Shown here one piece after another: positions 1 to 64,000 of a stretch of DNA of 64,000 nt (within the stretch, counting starts at the first letter, position 1; the number at the start of each line of letters is the position of its first letter). Source of the stretch: Dendrobates tinctorius (Eukaryota); assembly GCF_039654945.1 (NCBI RefSeq), contig NW_027361671.1, forward strand, positions 14,632,001 to 14,696,000. Reading direction: 5' to 3'. The notes beneath the pieces were generated by a model that did not search any database, was not told where the DNA came from, and saw only the letters and a list, made by a program, of their open reading frames with translations. The translations under genes and the position numbers were made by a program.

Positions 1-173
1 AAACTTTTGAAGGGTAGTATATGTATATATGTGTGTGTGTCGCTAACATCTATATACCTATGTATTCTATGTGTATATGTAGGGGAGTCGGTCCAGGAAA
101 GAGGACCAACGGTGTGTCTGGGCCGAAACTAGGAGGGCTGCAACCTGTGTTCCAGGGGGGTACAATTTCAGGC

Positions 174-958
174 CATAGTAACATAGTAACATAGTTTTGA
201 AGGCTGAAGGAAGACCTTATGTCCATCTAGTTCAGCCTATTTTTAGTGCATCTGTTCTGCATTGTTGATCCTGGGGAAGACAAAAAACCCACAAAGTAGA
301 AGCCAATTTTCTCCATAGGGAAAAAAAATTCCTTCCCCTAAGCTGCGTCTACCTATAATATTATGTTATTCGTAACCTTCTATACTGTTACTCACAAGAA
401 AAGCATCCATTCCTTTCTTAAATTCATTCAGTGAGTTGGCCATCACCACTTCCTCAGGAAGAGAATTCCAGAGCCTCACTGCTCTTACCATGAAGAACCC
501 TCTTCTATGCTGGTGCAGAAATTGTCTTTCCTCCAAACGAAGAGAATGCCCCCTTGTTCTTGTCACAGTCCTTGGTACAAACAGTTCATTGGATAGATCT
601 CTGTATTGCCCTCTGATATACTTGTACATATATATTAAGGCGCCCTTAAGTCTTCTCTTTTCTAGAGTAAATAGACCTAATTTTGATAACCTTTCTGGGT
701 ATTGTAGTGAATCAACTCCATTTATCATTTTAGTAGCCTGCCTTTGAACCCTTTCAAGTTCAGTATTGTCTTTCTTGAGCACCGGCGTCCAAAATTGCAC
801 ACAATACTCCAAGTGTGGTCTGATGAGTGATTTGTACAGAGGGAGAATTATGTTTTCATCTCATGTCCCCAGACCTCTTCTAATGCATCCCATGACCCTA
901 TTTGCTTTGGTGGCAGCTTCCTGACACTGGGCACTCCAATTTAGCTTCTTATTGACTA
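174..958 (-). mobile_element. CR1 LINE, 5'-truncated 3' end (ORF2 C-terminus plus 3'UTR)
   Basis: ORF 366..812 has EYCVQFWTP, LERVQRQATKMI, LEKRRL, RTRGHSLRL and VRLWNSLP. The (CTATGTTA)n tail is at 174-194. Highly similar to the copy at 58033-60397. Confidence 0.93.
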
Positions 959-1096
959 TGGTTGCCATGGCCAACTGGTGACCCGGCAATGAGGGGGTGT
1001 GTCGACTATGACTTTAGGACGAGAAGCACGTGAAAACAAGGGAAACTTGGCAGGAAAAGAGTCTGCACATAGGTGGGAGGAGCGAAGCAGGCCTCC

Positions 1097-2019
1097 TGTT
1101 GTGAATTCGCTTTTTGGCCTCCCTCTGGTTATTACTGAAGGTAGTGGAGCTGGTCAGATCGACAGAGGGGTTGCGAGTTCTCTTTCTGGGCTCCCTCTGG
1201 TGGTTTCTGGAGGTAGTGGAGCTGATCTGATTGACAGAGGCTTGCCACCTGATAATGATGATGACGATTGGAGATCTGGGGTTTCAGATTGGGATTTAAG
1301 ACAGCCAACTCCCTCTATCCCTGCTGGTGATTTGCTTCCTGTTCCTCCTGAGGTCTGATTTCTCAAGCTCTGTCCCTGCATGTTCAGCTAAGTGGTTTAT
1401 TTGCTATTCTGTTTGCATTTGATCTGGTTTTGTCTATCTCTTCTTGGTGCGGGTCAGCCAGCTCCGGCTGGGGCTGTGCTGAATCACCGCCCATATATTA
1501 CTGCTTGTGCCAGTTTGTTTTATCCCCTGTTTGATTGGTCTCTTTTTGCTCTGCTTTCACAATATACCAGAGTGCTGATATAGTGGGGGGGCGAAGTCGT
1601 GGGACTTCAGTGTTTTTTGCATCAGAAGTGTTGGACTTTTTGCAGGGTTCTTTGCCTGATTGCAGACAGTGTCTTTCCTTTCCTGTCCTGTCTAGTCAGT
1701 GTGGGCCCCATCATTTGCTCAGTCCATTTTCCTGCCTGTGTTTGTGTTTCCATCTTATCTCACCAACAATATATGTTTGGGGTCTATCTATTCCGTTGGG
1801 GTCTGCTCTGGGGCAGTTTAGATTTCCCCTTTCTTGTTTTAGGTTTAGTTAGCTCTCCGGCTGTGTCGAGGCATCTAAGATCATCTTAGGTACGCTCCAC
1901 GGCTACTGCTAGTTGTGTGTATAGGATCAGGGGTCTGCAATCCGCTTAGGTACCAACCTCTCTGGTTTTCTGTGGCTTAGCCTGGACCTGCTCTCCTCCT
2001 CGGTGACCCTTTCATAACA
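1097..2019 (+). mobile_element. Solo LTR related to the Gypsy LTRs at 39105 and 44092
   Basis: TGTTGTGA...TCATAACA termini. GCCTCC direct repeat at 1091-1096 and 2020-2025. Shares blocks such as GGGCCCCATCATTTGCTCAG and CCACGGCTACTGCTAGTTG with the Gypsy LTR. Confidence 0.88.
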
Positions 2020-4231
2020 GCCTCCCCCTTCAGCAGTGAGTCAGCACATTAGACAGAGGAGCGTGGGCACCCGACCGGTCAGTATGTTCGACTGATACTG
2101 CATGACCAGAGCAGAGACCGCTGCCAGACTCACCGCAGAACATGGCCCTCGGTGTGCCCACAGGTCTGGTGCTTTCCATGCATTGGATAGCACCTCCCTG
2201 TGGGCATCGCGCCCGGTGTCACTGTGCCCAGCCTCCCCAGGATACACGGGCTCACCTGTGCCGCTCCTCACCGCAGCTGCGGCTCCCTCCCTGGGATCTG
2301 CGACCTCAGCTGTGACGCTCCTCACCGCAGCTGCGGCTTCCACTCCGGGAACCGCGTGTTCCCCCGCTCCGCTCTCCCTCCTGGAGGCTTCGATCCCAGG
2401 AGAGCTACACAAGGACTGCATACGCCCCGCACCACCGGAACGCAAGGACTTCTACACCCTCCAGCAATGCTTCCTCAGCTGGACATGACGACTTCAGCAC
2501 AGCTGGAACAGCTCCCGTAAACACCACCTCTGCAGGACATCAGAGACCGATAAGTGACTTCCCACTGTTCATACCTCATTGGCCTGGCCGCATAACGGTC
2601 ATCTCCCACCCCGTGTTAGATATCCCATGTAGAGATTGTGTATTTGTGTTTTACCTCCCTGCGTGGAGAATTCGTTGTCAGCTTTACCTTATATTCATAT
2701 AAAACTTGAGTTTAACCCTTGCTCTGCCTCCTGCTCATCGCTGCATCCCGCGTACCTGCTAGTTACCACATATACAGTATATCTATTCCATTTATTCTTT
2801 TCTATCCTGTCACGCTGTGATATTACTGTACACGGCAGATGAATTTCCGACTTTTATTCCATCTGTCTATCATCTACTTTAAAATACTTTAGTGGCATCG
2901 CAATTATTTTCCTGCATTTTTATCGGATGTTACCGACTTTTTCTGATTTTAAGATAAATGCTTATGTTACCAATCACAAATTTGAATGTACCATATTCAT
3001 GCCGAATTTATGTTTGACGATCATTTTCCGAACATATTCGCTCATCTCTACATACAACAAAGAAGTATAAAGTACAATGATTGCATGAAATTGCTAAGGC
3101 ACCTCCCAATATGGGAGGTTGCCTTATATACCAAACATCTCTCAGTTATTGGCTGGGAACATTTTAGAAGTGCGCGCACGCTCCCTTCCCCTTAAAGGGC
3201 CAGTGCACATGCTGCTAAAATGTCCCCAGCACAATCCCAGGAGACCTGCGTGCCTTGCACAAGTCCTGAGTGAAGACAGCAGCCGAGGGAGAGTGCATGA
3301 GTAAGTGAACATGCTGACGTCCTTGCAGGGGGGAGGAAGGGGACACGTGCAGGGACACCGGCACTGTTCTAACACTATACATCACCTGAAACAGAGAAGA
3401 GGCTAACATACATTAAAATGAGAAGTCAGTCATCCCCTTTACACACAACAGCAGTCACGAGCCATCACGAGACACACTGTCCTACACTGGATGCAAGCCA
3501 GATGAGGACCTGCCGGGACTAGAGCTTGTGGATGAATATTGGACACCTTTTAGATTTCAATTGTATCAGTAAATTGGAATACCTACCAATTTAAGCAGAT
3601 GTAACTTTTTTCATAGAATTTTATATTAAGTATATACATATAACATCCTTAAAAAATAATATGTACATAACCAGATATATTATAATAGAAGAGTAGTAGA
3701 CATATGTGGAGGCCAAGTATCAATAATATGTGTAATGGCCATAAAAGAGGATCAATAATATAAACCATATATCATGATCCACATAATTGAAACAGGACAA
3801 ATGCAGGACAACTGCACATTTACTAAAAAGTACCAAACAAAAAAGCAGTCAAAAGATCCATAAAACTATGATATTTATTAAATATAATATTAAAACATTA
3901 TTGGATATGGACACACAGTGTTTGGACAGGGAAAAGGAACAGCATATAAATGAACACGATGGTCATGAAGGGCCAACAAAGCTGCAAACACCCCGCCAGG
4001 ATAATAGAATGCAGAGCTAGATGGTATAGCTAATACAAGTCAGGAGGTTATATAGAATGTAATATAACAAATCATACAGCAAGTGCTACAATCCTTCATA
4101 GGGAGTATACCCTGACAAGGTGCAAACACGCACATACAAAATTAATGTATAGTACACAACATGATGGTAACATAATAAACTGCATTACTATACCTGAAAT
4201 ACGGGGGGGAGAGCAGCAAGGTCGGTCCTAT

Positions 4232-4276
4232 CCCCGACGCGCGTTTCGGAGTTAAAAGAACTCCTTCCTCAGGGGG
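4232..4276 (-). ncRNA. Minimal type I hammerhead ribozyme (mirror copy)
   Basis: Reverse complement of 9447-9491. Confidence 0.9.
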
Positions 4277-5309
4277 CGTGGAGAGTAGTATACCCATCGG
4301 GCATTATATTGCACGCCCGCCGGAAGTCATCAAGGCGCGCGCTGTCCGCCATTGGCCAGCTGGTTCAGTGCTACGGCAGAGCCGGAAACACGCGGGCCCA
4401 CGTGATCCAGCTCTCCGAGCAGAGACCGCCCACCGGCCAACAGACGGACAAAGCGCACGCGCAGAGATGACAGCAGGCTAAAGCGGCCATATTTAAACAG
4501 GGCAAAAGATGGGGCAAACAAAAAATAATAAAAACAACTGAATATTTTGTGGAATGTGGCGAAATGCAGTGTTAAATGACAAACCAGTAGCCACGTAGTA
4601 TTAGTAACAAATAACCAAGATTTGCACTAAGTCTATAACACTGACCTATAGAAACAGCAAATGGCCAAAGCCACAAGTAGATGGCCGCATGATAGGTGCA
4701 TATATATGGGCCAATTCAATGAAAGAAGATTGTTTGGCTCATAATTGACCGGATCCAAAACTAAAGCTGTAGTATACAGGACCTGGTCTCCATGTAAGAG
4801 TGCAATTATCAAAATTAGCAAGATTTGAATACAAAAATTCACTGTATGGCAAGATGTAGTAAAATCATCAAAATAAGCCACCCACACACAAGAGGTAAAT
4901 TGTATGGAGAATTACCCCATAGCACGGAATGCCACAAAATACAAAACATATACAATATTACAGAGTAATACAAAATACACTGAGCTGTTATATAGCATAG
5001 CCAGTAACAGAAACAGTATCACTGCAGTATTACATATATATAGCCCCATAAACACATATTACATGTAAAAATTATGTGTTTAAATACTCTAATAAATGAT
5101 ACAAAAATCTCAAAATTGTGTCAAATTAAATAAGACAACAAAAATATACAGCATCCATTAAGCAGCTTGATGTTGCCAGACGATCTACGAACTCTTTCCA
5201 CCGTTACGGATAACATCCAGTCATATTCAGAATACTATAATGATAAAAACAGAATTTAAAAACAAATAATAGAACCATAGTGTCCACAAATACCAACTCA
5301 AAAAGGTAA

Positions 5310-7640
5310 CTACAAATATGGGGCATAGGAAATATTTTCATTAAGGCCACGTGGATGGATGGTGTCCAAAGTCCAAATCCATCTCGTTTCAGACCTCGCC
5401 AAGCGATTAGATAATTTGCCACCCCTTATGTTAATATTAAGAGCTTCAATGCCCCTTACTTTAAGGAGTGTAGCATTACATTGATGGAATTGCTTAAAAT
5501 GCCTGGGTAAGGTCTTTAGACTTAGATCGTCATCACACGTGGCAGCAGCCACTATACCTAGGACATGTTCCCTCGTGCGTACCTTTAACTGCCGTGTGGT
5601 CATCCCCACATAGATTAGACCACAAGGGCAAGTAGCGTAATAAATCACGTACCGACTGGTGCATGATATATGCTGCTTGATAGAAAATGTCCTGGTACCA
5701 TCATGATTGGTAAAAAGGGTACTCCTCTCAATATTGGGGCAAGCTATACATCTGCCACAGGGAAAACAACCATTTCTCATTGGTATATCATCCAGAAAAG
5801 TACGCAATGGACGATCAACATAGTGACTCGACACCAGCTGATCACGTAAATTCCTTGCCCTTCTAAAAGTAATGGATGGATATTCGGGGAGGAATTTATT
5901 CAAAATTGGATCAACCGCAAGGATCGGCCACGCCTTATTCATTGCGTCACGCATCATCTTATGCTGGGGGTGAAAGGAAGTGATGAATCGAACAACATCA
6001 CTCCCCTCCGTCTTATTGCGCCACCTATATAATAAATCATTACGACTCATATGTTTGGCACGTTGATAGGCCCTCTTAACACTCCGTCTACTGTATCCAC
6101 GAGATAGAAAACGAGCTTTCAATTCATTAGCACGATATTCAAAATCCATATCAGTGGAACAGATACGACGGAGACGTAAAAACTACCCCACTGGAATAGC
6201 TTTAATAAGATGACGCGGATGGCAAGACGAGGCGTGAAGTAAGGTATTACTAGATGTTTCCTTACGGTGGATGTCCGTCTGGATGGTGCCTTCTGTATCT
6301 TTTCTAATGGAAACATCCAAAAAATTGATCCTAGACGGATCCCAGGTCAGAGTAAGCCTAATGTTAAGATCATTGTTGTTCAAATCAGATATAAATTGTA
6401 GAAGGTCGATGGAGCTGCCCTGAAAGATAAAGAAGATATCGTCGATATAGCGTGCCCATAATTGGACACGCTCGATCAACCCCTGTTTATCAGACAGGAA
6501 GAGGTCCCTCTCCCACAGCCCCAGGAAGAGATTGGCATAGGATGGCGCAAAGGCCGCACCCATTGCAGTCCCCTGAAGCTGCAGGTAGAAGGACCCCTTG
6601 AACACAAAAAAGTTGTGTGTGAGAGTGAACTCTAAAAGTTCCAAGATGAGGTCCCTAAGTGCCACCGAAAGTGTGGAAGTAGTTAGAAAGAATTTAACGG
6701 CACGTAAACCATCAGCGTGCTTGATATTGGTATATAGGGACTCAACATCAGTGGAAACAAGAAGAGAATCACTCTCCATACAGAGTCCATCGACCTTCCG
6801 CAATAAATCTCCAGTGTCCTTGAGGAAAGACGGAAGACTGGATACCAACGGCTGAAGATGATGGTCAATCCATTTATTGATGTTCTCAAGGAAATTCCCT
6901 CGACCAGATATAATAGGTCTGCCCGGTGGTGACTTGATGTCTTTATGAATTTTAGGCAGGAGGTACAATGTGGCTATGGTAGGCTCTTTAACAGTGAGTG
7001 CTGCGGCCAATTGTTTGGTGACAGTGCCATTGATCACAGCCTTGTTGATGATCACATTCAACTTAGCAACAAAGGCCGAAAGGGGATTATATGTGAGTTT
7101 TTTATAACATACCGAGTTGTTTAATTGGCGTAATGCCTCCCTCTCGTACATTGCTATAGGCCAGATCACTACATTGCCACCTTTATCAGCCGGTTTTAAC
7201 AGCACATCTGAAAGATTTTGAAGGTATTTGAGCCTCACCCTTTCATCTTTGGTTAAATTGTCAACTCTGCCATACTTGGGAATCTTCTTAAATTCCTCAG
7301 TCACCACACGTACAAAAAGGTCTATACTCGGGCATGATGTAAATGGGGGGAATTTCACTGATCTCAACCGGATAGAGGGTGGAACCTTACCTCCCTCATC
7401 ATCATGCTCAGCCGCTAGCGTCTCCAAAGTTCTTATAGCCTCCTGCTCCTCTTCTGTGGGAAAAAGACACTGGAGATCATTATTAAAGAAATACCTTTTA
7501 AACAACAATGATCTAGCAAACAAGTTAAGATCCTTTACTGCAGTAAAGGTATCGAAACTAGGAGAGGGTGAAAAAGTAAGACCTCTTTCCAACAAAGACA
7601 AATCCACCTTTGTGAGAACATGTTGACTTAAATTGATCAC
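5310..7640 (-). pseudogene. Penelope RT/GIY-YIG polyprotein with one in-frame stop, N-terminally truncated
   Basis: KPADKGG, PPGRPIISG, DVESLYTNI, GTAMGAAFAPSYANLF, RYIDD, a Cys-rich linker (CFPCGRCIAC) and VIY...IYVGMT. ORFs 6183..7640 and 5310..6149 are in frame across TAG 6183-6185 (IPVG*FLRLRRICS). Confidence 0.92.
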
Positions 7641-9367
7641 CTTATTATCCTTCTGATGGAAATCAGAAACATATGAGTCGTAATGATTTATTATATAGGT
7701 GGCGCAATAAGACGGAGGGGAGTGATGTTGTTCGATTCATCACTTCCTTTCACCCCCAGCATAAGATGATGCGTGACGCAATGAATAAGGCGTGGCCGAT
7801 CCTTGCGGTTGATCCAATTTTGAATAAATTCCTCCCCGAATATCCATCCATTACTTTTAGAAGGGCAAGGAATTTACGTGATCAGCTGGTGTCGAGTCAC
7901 TATGTTGATCGTCCATTGCGTACTTTTCTGGATGATATACCAATGAGAAATGGTTGTTTTCCCTGTGGCAGATGTATAGCTTGCCCCAATATTGAGAGGA
8001 GTACCCTTTTTACCAATCATGATGGTACCAGGACATTTTCTATCAAGCAGCATATATCATGCACCAGTCGGTACGTGATTTATTACGCTACTTGCCCTTG
8101 TGGTCTAATCTATGTGGGGATGACCACACGGCAGTTAAAGGTACGCACGAGGGAACATGTCCTAGGTATAGTGGCTGCTGCCACGTGTGATGACGATCTA
8201 AGTCTAAAGACCTTACCCAGGCATTTTAAGCAATTCCATCAATGTAATGCTACACTCCTTAAAGTAAGGGGCATTGAAGCTCTTAATATTAACATAAGGG
8301 GTGGCAAATTATCTAATCGCTTGGCGAGGTCTGAAACGAGATGGATTTGGACTTTGGACACCATCCATCCACGTGGCCTTAATGAAAATATTTCCTATGC
8401 CCCATATTTGTAGTTACCTTTTTGAGTTGGTATTTGTGGACACTATGGTTCTATTATTTGTTTTTAAATTCTGTTTTTATCATTATAGTATTCTGAATAT
8501 GACTGGATGTTATCCGTAACGGTGGAAAGAGTTCGTAGATCGTCTGGCAACATCAAGCTGCTTAATGGATGCTGTATATTTTTGTTGTCTTATTTAATTT
8601 GACACAATTTTGAGATTTTTGTATCATTTATTAGAGTATTTAAACACATAATTTTTACATGTAATATGTGTTTATGGGGCTATATATATGTAATACTGCA
8701 GTGATACTGTTTCTGTTACTGGCTATGCTATATAACAGCTCAGTGTATTTTGTATTACTCTGTAATATTGTATATGTTTTGTATTTTGTGGCATTCCGTG
8801 CTATGGGGTAATTCTCCATACAATTTACCTCTTGTGTGTGGGTGGCTTATTTTGATGATTTTACTACATCTTGCCATACAGTGAATTTTTGTATTCAAAT
8901 CTTGCTAATTTTGATAATTGCACTCTTACATGGAGACCAGGTCCTGTATACTACAGCTTTAGTTTTGGATCCGGTCAATTATGAGCCAAACAATCTTCTT
9001 TCATTGAATTGGCCCATATATATGCACCTATCATGCGACCATCTACTTGTGGCTTTGGCCATTTGCTGTTTCTATAGGTCAGTGTTATAGACTTAGTGCA
9101 AATCTTGGTTATTTGTTACTAATACTACGTGGCTACTGGTTTGTCATTTAACACTGCATTTCGCCACATTCCACAAAATATTCAGTTGTTTTTATTATTT
9201 TTTGTTTGCCCCATCTTTTGCCCTGTTTAAATATGGCCGCTTTAGCCTGCTGTCATCTCTGCGCGTGCGCTTTGTCCGTCTGTTGGCCGGTGGGCGGTCT
9301 CTGCTCGGAGAGCTGGATCACGTGGGCCCGCGTGTTTCCGGCTCTGCCGTAGCACTGAACCAGCTGG

Positions 9368-9420
9368 CCAATGGCGGACAGCGCGCGCCTTGATGACTTC
9401 CGGCGGGCGTGCAATATAAT
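9368..9420 (+). promoter_or_regulatory. Putative Pol II promoter of the Penelope pseudo-LTR (mirror at ~4303-4355, minus strand)
   Basis: CpG-rich patch with CCAAT (9368), ETS-like ACTTCCGG (9396) and TATAA (9415), about 30 nt upstream of the hammerhead. Confidence 0.5.
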
Positions 9421-9446
9421 GCCCGATGGGTATACTACTCTCCACG

Positions 9447-9491
9447 CCCCCTGAGGAAGGAGTTCTTTTAACTCCGAAACGCGCGTCGGGG
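9447..9491 (+). ncRNA. Minimal type I hammerhead ribozyme
   Basis: CCCC-CTGAGGA-A-GGAGTT(CTTTT)AACTCC-GAAA-CGCGCG-TC-GGGG: helix I, catalytic core, helix II, palindromic helix III and a GUC cleavage triplet. Confidence 0.9.
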
Positions 9492-10692
9492 ATAGGACCG
9501 ACCTTGCTGCTCTCCCCCCCGTATTTCAGGTATAGTAATGCAGTTTATTATGTTACCATCATGTTGTGTACTATACATTAATTTTGTATGTGCGTGTTTG
9601 CACCTTGTCAGGGTATACTCCCTATGAAGGATTGTAGCACTTGCTGTATGATTTGTTATATTACATTCTATATAACCTCCTGACTTGTATTAGCTATACC
9701 ATCTAGCTCTGCATTCTATTATCCTGGCGGGGTGTTTGCAGCTTTGTTGGCCCTTCATGACCATCGTGTTCATTTATATGCTGTTCCTTTTCCCTGTCCA
9801 AACACTGTGTGTCCATATCCAATAATGTTTTAATATTATATTTAATAAATATCATAGTTTTATGGATCTTTTGACTGCTTTTTTGTTTGGTACTTTATAA
9901 CCAGATATATTGAAGACACATAAATCTAGGGAATCTAGAAAAAATCTTTCTATAGTTTGAATGATGTCAGAATATAAATGTTACTACCAAAACATTCCAC
10001 ATTGACTCATCTAAAAATTATGTCTGGTGTTCAGAGTTCAGACCAAAAAGCAGTGAGTGTTCTAGACTGAGGAGGCAAGCTGGACATCGCATCTAGCTCA
10101 GACTGGAGGCTCTTTGTACATTGAAAAGTTGAAGAGTTGAAAAGGTCTACTGAATTAATAGGTGCCAGTCTGTGATAAAGCATAGTAGAAATCTTTGGAA
10201 ATGGATTTCATAATGTGGTCAGGTCAGAATTAATATTAATATAACCTTCAGATATAGCTACAGATTTTTATTCATAATACAATATTGTCCCAACTTCACT
10301 CTCTAATATCAAAATGACACAAAACATAATCACGATCATATAGACCTATCAGAAACAGGTGTTTACAATCACTTGCAGAGGTTTAAGCTATTGTAATATT
10401 GTAATATGACCAAAGTCGCAACTTAAAGATGCTTGGAACAACCCATCAGTTTTCACAGACTGTATGTAAGCTTACAGGAGTTACCCAAAACATATATATT
10501 GATTGCCTATCCTTAGTACAGGTCATCAAAATCTTCTTGGAGAGGGTTAAACATCCCCTGTGTTGCAGCTCCTGTAGTGATCAGTTGCACACAGTATAAA
10601 GAGCTAGAAAGGCTTCATTCACTGTGTAGTGGACATTCTGGGGTACTGCAGGTCAGCTGTCATTCACTTCAATGGGGTGAGCTGAGCTGAAG

Positions 10693-11959
10693 TGGGTCGC
10701 CCTCCCAGGGTCGTGGGGTACTCGGTACCGGGCCGGTGTCAGGGGAATGTGTCACAGCAGCGGTGACCCGGTCCGTGGCCCTGGGCGCCCAAGTAATGGG
10801 GGAAATGTAGTTAATAGAATGGAATAGTTTGTGACGCCACCTGTGGTGCTCGGCAAGGGAGGTGTTAAGCCGACGCTGCAGACAGATCCTCTGGGACAGA
10901 TGGTATGGTGCAGAAGTGATGGTATAGCCCTCCACAGGCAGGGCTGATGTCCCAGCTCAGTCTAGTTGTGGTGGTTGTGGAAAGGCGCAGGCAGTGTAAA
11001 AGATGGTACCCAGATGTAGCGGTGCTGAGCGGGTTGGCGCAAGAATGAATGGAGGACACAGAGGCTTGCAGTTCCAAAGCTTTACTCACAGTCTGCGGTA
11101 CACAATGGTGCCTGCCTCCGGGCCATGTCAGAGACTCAGCCAACCTCCAGGCCAGATGGAAAGCTCTTCTCCCACACTCCGCCAACATGTACCTTTCCTG
11201 AACGACTCCTCTATTGCGCCTTAAAGTGTGAAGATCTCCAGTACCGTGGTACCCTGGAGTTCCTCCTGTCAGATGTTCCCAAGAACTCTACTCGTGTGGC
11301 AGACAGCTGTAGCCTACTTTGGGGACTCCCTTCTCCTGAGTCCCGGCTCTCTAAATCAGTTGCTGTTGTGCCCCAAGTCTTAGATGGGAGTAGTGCATTT
11401 ACAGCCTACTACTCCACCGGTGTCTGCTGCAGAACCATAAGTGTCCATACAACCTCGGGGACCGGGCCCCGGCCTTGCGCTGAGAACCTATAGGCAGGGT
11501 TCCTCTTCCAACCCACGTCCTCTCTGTTCTCCTTACTCCTTCGTTCCGTACTGATCTTTTTCTCTCTTATGGAAGCTTAGGTTGCAGTTCTACGTCTTTC
11601 TCCTTCTTTCCCTTTCCCGTGCCAGCTGGCTCAGATCACTGAGGCAGCTGCAGCACTCCTTCCTCCATCCCTTCTTCCAGGGATCCTCACTCCTGTCTGA
11701 GTGACTTCTTACCCGCCTGACCTTCTGCCAGACTGAACCTCTAATCCTACACTTTCCCACTCTTTTATATATCTCAACTCCACCCACCTCCCACCTCCCA
11801 GCACATCCAGTGTTCCATGCAGGGAACCACCAGAGGTGCTCTGCTACTCACTAAGCACTGAGCTGCAATGTGCATGTGCAGAACTACCCTGTTGTTTGGG
11901 GTGTGAGTGTTGGAGCGTGGAAAGGAGTTCCCACCTTACCTGGATGGTGGGGCACTACA
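10693..11959 (-). mobile_element. LTR of a repeated LTR-element family (other copies at ~26830, 35767 and 37050)
   Basis: TGGGTCGCCCTCCCAGGG...GGGGTACTCGGTACCGG...GGTGACCCGGTCCGTGGCCCTGGG recurs four times. The far end is GGGGCACTACA. No clean TSD. Confidence 0.65.
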
Positions 11960-12806
11960 CCTTAGGAGTAGCATCCAAAAACAACCACTACATTGTGAAC
12001 AGATCTTTACACCGTGTGCAGCTGGTCACTACAGAAGTTGCAAAAAGATGATCAATGGGGATTTTGGGTGGTGGACCTCACCACCAAAGATTTCATTTTG
12101 TTTTTAGATTTTTTTTCATTTCTTATATTTTTTCTTTTAAAATTCTGCATTTTAGCCACACAGATTTTTACTGCATGTATGGCATAAGACATCATCAATT
12201 ACATAGTTTGTGATTCTTGATGCAAAACCTGCATAACTCCCAACTAAATGGACCCAACAAATTTAAAGATTAATTATCAATTGTACATTATAATCACATT
12301 ATAATTACAATAAAATGCTGCACCCATGCCACATGCAGACCCAACATAAAGCTCAATGTTCAACTAACTGCTTCCAGGTTTTTTTTTGGGAACAGAAATG
12401 TCTATGATAAAATCTATAGATTTCAGAAAATAACTGGAAAAAGATTTTAACATTATACAGAAGCTGCAGGGAAGCTGAAAGATGTTTTCGATGCTAGGCA
12501 ACCAAGGACACCAAGGTACTCTGCTTTTCTTTTCCGCCATACATCCTGAGCATAAAGAGTACATTCTTTTGTGTTTATTATGTCCTCTGTAGGTTATATA
12601 GAAAAATTATCTGCCCTAGATAAATGCGATACTGTCCTCCTTATCCCTGTCTGTGATCATTGAGAAAGCAAACTCTTGGTCTTCTCAAATTAGAATATCA
12701 TTATTTATTTCTGTAAGTGGTCGTGCACTTTAAAATATATGGATAGGTTTATATGTCAAACTTACGCTTCACCGTCCATTGTATGGAACAATAAGGACTT
12801 CCTGAG

Positions 12807-14340
12807 TTGAGATGGGCGAACTTGTTTGGAAATTGTTTGCCAATCTCAAATTCGGCACGAATGTAGCACATTCGGATTCGTGTTCAGATTCCGGAGCATT
12901 TTTCCTCAAAATCGGTAAAATTCGGTCACAGATAGGTAAATGATCGCATTTCCGCTAATGCTTTTGTTTTGACTTTGATAGTGGTGCTGTATGATGAGCA
13001 GGGAAGACGTGTTTTATGAGGGGAGGAGGTTTGTTTAGGTCAGAGTGGAGGATTGTAAATTTTTTTTAAAAAAATTTCTGTTCTGTAATAACTTTGTGTG
13101 TTGATTCCGACAGCTAATCAGGGCGCAGAAACCATCCACAACGTCATGACAGAAGGTCTTCTGTGATTGGTTGCCGAAGTTACATGTCCCTGTCTATATA
13201 AAAAGCGGACAACTTGTTTTGCTGGTGCCATTTTCTCAGTGTAACAGCACAGAGAGGCTTCTCCTGTTGCTGCTGCTGAAAGTGAGCATATCAGATAGCT
13301 AGATAGGATCCTGTCCTGTGTAAAATCGATCTTCCAGCATCTAACTAAATTGTGCTAAAACTGTGTTGCACTTAGAAGGCCCCATTTGGGCGAAAACTCA
13401 TTTGCATTGTGGAGTCAGGGGGCCCCATTTCCTCATAAAAATTGTTAGGCCTAATATAGGGGTTCAGCCAGAAAGCCCTATTTGCTCATCCAAATCGTTT
13501 GGGATAAAACTGTGTTGCAATGAGGAATCAGGAGGCCCCATTTACCCTTAAAAATCATTAGGCCTAATATTGAGGTTCAGCCAGAAAGCCCTATTTGCTT
13601 ATCCAAATCGTTTGGGATAAAATTGTGTTGCAGTAAGGAATCAGGAACACCTATTTTCTCATAAAAATTGTTAGGCCAAATATTGGGGTTCAGCCAGGAG
13701 GCCCTCTTTGCTAACCCAAGTCTTTGTGATAAAACTGTGTTGAAGTGAGGAATCAGAAGGCCCCATCTGTTCATCAAAATCAATAGGTCTCAGAGTGTTT
13801 TTCAGGCACACTATCTAAGAAAATAAATAGTGATTGTTCATTTAGTGACTGGTGACTAACAGCTGTGGGCCTATGGTTTTGAAACAGCAGTTTGAAAGAG
13901 GGGAAGGGTACATGCAACATGCCTGTGAAAATTGCAATATTTTACATTTTTGTCAAGTTTCTGATATTTTTTATAAATAAACACAAAACATATCGACCTA
14001 AATTTACCATTATCATAAATTACAATGTGCCACGAAAAAACAGTCTCAAAATCACTGGGATTTGTTGAAGCGTCCCAGAGTTATCACCACATAAAGTGAC
14101 ATCGGTCAGAATTTAAAAAATTGGCTTCGTCACTACTGTGGGTCAACTGATGCCACATTTCATGGTGTCTGCCCTTAATTTTAGCTCCTTGGGAATCTTT
14201 TTGTCACCCCTTAAGGTGTATATGTTTGATTTGGCCTTCCATTGAATTTAATGGGGTTTTGATATGCTTGTTGAACTGTTCAGCGAACATTGGGACATTC
14301 GGTGAACCAAACTGAACCTTGGAAGGTTCGCTAATCTCTA
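12807..14340. mobile_element. Non-autonomous hAT-type element
   Basis: Termini TTGAGATGGGCGAAC and GTTCGCTAATCTCTA, the same TIR family as 19296-23820. Degenerate 8-bp TSD TTCCTGAG/TTCCTACT. Confidence 0.6.
13360..13790. repeat. ~113-bp tandem repeat, about 4 copies
   Basis: GGTTCAGCCAGAAAGCCCTATTTGCT-like motif recurs near 13461, 13574 and 13688. Confidence 0.8.
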
Positions 14341-14779
14341 TTCCTACTATCAGTTTCAGGTTTATTTACCCAGTGTACGGTATGGTTCCCAGCAAAAGTA
14401 GTGTAGCTATGGAACACAATAAATAAGGTAGGAGATGTGTGGATTTCCATCAGTAGGGGTAAAAGCAACAGCAGCAGCACAGAATAGAATATAATGGGAA
14501 AGGAAACATCCAGCTGTTTTGGTCAGCACTGATAGCCCTTGCAGCGACAGCAGAACAGTATAAATGTAACATAATGTGCAGGCAGTAGATGTCCAGCTGT
14601 GTGTCAGCATTGGCAATAATGGCAGCAAATTGTATAGAGAAAAACATAACAAGAAGGCAGATGATATACACAGCTGCAGGTGAATGAAAATTACCACTTA
14701 TCTATCACTTATTAATTTTGATAAATGTAAGGTTTTCCGCACTTGTGGAAGACAATCTGGTCCACCTACCATATTGTAG

Positions 14780-15090
14780 GTTGGGAAAGACCCTCGCCAA
14801 CAGTGTCAGTACTTGCCACTAGCCTAATCTGCTGACCCAGAAGTCCATGGTGCCAGAGCTCATTGTATCTGATGGAGAAGGACATAGTCCAAGTATGATT
14901 GCACCTGATTGTTTAACTGGTGGTGTATCTCTGATTGCTGATATGCATCAGATTGTCGTAGTGGCAGATAAAATATAAATACTGTAAGCACTGCTGCCAT
15001 GGCTACCTGTTGTAGACAAAGCACTTGGCCAGACATGCGGTCATCAGGAATCTGCTCAGTGAAGGCTTTGCAGAGCAGGATACACAATAA
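14780..15090 (-). pseudogene. Decayed hAT transposase C-terminal (dimerization) remnant
   Basis: Minus strand reads LNNQVQSYLD...MDFWVSRLG*WQVLTLLA, resembling the hAT dimerization domain. Confidence 0.4.
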
Positions 15091-15292
15091 TGCTCATATT
15101 TTCATTTACCTTTGGAAGCCATAAAAAATGGCCCCATTTTGCTTTTATGCTTCCAAACAGAAATTAGGTGCCATCTCCATATATGACCAACAAATAAAGT
15201 AGCACTCTGTAGCGATATAGAATGCAAACATGAAATATATGAAATTGTAATTGCATTACTGGTCTAGAAAACTGGAAAAATTGAGAATAATC

Positions 15293-15812
15293 ATAATAAT
15301 AATAATAATAATTATTTTTATTTCTATAGCGCCGACATATTCCGAAGCCCTTTACATTTCAGATGGGATTTGTACAGACAATAGACATTACAGCATAACA
15401 ATAATCACATAGATTATAACAAATACCAAGAGGAATGAGGGCCCTGCTCGCAAGCTTACAGTCTATGAGGAAAGAGATAGACACGAAAGGTGGGTGGTAA
15501 CAGTTGCCCAGATTGTATGGACCAGCCATAATGTTAAGTGTGTAACAGTACAGACACAGAGGGCTAATGGATGCATAAAGCATGTGGAACATGATGCGGG
15601 GAACCTGGTTATGGTAAAACTTTTGGCTGTGCCACACAGGGATAGATTAGGTTAATGTGTTGAGGCGATAGGCCAGTCTGAATAAATGCATTTTCAGGGC
15701 ACGCTTAAAATTGTGGGGATTGGGGACTAATCGTAAGTGCATTCCAAAGAATTGGCGCAGCACGTGTAAAGTCTTGGAGACGGGAGTGGGAGGTTCTGAT
15801 TATTGAGGATGC
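15293..15812 (-). mobile_element. L2 LINE 3' end (continues at 18608-19295 and 23829-24507)
   Basis: (ATT)n tail and the L2-type 3' motif TGTAAAG...CGGAATATGTCGGCGCTATA. ORF2 C-terminal residues include FKRALK. Confidence 0.8.
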
Positions 15813-15979
15813 TGTCATGTCTGCCATGTCTGTTTTGTCTCAAGAACTCCTGGAGCGATGTGCCTGCGCATATCTTGTCTGCTATCCTGCTTGTTCCCTA
15901 GAGCAGTGTGCACACTCACCTCATGTCTGCTGAGCTGCAAGATGCCTGCATTTCTGCTTTGCCTTCTGTGATCTTCTAG

Positions 15980-16280
15980 TCATGTCTAGAATCCCTGATC
16001 ATGTGTCCTTCCTAGGATCCTGCACTGTCTGGTTCTGCAATCATCTCGTCATGTCTGAAACCTTGATCATGTGACATTTCCTAAGATCCTGCACTGTCTG
16101 GTTCTGCAATCATCTCGTCATGTCTGAAACTCTGATCATGTGACCTTTCCTAGGATCCTGCCCTGTCTGGTTCTGCAATCATCTCGTCATGTCTGGAATC
16201 CCTGATCATGTGTCCTTCCTAGGATCCTGCACTGTCTGGTTTGGTGATCATCTCGTCATGTCTGAAACCCTGATCATGTG
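15980..16280. repeat. 69-bp tandem repeat, about 4.3 copies
   Basis: CATGTCT unit starts at 15981, 16050, 16119, 16188 and 16257. Confidence 0.9.
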
Positions 16281-16654
16281 ACTGTGCTCTGTGATCCTGG
16301 AGCATCTGAACTAGGAAGTTCTCCCCTGGTCCTGACCCGGAAGAGGAGGTGCTGTGCCCTATATCAGACCACCCATTCCTTTGCTCAGGGCCTGAGTATT
16401 GTGTTGTGTCCCTGCATGGCTACTTGGTCTGTGGGGTGCTCCCCCTATTCTGTGCCCTTGCACCTAGCTCTGTAGTGCATCTCTGCACACGCTCCCTGCT
16501 CGTATTCCGTCTCTTGTCTCGTGTCTTGTCTAGTGTTTGTCCTTCGTGCCATGTTTCGTCTCTGCTTTGCTTTGTCTTGTTGTCCTTGTTTGCTCTGATT
16601 CTGTTCCGTGTTTCTTTCCATGTTTCCTGTCTCGCTTTGCTTTGTGGCTTCAGG

Positions 16655-17345
16655 TACCCTGCCTCTGTACCCTGTCCCTGACGTGTCTCCTTACACGTGC
16701 AGGCCCCCGTCTCTGTGCCCTGTCCCTGATGTGTCTCCTTATACGAGAAGGCCCCTGTCTCTGTACCCTGTCCCTGACGTGTCTCTCTACACGTGCAGGT
16801 CTCCATCTCTGTACCCTGTCCCTGGCGTGTCTCCTACACGTGCAGGCTCCGCTCTGTACCCTGTCTAGTCCCAAGGTTCTCCCTTGGCCCGGCTCTGGGC
16901 TTCGGCCTACGCTCCGCTGCTAGACTCTGTCCCTGGCGTGTCTCTACACGTGCAGGCCTCCGCTCTGAACCTCTCCCTGGCGTGTCTCTACACGTGCAGG
17001 ACTCCGCTCTGAACCTCTCCCTGGTGTGTCTCCTACATGTGCAGGCTCTGCTCTGTATCCTGTCTAGTCCCAAGGTTCTCCCTTGGCCCAGCTCTGGGCT
17101 TCGGCCTACGCTCCACTGCTAGACTCTGTCCCTGTCCCTGGCGTGTCTCTACACGTGCAGGCATCCTCTCTGAACCTCTCCCTGGTGTGTCTCTACACGT
17201 GCAGGGCTCCACTCTGAACCTCTTCCTGGCATGTCTCTACACGTGCAGGCCTCGCTCTGTACCCTGTCTAGTCCCAAGGCCCTGCCTTGGCCTGGCTCTG
17301 GGCTTCGGCCTACGCTCCGCTGCTAGACTGTCCCTGTCCCTGGCA
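16655..17345. repeat. Composite minisatellite (36-39-bp CACGTG units within a ~200-bp higher-order repeat)
   Basis: Repeated CCCTGGCGTGTCTCTACACGTGCAGG. CTGTCTAGTCCCAAGG occurs at 16861, 17060 and 17264. Confidence 0.85.
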
Positions 17346-18607
17346 TGCTCTCTGCATTCACAGGTCTCTGCCTCGTTCTTTGTCTTTTCCCTGATGTTTC
17401 GTGCGCTCTTGCACTTTTTCATACTAGGCTTTGCCGTGCGGTATCGCACGCGTCTCTGTCCTGTACCTTTGCCTAGCCCGGCCTTGTGGCTCCGTGCCTC
17501 TGTGCACATGCCTGGTCACCTGTGCCTGCCTGGTGTGCCTCAGCCGTGCCGCCTCTAGCCATGCTCGCCTGTATTCCTCAGCCGTGCCCCCGTCCAGTGC
17601 TAAAGTGGTTCCCGGCTGTGTGGCCCCGCAGCGGTGTCGCCTCTAGTCGTGCCTGCCTGCAACTGCCATTGTCGGTACCACCTGCCAGTACCCCGGCCGT
17701 GGTCTCCGTGCTCTCTTGCACGCACGCTGGTTCTCGCACTGTGCCTTTTCGTGCTACGCTTGCACAAAGCCTTTTGCCTCTTTTGCTCTGCTCTTAACCC
17801 TAGTTTGCCTGCCGGGTTCCATAACCTGCCGACCGCTGCCAGAGGTCCGGACCTAGATGACTGCGGCCTGATGTCTGGAGCTGATGTCCGTAGCCAGATA
17901 CCTGGACCCTGTCGGTCGATGCTAGTACCTCGGTTTCCGATGCCATTGTACCTGTCCCTGGCGTGCCCTCGCACGCGCAGGCCACCGTCCTTGTGTCTCT
18001 CCCTGGCGTGCCCTTGCACGCGCAAGCCACCATCCTTGTGTCTCTCCCTGGCATGCCCCTTGGCATGCACAGGTCTCACCCTGTGAACCCGAACCTGGCG
18101 TGTCCGTTGACACGCATCATGTCGTTAACCCTGTCTTGTTTCCCTGCATGGAAGCCTGGTTGACTTTCGGATGTCCGGATCCTGATGATTGCCTACAGAG
18201 CTTCAGAACCTGATGTCCCCGTTGATCTTCATTTGCTGTCCGGAGTCTGATGTCATCGTGCCTCCGCCTACCATCTGCACGTACCATGCTTGGACCTGGC
18301 ATGCCCTTGCACGCACCTTGCTATGCTGTCCCTGTTCTGGTTATGTTTGTACCTGATGTTATCCCTGAAGCCTTCCTTAAATGAAGTTTCTTTGAACTAA
18401 CGTCTCGTCTGATTTGTCTTGTTTCCCTGAGCCGGCCATCTGGTCCTGCTGCCGTGGTGTCACACCCCCTTGGTCTTGCCCCTGACACTCCCTGTATAGG
18501 GGGTGGTTCTCACTAGGTTAGCTCGCCCTAGGTGGATGGGTGCCACGGCCCAGAGGGTCCACTCATTCAAAAAAGAAACGACTCAGCGTAAGCTGACGCT
18601 CGTCACA

Positions 18608-19295
18608 CTAACCTCAGGTCATCAGCAGAACGGAGGGCGTGGGTAGGGTGGTATACTGAAACAAGGGAGGAGATGTAGGGTGGTGCTGAGCCATTGAGGG
18701 CTTTGTGGGTGAGTGTAATAAGTTTATACTGAATTCTGGAGTGGATGGGTAGCCAGTGTAATGACTGGCACAGGGTAGAAGCATCGGTGTAACGATTGGT
18801 GAGGAATATGAGCCTGGCTGCAGCGTTCAAGACAGATTGGAGAGGGGAGAGTATGGTAAGAGTGAGACCGATTAAAAGAGAGTTACAATAGTCGAGATGA
18901 GAATGAATAAGAGAAACAGTAAGAGTTTTTGCATAGTCAAAATTAATAAAAGGTCGAATTCTAGAAATGTTTTTGAGGTGCAGATGACAAGAGCGAGCCA
19001 GTGATCGAATGGGGGGGCAAAGGAAAGCTCGGAGTCAAGTATGACCCCAAGACAGCGGGCATGTTGCTGGGGAGTAATAGTGGAACCACACACAGAAATG
19101 TTGGGTATAGGTACATTAGTAGAGGGAGGAAACACAAGGAGTTCAGTCTCAGATATAGTGAGGACATGATGTTAGACACAGCGTTTAGACAATCGCCGGT
19201 GTTTTCTAGAAAAGCTGGCGTGATGTCAGGAGAAGAAGCGTATAATTGGGTGTCATCAGCATAGAGATGGTACTGGAAACCAAATCTACTGATTG
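18608..19295 (-). mobile_element. L2 LINE ORF2 fragment (RT)
   Basis: [37 protein letters not shown] and LHWLPI. Confidence 0.9.
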
Positions 19296-20306
19296 TAGAG
19301 ATGAGCGACTTTGCCTTTTTTTGGGTCGAGTCGGGTTTCACGAAACCCGACTTTCGCAAAAGTCGGGTCGAACGAAATCGGCCGATTATTGTGAAAAGCC
19401 GAAGTCCAACTGAAACACGAAACCCAATGTAAGTCAATGGGGAAGAAAAGTCGGCAGTGAGTGGAGGACAGGAAACCTACCTACAGTGCCCATTTTAATG
19501 CCTAAAACATCAATTCTTATTCCTTAAGCTTGTCAACCTTAATTTACTTTATAATAATAGTTAGGCATTGAAAACTGGGGGTTATTTGGCTAAAGTTGTG
19601 GGAGGGGTAGTGCTGGCTCCAGATTTTCGTGGGCCCAGGGCCAAAGAGTGTCACTGGGCTCCTTTAACACATGACACAATTCATGATCCTTTGATATGGC
19701 AGAGAAATAGCGGTATACTACAATGAAAAATACTTCAATTCTTACATCACATGACTGATATCCATTTTAAATTCTCCAATAGCTCCAAAACCAGACAGTA
19801 TATTCCTCCATACAGTATTATGGCCACCGCATAGTGCGCCATAAAGAGTAATGAGGCCCATATATTTCTCCATACAGAATCATTGGTCCCATATAATGTT
19901 CGATACAGTATATGATGAGCTCCACATAATGCTACAGTATATGTTGTTCACCATGGCTGAAGCTCCAGTGTCTTATGGGCCCAAATAATGCTCCATATAT
20001 AATGGGCCCCATTTCTAATGCTCCAGTGTATAATGGGCCCTGTAACTGCTGCTCCAGTGACTGATGTCCACCTTTGGAATGCTCCAGTGTATGATGGGCC
20101 CCAGATATCATTCTCCAGAGCATCGTGCTCCCCAAAAATTGCTCCAAACCTTTAAAACAATTAAATAAGTCTCCTCGCTAAGGAATCCCTGTACTCTGGA
20201 CTCCTCGTCGTCTCCATCTTCCCTCTCTCTGCACTTGGACTGTTTAGGCAGAGGGCGTACAGACGTGATGTCATCGCGCTCTTTGACCAGAATGTCACTG
20301 TCAGGA

Positions 20307-20736
20307 AAAGTGTTTGGTTTCCAGGGGCAGTATGGTTGCAAAGCTGAACCTTAAAGAAATGTCCAGAAGGGCACCACCAGGAGTGGAGCCTGCAGCTTAA
20401 TTGGACTCAACACGGGCAACCTCAACCATGCCATCCACAAAAAAGCTGCACAGATTGCAAGCTTAATTCCGTTAACGAACGAGACTCAGGCATGCCCCCG
20501 CGGTCCGCGTCCAGCTTACTAGAGGGAAACGCGAGGCTCTGGCATGCGAGATCGGCCAATAACAGGTCTGTCATGCCCTTACATGTCCGGGGCTGCACGC
20601 GTGCTTCAATGAAAGGACCAGCATGTATCGCTTACAGGTGCGGATAACACGCTGAACCCCTTTAGTGATGGGGATCTGGGATTACAATTCTTCCCCGCGA
20701 ACAAGCATTTCCCAGTAAGTCAGTAAGTGCAGGTCA
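20307..20736 (+). pseudogene. Degenerate 18S rRNA fragment (3' half)
   Basis: AGTATGGTTGCAAAGCTGAA, GAAGGGCACCACCAGGAGTGGAGCCTGC, GACTCAACACGGG, TAACGAACGAGACTC, CAATAACAGGTCTGT and CCCAGTAAGT appear in 18S order, with substitutions and deletions. Confidence 0.9.
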
Positions 20737-21739
20737 ACCGTAATTCTGGAATTAGGCCTAAACGGCATTCCAGAAAGAATGTGAAAAAATTATGTGTCCA
20801 AACCACAGGTGCTGTAGGTTGCTTAACAGCTGGGCTCCTCTGCTGAGTAGCACACAGTTCTTACATAAACAGGCGGCATAGCTTGGTTCACGGGTGGCCA
20901 ACTCTGCTGAGTAGCATACACAGTTACTAGGCCCAAAGTATTAAGTGGTATAAATGCAGTCAAAAACTGGTTCTTTCATAAACTGGCGGCATAGCTCGGT
21001 TCACGGGTGGGCTCCTCTTCTGAGTAGCAGACACAGTTACTAGGCCGAAAAGAATTTTCAGGACAATATGTGGTAAAAAATTATTAGAAACACACACGGT
21101 GTAGCTCCTTCACAGGTGTACTACACCGCTGGCTACCAGACACCGCTAGTATGCCCTAAAACTGTCTATTATCATTGAAAACCATTATTAATGTGAAAAA
21201 AAAATACGCTTTTGTTTAACGAAACGTTCTCGAACGGAAACTCGAACAGCCGAATTTTAATCAAAGTGTTGTAGTTCGACGAACAGATCTAACACCGCCC
21301 AAAACAGCTAGAATTTGAACTTGGCCAACAGTTCCACTCAAACACCACTTATCTGTAATCAGGAGGCAGACTCAGACGGTCTCAGGAACAGTATGGATTC
21401 GACAAGATTGCAGAAAGTTGAGAAAGGGTACAGTATCACCTGATAACAGGTATATATAGCATAGTTTAAACATTTAAAATCTCTGTGTTTATTTCCAGAG
21501 TCCGACAAAGACACTCACAGCCTCAGTATGGATTAGACAACAATCTAAAAAGTAGAAAAAAGGAAATGTTTTTGAAGCGTACACCAGTATACACTGTTGG
21601 GGTATTTTTAAATCTTCATATATATTTCTGTCTCAGTAAGACAGTCCAGACTCACCGCAAGAGTACACGAGATGGATAAAAGTACAGACATAAAGTCGAG
21701 TGATTGCAGAAATTTAAGAATTATTAATCACGGGAAAAA

Positions 21740-22250
21740 CTCCCGGGAGAATTCTCAGAGGCGATGCTGACCCTCAATTACTTTGTGTGTGGAGACAGCG
21801 AAAACAGTTCTTTGTGAAGAAAGGGTTGCTGTATCGCAGTACCGTTGATCCTATCACCGTTGATCCCATCACCGTTACTCATCTCCATCAAATTTTGATC
21901 ACAGGGAGAGATGTAGACATGGTCCTCACTGCCTATCATGATCTGTCAGGTAACTTTGGAGTGCAAAAGACAGAAGCCTCAGGCTGTAGGCGATTCTATT
22001 GGATTGGCATAAGAGGACACATTTAAAAATGTTGGCAGGAATGTCACACGTCTGTGAGTAGGAAAACTGTGAAAGCTGATGATAAACCACCACTGCATCT
22101 CATTGTGAGTCGACGTCCATAAGAAATGGAAGCCATTGATCATCTGAAGCTAGAGCCTGGCCAGCAGGACAGGACATAGCTATGTCTTAACCATAATCTA
22201 TCAGTTCACCAAATTTGTAGTGGCAGTCCCAGGGAAGGATTTGAGACTAC
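21740..22250 (+). pseudogene. Gypsy integrase N-terminal (Zn-binding) remnant
   Basis: KKGLLYR...AYHDLSGNFGVQKT...RRFYWIGIRGHI*KCWQEC, followed by an AIDHLKL core start. Confidence 0.7.
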
Positions 22251-22721
22251 ACAGCGGAGGAGCAGGGAGAGGTAAATATTGCAAATGCTGGGGCCCTGCC
22301 CAAGCAAGGGGGGCCCACTCGTACTGGCACTGGGCCCCTCATAGTACGCTGGTGTGTCTGACGGCGGGTGTGCACGCTCACCGTCAGAGACACTTGATTG
22401 CACTATGAGGGACCCTGTGCCAGTGCCGATGCCCAAGAGTCGGCCCACCCACCTGTCCAGGGCAATGGCACTCGCACGGTTGTGTGTGCTAGGTGGTGAC
22501 CCTGGCCATGGGGGGGGCAGCCCAGTTAGGGAGGTTTAAAAAATGGCATATGTTGATGTTGGACATTCAGCAGCTGCAAATGGAGGAATTGGAGAAGTCC
22601 GAGGAAGAGGAGGACAAAAGCGAGCCATTTTTCTGGCAACCTATGTGTCATCAGGGGAAGGTGGGACAAAATCCTTTGAAATTGGCTGGTGTATGACAAG
22701 GTACAAGGTGTATATAGTATT

Positions 22722-23109
22722 GGGGAGAATTTGAATCTCCCTACAGACTCGAGGACACTGAACTATTATCTCAGGCCCAGTGTAGATTACACCTCAATAT
22801 AACAGGCTGAAATTGGATGGTGTATAAAATGTCTGTATAGGACTGGGGAGAATTTGAATCTCCCTACAGACTTGAGGACACTGAACTATTATCTCAGGCC
22901 CAGTGTAGATTACACCTCAATATAACAGGCTGAAATTGGATGGTGTATAAAATGTCTATATAGGACTGGGGAGAATTTGAATCTCCCTACAGACTTGAGG
23001 ACACTGAGCTATTATCTCAGGCCCAGTGTAGATTACACCTCAATATAACAGGCTGAAATTGGATGGTGTATAAAATGTCTATATAGGACTGGGGAGAATT
23101 TGAATCTCC
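22722..23109. repeat. 123-bp tandem repeat, about 3.2 copies
   Basis: GGGGAGAATTTGAATCTCC at 22722, 22845, 22968 and 23091. Confidence 0.92.
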
Positions 23110-23828
23110 ATAGAGATTTTAGCAAGCTGACAATGATGCTCTCAGTCCCAAGTATGGCAGCAGGCAGCCTAATAAGTAGGACTGCTGCACACAAAAGTGT
23201 GGAAAAATGAACGCTTAGTAACTGCTCAAAAAAGAGGATTAAAAGTATTTTTGCTTTTAAAAAAAGCAGTTTGCACAGCAGTGTGAAAACAGCAATGCAG
23301 CTATCAGGGAGCCTTATAAGGCAGCCTAATAACCAACAGAGCTGAATGCACCAAAATATAGCCTCCCCTTGCACTGCACACTAACTGGTTTGTTGTACAG
23401 GCAAAATCGCTAGCAGCAGAAGCAGTTTTTTGCATCTTCTTCCCTGCCTAACGCTCTCCCTACAGAATCAGCAGCAGCAGCAGCTCTCCCTATTCTGAGA
23501 TCAGCAGAAGTAAGATGGCGGTCGGCATGCACGCCCCTTTTATTGCCCCTGTGACGCCACACAAAGCAAGCCAATCACTTGCATGCCCTTCTCAAAGATG
23601 GTGGTGACCGCTGCCTATGTCATCGCGTTGCCCACAGTGTGCGTCCTCCATCATTGGCTGAAAAAGGGCGCTGGAAGCATCTTTTGAAACGCGACTTTGG
23701 CACCATGGTCGCCGACCTCGTGGTCGACCTCACGCTATGGTCGAGTTTCGTTTCATGAAACCCGACTTTTGCGAAAGTTGTCGACTTTTGAAATTGACCT
23801 ACCCGTTTCGCTCAACTCTAACTGATTG

Positions 23829-24507
23829 TTTGACCAATGTGGGCAGTGTACAAGGAGAAGAGGAGGGGGCCTAGAACCGATCATTGAGGAACCCCAACAG
23901 TAAGGGGAAGGTGAGAGGAGGAGGAACCGGCAAAAGATACAGTAAAGGAGCGGTCAGAGAGATAGTAGGAGAACCAGGAGAGAACGGTGTCCTTGAGGCT
24001 AATGGAACGGAGCATAGTGAGGAGGAGCTGATGATCCACAGTGTTGAACGCTGCAGAGAGATCCAAGAGAATTAGCATGAAGTAATGACCATTTGATTTA
24101 GCTGTTAGTAGATCATTAGAGACTTTATTGAGGGCAATTTCAGTAGAGTGTAAAGAGTGGAAACCGGATTGGAGAGGGTCGAGAAGAGAGTTATCAAAGA
24201 GATAGCGGATAAGATGGGAGTGGACCAGGCGTTCCAGGAGTTTAGAGATGAAGGGAAGATTAGAGACAGGTCTATAGTTAGCGGCACAGTTTTGGTCGAG
24301 GGATAGTTTTGTAAGTAGTGGATGTATGATGGCATGCTTAAATGAGGAGGGAAAGATACCAGAAGAGAGAGGTTAAATATTTTAGTTAGGTGAGGGGTGA
24401 CAGCAGGGGAAAGGGACTGGAGGAAATGTGACGGAAATGGGTCACTGATGCAAGTGGTTGGGTGAGAAGATGCAAGGAGCCTGCTTACTTCTTCTTCTGT
24501 GACTGGC
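23829..24507 (-). mobile_element. L2 LINE ORF2 fragment (RT N-part)
   Basis: LILLDLSAAFNTVDH...WFSYYLSDRSF...VGVPQ. Confidence 0.88.
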
Positions 24508-26760
24508 TATTATTATTATTATTTATTTATATAGCACCTTTGATTCCATGGTGGTGTACATGAGAAGGGGTTACATACAAATTACAGATATCACTTACAG
24601 TAAACAAACTAACAATTCCAGACTGATACAGAGGGGAGAGAGGACCCTGCCCTTTCAGGATTACATGCTACAGGATGGTGGGGAAGGAGACAGTAGGTTG
24701 GTGGGTTGCAGTTCCAGTGTTGGTGATATCACCGGTAGTGGTGAGAGAGAAGGAGGTAGCGGGGTCATTTCAGGCTGTAGGCTTTCTTGAAGAGGTGGGT
24801 TTTCAGGTTCCGTATGAAGGATCCAAATGTGGTTGATAGTCGGACTTGTTGGGGCAAAGAATTCCAGAGAATAGGTGCTATTCGGGAGAAGTCTTTGAGG
24901 CGGTTGGGTGAGGAGCAAATAAGTGTGGAGGAGAGAAGGAGGTCTTGGGAGGAACGGAGATTACGTGAGGGAATGTATCGGGAGATTAGTTCAGAGACAT
25001 ATGGGGGAGACAGGTTATAGATGGCCTTGTTGGTCAGTATTAGTAATTTGAACTGGATACGCTGAGGGAATGGGAGCCAGTGAAGAGATTTGCAATGGGG
25101 AGAAGTGGAGGAGTAGCGAGGAGAGAGATGAATTAGTCGAGCGGCAGAGCTAAGGATGGACTGGAGAGGTGCGAGGGTGTTAGCAGGGAGACCACAGAAA
25201 AGGATGTTGCAGTAGTCGAGGCGGGAGGTGATGAGGGCATGCGCAAGCATTTTAGTAGATTGAGGATTGAGGAAAGGATGGATTCTGTAAATATTTTTGA
25301 GCTGGAGGCGAGAAAGCGCTTGGATGTGCGGATTGAAGGACAGGGCAGAGTCAAAGGTTACTCCGAGGCAGCGGACTTCCGATACTGGGGAAAGTGTGAT
25401 GTCATTAATTGTTATAGCTAGGTCGGGTAAGGAAGATCTGTTAGATGGAGGAAAGATGATGAGTTCAGATTTGTCCACATTGAGCTTGAGGAAGCGAGAG
25501 GAGAAGAAGGAGGATATGGCCGATAGACACTCTGGGATTCTGGACAGCAGAGAGGTGATGTCTGGGCCAGAGAGGGAGATCTGAGTGTCATCAGCATAAA
25601 GGTGGTACTGGAATCCGTGGGACTTTATGAGTTGCCCCAGATCAAGTGTATAGATTGAGAAGAGTAGGGGTCCTAAAACAGAGCCTTGGGGGACTCCAAC
25701 AGAGAGAGGGTGGGATGAGGAGGTGGTGTGGGAGTGGGAGACACTGAATGTGCGGTTTGAAAGGTATGAGGAGATCCAGGATAGGGCAAGGCCTTTGATG
25801 CCGATGGAGGAGAGGATCTGTAGAAGGAGGCAGTGGTCAACTGTGTCGAATGCTGAGGACAGGTCTAGAAGCAGGAGTATAGAGTATTGTCCATTTGATT
25901 TGGCTGTAAGTAGGTCGTTAGTAATTTTGGTTAGGGCTGTCTCAGTGGAGTGATGGGGGCGGAAAAGATTGTAGATTTGTCAAAGAGCAAGTTAGATGAT
26001 AGGTGGGAGGAAAGTTCAGCGTGGACGTGCTGCTCCAGGAGTTTGGAAGCGAATGGGAGCAGCGATCTTGGGGCTATAGCTGGACATAGTGGTTGGGTCG
26101 AGGGTTGGCTTTTTAAGGATAGGCGTGATTGTGGCATGTTTGAAAGCAGAAGGGAAGGTACCGTACGTTAGTGATAGGTTGAAGAGGTGGGTTTGGGATG
26201 GGATAAGTGTGGTGGTGAGGTTGGAGAGGAGGTGGGATTGGATGGGGTCGAGTGCACAGGTTGTGAGGTACGATTTGGAGAAGAGACAATTAAGCTCCCC
26301 TTCAGTGATGCTGGAGAGTGAGGTTATGGGGTTTGCGCATTGGTCTGGTATACAAAGGGGTTGTGGTGGTTGAGTGATGAAGAATTGCCTTGTATTCTCA
26401 ATCTTGTTCTTGAACTGTGTGCCAAAGTCCTCGGCAGAGAGGAGGGAGGTTGGAGGAGGCAGTGGTGGGCGGAGGAGGGAGTAAAAAGTTTTGAATAACT
26501 GTTTGGGGTTGTAAGATAGGGAAGATACGAGGCTTGTGAAGTAGGCCTGTTTAGCAGAGGTGAGGACAGATTTGAAATCGAGTGTTGCCTGTTTGAATGA
26601 GGTGAAGTCATCTTGCAAATTTTTTTTATTGCAGCGCCGCTTTGGAATCCTGGACACTTGTCGGAGCTTTTTAGTGGTGTTATTGTGCCAGGGTTGTCTG
26701 TTGATACGTCGGATTCTGCCATGAACGAGAGGGGCAACCGCGTCAATAGCTGAATAATTA
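24508..26760 (-). mobile_element. Second L2 LINE, 5'-truncated and frameshifted
   Basis: A/T microsatellite tail at 24508. ORFs 24765..25478 ([25 protein letters not shown]) and 26016..26777 (TTCALDPI, FKHATITPILKKP). Confidence 0.9.
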
Positions 26761-26829
26761 GCGCATAAATTGGCCAACTCATGTTTACTAGGCAGCCACG
26801 ATAAGGAGATTCTTGATGTTGGTCAGAGC

Positions 26830-28765
26830 AGTGGGGTACTCGGTACCGGACCGGTATTTCACAGGGAAGTGTCACAGTAGCGGTGACCCGGTCCGTGGCC
26901 CTGGGCATCCATGTAAGGGAGTGAAGTGATGGAATAAAGTTTATAAATAGATGATTTGTGACGCCACCTGTGGTGTTCGGCAATGAAGATGTTAAGCCGA
27001 CGCTGCAGACAGATCCGCTGGGACAGATGGTGTGGTGCAGCCAAGATGTTATAACCCTCCACAGGCAGGGCTGTTGTCCCAGGGCAGTGTAGATGGGTGT
27101 TGGGAAGGAAAGTGCAGTGTCAGGCACAGAGATGCAGCAGTGCCAGGGAGGTTGTAGCAAGAAGGCAAGGACACAATAGGTTGCAGTTTCTTACCTTTAG
27201 GCTAAGTGCACACGTACCGGAACTCTCGCGGAAATTACCGCGAGAATTCCGGAATTCCAGTCCGCGGGAAAATCGCATTTTAAATTCCCGCGATTTTCCC
27301 GTGGAAAAACTAGCATTTTGTAAGCGTATTTAGCTTGCAAAATGCTAGCGTTCTCCAAGCGTTCTGTAGCATCGCTTGGAGAACTGATTGACAGGTTGGT
27401 CACACTCGTCAAACATAGTGTTTGACAAGTGTGACCAACTTTTTACTACTGAGGTCGCCTATGCGGCATCAATAGTAAAAGATAGAATGTAAAAAAAAAT
27501 AAAAAATACTGTTATTCTTACCCTCCGACGTCCCGCGCATCCGTTCCCAGTAATCCTTTGCAAAAATGCCCGCGATGACGTCAGGTCTCGCGGTAATTCG
27601 CGATGATGTCGCGCGAATGACCGCGAGACTTCGTGATCCCGCGAGAACGGACACCATCGCGGGCATTTTTGCAAAGGACTACTGGGAACGAGAGCGTGGA
27701 GAGAAGCAGGAAGACTGCGCGGGACATCGGAAGGTGAGAATAACAATATTTTTTATTTTTAAATTCTATTTTTTACAGGGATATGGTACCCAAAGCCCGG
27801 AGGACAGTCTCCTCTCCTCCAGACCGTGGGTACCATCCGCAATTGTTCTGCTTACTTTCCGCATGGTGGGCACAGCCACATGCGGGAAGTAAGCGGAACA
27901 ATGCATTCCTATGGGTGCGGGATCGCCGCGATTCTGCAAATTAATGAGCATGCTGCGGTTTTTACTGCGAAGCGATTCCGCCGCGGTAAAAACCGCAGCA
28001 TTAGTACAGCATTGCGGAATCCCATAGGAATGCATGGGATGCTTATTTTTCGTGTTTTCGCGGCAAAATCGCACGGTTAAAACCACCGCGGAAACGCGAA
28101 AAAAACGCCACGTGTGAACTCAGCCTTACTTGGCAAATGCAGTCCAGGGTCCTGAGTACAGATGGCACAGGAGCTGGTTAGCCTGGAAGCAAATCAGAAA
28201 TCACTCTGACAGATGGGTTGTGCAGTCTCCTTACTAGCGCTCTCAATGAAGTACTCCCAGTACTGAGTTACACTGGAGTTCCTCCTTTCTGATGTTATCC
28301 ACACTCCACTCGCATGGCAGACAGCCGTAGCCTTCTATCTCTCTTGGCTCACCCGTCGCTGTTGTGCCTCCGAGGATTATGTGGGAATAGGGCATTTACA
28401 GCTTCCTATTCCTCTGGTTTCTGGTGCAGGACCGTTAGTATCCATACACCCTTGGAGACCAGGCTCCAGATCATGCGCTATCACTGGGACTGAGTTCTCC
28501 ACTTTCCTCAGTCTCCTCAGCTTTTCTCCTCCACATCTGCACATGAAGCCCTCCTCACACTAACTTACTCACTCCTTCCTGGCCCCCAGAGACAGCTCCT
28601 CCCCTCAGTTCTGGGTTCAGAGCTCCCTCTGCTGACCCGGAGTGGGAACTGTGTTGCATGCAGTGATTAACTGCCAGAGAGACCCTTCATTGCTTCCAGG
28701 CATGACATCACTCTCCCTGGAGGAAGGCAATGCAACTGTGGCGACCATACTCCTGCGGGAGCCAC
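26830..28765 (-). mobile_element. LTR copy (10693 family) interrupted by a MITE
   Basis: Collinear similarity to 10715-11460 on both sides of the MITE. The right boundary is approximate. Confidence 0.6.
27200..28125. mobile_element. PIF/Harbinger-type MITE
   Basis: TIRs GGCTAAGTGCACACGT and ACGTGTGAACTCAGCC. TTA on both sides. Internal palindromes. Confidence 0.8.
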
Positions 28766-29289
28766 ACTGGCAACCTGCATAATGTGAATCCTCTCTTAGA
28801 TTGAAACCTACATTTATATGGGACGGTAGGATCCTGCAGTAATTAAAAAATGCCTGAGGATGAAAGGCAGAGTGCTCAGTCATAGAGCCTATGTATGCAA
28901 ATATAAAAAGACTGACCATTGCTTCCAACAGAAATCAGGTGTGTACAGGTGCTTAATAAGAGTGGTCATCTTCATATATAACCATCCAGTAAAGTAGCAT
29001 TCTGTAGCGCTATAGAATGCAAAATGAAATATATGAAATTTGAATTGCATTACTGCTCTAGAAAAGTGGAAAAATTGAGAATACTTAGTGCAAAAATTGG
29101 CCAATTCTTGTATACCCAGCAGCCACAATAAGGCAATTCTTGTTAATGGGGACATGCCTAATGTGAATCCTCTCTTACGTTGAAACTTACATTTTTATGG
29201 GAAGGTAGGATCCTGCTGTAGTTAATGCTATAGAGCACTACTTTATTAGTTATTTACTTCACCACTTTATACTGCTCATACAGATGCTT

Positions 29290-30560
29290 CAAAATATGCA
29301 GCTTTGAATTCCAGCAGCTTCTGACATAGCACTCAGGCAGACCATTCCATCTTGCAAAGCCTACAAGGAAAGCCACACTACATTAGAATGCCCATGCATT
29401 TTCCTGGCCATGACTACCCACCATCCTTATGTGGGTTTATTTCTTTAAGAAATTTTGCATAACTGAATTCAGGCCATTTGTCATACAGGGAGAGTGAGAT
29501 ATATTGCCAAAACTTAAGGAAGCTATTATATTCCAGGCATTGTTACTCATGAAAATGCCCAGTTGCAGTGTATGAGAAGCCATCCTGTGTTAGATAGCTT
29601 TCAAGCTATAAAACTGCTTAGCAGCTCTTTACTGTACATGACCAAAAAGCCTGATGGTGCAGAGTAGGTGCAACGCTGTTCCCTGCTGCTATTTGGGGTG
29701 CAGTCATGTCTATTGAGAAGGAAGAAGAAGGAGCTAGATAAGAACCATCTGGTGTTAAAATCAAACTTAGTGCCCAACTGTAGAGTATCCACCGCCCATT
29801 CTGATGGCATCACTGCCACTCAAAACATTGACCCTGTTGGCCCTGAATGACATATATTGTCCCTGTCCATAATTGCTGCTTCATGTGTCAATGGTGCAGT
29901 GCCCTTTCAAACTCAATGCCAAGATTTGATACCAACCGACTTTCTTCCACACATGAGAACACAGACCGGGCATTCTTTTCTGCAAGAAATAATGGTGCAT
30001 GGGTATCTTCGAGTGAAGCTGATTGTATACCATCATTTTTTGAATGGTAGTGGTATCCATTAAGTGGAACGGCAGTGACTGCACCAACAGCAACATTTTC
30101 AGGTATCGCTAATGGACGGTGCAATGGAAAAGAAGCAGGTGGAGTAAAAGAGGTTGTAATTGATGATGACACTGACCAGGTACTACTTGATGCAGCAGCT
30201 TGGCTACCAGTAAGATGATCACAAAGAAAAGAGTTGGAAGGTGGGGGGCAGTGGGTGCTCTAGGCCAGGGCTCATACCAATGAACGCCCTCTCTCCTTTC
30301 CCGCGGGCATAATACTACCCAGACAACACAGAGTATGGGTGAAACACTTTATTGAACCACCAACTGGCAATACCATATAGCACAGTCCCAACAAATACCC
30401 AAAATGGTGCAAACTTACAGAGTTTCACCCTTCCGCTGACTCGCATTAGAGCAGCTGCAGCTTCAGGGCTTCCAGGGCCGACTACCTCCATCAATAGCAC
30501 CCGGCTTTTGGCAGGCACACACATCAAGGAGGTAACAACAAGCTTAAGAAGCTGACAATG
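29290..30560 (-). pseudogene. Decayed hAT (ZBED-like) transposase
   Basis: Minus strand reads KIPMHHYFLQKRMPGLCSHV, HCTIDT*SSNYGQGQYMSF and NNAWNIIASL...HSPCMTNGLNSVMQNFLK, which are hAT catalytic-region motifs. Confidence 0.75.
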
Positions 30561-30869
30561 AATTTTGTGTCATGGTTGTATCTGTTCCTGATATGCCTCC
30601 TGGAGCACCAGGGATCAGACGGTCACAACGTTTATTAGATGGCAGGTCCTCTTTAAGATCCGTTTGTTGTTTACCTTAAATTGGAGTGGATTTACTTTCA
30701 TTTGATGCTGAAAGGGTTGAGAACCATTTCACTTTTGACTGTCAACTTAGAAAAGCTTGAGTACTCAGCTGCAGAACCTTGCGACCACTCCCTTACACTA
30801 TATAAATTCACTGCCAGCTTCTTTCCTTGCCAGTTATAGTTCATCTATACTGGTTGTCACTGCTGGATT

Positions 30870-31780
30870 GCTATGAGCGCCACCTGGCGGTCGGCGCTCA
30901 AAGCAAGTCAGTAAATCTACTACATACAGGTGATCTGAGCATCGCCTGTATCTAGCAGAGCTGATCGAGTTATGGCAGCTTCTAGTCTCCCATGGAGACT
31001 ATTGAAGCATGCCAAAAGTAAAAATAATGTTTTTAATAATATAAAAAAATAAAAAATATAAAAGTTCAAATCACCCCCCTTTTCGTCCCATTCAAAATAA
31101 AACAATAAAAAAACAAACATACACATATTTGGTTTTGACGCATTCAGAATCACCTGATCTATCAATAAAAAAAGAATTAAACTGATCACTAAAAGGCATA
31201 GTGAGAAAAAAGTCAAACCGCTAGAATTCTTGGTCGCCGCGATATTGCATTAAAATGCAATAACAGGTAATCAAAAGATCGTATCTTCACCAATATGATA
31301 TCATTAAAAACGTCAGCTCGGCACGCAAAAAATAAGCCCTTACTCAATCCGAGATCACGAAAAATGGAGACGCTACGGAAAATGGCGCAATTTTTTAAAA
31401 TAAAAAAGAACCTAGACATGTTTGATGCCTATGAACTCATAATGACCTGGAGAATCATAATGGCATGTCAGTTTTAGCATTTGGTGAACATGGTAAAGAA
31501 AAATCCCCAAAAATTTGTAGAATTGCACTTTTTTTTCAATTTCACCGCACTTGGAATTTTTTTCCTGTTTTTGAATACACAATATGCTAAAATCAATGGT
31601 GTAATTCAAAAGTAGAACTCGTGCCGCAAAAAACAAGCCCTCACATGGCCATATTGACACAAAAATACAAAAGTTATGGCTCTGGGAAGAAGGGAAGCGA
31701 AAAACAGAAATGCAAAAACGAAAAAGGGCTGTAGCATGAAGGGGATAAGGTCAAAATTGGCTCAGTCACTAAGGGGTTAA
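30870..31780. mobile_element. Fragment of a TTAA-terminated (T2/Kolobok-like) non-autonomous DNA element
   Basis: Ends in AAGGGGTTAA at ~31771-31780. A-tract-rich body. The left end was not identified. Confidence 0.4.
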
Positions 31781-31971
31781 TCCATTCTGTACTGCAGTTA
31801 GAAATTAAATATCACATACCAAATCTATATATATGACTGCAAAAACCATCAGAGTGTGTTTGCAGGACAATAGGCTATGAGCCAGTCGTCGAGGTTTAGG
31901 AGTTCCATTCACCTCACACCACCGCTCTCACAGGCTATCCTGGCACAAAGCAGAAGGGCAATGAAGGCTAA

Positions 31972-32446
31972 GGCCTGTTTCACACATAAGTTTTTTTGGT
32001 CAGTCAAAATCCGCTAAAATGGCGGATAACGGATCCGTTCCTGTACCGACCACAACGCTTGGCACCGGACCGTTATTTTAACGGACCTGTCAAAGGAAGA
32101 ATTTTAAAGGAACCGCTGCCTGGGGGGGGAGGAGGAGAGAGAGAGAGAAAATTTTTCAGCCGCCAGAACAGAGCTTAGGGTTAAATTTGCGTCTGAGTGA
32201 AGTCTTTCGGGCATGCGCAGTGAGAAATGCGGATCCGGCCGCCCGAAAAAAAGTTGCATGGTCCGTTCGGGCATGTCGGCGGATGTCAAAATTTTGGCGG
32301 ATCCGCAAAAAAATGGTAATGCCGCCGGTAATGCAACCCAATGGGAAAAAAAAACGGATCCGCCAATAAAAATGGCGGATCCGTTTTTTTTTTTGCAAAA
32401 CGGCGGATTTTGACTGATGGACACAAACTAATGTGTGAAACAGGCC
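31972..32446. mobile_element. PIF/Harbinger-type MITE
   Basis: Perfect TIR GGCCTGTTTCACACAT / ATGTGTGAAACAGGCC with TAA and TTA flanks. Internal CGGATCCG repeats. Confidence 0.85.
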
Positions 32447-33098
32447 TTAGATGAAGGTCTGTCTTTTTCAGCGATGAGTACCGCTTTTGTCTTGAATGCA
32501 ATGATAGCTAGAGATGTACCTGGAGACCACATGGGCAATGCCAGGATGCAAGTTGCTTACGGTACTGTGAGTAGCCTGTATGGCCTGCAATGTCTCCAGA
32601 CTTATATCTCAATGAGCACATCTGGGATGTCATTAGTCAGCAATTGCAAAGGGAACTTCAGATTTTGATGATTTTCGTGCCCAAATGCATTCAGTATGAC
32701 AGAAAATTCTAAAGACATCCTTTAATAATTTCAATGACATCATGATAATGCATGTAAGTGTATATATTTTTGCATGTGGTGCTCATACTTGATACTGAAT
32801 ACATTAAGATGCTTTGAAGAAGTCATTTACATTTTTCCATCTTTTACATGTCAATAACATGTCCATCAATCTTGTGATTTTCATAATTCCATGACGTTTC
32901 CTTCTTGGCATAAATCCCATATGTAGAACAAGCAAATTATCAATACAAATGATACAATGCCATTCACATGATTATAGCACCATAGTCTTACCTCTTTAAC
33001 ATTGGCTTGATATCACTGTTTGCTACCATTGGCATACTGGCATTGAATCCACAGTTTTAAGATCTCTATCTACCATGAGACTGAATGATAAAATGGTA

Positions 33099-34700
33099 CA
33101 GTCATATGTTAAAGTTTGGGCACCCCTATTAATGTTAACCTTTTTTCTTTATAACAATTTTGGTTTTTGCAACAGCTATTTCAGTTTCATATATCTAATA
33201 ACTGATGGACTCAGTTATATTTCTGGATTCAAATGAGGTTTATTGTATTAACAGAAAATGTGCAATCTGCATTTAAACAAAATTTGACCGGTGCAAAAGT
33301 ATGGGCACCTCAACATAAAAGTGACATTAATATTTCGTAGATCCTCCTTTTGCAAAAATAACAGCCTCTAGTCGCTTCCTGTAGCTATTAATGAGTTCCT
33401 GGATCCTGGATGAAGGTATTTGTGACCATTCCTGTTTACAAAACAATTCCAGTTCAGTTAAGTTTGATGGTCGCCGAGCATGGACAGCCTGCTTCAAATC
33501 ATCCCACAGATGTTCAATGATATTCAGATCTGGGGACTGGGATGGCCATTCCAGAACATTGTAATTGTTCCTCTGCATGAATGCCTGAGTAGATTTGGAG
33601 CGGTGTTTTGAATCATTGTCTTGCTGAAATATCCATCCCCTGCGTAACTTCAACTTCGTCACTGATTCTTGCACATTATTGTCAAGAATCTGCTGATACT
33701 GAGTTGAATCCATGCGACCCTCAACTTTAACAAGATTCCCGGTGCCGGCATTGGCCACACAGCCCCAAAGCATGATGGAACCTCCAACAAATTTTACTGT
33801 GGGTAGCAAGTGTTTTTCTTGGAATGCTGTGTTTTTTAGCCTCCATGCATAACGCCTTTTTGTATGACCAAACAACTCAATCTTTGTTTCATCAGTCCAC
33901 AGGACCTTCTTCCAAAATGTAACTGGCTTGTCCAAATGTGCTTTTGCATACCTCAGGCGACTCTGTTTGTGGCGTGCTTGCAGAAACGGCTTCTTTCACA
34001 TCACTCTCCCATACAGCTTCTCCTTGTGCAAAGTGCGCTGTATTGTTGACCGATGCACAGCGACACCATCTGCAGCAAGATGATGCTGCAGGTCTTTGGA
34101 GGTGGTCTGTGGATTGTCCTTGACTGTTCTCACCATTCTTCTTCTCTGCCTTTCTGATATTTTTCTTGGCCTGCCACTTCTGGGCTTAACAAGAACTGTA
34201 CAGGTTAAATCTCTGAGACAACTTTTTGTAACCTTCCTCTGAAAAGCTATGTTGAATAATCTTTGTTTTCAGATCATTTGAGAGTTGTTTTGAGGATCCC
34301 ATGATGCCACTCTTCATAGGAGAATCAAATAGGAGAACTACTTGCAAGTGGCCACCTTAAATACCTTTTCTCATGATTTGATACACCTGGCTATGAAGTT
34401 CAAAGCTCAATGAGGTTACAAAACCAATTTAGTGCTTCAGGAAGTCAGTAAAAAGTAGTTAGGAGTGTTCAAATCAAGAAAATGATAAGGGTGCCCATAC
34501 TTTTGCACCGGTCAAATTTTGTTTAAATGCAGATTGCACATTTTCTGTTAATACAATAAACCTCAATTGAATCCAGAAATATAACTGAGTCCATCAGTTA
34601 TTAGATATATGAAACTGAAATAGCTGTTGCAAAAACCAAAATTGTTATAAAGAAAAAAGTTTAACATTAATAGGGGTGCCCAAACTTTAACATATGACTG
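33099..34700 (-). mobile_element. Tc1 (DD34E) transposon with ~211-bp TIRs
   Basis: TIRs at 33099-33309 and 34490-34700 (CAGTCATATGTTAAAGTTTGGGCACCC...). TA on both sides. Confidence 0.95.
33327..34302 (-). pseudogene. Tc1 transposase pseudogene
   Basis: MGSSKQLSNDLK start, a deletion and frameshift near 34200, TGA at 33996-33998, then WTDETK, FQQDND, and SPDLNIIE with 34 residues between D and E. Confidence 0.92.
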
Positions 34701-34904
34701 TATCTATATGCCAATCTAGGTTACCAAACTTAAGCCACCATGCCCTATGCAGACGTCTTCTGTCCCATGAATGGCAAATATGGCATCTGCAAATTAGCAG
34801 GTACACTTGGTAGAGTTTTCATGTACTTAAAATTGCCCTGATCATGATTTCAATCCAGTAGGACAATTCCTGTAAGTAATTATATCTACATATTAGATAC
34901 TGAT

Positions 34905-35148
34905 TTTTGATGAGCGCAATAGCTTGTTACTTGAGTTTGCCTAGGGTGATCGAGTATGCAGAGTGACACACTTGAGTCCCCGTTCCTGCATGTTTTGTGG
35001 TTGTTAGACAGCCTCAAAACATGCGGGAATTGCACTGGCAACATGCGGACGCCAGGACTCAAACATTTCACTCGAGCACCCGCGATACTCGGTGCATGCT
35101 TGAGCACCCTAGGCAACCTCTAGTAACGAGCACTTTCGCTCATCACTA
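34905..35148. mobile_element. Small hAT-type MITE
   Basis: TGATGAGCG...CGCTCATCACTA termini. Confidence 0.5.
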
Positions 35149-35489
35149 ATACTGGTATGAACACACAAGAAGCATTTACAGTAAACTGTAATAATATTGA
35201 TCATAATAATAATTCTAAAAAAAAACAATAACCTATTCTAACTCCTCAAGGCTCAAGAAACTCATTGCAATAAAAGTTTCTAAGGTAAAAATATAAAAGG
35301 TTTCACTACTGATAAACTCAAACTTATGGTCTCCCTCTTAGAAATGTCACCATTATGGATTGTAATGCAGTGAGTCCATACAGGAACTACAAGACTTGGT
35401 CCCCCAAAAACAAACGGGACACCAGGCAGAATCGGATACGGTAATTTCTTCACCTGCACCTGATTCCCTATTGGGGACGTGTAAGTTTC

Positions 35490-35760
35490 AAATTATTAAT
35501 CTGTCTTCCTATGCTCTCTCTGATATTGAGGTTTCTGTTTTGGAACATGGCTTATTCTTTTTGCACTCCAAACTGTCTTGATAAATTTACATTGATTAAA
35601 GATGTATATTTATTTTGCAGACAATTAACTTTTAAGCTTCTGTACCATCAGCCTTCTGCAATTGATAATCTCCCGCTGGATGAAAGACAGGCGTTTAGAG
35701 ATCTTCTCGAACTTTTGGAAGAAAATAATGGGGGCTATACAAGAAAACTTTTCTCTGGGA
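35490..35760 (+). pseudogene. Penelope-like RT N-terminal fragment (different family)
   Basis: IINLSSYALSDIEVSVLEHGL...DKFTLIKDVYLFCRQL aligns by eye with INLSQHVLTKVDLSLLERGL...DTFTAVKDLNLFARSL. Confidence 0.7.
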
Positions 35761-35766
35761 AGTTAC

Positions 35767-37140
35767 TGGGTCGCCCTCCCAGGGCTATGGGGTACTCGGT
35801 ACCGGGCCGGTGTCAGCGGGATGTGTCACAGCGGCGGTGACCCGGTCCGTGGCCCTGGGCGCCCAAGTGATGGGGGAATTGAAATGGTGAAATGTAATTG
35901 TGTGAATGAATAGTTCGTGACACCACCTGTGGTGTTCGGCAAGTGAGATGTTAAGCCGATGCTGCATACAGATCCTCTGGGGCTGGTAGTGTGTTGCAGC
36001 CAAGATGGTGAAGCTCCCCACAGATGGAGCTGTAGTCCCAGGGCAATGTAGATGTACGGGTAGAGGTGAGGCGCAGGCAGTGTAGAAGCGGGTACCCAGA
36101 TGTAGCGGGACAGGGTGTGTTGGCACAGGAATAAGTGGAGGACACCAGGGCTTGTAGTTCCAAAGCTTTACTCACAGACTGTAGTACACACAGGTGCCTG
36201 CCTCCATGCTGTGTCCTCCGGGTCAGGGACTCAGTGAACCTCCAGGTCAGATGGAATGCTCCCTTCCAACACTCTGCCAACATGTGCCTTTCTGAACGTG
36301 TCCTCTTATAGCGCCTTTGGTGTGAAGTAATCATACCTTGCGCTCCCAGATGAGATTCCGGTCCCGGTGCGGGTACATGGTAGTGAACGGTGGCAGCTGC
36401 GACTCCCGAGGCGGCCGGGGGGGCAGGTCGCAATTGAATCCGGGCCAAGGCAAGGTCAGTTCCTGCCAAAGCCACCGGTAGGGGCCTGCGTGGCTGCGCC
36501 GGGTCCTCCATTCTGCTCTGGAACCCTCATATACCTCCTCCGGGCAGGCCGCAGCCAGTGACAATATCTACTTTGAGGTGGTGACAGGCGCTGCAGAGGA
36601 TGTCTCAGCGGTCGTATACTCCGCAGGGGTAGCCTGGGGGCGAGTTGCCTTTCCTCCCCCAGTTCTTCTGGCCTCTCTCCCCCTTCCATCATGGCGTTCT
36701 CGCGTTCTTCCTGTCTGAGCTCTTTTCCCGCCACTAGCTTCCGCTCCTTCTTCTTGGGGCGGCGTCTTCTTCCAGCTCCTCCATACCAAGCCAGTATACG
36801 AACCCCTCGGGGGGTGGGCCAAGTTGCTATCGCATAGTAATTCAGGCAGGGGAGGCCCAGGACAGTTCGCGGTCTTTTCTTAGTACCTCCCATGTTGTCA
36901 CACCCTTCTTCACCAAGCCAGCGGCCATTTTTAGCATTCATTTTACAGTCTATTAAATTGGGTCTTCTGCACATTTTCAAAAACTTTAAGTCTTAGGCAC
37001 ACAGAACCCGATGGCATCCGGACTCGTCATTCTGTTCGTGACGCCAAGTTGGGTCACCCTCCCAGGGCTGTGGGGTACTCGGTAATGGGCTGGTGTCAGC
37101 GGGATGTGTCACAGCGGCGGTGACCCGGTCCGTGGCCCTG
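35767..37140 (-). mobile_element. Internally deleted LTR element (10693 family) with a tRNA-Ser primer-binding site
   Basis: LTR ends at 35767 and 37050. ATTCTGTTCGTGACGCCA (37029-37046) matches a tRNA-Ser(CGA) 3' end with one mismatch. Confidence 0.7.
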
Positions 37141-37179
37141 AGATAGGCAAGAAGAATCATATATTTTATTATTTTTTTA

Positions 37180-39104
37180 AATAGATTCAAAACACATGTG
37201 ACATGCACAAATGTGAACAAGTCGGTCGGACAGTGTTCACACCACCCACTGACTGAAACACAAAAAGAAAACACAGAATGACAAATGTGCAGAAATACCC
37301 TGCAGTAACAAATATGACAGTAATCAGCAAGTGCTGGTAAAAAGATGGCAACAAATACAGGGTAATTAGTTGATACGTTTTTTGCAAAAAAAAATGTATA
37401 CCAAGCTGCTCCACCACGTCACGGTAACCCTTAATGGAACAGTCCCTATCTAATGTATTTAAAACCTGAACATGTGAACAGTGTCTAAATGAACAGGACC
37501 CAGACAGGCGCTTCATAGCATGGACACGTGGTGTAAGGCAGCTTTTTATGTGCATGTCACACAATAGAGGGGTGGGGTCTCTCAAATCAAGCATAAGCAA
37601 GGAGAAAATGGATTAAAAACACATGTGACATGCACAAATGTGAACAAGTCGGTCAGACAGTGTTCACACCACCCACTGACTGAAACACAAAAAGAAAACA
37701 CAGAGTGACAAATGTGCAGAAATACCCTGCAGTAACAAATATGACAGTAATCAGCAAGTGCTGATAAAAAGATGGCAACAAATACAGGGTATTTAGTCGA
37801 TACTTTTTTTGTAAAAAAATGTATACCAAGTTGCTCCACCATGTCAAGGTAACCCTTAATGGAACAGTCCCTATCTAATGTATTTAAAACCAGAACATGT
37901 GAACAGTATCTAAATGAACAGGACCCAGACAGGCGCTTCATAGTATGGGCACATGGTGTAAGGCAGCTTTTTATGTGCTTGCCACACAATAGAGGAGTGG
38001 GGTCTCTCAAACCAAGCATAAGCAAGGAGAAAATGGATTAAAAACACATGTGACAAGCACAAATGTGAACAAGTCGGTCGGACAGTGTTCACACCACCCA
38101 CTGACTGAAACACAAAAAGAAACCACAGAATGACAAATGTGCAGAATTACCCTGCAGTAACAAATATGACAGTAATCAGCAATTGCTGGTAAAAAGATGG
38201 CAACAAATACAGGGCATTTAGTCGATACATTTTTTTGCAAAAAAATGTATACCAAGCTGCTTCACCACGAAAAGGTAACCCTTAATGGAACGGTCCCTAT
38301 CTAATGTATTTAACACCTGAACATGTGAACAGTGTCTAAATGAACTGGACCCAGACAGGCGCTTCATAGTATGGGCACGTGGTGTAAGGCAGCTTTTTAT
38401 GTGCATGCCACACAATAGAGGGGTGGGGTCTCTCAAACCAAGCATAAGCAAGGAGAAAATGGATTAAAAACACATGTGACAAGCACAAATGTGAACAAGT
38501 CGGTCGGACAGTGTTCACACCACCCACTGACTGAAACACAAAAAGAAACCACAGAATGACAAATGTGCAGAATTACCCTGCAGTAACAAATATGACAGTA
38601 ATCAGCAATTGCTGGTAAAGAGATGGCAACAAATACAGGGCATTTAGTCGATACATTTTTTTTGCAAAAAAATGTGTACCTAGCTGCTTCACCACGAAAA
38701 GGTAACCCTTAATGGAACGGTCCCTATCTAATGTATTTAACACCTGAACATGTGAACAGTGTCTAAATGAACTGGACCCAGACAGGTGCTACATAGTATG
38801 GGCACGTGGTGTAAGGCAGCTTTTTATGTGCATGTCACACAATAGAGGGGTGGGGTTTCTCAAAAAAAGTATAAGTAAGGAGAAAATGGATTAAAAACAC
38901 ATGTGACATGCACAAATGTGAACAAGTTGGTCGGACAGTGTTCACAACACCCACTGACTGAAACACAAAAAGAAAACACAGAATGACAAATGTGTAGAAA
39001 TACCCTGCAGTAACAAATATAACAGTAATCAGCAAGTGCTGGTAAAAAGATGGCAACAAATACAGGGTATTTAGTCTATAGGTTTTTTTGCAAAAAAAGT
39101 ATAC
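37180..39104. repeat. ~425-bp satellite, about 4.5 copies (left part)
   Basis: AAAACACATGTGACA recurs at ~37189, 37616, 38041, 38467 and 38894. Confidence 0.95.
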
Positions 39105-40062
39105 TGTTGTGAGTTCATTTTCCCCTTCACCATTGAGGTCTGATGAACTCCCTCTTCTGGTGAAGGAAGGTAGTGAGGCTGATTACCAAGCACCTGAGCA
39201 GGATGATGATGACTGGGTGACTGGAATTGCTGACTGGATATAAGGCAGCCGACGCCCTTCTGCCTTGCTGGTGATTTCTCAGAGGGATTCTAGGAGACCA
39301 GTCTGATTCCTGCTCCTCAAAAGCTAAGTTTTCTGCTCTGCTTTTTGCATTTGTGTTTTGGTTTTGTTTTGCCTTGTTTTTCTGGATTTCTGCCATTCCC
39401 TGCTGGGGTGAGCTGAATTCCTTTTTGCTATGTCTTCAGAAAATACCTGAGTACTGATATAGTCTTTTTGAAGCCTAGCGTCTTCAGGGTTTTTTTCCCT
39501 ATCAGTCTGTTGGCTCTTGTTTTGATAGGATTTTGGCGGATTGCAGACAGCAGCTTTTCTATCCTGTCCTATTTAGTTAGCTTGGGCCCCATCATTTGCT
39601 CAGCCTATCTTTCTATCTGTGTGAGTGTTTTTTCATCTTGCTTCACCGTCATTATATGTTGGGGGCTGCCTATTGCTTTGGGGTCTGCTCTGGGGCAGTT
39701 TACATTTCCCTTTCTGTCTTTAGGCTATTTAGTTCTCTGGCTGTGATCGAGGGGTCTAGGGCACCGTAGGAACCCCCCACGGCTACTGCTAGTTGTTGTG
39801 GATAGGTTCAGGGGTCTGCAATCCGATAGCTGCCAACTTCTCTGGTTTTCTGGACTTAGCTAGTATTTCTGTTTTTGCCTCCTACGGTGACTTATTCATA
39901 ACAGAATCACCAGCCATACCGCAGATCCTAGGGTACTCAATAGCAGGAAAGAATTGTAAAAAAAAAAAAAAAAAGAAGTGTGTATATTTTTTCCTCTATA
40001 TCTCTGAGGCCGTAGGGGGAATTTTTTTTTTCTCTCAATGGAGATAAAGCAATTGTCTGATC

Positions 40063-42564
40063 ATGTGGAGCAGCTCGCTGCGGAAGTGCAGTGAATTTCC
40101 CCCAACGTTGCTCATTCACATGCTGCTGAACCAAAGATCCCTACTCCTGATGTGTTTTTTTCGGGATCGGTCTAAATTTTTGAATTTCAAAAATTATTGT
40201 AAATTATTTTTTGCCTTAAAACTTAACTCGTCAGGGAGCTCCGCGCAGCGGGTTAAAATTGTCATCTCTTTGCTGCGTGGCGATCCCCAGGATTGGGCGT
40301 TTTCTTTGAAACCAGATGATCCTATTCTGACTAATGTGAATGCATTTTTTCAAGCCTTGGGGTTGTTGTATGACGAACCTAATGCTATTGATCAGGCTGA
40401 AAAGACCCTGTTGGCATTGAGCCAGGGTCGAGATTCTGCAGAATTGTACTGTCAAAAATTCCGAAAGTGGGAGGTCCTTACTACCTGGAATGATAATGCA
40501 TTGGCAGCTCTCTTTCAGAAGGGGTTGTCAGAAGCCGTAAAAGATACTATGGTGGGATTTCCTGTTCCCTCTGGTCTTGACGATTCTATGTCATTAGCCA
40601 TTCAGGTTGATCGGCGTTTACGTGAACGCAGGACTGCACGAGAGGTGTTGCCACCTGTTGAACAAGTGTCTGAACCTATGCAATGTGATAGAGTTTTGTC
40701 CAGGGAGCAACGTCAGGAGTTCAGAAGGCGTAATAAGCTGTGTTTTTTTTGTGGAGATGCCTCGCATATTATTTCTGTCTGTCCTAAACGAGAGAAACGT
40801 TTTGCACACACGTTTTCTGTGGGTGTTGTTCAACCTAAGTTTCTTCTGGCAATTACTCTGATCTGCTCCCTGTCCACATTTTCTGCCAAGGCTTTTGTGG
40901 ATTCGGGAGCAGCCCTGAACCTAATGGTCTTGGATTTTGCTAAACGTTGTGGATTTCCTATGACACCTCTGCGGACGCCAATCCCTTTGAGGGGGATTGA
41001 TGCTACTCCTTTGGCGAAAAATAAACCTCAGTTTTGGACCCAGGTGGTAATGCGGGTCACCCCAGACCATCAAGAAAATTGCAGATTTTTGGTGTTGCAT
41101 AATTTGCATGATACCATTGTTCTGGGGTTTCCCTGGTTGCAAATTCATAATCCAGTCTTGGATTGGAAATCTGTGTCTGTGGTGAGTTGGGGTTGTCGGT
41201 GTGCCCTTAGTGAGGCTCCGTTTTTTTCCACCTCTCCTCAGTCGCATGATGTTCCTGACTATTTGGCGGACTTTTATGATGTATTTAGTGAGAATGAGTC
41301 TACGTCTTTGCCTCCTCATAGGATATATGACTGTGCAATTGAACTGAGCCCGGGGTGTAAATTTCCCAAGGGTCGGCTCTTCAATTTATCTGTACCCGAG
41401 CACGAGGCTATGCGATCCTATATTAAGGAGGCGTTGGAGAAGGGTCATATTAGACCATCCTCTTCACCCTTAGGTGCCGGGTTTTTCTTCGTGGCCAAAA
41501 AGGATGGTTCATTAAGGCCTTGTATTGATTATCGTGCCCTCAACAAAATTACTATTAAATATCAGTATCCGTTACCCCTGATTTCGGATCTATTCTCCAG
41601 AGTTAAAGGTGCTTGCTGGTTCACCAAGCTTGACCTCAGGGGGGCGTATAATCTTATCCGCATTAAGCATGGGGATGAATGGAAGACAGCGTTTAATACT
41701 CCGGAGGGACATTTTGAGTACCTGGTGATGCCTTTTGGGCTCACTAATGCCCCTTCTGTCTTCCAGTGCTTCATGAACGACATTTTCCGGGACTTTGTGG
41801 ATAAATTTTTGATTATCTATCTGGATGATATTTTGATCTTCTCCAAGGATTGGGACTCTCATGTGGAACATGTTCGGACTGTGTTCCGGATCTTGAGGGA
41901 GAATTCCCTGTATGTCAAAGGATCGAAATGCCTTTTTGGGGTACAGAGGATTTCATTTTTGGGATTTATTTTGTCTCCGTCAACTATTGAAATGGACCCG
42001 GCCAAGGTACAGGCCATTTATGATTGGGTTCAGCCCACTTCTTTGAAGGCCCTCCAGAAGTTTTTGGGTTTTGCTAATTTTTATCGGAAATTTATAGCAA
42101 AATTTTCTAGTATTGCCAAGCCATTGACTGATCTGACTAAGAAGGGTGCTGATGTGTTGAATTGGTCTCCGGAGGCTGTTTCTTCCTTTCAGGAGCTGAA
42201 GCGAAGATTCACTTCTGCCCTGGTTTTGCGGCAACCTGATGTCTCACTCCCGTTCCAGGTAGAGGTGGACACTTCTGAGATTGGTGCAGGAGCTGTTTTG
42301 TCCCAAAAGGATCCTGTAACATCTAAAATGAATCCCTGTGCTTTCTTTTCCCGAAAGTTCTCTCCATCTGAACGTAACTATGATGTGGGGAATCGGGAAC
42401 TGTTAACCATGAAATGGGCATTTGAGGAGTGGAGACATTGGTTGGAGGGAGCTAAACATCAAGTCGTGGTCCTCACTGACCACAAGAATTTGATTTACCT
42501 GGAGTCAGCCAAACGCTTGAACCCTAGACAGGCTAGGTGGGCCTTGTTTTTTTACACGTTTTGA
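40063..42564 (+). pseudogene. Gypsy gag-protease-RT-RNase H (frameshifted at both ends)
   Basis: Gag ISLLRGDPQDWA, Zn knuckle CFFCGDASHIISVC, protease FVDSGA, RT LRPCIDYR and YLDD, RNase [13 protein letters not shown] and TDHKNL. Confidence 0.93.
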
Positions 42565-42568
42565 TTTT

Positions 42569-44230
42569 GTGGTCTCTTTTCTTCCTGGCACTAAGAATGT
42601 CAAGGCTGACGCTCTCTCTAGGAGCTTCTTTGCTGATTCTCCTGTGGTGGCCAAGCCTGCTACCATCTTAGGCGAAGGGGTAGTTCTTTCTGTCATCTCG
42701 CCCGATTTGAGACGTGCTCTGGAAGAGTTCCAGGAGGACAAACCTGAGCGTTGTCACAGTGGAAAGTTGTATGTTCCTGACCAGTGGAAGAAGAGAGTGA
42801 TGTCTGAAGTTCATTGCTCTGCATTGGCTGGTCATCCAGGTATTTTTGGTACTAGAGATCTGGTGAGTCGGTCTTTTTAGTGGCCCGCCTTGTCTCGTGA
42901 TGTCAGGAATTTTGTGCAGTCCTGTGGGACTTGCTCCCGGTCTAAACCTTGTTCTCGCTCTAGTGGGTTGTTGATGCCTTTGCCGGTCCCCAGGAGGCCA
43001 TAGACCCATATTTCAATGGATTTCATCTCTGATATGCCTGTCTCTCAGAGAATGACTGTTATTTGGGTGATTTGTGATAGGTTCTCTAAGATGGTTCATC
43101 TTGTACCACTCCCTAAGTTGCCATCTTCCTCTGAGTTGGTACCCCTGTTTTTGCAACAGGTGGTTCGCTTGCATGGGATTCCTGTGAACATTGTATCTGA
43201 CAGAGGAGTTCAGTTTGTGTCTAGATTTTGGAGGACTTTCTGTTCCAAGCTGGGAATTCAGTTGTCCTTCTCTGCTTTTCACCCTCAGACCAATGGGCAG
43301 ATGGAGAGAACAAACCAGACCTTGGAGTCGTATTTGAGATGTTTTATTTCCGCTGATCAGGATGATTGGGTTTCATTTTTGCCCTTGGCTGAATTTGCTT
43401 TAAATGATAGAGCTAGTTTTGCCACTTTGAAGTCACCTTTTTTTTGTAACTTTGGGTTTCATCCTCGATTTTCTTCAGGGCAGGTGGAGCCTTCTGCCTG
43501 CCCAGGTGTTGACACTGTGGTGGAGAGAATGCACCAGATCTGGGACCAAGTGGTGGATAAGTTATCTCTCTCCCAGGAAAAGGCCCAGCGGTTTTCCAAC
43601 CGACATAGGACCATTGGTCCCCAGTTTAAGGTTGGTGATATGGTTTGGTTATCATCAAAAAATATCGCTATGAAGGTGGCTTCTCCTAACTTTAAGCCTA
43701 GATTTATTGGACCTTACAAGATTTTGGAGATTATTAATCCGGTCTCTTTTTGTTTGGCTCTTCCTGTCACATTTAAAATCCATAATGTGTTTCATAAGTC
43801 CTTGTTGAAGAGGTTTGTTGAACCAGTTGTTCCTGGGGTGGCACCTCTGGACCCTGTATGGGTTGAAGGTAACATGGAATATGAGGTAGAGAAGATACTG
43901 GATTCCCGTCTGGCTAGACAGAGACTCCACTATTTGGTTAAGAGGAAGGGTTATGGTCAGGAGGATAATTCCTGGGTCTCTGCCTCTGATATTCATGCCA
44001 AAAGATTGGTGCGTGCCTTTCATCGGGCTCACCCTGATCGCCCTGGTGGTGTGGATGAAGGTTCGGTGACCCCTCCTCAAGGGGGAGGTAATGTTGTGAG
44101 CTCATTTTCCCCTTCACCATTGAGGTCTGATGAACTCCCTCTTCTGGTGAAGGAAGGTAGTGAGGCTGATTACCAAGCACCTGAGCAGGATGATTATGAC
44201 TGGGTGACTGGAATTGCTGACTGGATATAA
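42569..44230 (+). pseudogene. Gypsy integrase plus chromodomain (premature stops)
   Basis: GHPG Zn finger, MDFI, VSDRGVQF, HPQTNGQMER, FIGPYKI and chromodomain YEVEKILDSR...YLVKRKGYGQEDNSW. Confidence 0.93.
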
Positions 44231-44890
44231 TACAGTCGACGCCCTTCTGCCTTGCTGGTGATTTCTCAGAGGGATTCTAGGAGACCAGTCTGATTCCTGC
44301 TCCTCAAAAGCTAAGTTTTCTGCTCTGCTTTTGCATTTGTGATTTGGTTTTGTTTTGCCTTGTTTTTCTGGATTTCTGCCATTCCCTGCTGGGGTGAGCT
44401 GAATTCCTTTTTGCTCTGTCTTCAGAAAATACCTGAGTACTGATATAGTCTTTTTGAAGCCTAGCGTCTTCAAGGTTTTTTTTCCCTATCAGTCTGTTGG
44501 CTCTTGTTTTGATAGGGTTTTGGCGGATTGCAGACAGCAGCTTTTCTATCCTGTCCTATTTAGTTAGCTTGGGCCCCATCATTTGCTCAGCCTATCTTTC
44601 TATCTGTGTGAGTGTTTTTTCATCTTGCTTCACCGTCATTATATGTTGGGGGCTGCCTATTGCTTTGGGGTCTGCTCTGGGGCAGTTTAGATTTCCCTTT
44701 CTGTCTTTAGGCTATTTAGTTCTCCGGCTGTGATCGAGGGGTCTCGGGCACCGTAGGAACCCCCCACGGCTACTGCTAGTTGTTGTGGATAGGTTCAGGG
44801 GTCTGCAATCCGATAGCTGCCAACTTCTCTGTTTTTCTGGACTTAGCTAGTACTTCTGTTTTTGCCTCCTACGGTGACTCATTCATAACA

Positions 44891-45960
44891 GTATACCAAG
44901 TTGCTCCACCACGTCAAGGTAACCCTTAATGGAACAGGCCCTATCTAATGTATTTAAAACCTGAACATGTGAACAGTGTCTAAATGAACAGGACCCAGAC
45001 AGGCGCTTCATAGTATGGGCACGTGGTGCAAGGCAGCTTTTTATGTGCATGTCACACAATAGAGGGGTGGGGTCTCTCAAGCCAAGGATAAGCAAGGAGA
45101 AAATTGATTAAAAACACATGTGACATGCACAAATGTGAACAAGTCGGTCGGACAGTGTTCATACTATGAAGTGCCTGTCTGGGTCCTGTTCATTTAGACA
45201 CTGTTCACATGTTCAGGTTTTAAATACATTAGATAGGGACTGTTCCATTAAGGGTTACCTTGACGTGGTGGAGCAGCTTGGTATACATTTTTTTGCAAAA
45301 AAACATATCGACTAAATACCCTGTATTTGTTGCCATCTTTTTACCAGCACTTGCTGATTACTGTCATATTTGTTACTGCAGGGTATTTCTGCACATTTGT
45401 CATTCTGTGTTTTCGTTTTGTGTTTCAGTCAGTGGGTGGTGTGAACACTGTCCGACCGACTTGTTCACATTTGTGCATGTCACATGTGTTTTTAATCCAT
45501 TTTCTCCTTGCTTATGCTTGGTTTGAGAGAATCCACCCCTCTATTGTGTGACATGCAGATAAAAAGCTGCCTTACACCACGTGCCCATACTATGAAGCGC
45601 CTGTCTGGGTCTTGTTCATTTAGACACTGTTCACATGTTCAGGTATTACATACATTAGATAGGTAGGGACTGTTCCATTAAGGGTTACCTTGACGTGGTG
45701 AAGCAGCTTGGTATACATTTTTTTGCAAAAAAAGTATCGGCTAAATACCCTGTATTTGTTGCCATCTTTTTACCAGCACTTGCTGATTACTGTCACATTT
45801 GTTACTGCAGAGTATTTTATGCACATTTGTCATTCTGTGTTTTCTTTTTGTGTTTCAGTCAGTGGGAGGTGTGAACACTGTCCAACCGACTTGTTCACAT
45901 TTGTGCATGTTACATGTGTTTTTAATCCATTTTCTCCTTGCTTATGCTTGCTTTGAGAGA
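44891..45960. repeat. ~425-bp satellite (right part), with an orientation flip at ~45160
   Basis: 44891-45161 continues the interrupted unit. 45160-45960 is its reverse complement. Confidence 0.92.
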
Positions 45961-48900
45961 CTAGAGGGACTCTGACCCCGTGTCCTTAGGGCAGAGTTCT
46001 GTGACCGCATTCTGTGCGTTTCGTTGCCGAGCTCTGTGAGCTAAACAGGCTCCGGCATTTATGTTCTCTGTGAGGTAACAAATCTCGCACTGTACACACC
46101 GGGTGACGTTAACCCTTGTGTGTCCTTCCTTTATACCGCCATATAGCATCCATCATTACCTAGCAGCAGTATACCACCTCTGCACAGTGGACCCCGGGTT
46201 GCGATCGCACTTTCTCATATTTTATTTGTATAGTTCACCGCGCTATACTGAGAAGATATGAACAACCTGGTTGTAGATAGGCAATAGTGGTATTTGTTAA
46301 TAAAATTATAGGTACTCACTTGTGGTAGAAGAGCTGTAGAATATTCTATGAAGGTTGTAATGTCTAGATAGTGAATAGTAGTTGCAGATAATTTCCTCTG
46401 GTAGTCGGTAGTGCTGGTGGGGTAATAATAGTAGTAGTATTAAAATAACAATAAATTATATTTATACACCACACTGTAGGTCCTAAGTCTGCCGTACTCG
46501 TCACGAGTCATTTCAGGCGATTTTATTCCATTGTCTTGTAGAATTTGATGATTTAATAGCAGTGGAGCATACGTACCCCAAAAGGTTTGGTGCTGAGGCA
46601 GCTGATGGGGGATAGTAGAAAGGCAGTTATAGGTGTGCCTACTTCAGATTAGGAAGATATACCAATGTTTTGCCTGGCACTTACTACTGTGTCTGTAGTA
46701 GAAATAATGAGGTAGTCACTCTGTAGTCGACCAATATGGGAGCACTAATGAATGAGTAGTCTATACATGGCTAAATGGTACTTGCCTGAATGGTCCGCTT
46801 AGAAAGGGGGGTATACAGTAGCTGTGGTTTGCTTGTCCTCTATTTTTTTATTAGAAGTTCCATAGACTGCGAAGGGGAAATGAAAATTAAAAAGTAAAAA
46901 TTAAAAAGCATATAGCTCAATCTCGTGATTAAGCCAAAAGGCTTAATTCATTTGTATATACCGCTGCATTATAAATATTACCAGCAACGTACAATTCTTA
47001 TTAGCATGTAGGTATTCTTTATGGTTTTAATACAATTTTACACTATATTTATTGTTATTTTAATACTACTACTATTATTACCCCACCAGCTCTACCGACT
47101 ACCAGAGGAAATTATCTGCAACTACTATTCGCTATCTAGACATTATAACCTTAATAGAATATTCTACAGCTCTTCTACCACAAGTGAGACAGAGGGACAG
47201 GGAGTTGCTAATGATGAAGTTGGCCTTTTCGGACTGGAGACACCTCCTGGAGGGGGCACGTCACCCTTTCCAGGTGTTCACAGACCACAAAAACTTGGTA
47301 TATTTGCAGACGGCCCAGCGGCTAAATTCTCGCCAGGCCAGATGGTCCTTGTTCTTCTCCCGCTTCCACTTTACCCTCCATTTCCTATCCAGTGAGAAGA
47401 ACGTCCAGGCCGATGCTCTCTCCCGGTCCATGGTGTCATTGGAGGAGGAGGAGCCTCGGCTGATCGTCCCATCCAAGAGCCTGAGGACCGTGGCTCCGGT
47501 CGCTCTTGAGTCAGTACCTCCGGGCAAGACATTTGTCCCTGCCCGTCTGCGACCAGAGATCCTCTCTTGGGCTCATTCGTCCAGGGTGGGTGGACATTTC
47601 GGGACAAAATGGACCTCTGAGCTTCTGGTGAGGACGTACTGGTGGCCGCATATGGCCCGTGATGTCAGGGACTGTATTTAGGATTGCGTCTCTTGCGCCC
47701 AGAATAGGTCCTCTCGGCAGTGGCACGCTGGGTTACTTTATCCCCTGCCGGTAGCAGACAGGCCCTGGGATATGGTCAGTATGGACTTTATGGTGGGGCT
47801 GCCCAAGTTCAGTGGCAGTACAGTCATTTGGCTTGTCACCAACCATTTCTCCAAGATGGTGCACCTGGTACCTCTCTCCCGGTTACCTTCTGCACGGAGC
47901 CTGGCAGGGTTGTTCATTAAGCATGTTTTCCACCTGCATGGCATGCCGGACAAGATTGTCAGCGACCGGGGTCCCCAGTTTGCGTCTCAGTTCTGGAGAG
48001 AGCTCTGCAGCCTGCTCAGCACTGAGCTAAATCTCTCTTCGGCCTATCATCCCGAGAAGAACGGGTTGGTAGAGAGAGCCAACCAGACCCTGGTCACATA
48101 TCTACGACATTTTGTCTCAGCCAGGCAGGTTGACTGGGCATCCTTGCTGCTGTGGGTGGAGTTCGCTTTGAACAATGCTGTGGCCGACTCCACTGGCCAG
48201 ACCCCATTCCTCCTAAATTACGGCCAGCATCCACGCATCCCTGTGCCCATGCCCGTGTCGCACACCGGTTCCAGGGTGGCAGACTGGGCGGTGGAGGCAT
48301 GTGACATTTGGGATCGCACTCAGGATGTTATCCGGGCCTCCAAGGAGAGAATGAGGGCCTCCGCCGACAACCACCGGCGCTCCGCTCCGACCTTTGCTCC
48401 TAGCGACTTAGTGTGGCTCTCCGCCCGTAACATCAGGCTGCGGGTCGAGTCTGCAAAATTCGCACCTCGCTACATTGGCCACTTCAAGGTCCTTGAGCAG
48501 ATCAACCCTGTGGTCTACCGTCTGGCCCTGCCACCACACTTGGCTATCTCTGACACCTTCCACGTGTCCCTCCTTAAGCCTGTCCACATGTCCCGGCTCT
48601 CCGAGTCATCTGCCACTCCAGGGACTAAGTACTCCATTCGGTCCACTGAGCATGCCCGTGGGACGATCTCTCATTGGAGATCGGAGGTCACATGCTCAGG
48701 TCCTTCTCCAGCTCAGATTAGACCATCAGGAGGGTCAGGAAGGTCCCAGAAGGATGCGGCTATAAAAGGTTCGCATGGCCGCCTGGCCATGCGCTAGTAT
48801 AGACTGCATTACCAGACTATGAGGAGTGAGTGTTGTATGCATGTATGAATGTCTCTGGTGAATGACTCTTTAAGAAACCCCTACCCTTGGTACACATGTG

Positions 48901-49379
48901 TTGTGCAGCATAGCCTGTTAAGCGCCCAGGCTTAGGTGTAGATAGAGGCAGAGTCTGAGACTGGCATCAGTGTTCACCGGTGGCTCTGCACGCCACGGTG
49001 CACGTGCTCGACACTCCAGCATAGTCAGCGTCTATAGTGGCATCCACAGGTGCGATGCCACGTGCTCAGAAGGTCTAGAGGGACTCTGACCCCGTGTCCT
49101 TGGGGCAGAGTTCTGTGACCGCATTCTGTGCGCTCCGTTTCCGAGCTCTGTGAGCTAAACAGGCTCCGGCATTTATGTTCTGCAGTAGTGCAACTCTGTG
49201 AGGTAACAGAGCTCGCACTGTACACACCGGGTGACATTAACCCTTGTGTGTTCTTCCTTTATACCGCCATATAGCGTCCGCCATTACCTAGCAGCAGTAT
49301 ACCACCTCTGCACGGTGGACCCCGGGTTGCGATCGCACTTTCTCATATTTTATATTTAGTGCGATCCGCAACCCTAACA
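45961..49379 (+). mobile_element. Second, deleted Gypsy element: partial LTR, RNase H-integrase fragment, LTR
   Basis: 45961-46230 matches 49075-49350. ORFs 47184..47681 (TDHKNL, ADALSR, GGHFG) and 47772..48797 (integrase core). The LTR ends ACCCTAACA. Confidence 0.85.
46246..47188. mobile_element. AT-rich fold-back insertion with 142-bp inverted arms
   Basis: 46315-46456 is the reverse complement of 47047-47188, with a few mismatches. Confidence 0.7.
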
Positions 49380-49894
49380 GTAATTAGTAGTATGCTCGTG
49401 ACAAATGTCATCCTAATGAAGGATTACAACAATTTCCAAAGATAATATAATATAAAGGGACATTCATGGACAAAATTAGACCTATCGCACTGATATGTAA
49501 CACAGACCATGAGCAAAAAGCTCCAAAAAAACGCGATAAATAGATCAACACATAATACGGTAGAAAAATATAAATTTATTAACAAAGGTATATTAAAACA
49601 TCGAATACAGATCAATATAAGGGGATGTTAGGAAAATTAGTGTCAAATCCAAAAAGAATGGGCTAGACAGCAAAGGGAGACAGAACTGGACAGCAAACTG
49701 GTTTAACAAGGTTGATGTAAGAGGAGAGGAAAGGTAATGTAATTGATGGAATGGTAAACTCAAAAACATCATTATATCGAGTGTCCATATTTCCTCACAT
49801 AGCATCAAGGCATCATATGTCCACAATGGGCGCAATATAAAAGTGTAAAGATCGTAAGAGGACACTCACCAGCGGCTACCAGTCTGTCCACCCA

Positions 49895-49935
49895 CCCCGA
49901 CGGGCGTTTCGGAGGGTCAGTCCTTCATCAGGGGG
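49895..49935 (-). ncRNA. Minimal type I hammerhead ribozyme (mirror copy, GUC site)
   Basis: Minus strand: CCCC-CTGATGA-A-GGA(CTGACCC)TCC-GAAA-CGCCCG-TC-GGGG. Confidence 0.85.
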
Positions 49936-49939
49936 CATG

Positions 49940-49980
49940 CCCCCTGATGAAGGACTGACCCTCCGAAACGCGCATCGGGG
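49940..49980 (+). ncRNA. Minimal type I hammerhead ribozyme (helix III variant)
   Basis: CCCC-CTGATGA-A-GGA(CTGACCC)TCC-GAAA-CGCGCA-TC-GGGG. Confidence 0.82.
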
Positions 49981-51174
49981 TGGGTGGACAGACTGGTAGC
50001 CGCTGGTGAGTGTCCTCTTACGATCTTTACACTTTTATATTGCGCCCATTGTGGACATATGATGCCTTGATGCTATGTGAGGAAATATGGACACTCGATA
50101 TAATGATGTTTTTGAGTTTACCATTCCATCAATTACATTACCTTTCCTCTCCTCTTACATCAACCTTGTTAAACCAGTTTGCTGTCCAGTTCTGTCTCCC
50201 TTTGCTGTCTAGCCCATTCTTTTTGGATTTGACACTAATTTTCCTAACATCCCCTTATATTGATCTGTATTCGATGTTTTAATATACCTTTGTTAATAAA
50301 TTTATATTTTTCTACCGTATTATGTGTTGATCTATTTATCGCGTTTTTTTGGAGCTTTTTGCTCATGATCTGTGTAACCCTAACAGTAAGACAGGAAATT
50401 TCTAGGAAGTTAGATGAGACGGGGCCAGGGTGCCCAAGTGTCCACATGGGCTATAGGCCCGGACAGCTTGGCAGCCACGTTACATTAAAGTACTGCAGCC
50501 CACGTTACCCACGGCCACTGTGTGTCATAGAAGTGGGCCAGTACAGGAAAGGAAAGATGTGGTGACTGATCACCTGGGCGGATGCTTTTAGGGCAGGAGT
50601 CGGTTGGACAGAGGAGATGAAGGAAGATGGAGCTTCAATGAGATCGGTACAGACGGGCCGGATGCTTTACCAGAGGCAACCAAACCTGATGACTGATGAT
50701 TTTGAGTTTGGGGCGAAACAGGCAAAAAGAATTGTCATCATGGCAAGGTCAGGCCAAGAAGGAAGTGGGGAGCAGTCTAGGACGGTCCGGTCTGGGTGTG
50801 TACTGCACAGAGGTAACAGCCAAGCAGGGAAAGATGAGGAACCAAGTGAATATCATGATGTGCCAACTGTGGATGTAACGTGTGAAGTAATAAGTAAAGA
50901 GAATGCTCAAGTTAACCTGGACTGTGTCTCCATTACTGGGGGTCGCCTGAAGGAGGGACCATCGTCGCCTGGGACGTGCCCAGGGAAGTCTGGATTTGGA
51001 GATACAGGTATGCTGAAGAGAATACAGTTTTCTGTAGAGGAAGGACTGGACATAGATGTTACAGTGTCTCAGGTCATGATTACAGTCCTGCCCCTCCTTT
51101 ACAGTGGCTATGGGGTGGCCGGGGCATTTCTACAGTGAGGGGGTCACGATGTGAAACATCACTATTGTTAATAC

Positions 51175-51459
51175 CAATATAAGAAAAAAATGGAACAGCA
51201 AAATACCAACAAGTGGGTGCAAAGGCCTCCTCAGCAAATCATCCAATACTTGCCCCAATCCAGATAAAGAGAAAGAGGAAGGCAGCACTCCATAGAATTT
51301 TTAGTGAAAAAATGTGGGTTTTATTCAGACCCACACTTGAAAAAGGCTCAGTGTGAGCCGAAACGTCGCCATGCCATGTGAGTCTGAATAAAATTCACAT
51401 TTTTTCACTAAAAATTCTATGGAGTGCTGCATTCCACTTTCTCGTTTTCTTTTTATCTT
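51175..51459. mobile_element. Mini fold-back element with a hammerhead-like core
   Basis: 67-bp arms at 51269-51335 and 51377-51443. Near-TSD TATTGTTAATAC / TATTGTTAGTAC at 51163-51174 and 51460-51471. Confidence 0.75.
51336..51368 (+). ncRNA. Hammerhead-like motif, U3:A8 core variant, helix I truncated
   Basis: C-TTGAAAA-A-GGCTCA(GTG)TGAGCC-GAAA-CG-TC-G. Confidence 0.6.
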
Positions 51460-53879
51460 TATTGTTAGTACAGTATATTTAATTTTTTCAGATTCTGTTA
51501 ACATGGGCAGAACAAAAGAGAGGTACTGTTACCATGCAGGGCTCAAGCGCCATGCTGCTACACTGGTTTTCATCAATTTGAGCAGTGTAGATGCGGGGGA
51601 AAATTAGTGGAGAGTGATGTAGAAGTGATCGGTCATAGGTGTATGTTTGCTTCTTACTGTAGAGACGTGACTGTGCTGGAAGAAGTCATAGTGGTCTATG
51701 CTGGATGAAGAAGAAAAGTGAAAATGAATTACTGCAGTTAGATATGTAACTGGTAAATCACTGGATTTAGCTGTTGTGTACATACTCATATGACCTACAG
51801 TACAGAGCCCCTGTGTATAATGTCACTGGTGGTAAATTTTAATCTTAGTACAGTGGTTTTTAATAATGGTCAGTAAGGTTGCATTCAGTTACTAAGTAGT
51901 GGTAAGATGAGGTCTGTACTGGTCATGGTGTTTATTCCTTGTATGCTATTTGCTGTTGGTGCATTCATTTTGTTATAGCAGACTTGTGTAGTAACAGTAT
52001 GGTTATGGTTGCATTTGTTATTTGGTAACTGTATGTCTACTAATTAAGAATTATCTTATTGCTATGTTTTCTATCAGAAGTGTATTTTAACGCTAGTCTT
52101 TTTTTTTAATGGGGTGGAGAGTGAACACATTTCTTTATAGGATCTAGATTGCTATAGGGGCCCATACATCTGACCAACGTGAGGTTGGTTCCCTGATTCA
52201 AAGTTTGCACAAGGGACCATAGAGCTCTAGTTACGCCACTGCTGCAAGTGTTGCACCCCATACGCTGTAACCTGGACTCTGCAAGAAGTCAAATAGCTAG
52301 CATATGAAATGTTGCAGTTGATACACTGCTTCATCAGAGATCTAGTCATTGCTCACCTTTTAGAGTAAATAAGTACTTTGTTATAGCTCCTTACAAAATA
52401 AATTAAGGGACAATTTTTGACGTAGAAAAGAGGCATTTTCCGCTACACATCTATATCTTCTCTTTAATCCTAAAAAAAAGCATCATCGTTAAAAAGTTAT
52501 GATATATATTAATCAGTGATGGTAGATATTTTCTGATATTTGCCACTGAAGGGAGTAAGGAAACCCACTAGTTGAGCTACGCATATGAGAAGCCAAACCA
52601 AACCTGCCTCAGGTTTTTTTTTTTTTTTTAAAATGTGGTCTAGCAAATTCATGTCTATCAGAATCTGCTAAACAAAGAGATAGATCTATTCACAAAAGAA
52701 AATATGCAACATGTTTCTACTTGTACTATACCATTAACATCAGCATAGCCCATTTTAGGTGTTATAAATATGAAAACCTTTAATTCAAAGCAGGTCAGGG
52801 AGATATAGATGAAGCTAAAATTGGTGCATTATGTGTATGGCAGCAAATAGATGAGCAAATCTAGTATAATAAGCCATTTGAGTGGCACTGGAAAATAAAA
52901 CATCACTATGACCCATTCATCATTATGTCGATATGACTCTGTGGAAACTAAAGTATAAATTGCAATCAGCACTGTATTTCCATGAGTCTAGCTGAAATCT
53001 CAGAGGTTACATAGACCTATTTGTCTGCAGCGATGAGCTCTAAACTAATGTACACATTGCATCCTTTTAACTTAGACCATTTGCTCTACGCGTCTTCTTC
53101 CAAGGGTCAGTTCTGAAATGTAAAATAGCATTGTGTACGTACATAGCTTTTAAACAGAAAATCCAGAAGACAAGAAAGACCAGGATGAGGGGAAGATAGA
53201 ATAGGTGGTTGTTTAAAAGGATCTCTGGGAATATAAGAAAAAGACAATAAATATCATTATAAATAAATTCTGAAATATCTGTAATCAGTAAATTACACAT
53301 TTTGTCTAAGGAAGTACCGTAATTTGAATTAAAATGGCCACAATCTTGTCTAACCCATCAATGTTATTAAGCTAAGTGCCTTTGAGAATGTGCAGTAAGA
53401 AGCTTTGTTCCCTAACTTCCCTAACTTCATGTGTAAGAAGAACAGTCCCTATTGGACGTTTTGCGCTAATACTGGAGATAGCAGGAGTTCTGAAAAAAGA
53501 AGAAGCTGCTCACATTGCTTTACACCCTATCTTTCTGCCCAAGGGGCTTATCAAGCAGCGACAGGGGGGCATCAGACCCCGGGCGCAGCCGATAAGGGGC
53601 ATTTTTTTGAGCCATCTGATGCGGTGGTCCAAGGTGGCTTCCTTGAAGGCTACATTTTGCCATCCCCATAGTGGGAGGTGTTAGTTCTCTGAGTGTTTAA
53701 GATGAAAATACAATTGCAGCCCTGACCATCGGCACTTTTGGGTCAGGGTAACGAGAGCAGTGTGATCAGACCAGCTGATCACACTGCTGACGTCATGCAC
53801 CGGCATCTCATAGGCGCATACAAAGTTGGTGGTAAGTGCTCCAGTGAAGCTGAAGACACCAAAGATTTATTGTAATAGG

Positions 53880-54995
53880 GTGGGGAGGGATTTGAGAGCA
53901 AAGTATGGGGCTTAGCGAAGGGTTGGGTGTAGACACAGTATTGGGAGTGAGAGTGGATGGGTGCAGATGCAGTTTGGGAAGCAAGGACGTGGGTAATGGT
54001 TGCAGATGCAGTATGAGGAGCGGGGGGATGGATGCAAACACAGTATTGGGAGCAAGGGGGGATGGGTGCAGACAGCATGGCAAGCGAGAGGGACGAATGG
54101 TTGCAGACACAGTGAGGGGCCTGGGTGCAGACACAGTATTTAGAGCAAGGTAGGGGGAATGGGTGCAGACAATATAGAGAGCAAGGAGGTGTGGGTTCGG
54201 GCACAGTATGGAGAGCGAGTAGGGATGGATACAGACACAGTGTGGTGAGCAAGGGGGGATGAGTGCAGACACTGTATTGGAAGTGAAGGAGGAGGAAATG
54301 GGTGCAAACACAGTATTGGTAGCAAGGCACAGGGGATGGGTTCAGACACAGTATGAAAAGGAAAGTGGGATGGGTGTGGACACAGCGAGGGGGCATGGGT
54401 AGGAACACAGTATGGGAAGTGAGGGGGATGGGTTGGGTGCATACACATTATGGGGAAGTTTATTTATTTTTATTTAATTTATTTAATTTATTTATTTTAC
54501 TCATTTATATAGCACCATTAATTCTACAGCACTTTACAGACATTATTGGAACTGTCCCCGATGGGGCTCACAATCTAAATTCCCTATCAGTATGTCTTTG
54601 GAATGTGTGAGGAAAGCAGAGTACCTTGAGGAAACCCATGCAAACACGGGGAGAGCATACAAACTCCTTGCAGATGTTGTCCTTGGTGGGATTTGAACCA
54701 GGACCACAGCACTGTAAGCCACCATGTCGCCCTGTGAGGGGGATGTATGAGAAAACAGTATGGGTGAGGGAGAAGACAAAGTATGGCGAGTGAAGGGTGA
54801 TGGAGAAATTTGAGTATACAGTATGAGGAGTGGTGTATAGGTGCGAACACAGTATGAGGAGTAAAGGGGAGTGTAGGAGGAAACAGTATGAGGGGGTAAT
54901 GGGGGAAGCAAATGGGTGTGAACACAGTATGGGGAGGTTAAGGGAAGAGTATAAGGAAACAGTATGGGGAGTGAGGGGGGATATATGAGGAAACA
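53880..54995. repeat. Degenerate G-rich minisatellite (~30-40-bp units)
   Basis: Recurring GGGTGCAGACACAGTAT and AACAGTATGGGG. Confidence 0.75.
54458..54730 (-). mobile_element. tRNA-derived SINE with a V-SINE-like core and L2-like tail
   Basis: Minus strand has B box GGTTCAAATCC, core GGAGTTTGTATGCTCTCCCCGTG...GGGTTTCCTC, 3' end TGTAAAGTGCTG...GTGCTATATAAAT and an A-rich tail. Confidence 0.78.
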
Positions 54996-55194
54996 ATTGT
55001 TTTTTTATTTATCCAAAGTATTAGACCTACAAATCCATTTACCGCTGAATAGCTGGAGATTACCCCAAAAATAAAGGTAGGATAAAGAACAAAAGGCGCT
55101 ATCTGAAAGTTGAGGTGAGTATGTATGAATTGGAAGAGGTGAAAAAGCAGAATTGCTCAGCTTTATCAGTTGTGCTATTCTCACCTGTACTGCT

Positions 55195-55947
55195 GCAACT
55201 CCCTACTACTTGGTCTACCTCTTACTAAATTCTCCCCATTTCAATCCATCCTGAATACAGCAGCCAGGATCACATTTCTGTCCAATTACTATACTAAAGG
55301 CACCATTATGTGTCAGTCTTTGCACTAGTTGCCCATCCGTTACAGAGTCCAATATAACTTTATGTTTATCACCCACAAAGCTCTCCACAGTGCTGCTTCA
55401 CCATACAACTCTTTCCTCATCTCTGTTTACCTCTGTATTCATTTTTCCAATCCTTTAATAAAATAAGACTAACATCCTCCATAATTTGGACTCCAACTAG
55501 TAGGGCTTCTCTCATACTGCATCAGTTTTCTGGAATGCACTAGCCCAGACAATCAGGTTAGTTCCCATTATCCACAGTTATAAGCGTGCCCTAAAAACAA
55601 ATTTCTTTAGACTGGCATACCACCTCACCTCACTATTCTAACTATTCCCTGTTGTCCCTTCCACGTACTCAGTACCACTTTTTATCTATACTTGTATAGA
55701 TACTGGCTGGCTTGCTCATGCAGTGTTATTTAAAAGCCCTATTTATTATTTTGATGGCTGGACCTTACATAAAAAGCATTTTATTTTTACTAGAGTTGTC
55801 CTCATAGATTGTAAGTTTGCTCTCTGGGCCTACTCTCCACTTGGTATGTAATGAATTATGTGTTTCTCTGTAATGTCTTCATAGTCTATGAATTGTAAAG
55901 TGCTGTGGAAAATGTTGCCACTATAGAAATAAAAAATATTTTTATTA
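55195..55947 (+). mobile_element. Old L2 3' end
   Basis: QSILNTAARI remnant. 3' motif TGTAAAGTGCTGTGGAA...CTATAGAAATAAA similar to the one at 15293-15360. Confidence 0.75.
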
Positions 55948-55964
55948 ATGATGGTCACAATACC

Positions 55965-56251
55965 CAGGCTCGGACTGGCCCACAGGGGAAAAGGGGAATC
56001 CCCCGGTGGGCCTCTGTGCAAATCTAGGCCCCCAAACCTTACTGTATGGGCAGTACTTGTCATAATTCACTTGATTCTCTCTGTACAGAAAGAGCAGCAT
56101 CTCACTCATTAACCAAACTACCCAGTTTATTATTATATAGAGATATAGGTACATTTGTGAATGAGGGGAGTGTAATATTTGTATGCAGGTGAAAAGTGGG
56201 CCCCCAAAGTCAATGTTACTGGTGGGCCCTTGGCACCCCAGTCCGACACTG
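55965..56251. mobile_element. hAT-type MITE
   Basis: TIR CAGGCTCGGACTGG / CCAGTCCGACACTG with a perfect 8-bp TSD ACAATACC. Confidence 0.85.
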
Positions 56252-58716
56252 ACAATACCAGTATACATTTGTATGACATATAGGAGTCTATCTAAAGTGG
56301 TGCTGCCAGCATATGGTGTAGCTCCAAATAGAACCTAGGATAATTAGAAAATTGGCCATGCAGGCATGTAATACAGTACCTTTGGTGCTGCAGATAGTAG
56401 TAGTCATCGGTAATGGAATATATTACCCAGGATGTAAATTGCACATGTTGGAATGTACTGTTTTATTGTTACACGTTTGGGCACTGAAGTAGCGCAAAAC
56501 ACATTGCTTTTTGTTACTCTCATAAATGCAGCTTGTACTCCTTACATCTTGGTTAATAACTTAATATCTTTAATCACGGAGTACACCGTCAGCACCGGTG
56601 TTTCCTGTCTCCTCATTTAGCAATATTTAATTTTTCATTGGAATTTATGAATATGTATTGTTTTACATTGTATGCTAAAGATTTGGCCAAGTGTAGCTAA
56701 ATCTAATACTAGGTTGTTCTATAGATAATATTTTATTTATGTGAAAAATTACATTTTGCTTGGCTCCAGGGGTAAAGAAAAAAGTGAAATATGTTTCAGT
56801 ATGTCAACGAGTTGCTATTTCAATTCTAGGAATTAGATGCGCTTCCAAGCTTATTCATTCTATTTAGTGGATTCCCCCACAGCAAAGGACACCGTTGTTC
56901 CTTTCCTGGCAAGGACGGAGCCACAGTCCAGTATCATAAGTCATGGCACTGGAATCAGGAACAGACTTCACATCAGGCTTCTCCCTGTGACCTCACATAT
57001 AACACTTTACATGGCTGCTTAATTTTCTATTTAAGAGCAATTAATTGTTGCATGCTTCTGGTAGACAAAGAGATAAATATAGTGTTTGGGGTAGTCTGGA
57101 GGTCACCCAGAGTTTCTTTAGATTTATGGGTCCATGGTGTGAGACCTTTTAATGAACTTTGACTAAACTTTGCTCTTTGTTTTGCGATAAGGTTAAGACT
57201 GGACATCACAGGCATTTTAATAGCTGTGTTAAACACGAAACAGACTATAACCATTGTATCACGCTGCATGCAACATCATTTTATGGAAATTTTGCATAAA
57301 TTTTCACTGTTATAGGAGTTTAAAAATTTTGATTTACATGATAAATTTAAAACTTCAACTTCATTTTTGTTTTAGAATTATATATTAAACCAAGATATCC
57401 TTTTGTCCAGCGATTGAAAGTCTGTCATGTCATAAAACATGGAACATAGAAGATTGTAAGGCCAGTTTTTGAACTGGTGTAATCCCCGGCCACCGGGATT
57501 ATACTGAACCGAACAAAAATGACAAATTGAAAGTTGTTAATGTAGCATAGATAACAAAATGTAGTTATAGAGCAGCAATGTGAAACTTACCTAAAATATC
57601 AAGAGCTTCTTTTGTTCCTTATTGTCTTCTAATCGGTCTGTCAGTTTATTTTTTACTATGCCATTCTGTACATCATTGGAAATCTAACATCTTTTGCACC
57701 ATGTTTTATTCTTTCTTGATTTTGTTTTAATCTTTTTTTTCTAAAACCAGATGGAAACAAATTACTTGATTTACTAAGTGCAAGGACAGGATTTGACATG
57801 AAATGAAATGAAAACAATAATTTAAAAGGGGATTTTTCTTATATCTCCCATTGACCTCTATTATAAAAATAGGCAAATCATGATGGATAGTTAAAAAATG
57901 ACATATGGACAAAGTTATTTGAATGCAGAGTAGAAGTCTGGAAAAAGGGCCGTTTCCTACAGCGGTGCTCCAGGTACGCCGAAAGTCTGTGGAGAAAATC
58001 CAATATGCCTGAAGATTTCATCCATTATAAGTTTATGCTGGTGCAAACTCAGATTGGGCCAGGGTTACTAGTGGGGTACCACAGGGTTCTGTATTGGACC
58101 CCCTACTATTTAATATATTTATTAATGATCTAGTGGATGGCTTACACAGTAAAATATTAGTATTTGCAGATGATACAAAGCTATGTAAGGTAGTTAACAC
58201 AAAGGAGGACAGTTTGCAACTACAAACAGATTTGAGTAAATTGGAGAATTGGGCTGAAAAATGGCAAATGAGGTTTAACACAGATAAGTGTAAGGTTATG
58301 CACATGGGAAGGAGAAACAGATGCTATAATTACTTACTAAATGGGAAACTGCTGGGGAAATCAGACATGGAAAAAGACTTAGGCATCTTAGTCAATAAGA
58401 AGCTAAATTGGAGTGCCCAGTGTCAGGCAGCTGCCACCAAAGCAAATAGGGTCATGGGATGCATTAGAAGAGGTCTGGGGACAGGAGATGAAAACATAAT
58501 TCTCCCTCTGTACAAATCACTCGTCAGACCACACTTGGAGTATTGTGTGCATTTTTGAACACCGGTGCTCAAGAAAAACATTACTGAACTTGAAAGGGTT
58601 CAAAGGCGGGCTACTAAAATGATAAATGGAGTTGGTTCACTACAATACCCAGAAAGGTTATCAAAATTAGGTCTATTTACTCTAGAAAAGAGAAGACTAA
58701 GGGGAGACCTAATATA

Positions 58717-59937
58717 CACTCACTGGCCACTTTATTAGGTACACCTGTCCAACTGTGTGTTAAGACTTAATTTCTGATCAGCCAATCACATGGCGGCAAC
58801 TCAGTGCATTTAGGCATGTAGACATGGTCAAGACAATCTCCTGCAGTTCAAACCGAGCATCAGTATGGGGAAGAAAGGTGATTTGAGTGCCTTTGAACGT
58901 GGCATGATTGTTGGTGCCAGAAGGGCTGGTCTGAGTATTTCAGAAACTGCTGATCTACTGGGATTTTCACGCACAACCATCTCTAGGGTTTACAGAGAAT
59001 GGTCCGAAAAAGTAAAAAAATCCAGTGAGCGGCAGTTCTGTGGCCGGAAATGCCTTGTTGATGCCAGAGGTCAGAGGAGAATGGGCATACTGGTTCGAGC
59101 TGATAGAAAGGCAACAGTGACTCAAATTGCCACCCGTTACAACCAAGGTAGGCAGAAGAGCATCTCTGAACGCACAGTGCGTCGAACTTTGAGGCAGATG
59201 GGCTACAGCAGCAGAAGACCACACTGGGTACCACTCCTCTCAGCTAAGAACAGGAAACTGAGGCTACAATTTGCACAAGCTCATCGAAATTGGACAGTAG
59301 AAGATTTGAAAAACGTTGCCTGGTCTGATGAGTCTCGATTTCTGCTGCGACATTCGGATGGTAGGGTCAGAATTTGGCGTAAACAACATGAAAGCATGGA
59401 TCCATCCAGCCTTGTATCAACGGTTCAGGCTGGTGGTGGTGGTGTCATGGTGTGGGGAATTTTTTCTTGGCACTCTTTGGGCCCCTTGGTACCAATTGAG
59501 CATCGTTGCAACGCCACAGCCTACCTGAGTATTGTTGCTGACCATGTCCATCCCTTTATGACCACAATGTACCCAACATCTGATGGCTACTTTCAGCAGG
59601 ATAATGCGCCATGTCATAAAGCTCGAATCATCTCAGATTGGTTTCTTGAACATGACAATGAGTTCACTGTACTCAAATGGCCTCCTCAGTCACCAGATCT
59701 CAATCCAATAGAGCATCTTTGGGATGTGGTGGAACGGGAGATTCGCATCAGGGATGTGCAGCCGACAAATCTGCGCCAACTGTGTGATGCCATCATGTCA
59801 ATATGGTCCAAAATCTCTGAGGAATGCTTCCAGCACCTTGTTGAATCTCTGCCACGAAGAATTGAGGCAGTTCTGAAGGCAAAAGGGGGTCCAACCCGTT
59901 ACTAGCAAGGTGTACCTAATAAAGTGGCCAGTGAGTG
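58717..59937 (+). mobile_element. Intact DD36E (Incomer-type) Tc1-like transposon, 1221 bp
   Basis: Perfect 30-bp TIRs CACTCACTGGCCACTTTATTAGGTACACCT and a TA TSD (58715-58716, 59938-59939). Confidence 0.96.
58865..59905 (+). CDS. DD36E transposase, 346 aa, uninterrupted
   Basis: N-terminal HTH region, WSDESRF, FQQDNAPCH, and SPDLNPIE with 36 residues between D and E. Confidence 0.95.
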   Translation: MGKKGDLSAFERGMIVGARRAGLSISETADLLGFSRTTISRVYREWSEKVKKSSERQFCGRKCLVDARGQRRMGILVRADRKATVTQIATRYNQGRQKSISERTVRRTLRQMGYSSRRPHWVPLLSAKNRKLRLQFAQAHRNWTVEDLKNVAWSDESRFLLRHSDGRVRIWRKQHESMDPSSLVSTVQAGGGGVMVWGIFSWHSLGPLVPIEHRCNATAYLSIVADHVHPFMTTMYPTSDGYFQQDNAPCHKARIISDWFLEHDNEFTVLKWPPQSPDLNPIEHLWDVVEREIRIRDVQPTNLRQLCDAIMSIWSKISEECFQHLVESLPRRIEAVLKAKGGPTRY

Positions 59938-60409
59938 TATATGTACAAGTATATCAGAGGGCAATACAGAGATCTCTCCAATGAACTGTTTGTACCAAGG
60001 ACTGTGACAAGAACAAGGGGGCATTCTCTTCGTTTGGAGGAAAGACAATTTCTGCACCAGCATATAAGAGGGTTCTTCACGGTAAGAGCAGTGAGGCTCT
60101 GGAATTTTGTTCCTGAGGAAGTGGTGATGGCCAACTCACTGAATGAATTTAAGAAAGAAATGGATGCTTTTCTTGTGAGTAACAGTATAGAAGGTTACGA
60201 ATAACAGAATATTATAGGTAGATGGTTGACCCAACTTAGGGGAAGGAATTTTTTTCCCTATGGAGAAAATTGGCTTCTACTCTGTGGGTTTTTTGCCTTC
60301 CACAGGATCAACAATGCAGAACAGCTGCACTAAAAATAGGCTGAACTAGATGGACATAAGGTCTTCCTTCAGCCTTCAAAACTATGTTACTATGTTATGT
60401 TACATACAA

Positions 60410-60676
60410 CATTGCCCTTCACCTCTCCAAACAAACCTATTTCAACATCCTCATCACCTCATTATCCAATAACCCTAAACGTCTCTTTGACACTGTTCAT
60501 TCCCTACTCAACCCAAGAGTGCAGATCCCAACCATGGATCTCCGAGCTGACGATCTGGCCAATTATTTCAAAGAAAAAATTGACCACATCCTACAGGAAA
60601 TTTTCTCCCAATCCCCTCATACCATGCACTGTCCTCCCTCCCCCACTGGATCTAGCACACTCTCTGACTTTGAACT
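60410..60676 (+). mobile_element. L2 ORF2 internal fragment
   Basis: SKQTYFNILITSLSNNPKRLFDTVHSLL...LANYFKEKI, homologous to ORF 26016..26777. Confidence 0.75.
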
Positions 60677-62960
60677 TGTAGGGTCGGTGGCTGAGGCAGG
60701 GGCCGGAGCTGGTCTTCAGGTGTTGCTGAAGATGGAAGGTGGGGAAGGTGTGCTGTGATTCTGGGGTGATAATGATGCTACAGGGCAAGGGGGGGTGACC
60801 CACCTCTCGGCGCAGACAGACTGGAGACTGAGCCAGGAAAGCGTATTCAACAGGTCTTTGTTTTATTCGCTGACTTCCTCAACAACTCCCGGTTGAGGAA
60901 CCTGGCTGTGTCTGATGGAGGCCACATTAGAATATACTTTGTAGCCGGTGTTGTCTCTAATGAAGCCATAGCCCTTGCCAGTGTCCATATAAACTAGTCA
61001 CCCGTATGATCGGGGGACAGACATACCAGCCTCTCCTTTCTCATGCAGGAGCCCCCAGATCTCCCGCTCTCTGGCCTTTTTTTCCTCAATGACCTCCGCA
61101 ATCCAGGCGGAGGGTCCGGTATAGGCCGCAGAGTCCGGTGGGCGGGTCGCGGTCAAGGTCGGGGGCGGGGCAGAAGCGGCCGCAGGCTCCGATGTGGTAT
61201 AGGCCGCAGCCAGCTTTGGCAGCGATGTCGGCGCAGCCGCAGGGGAGGCCGCAGCTGGTACCAAAACTTCCGCGTGCTCAGGCAAAGCAAACTCAAGCAG
61301 GATCACTGATGAAGCAGCGGCCGCACTTTCCGGTGAGTCGGACACTGCAGTTGATGGCCCGATTTCAGGAGTGGCCGGGAGCAGGCCAACACAGCGGCAG
61401 TCAGCTTGGCGGGGCCATGCCGTCATCCAGTACAGTAGGCGTCACAGTACAAGGCGTCGGGCGGGGAGGCCAAGGGCCGGTGTCGGGACCCCGTGGTCTG
61501 TCCAATGCATGGAGCTCAAGCAGGATCACTGATGAAGCAGTGGCCGCACTTTCCGGTGAGTCGGACACTGCAGTTGATGGCCCGATTTCAGTAGTGGCCA
61601 GGAGCATGGCGAATACAGCGGAATACAGTCGGGCGGGGAGGCCAAGGGCCGGTGTCGGGACCCCACGGTCTGTCCGATGCATGGAGTGGAGAGATGAGGT
61701 TGGGCTGGAGTGCTGCTGGCGGGACCGGGGACACGCTCACCTTCACAGTCGCTGCGGCTCCCTGCAGGCTTTCCCACTGCTCCCTTTTCAGCCATTGATC
61801 TTCACCCCGCCGTCCGACGGGGCCTCCAGGCCCGACAGCTCCGCAGGGAAACTCCCTGCGCAGGTCTCCATGTCTTGGCGCCACCGCCATTCCTGGCGTC
61901 CGATACCCCGAAAGCTACAGCGTCTCATGCCGTCCGAGGTCCAGTAGCTGAATGGCGCCAAACAGCCACAGCAGGTCTCTCCACCTGGGCCACTCCCGTT
62001 CTTGGGGGGTGCGGCGGTGGGCTTCTCCACCCATTTTCCAGGGTCCAGCATGAGGAAACAGCTCTCTTCAGACAAACACCACTCCCTCCAGGGGCGGATG
62101 TAATAAAGCCCCGGGTCATCCAGTACAATCAGCAAAGTCTGTCTCCCTCTCTTAGGATGCCAAAACATCACAGCCAGTCCACTTTTCTGCTCCGGTAGCA
62201 CTTATTGGCAACCAGCAATCCACAGTCCAATTTCAAATTGTAATCCACAGGGAACAAAACCAATTCTTCACCCCACACAGCTTGGGGCCTTTGTTACTTG
62301 GTGGCAGGTCTGCCGCTGAAGATGTTGTATTGGCAGCAAGTATCCTGCCGACTACGCCAAGAGTAGGGTCGGTGGCTGAGGCAGGGGCCAGAGCTGACCT
62401 TCAGGTGTTGCTGAAGATGGAAGGCGGGGAAGGTGTGCTGTGATGCTGGGGTGATAATGATGCTACAGGGCAAGGGGGGGTGACCCACCTCTCGGCGCAG
62501 ACAGACTGGAGACTGAGCCAGGAAAGCGTATTCATCAGGTCTTTGTTTTATTCGCCGACTTCCTCAACAACTTCCACAGACCATGACAGGACTCCTTGGG
62601 AATTGTTCTTCAAACAGACCCGGGTACCTTCTTTTTCTGACTGTGTGTCAATGTCGTGCTGTCCCCTGCAGTTCTCTTTGCTGTGGCTGCTCTAAGCACC
62701 TTCACCACAGCACTTCACCGACCAGAGTACACCGTGGTCTTCACTCTCCAAGTGTAACTGTCTGCTGCCACCACACAATGGGTCACCCCCCATAACCGTC
62801 TCCACTTTACAAACTCTCTTAGGGCTCTACCCAGTACAACAGACCTTCCTTCCTAGTGAGCTCCCCTGGCTGACTGAAGCTTATGGAAGCTTACCTCAGT
62901 ATTTGTACTGTCAGCCAGGATAGCCCCGCCCACTGTCACCTGAGTCACCTGTTGTCGACC
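60677..62960 (-). mobile_element. Deleted LTR element with a tRNA-Ser primer-binding site and a cold-shock-like coding remnant
   Basis: ~210-bp direct repeat at 60677-60887 and 62362-62572. ATCCTGCCGACTACGCCA (62342-62359) equals a tRNA-Ser 3' end and lies 2 nt from the LTR. Confidence 0.8.
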
Positions 62961-62963
62961 CTG

Positions 62964-64000
62964 TTTCCCAAGGGTCGACTTTTTAATTTATCTGTACCCG
63001 AACATGAGGCTATGCGTTCTTATATTAAGGAGTTGTTGGAGAAGGGTCATATTAGACCATCCTCTTCACCCTTGGGTGCTGGGGTTTTTTTTTGTGGCCA
63101 AGAAGGATAGTTCATTAAGGCCCTGTATTGACTATCGCTCCCTTAACAAAGTTACTGTTAAATATCAGTATCCGTTACCCCTGATTTCTGACCTATTTTC
63201 TAGAGTTGAAGGTGCTTGCTGGTTTACCAAGCTTGACCTCAGGGGGGCATATAATCTTATTCGCATTAAGCATGGGGATGAATGGAAGACAGCGTTTAAT
63301 ACTCCGGAGGGACATTTTGAGTACCTGGTGATGCCTTTTGGGCTCACTAATGCCCCTTCTGTCTTCCAGTGCTTCATGAATGATATTTTCTGGGAATTTG
63401 TGGATAAGTTTCTGATCATCTATTTGGATGATATTTTGATCTTTTCCAGGGATTGGGACTCTCATGTGGAACATGTTCGGACTGTGTTCCGGATTTTGAG
63501 GGAAAACTCCCTGTATGTTAAGGGATCGAAATGTCTTTTTGGTGTACAGAGGATTTCATTTTTGGGATTTATTTTGTCTCCGTCAACTATTGAAATGGAC
63601 CTGGCCAAGGTACAGGCCATTTATGATTGGGTTCAGCCCACTTCTTTGAAGGCTCTCCAGAAGTTTTTGGGTTTTGCTAATTTTTATCATAAGTTTATAG
63701 CCAATTTTTCTGTTATTGCCAAACCATTGACTGATTTGACTAAGAAGGGCGCTGATTTGCTGAATTGGTCTCCAGAGGCTGTTTCTTCTTTTAAGGAGCT
63801 GAAGTGGAGGTTCACGTCTTCTCTTGTTTTGCGACAACCCGATGTCTCACTTCCATTTTAGGTGGAGGTGAATGCTTCAGAGACTGGTGCAGGAGCTGTT
63901 TTGTCCCAAAAAGATCCTGTAACATCTAAAATGAACCCCTGTGCCTTCTTTTCCCGAAAGTTCTCTCCTTCGGAACGCAACTATGATGTGGGGAATCGAG
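62964..64000 (+). pseudogene. Gypsy RT/RNase H fragment, same family as 39105-44890
   Basis: ORF 63004..63861 is nearly identical to the RT of 40063..42564. Runs off the window. Confidence 0.93.

What the first reader, a model, noticed from the sequence alone, without database searches (positions are those of the whole stretch)
49370..50389. Non-coding 876-bp spacer-less palindrome with two back-to-back hammerhead ribozymes at its apex
Seen: a 992-bp insert with a 14-bp TSD, a 116-nt unpaired tail and two 438-bp arms meeting at GGGGGCA|TGCCCCC. Each arm begins with a minimal type I hammerhead (CTGATGA...GAAA...TC), followed by a GTGAGT splice donor at ~50006. There is no convincing ORF. Each ribozyme carries a different single change from an inferred GAAACGCGCGTC consensus. 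Known: Penelope-like elements and retrozymes carry minimal hammerheads, which are thought to work as dimers. Inference: this is a non-autonomous ribozyme-headed RNA mobilised in trans by a Penelope RT/GIY-YIG. Its cDNA appears to have folded back at the RNA 5' end, still including the uncleaved ribozyme. A read-through transcript would form a 438-bp dsRNA hairpin that sequesters the ribozyme.
Basis: partly seen in the sequence, partly recalled or inferred. Interest (0 to 1): 0.9.

Follow-up and report, generated by a model that had tools for sequence, protein, structure and literature searches.

The report
Palindromic Penelope fragment with hammerhead ribozymes
This is a real, young 992-bp insertion in a frog genome made of two head-to-head copies of the ribozyme-bearing non-coding leader of a Penelope-like retrotransposon; it is a very clean example of a known by-product of how these elements integrate, not a new kind of element.

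Summary
Two 441-nt arms (49497-49937 and 49938-50378) meet with no spacer. There is an exact 14-bp target-site duplication, a 113-nt extension on the left side only, and no credible ORF. Each arm starts at the first base of a Penelope-type minimal type I hammerhead, followed by a GTGAGT donor.

The window holds two more Penelope-like insertions with the same plan: a TSD, a 91-142-nt tail on one side, and head-to-head copies. One of them has a full RT ORF. That plan is the published signature of Penelope-like integration.

In RNA-like libraries of the same species, abundant contigs run at least 2.4 kb past the end of the tail. The arms are therefore most likely the 5' leader (hammerhead, exon 1, intron) of a longer, probably autonomous element. 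They are probably not a dedicated ribozyme-headed non-autonomous RNA. The family has only tens of copies.

Best mechanism: both cut target strands primed cDNA at two internal start sites. Both cDNAs ran to the uncleaved RNA 5' end and were joined head to head.

The scan noted similar hammerhead palindromes on other DNA of this genome. This is a new member of a known kind, of moderate interest.

The parts
49370..49383 (.). Left copy of the 14-bp target-site duplication AACCCTAACAGTAA. Its first ~10 nt are the terminus of a very high-copy flanking repeat.
   Evidence: Exact direct repeat D3. Loose ends with low agreement at 49379 and flank word depth of 1e4-3e5.
49384..49496 (-). 113-nt 'tail': the 3' extension of the minus-strand copy that the plus-strand copy lacks. 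It is read as the stretch between two internal RT start sites.
   Evidence: Present on one side only. Contigs of other copies run through both of its ends (X1 record 5; X10 record 14; X12 record 18).
49497..49937 (-). Left arm: a minus-strand copy of the element's 5' leader (hammerhead, short exon 1, intron-like sequence).
   Evidence: Inverted repeat I1. No coding similarity to 120 PLE proteins.
49893..49937 (-). Hammerhead copy with GAAACGCCCGTC (a G-to-C change in the palindromic helix III).
   Evidence: Rfam Hammerhead_1 14.1 bits, model 1-45. Motif hit. Dimer helix III energy -3.1 against -13.3 kcal/mol for the consensus.
49938..50375 (+). Right arm: a plus-strand copy of the same leader, ending at the proximal RT start site about 438 nt from the hammerhead start.
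   Evidence: Inverted repeat I1. The arms share private substitutions (49587=50288, 49766=50109) against all other laid copies.
49938..49982 (+). Hammerhead copy with GAAACGCGCATC (a G16.2-to-A change at a CpG). The arm begins exactly at model position 1 (the first base of helix I).
   Evidence: Rfam alignment, 12.0 bits, model 1-45. Dimer helix III energy -8.1 kcal/mol.
50006..50011 (+). GTGAGT splice-donor-like site 68 nt after the arm start (its mirror is at 49864-49869 on the minus strand).
   Evidence: Read from the sequence. A donor 42-85 nt after the hammerhead start is also present in the two other PLE insertions. D. virilis Penelope has an intron 46 bp after its TSS (PMC2377424).
50376..50389 (.). 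Right copy of the target-site duplication.
   Evidence: Exact direct repeat D3.

Best explanation
The insert is a dead-on-arrival integration product of an endonuclease-bearing Penelope-like element (PLE) of a frog. It consists of two head-to-head cDNA copies of the first 438 and 554 nt of the element's RNA. That stretch is the non-coding leader, which opens with a minimal type I hammerhead followed by a short exon 1 and intron-like sequence. Proposed steps: (1) the PLE RT/GIY-YIG complex cut both target strands 14 bp apart, giving the TSD (inferred). (2) Each freed 3' end primed reverse transcription at one of two internal start sites about 113 nt apart, so one copy carries the 'tail' (inferred from the anatomy, and shown in vitro for another PLE). 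(3) Both cDNAs ran off at the same RNA 5' end, the first base of hammerhead helix I. This is probably the transcription start, and it means the template had not self-cleaved (shown: both arms start there; that this is the start site is inferred). (4) The two cDNA ends were joined head to head, possibly through the self-complementary AT at the centre, giving a spacer-less palindrome (inferred). The three arm differences arose afterwards or through RT error. Each one weakens the palindromic helix III that these ribozymes need in order to act as dimers. The insert has no function of its own. If read through, it would make a long hairpin RNA.
For: The anatomy is confirmed. The hammerhead has every PLE-type hallmark. 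The core is CUGAUGA...GAAA...UC. There is a 6-bp helix I, an extra A between positions 9 and 10.1, a G10.1-C11.1 pair, and a palindromic ACGCGCGU in the consensus (criteria from PMC4209133). The same plan appears in three of three PLE insertions in this window. The 3682-9896 insertion has a 15-bp TSD, a 142-nt tail on the left only, 2233-nt identical head-to-head arms, a complete RT ORF (homologues of 743-770 aa align from residue 1) and a hammerhead 451 nt from the short end. The 51171-51459 insertion has an 8-bp TSD, a ~91-nt tail, 74-nt arms and a decayed hammerhead at the centre. Published PLE features match. An inverted 5'-truncated copy and a one-sided tail are described in PMC8557442, and inverted terminal repeats of variable size in PMC2377424. 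A purified PLE protein cleaves and extends both target strands and starts RT at two internal sites that define the tail, with unprocessed RNA as the substrate (PMC11167929). The arms are part of a longer transcript. X10 and X12 contigs of 895 and 2632 nt end on 49383-49569 and run on for up to 2445 nt past the tail end, and tail depth is similar to arm depth in WGS contigs. The 5' end recurs. An independent junction in X10/X12 has the sense copy starting at (C)ATGCCCCC, and two contigs of a second species span a head-to-head hammerhead apex that differs by 2 nt. In the other PLE family, CCAAT (9368) and AATATAAT (9413) boxes sit about 30 nt upstream of the hammerhead start.
Against: No read or contig spans this locus's apex, and no empty site was recovered. 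The parent element could not be fetched, so its ORF is inferred only from contig length. The kind of runs X10/X12 is not on record; I read them as RNA only because the insert is strongly enriched over its very high-copy flanks. The tail is 113 nt, not the published 30-40 bp. That the apex is a transcription start is an inference. In X10/X12 the abundant form is transcribed through an inverted junction, so transcription there starts further upstream. Dual-strand priming has so far been shown only in vitro, for an Anolis element.
Confidence: 0.6

Rival explanations
1. Single-primed cDNA with a template switch at the RNA 5' end. One target strand primes a 554-nt cDNA. At the RNA 5' end the RT switches onto nascent cDNA and copies it back for 438 nt. 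It then jumps to the other target end.
For: The arms share private substitutions against all other copies, so they come from one template sequence. PLE RTs lack RNase H, and RTs of this kind are known to switch templates (general knowledge). The final plus strand reads as one continuous antisense-then-sense strand.
Against: An intramolecular snap-back needs a loop, but the centre is symmetric to the base with no spacer. In all three insertions in the window the second copy ends only 91-142 nt short of the first. For the 3682-9896 insertion that is 142 nt out of 3985, which is unlikely if the jump-off point were arbitrary. A purified PLE extends both strands (PMC11167929).
Confidence: 0.2
2. 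The 438/554-nt unit is a dedicated non-autonomous element, a retrozyme-like small non-coding PLE. It would carry an internal promoter, a hammerhead and an RT recognition site, and be mobilised in trans by a Penelope RT/GIY-YIG.
For: The insert is non-coding. D. virilis Penelope has an internal promoter (PMC2377424), so a unit running from the transcription start to the RT start could be self-sufficient. Animal retrozymes are reported to derive from PLE pLTRs (bioRxiv 10.64898/2026.07.22.740005). Most min-HHRs in Xenopus lie outside full PLEs (PMC4209133). Unchecked scan notes report many small hammerhead elements in this genome.
Against: Copy number is low, with summed word depth about 100-350 against 7-10 per single-copy contig. 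Abundant contigs continue at least 2445 nt beyond the tail. Tail depth equals arm depth, so most copies are not short units. There is no tandem direct arrangement.
Confidence: 0.15
3. Assembly artefact: a fold-back chimeric read or a mis-join created the palindrome.
For: No public contig spans the apex of this locus. PLE inverted structures are known to disturb assemblies (PMC8557442).
Against: The two flanks are different sequences joined by an exact 14-bp TSD. The arms differ at 3 sites. One side has a 113-nt tail. The same plan occurs twice more in the window. A fold-back chimera would invert the flank as well.
Confidence: 0.03
4. A foldback-type or MITE DNA transposon with long terminal inverted repeats that happens to carry hammerhead-like motifs.
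For: It has long perfect inverted repeats and a TSD.
Against: The inverted repeats do not both reach the TSD, because of the 113-nt one-sided tail. A 14-bp TSD is atypical for cut-and-paste families. The hammerhead plus donor cassette is shared with a coding PLE in the same window.
Confidence: 0.02

Closest known systems
Complex tandem/inverted insertions of EN+ Penelope-like elements (Penelope/Poseidon, Neptune; Evgen'ev and Arkhipova; Craig et al. 2021, PMC8557442; Schostak et al. 2008, PMC2377424)
   Same: It has a TSD, strong 5' truncation, an adjoining inverted copy that forms inverted repeats, a tail at one end only, a hammerhead in the pLTR/leader, and a retained intron-like sequence.
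   Different: Both copies here stop at the same base, the hammerhead start, so the result is a spacer-less, perfectly symmetric and wholly non-coding palindrome. The tail is 113 nt rather than 30-40 bp.
In vitro integration by the Anolis Poseidon element PAc (Frangieh et al. 2024, PMC11167929)
   Same: Both target strands are cleaved and extended. RT starts at two internal sites of the RNA that are not homologous to the target. The stretch between those sites is the genomic tail. Uncleaved RNA is the main substrate.
   Different: In PAc the start sites lie 111-118 nt inside the ORF and about 35 nt apart. Here they lie 438 and 554 nt after the hammerhead start, in non-coding and probably intronic sequence. 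Head-to-head joining was not reconstituted in vitro.
Twin priming inversions of LINE-1 (Ostertag and Kazazian 2001; cited from my own knowledge)
   Same: Both ends of a staggered break prime cDNA on the element's RNA, giving an inverted 5' segment within a single TSD.
   Different: L1 twin priming gives inversion with a deletion or duplication at an internal point of one RNA, not a symmetric palindrome ending at the RNA 5' terminus. The enzyme family is also different.
Animal non-LTR retrozymes and satellite-2-type hammerhead repeats (Cervera and de la Pena 2020; Li, Clavereau and Pollet 2026, bioRxiv 10.64898/2026.07.22.740005)
   Same: It is non-coding, has the same kind of dimer-dependent type I hammerhead, derives from PLE pLTR/leader sequence, and depends on a PLE RT.
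   Different: Retrozymes are head-to-tail tandem units that can be cut into monomers and circularised. This insert is a head-to-head pair with no direct repeat, so no unit-length RNA can be released from it.

Membership tests
Penelope-like element insertion (EN+ PLE) | [quoted passage not shown] | tested here: met
   Exact 14-bp repeat at 49370-49383 and 50376-50389.
Penelope-like element insertion (EN+ PLE) | An extra 'tail' is present at only one end of the insertion | tested here: met
   49384-49496 is present on the left side only. It is 113 nt against the published 30-40 bp. One-sided tails of 142 and ~91 nt occur in the two other insertions.
Penelope-like element insertion (EN+ PLE) | An inverted copy adjoins the 5' end, forming inverted repeats | tested here: met
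   441-nt arms with 0 spacer.
Penelope-like element insertion (EN+ PLE) | A single ORF with a telomerase-like RT and a GIY-YIG endonuclease | tested here: not met
   No ORF over 90 aa, no Pfam hit, and no tblastn match to 120 PLE proteins. The insert is a non-coding fragment. A coding parent is inferred only from contigs that run on for 2.4 kb.
PLE-type minimal type I hammerhead (Cervera and de la Pena 2014; Rfam RF00163) | Conserved core CUGANGA ... GAAA ... UH, with helix I closing the motif | tested here: met
   Both copies align over model positions 1-45 with a 6-bp helix I. Pattern hits are 4 against 0.18 expected.
PLE-type minimal type I hammerhead (Cervera and de la Pena 2014; Rfam RF00163) | [quoted passage not shown] | tested here: met
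   CUGAUGA-A-GGA...UCC-GAAA, read. The same is seen in the other PLE. The criterion comes from PMC4209133.
PLE-type minimal type I hammerhead (Cervera and de la Pena 2014; Rfam RF00163) | A palindromic helix III/loop 3 that allows an active dimer | tested here: inconclusive
   The family consensus ACGCGCGU is palindromic (-13.3 kcal/mol as a duplex). The two copies here read ACGCCCGU (-3.1) and ACGCGCAU (-8.1).
PLE-type minimal type I hammerhead (Cervera and de la Pena 2014; Rfam RF00163) | A score at or above Rfam's gathering threshold (34 bits) | tested here: not met
   12.0 and 14.1 bits. The intact hammerhead of the neighbouring PLE reaches 27.4 bits, so minimal PLE hammerheads in general fall under this threshold.
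PLE-type minimal type I hammerhead (Cervera and de la Pena 2014; Rfam RF00163) | Self-cleavage after C17 | not testable with these tools
   There is only an indirect hint. In X10/X12 contigs an inverted copy ends, within 1 nt, at the predicted cleavage site.
Animal non-LTR retrozyme | Head-to-tail tandem units, each with a hammerhead, that release unit-length or circular RNA | tested here: not met
   There is no direct repeat of the unit; only the inverted pair is present.
Foldback / MITE DNA transposon | Terminal inverted repeats that both abut a short TSD of fixed length | tested here: not met
   The left arm is separated from the TSD by 113 nt, and the TSD is 14 bp.

The most novel reading that the evidence does not exclude
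Symmetric hammerhead-apex palindromes may be natural records of the exact 5' end of the PLE template RNA, and of dual-strand target priming in vivo. On this reading the hammerhead occupies the very first nucleotides of the transcript, so self-cleavage would remove the cap plus about 40 nt and sort RNAs into capped mRNA and uncapped template. The two RT start sites would lie inside the 5'-UTR intron: a polypyrimidine-AG motif follows 30 nt after the tail end in the parent contigs. Only unspliced RNA could then be copied, which would explain why PLEs keep their introns.
Probability: 0.15. Interest if true: 0.7.

Novelty: new member of a known kind. Interest (0 to 1): 0.3.

Why it matters
How Penelope-like elements build their tandem and inverted structures is still an open mechanistic question. 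The authors of PMC8557442 say so, and PMC11167929 offers only in vitro data. This young insertion is unusually clean: both 3' ends, both 5' ends and the TSD can be read to the base. It gives in vivo support for three points. Both target strands can prime. There are two internal RT start sites. Uncleaved RNA that begins at the hammerhead serves as template. A genome-wide census of such palindromes in this PLE-rich frog could turn these points into statistics. By itself the locus is a dead non-coding fragment, and it does not define a new class of element.

Tried and rejected
(1) Rfam at gathering thresholds finds no hammerhead in the window; only sub-threshold hits appear in a local search. The apex also gives spurious microRNA-precursor hits, which simply reflect the hairpin.

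(2) MFE folding of single hammerheads is no better than shuffled sequence, as expected for dimer-dependent minimal motifs, so it carries no information here.

(3) I tried to fetch the parent element. I looked up Logan contigs for five PLE proteins found with the neighbouring element's RT. None contains the arm, the tail or the 30-nt run-on sequence. Look-ups in large frog assemblies return no DNA.

(4) Searching the arm's 90-aa ORF against 5.8 billion proteins, to pull out other contigs, gave nothing.

(5) I looked for an empty site. No contig skips the insert, and the only other copy of the left-flank repeat in the window stops before the junction.

(6) A shared TACTACT motif near the distal RT start of two families is absent from the third insertion, so I dropped it as evidence.

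(7) The literature search found no paper that describes head-to-head hammerhead palindromes in PLEs, or twin priming in PLEs.

Full report
**Observation**

The sequence is as described. The repeat finder reports arms 49497-49937 and 49938-50378: 441 nt, 99% complementary, nothing between them. It also reports an exact 14-nt direct repeat, AACCCTAACAGTAA, at 49370-49383 and 50376-50389.

The arms differ at four mirrored positions. The outermost lies where the right arm overlaps the TSD, so the true arms are about 438 nt with three differences. The stretch 49384-49496 (113 nt) has no partner on the right.

The centre reads GGGGGCA|TGCCCCC. No ORF exceeds 90 aa. That ORF has no Pfam hit and no homologue among 5.8 billion proteins. 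None of 120 PLE proteins aligns to the insert.

**The ribozymes**

A tight pattern, CTGAKGA-N(6-24)-GAAAC-N(2-8)-TC, hits four times in 64 kb against 0.18 expected. There is one hit on each arm, and one on each arm of a second element.

Both copies align over all 45 positions of Rfam Hammerhead_1. The arm's first base, 49938, falls at model position 1, and helix I has six pairs. The scores are only 12.0 and 14.1 bits against a gathering score of 34. The intact hammerhead of the neighbouring element reaches 27.4 bits.

The motif carries the hallmarks that Cervera and de la Pena listed for PLE hammerheads (PMC4209133):
- a G10.1-C11.1 pair;
- a palindromic helix III.

The consensus ACGCGCGU is supported by the Rfam consensus, by the neighbouring element, and by contigs of other family members that read GT after 49973. 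The left copy has ACGCCCGU and the right copy ACGCGCAU. As dimer helices these give -3.1 and -8.1 kcal/mol, against -13.3 for the consensus. Single-motif MFE folding carries no information here.

**Context in the window**

The window comes from an anuran. The RT of a second element matches dendrobatid, Rhinoderma and Hyla proteins at up to 60% identity.

That second element occupies 3682-9896:
- It has a 15-bp TSD (ATAACCAGATATATT) and a 142-nt extension at the left end only.
- It has two 2233-nt arms that are 100% identical and joined head to head.
- It has a complete ORF on the minus strand, to which homologues of 743-770 aa align from residue 1.
- Its hammerhead lies 451 nt from the short end.
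- CCAAT and TATA-like boxes sit about 75 and 30 nt upstream of the hammerhead start, and a GT donor lies 85 nt after it.

A third, older insertion occupies 51171-51459. It has an 8-bp TSD, a tail of about 91 nt on the left, 74-nt arms, and a 41-nt centre holding a decayed hammerhead followed by GTGAGT.

All three Penelope-type insertions in this window therefore share one plan: a TSD, a tail of about 90-140 nt on one side, and two head-to-head copies. The finding differs only in that both copies reach the same 5' base.

**Evidence from public runs**

- *Flanks.* In whole-genome contigs of the same species (X1) and of a second species (X14), the flanks are extremely high-copy repeats, with word depth of 1e4-3e5. 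The left repeat ends at about 49379.
- *Copy number.* The insert's interior has a summed depth of only about 100-350, against 7-10 for single-copy contigs. That corresponds to tens of copies. Tail depth is close to arm depth.
- *Second species.* It lacks the interior entirely. It keeps only about 100 nt on each side of the apex, and two of its contigs span a head-to-head apex that differs by 2 nt.
- *Enrichment in X10 and X12.* These two small runs, of unrecorded kind, show the insert enriched several-thousand-fold over its flanks. I read them as RNA.
- *Run-on contigs.* In those runs, contigs of 895 and 2632 nt end on 49383-49569 and continue for up to 2445 nt beyond the tail end. The first 30 run-on letters end in a polypyrimidine-AG motif.
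- *Shared substitutions.* The two arms share substitutions (49587=50288, 49766=50109) that no other laid copy has.
- *What is missing.* No contig spans the apex of this locus, and no empty site was seen.

**Interpretation**

The published picture of PLE insertions fits point by point. It includes 5' truncation, an adjoining inverted copy and a one-sided tail (PMC8557442), and inverted terminal repeats of variable size with an intron 46 bp after the transcription start (PMC2377424). A purified PLE protein also cleaves and extends both target strands, starts RT at two internal sites that delimit the tail, and prefers uncleaved RNA (PMC11167929).

I conclude that the arms are the 5' leader of a longer, probably autonomous PLE: hammerhead, a 68-nt exon 1, then intron-like sequence. 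Each cut target strand primed a cDNA, one at about 438 nt and the other at about 554 nt from the RNA 5' end. Both cDNAs ran to that end, and the two were joined head to head.

The recurrence of the 5' terminus, within 1-2 nt, in two other junctions argues that it is a defined RNA end, most likely the transcription start. This is also supported by the promoter-like boxes in the neighbouring family.

A purely intramolecular fold-back is disfavoured for two reasons. The centre has no loop. And in all three insertions the second copy ends close to the first copy's 3' end. A template switch between two cDNAs cannot be excluded.

A dedicated non-autonomous family is disfavoured by the low copy number, the equal tail and arm depths and the 2.4-kb run-on. 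It is not excluded, because PLE promoters can be internal.

An assembly artefact is very unlikely. The flanks are unlike each other, the TSD is exact, the arms differ at three sites, and the same plan occurs three times in the window.

**Comparison and novelty**

The insert works like, and belongs with, PLE inverted insertions. It fails the coding criterion, so it is a fragment rather than an element. It is not a retrozyme in the strict sense, because it has no tandem units.

I found no paper that describes symmetric hammerhead-apex palindromes. Unchecked notes from this scan record similar palindromes, and very many hammerhead and Penelope features, elsewhere in this genome. I rate it a new member of a known kind, with moderate interest as a clean in vivo record of PLE integration.

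**Unexplained**

In X10/X12 the dominant form does not have the order of this insert. An antisense copy of 49978-50114 ends, within 1 nt, at the predicted hammerhead cleavage site. It abuts a sense copy that starts at (C)ATGCCCCC. That sense hammerhead then runs, after GCGCGT, straight into 50104 onwards, skipping about 128 nt. The coincidence with the cleavage site hints that self-cleaved RNA can also be a template. I could not phase or fetch these contigs.

Noticed in passing
window 3667-9911: A very young Penelope-like insertion with a 15-bp TSD (ATAACCAGATATATT), a 142-nt tail at the left end only, and two 2233-nt arms that are 100% identical and head to head. The complete RT ORF runs on the minus strand (7640 to 5313). 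The hammerheads (27.4 bits) lie 451 nt from the short ends, with CCAAT and TATA-like boxes just upstream of them.
   Followed up: partly
window 51163-51467: An older mini-insertion of the same plan: TSD TATTGTTA, a tail of about 91 nt on the left, 74-nt inverted arms, and a 41-nt centre with a decayed hammerhead followed by GTGAGT. Its inversion point lies 9 nt past the predicted cleavage site.
   Followed up: partly
window 49761-50114 (contigs of runs X10 and X12): In RNA-like libraries the abundant form of this family has an antisense copy that ends within 1 nt of the hammerhead cleavage site. It is fused to a sense copy starting at the hammerhead's first bases, and that sense copy skips about 128 nt (49976-50103). 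This may be a trace of a self-cleaved template. The structure is unexplained.
   Followed up: partly
just beyond window 49383 in the parent contigs: The 30 letters that follow the tail end in the parent transcript end in TTTTGTTTTAG, a motif like a 3' splice site. Together with the GTGAGT at 50006, this suggests that both RT start sites lie inside a 5'-UTR intron.
   Followed up: no
window 49436-49837 and 50039-50373: This family is absent (zero depth at 90% likeness) from the second species (run X14), which shares the flanking repeats at similar depth. Only about 100 nt around the hammerheads is conserved there, so the family's leader is specific to this species or fast-evolving.
   Followed up: partly
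window 49302-49383: The left flank is the terminus of a repeat with word depth of 2-3e5 in two species. It ends in a 49-nt hairpin (49325-49373) about 6 nt before the repeat's last base. The PLE integrated exactly at that terminus. The repeat was not identified.
   Followed up: no
window 47772-48797: An ORF with Ty3/gypsy-type integrase core and SH3 (Tf2-1-like) domains lies just upstream, so the insertion sits in a nest of older transposons.
   Followed up: partly
window 20325-20752: A degenerate fragment of eukaryotic small-subunit rRNA (Rfam 120 bits, model 1118-1666 with internal deletions), presumably a retro-copied or decayed rDNA piece.
   Followed up: no
window 27495-27760; 33097-34702; 44891-45961; 46315-47188: Further inverted repeats of 45-238 nt with short spacers. 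The first is CpG-rich with GGTGAG motifs facing outward. None has a hammerhead core, and I did not examine them further.
   Followed up: no
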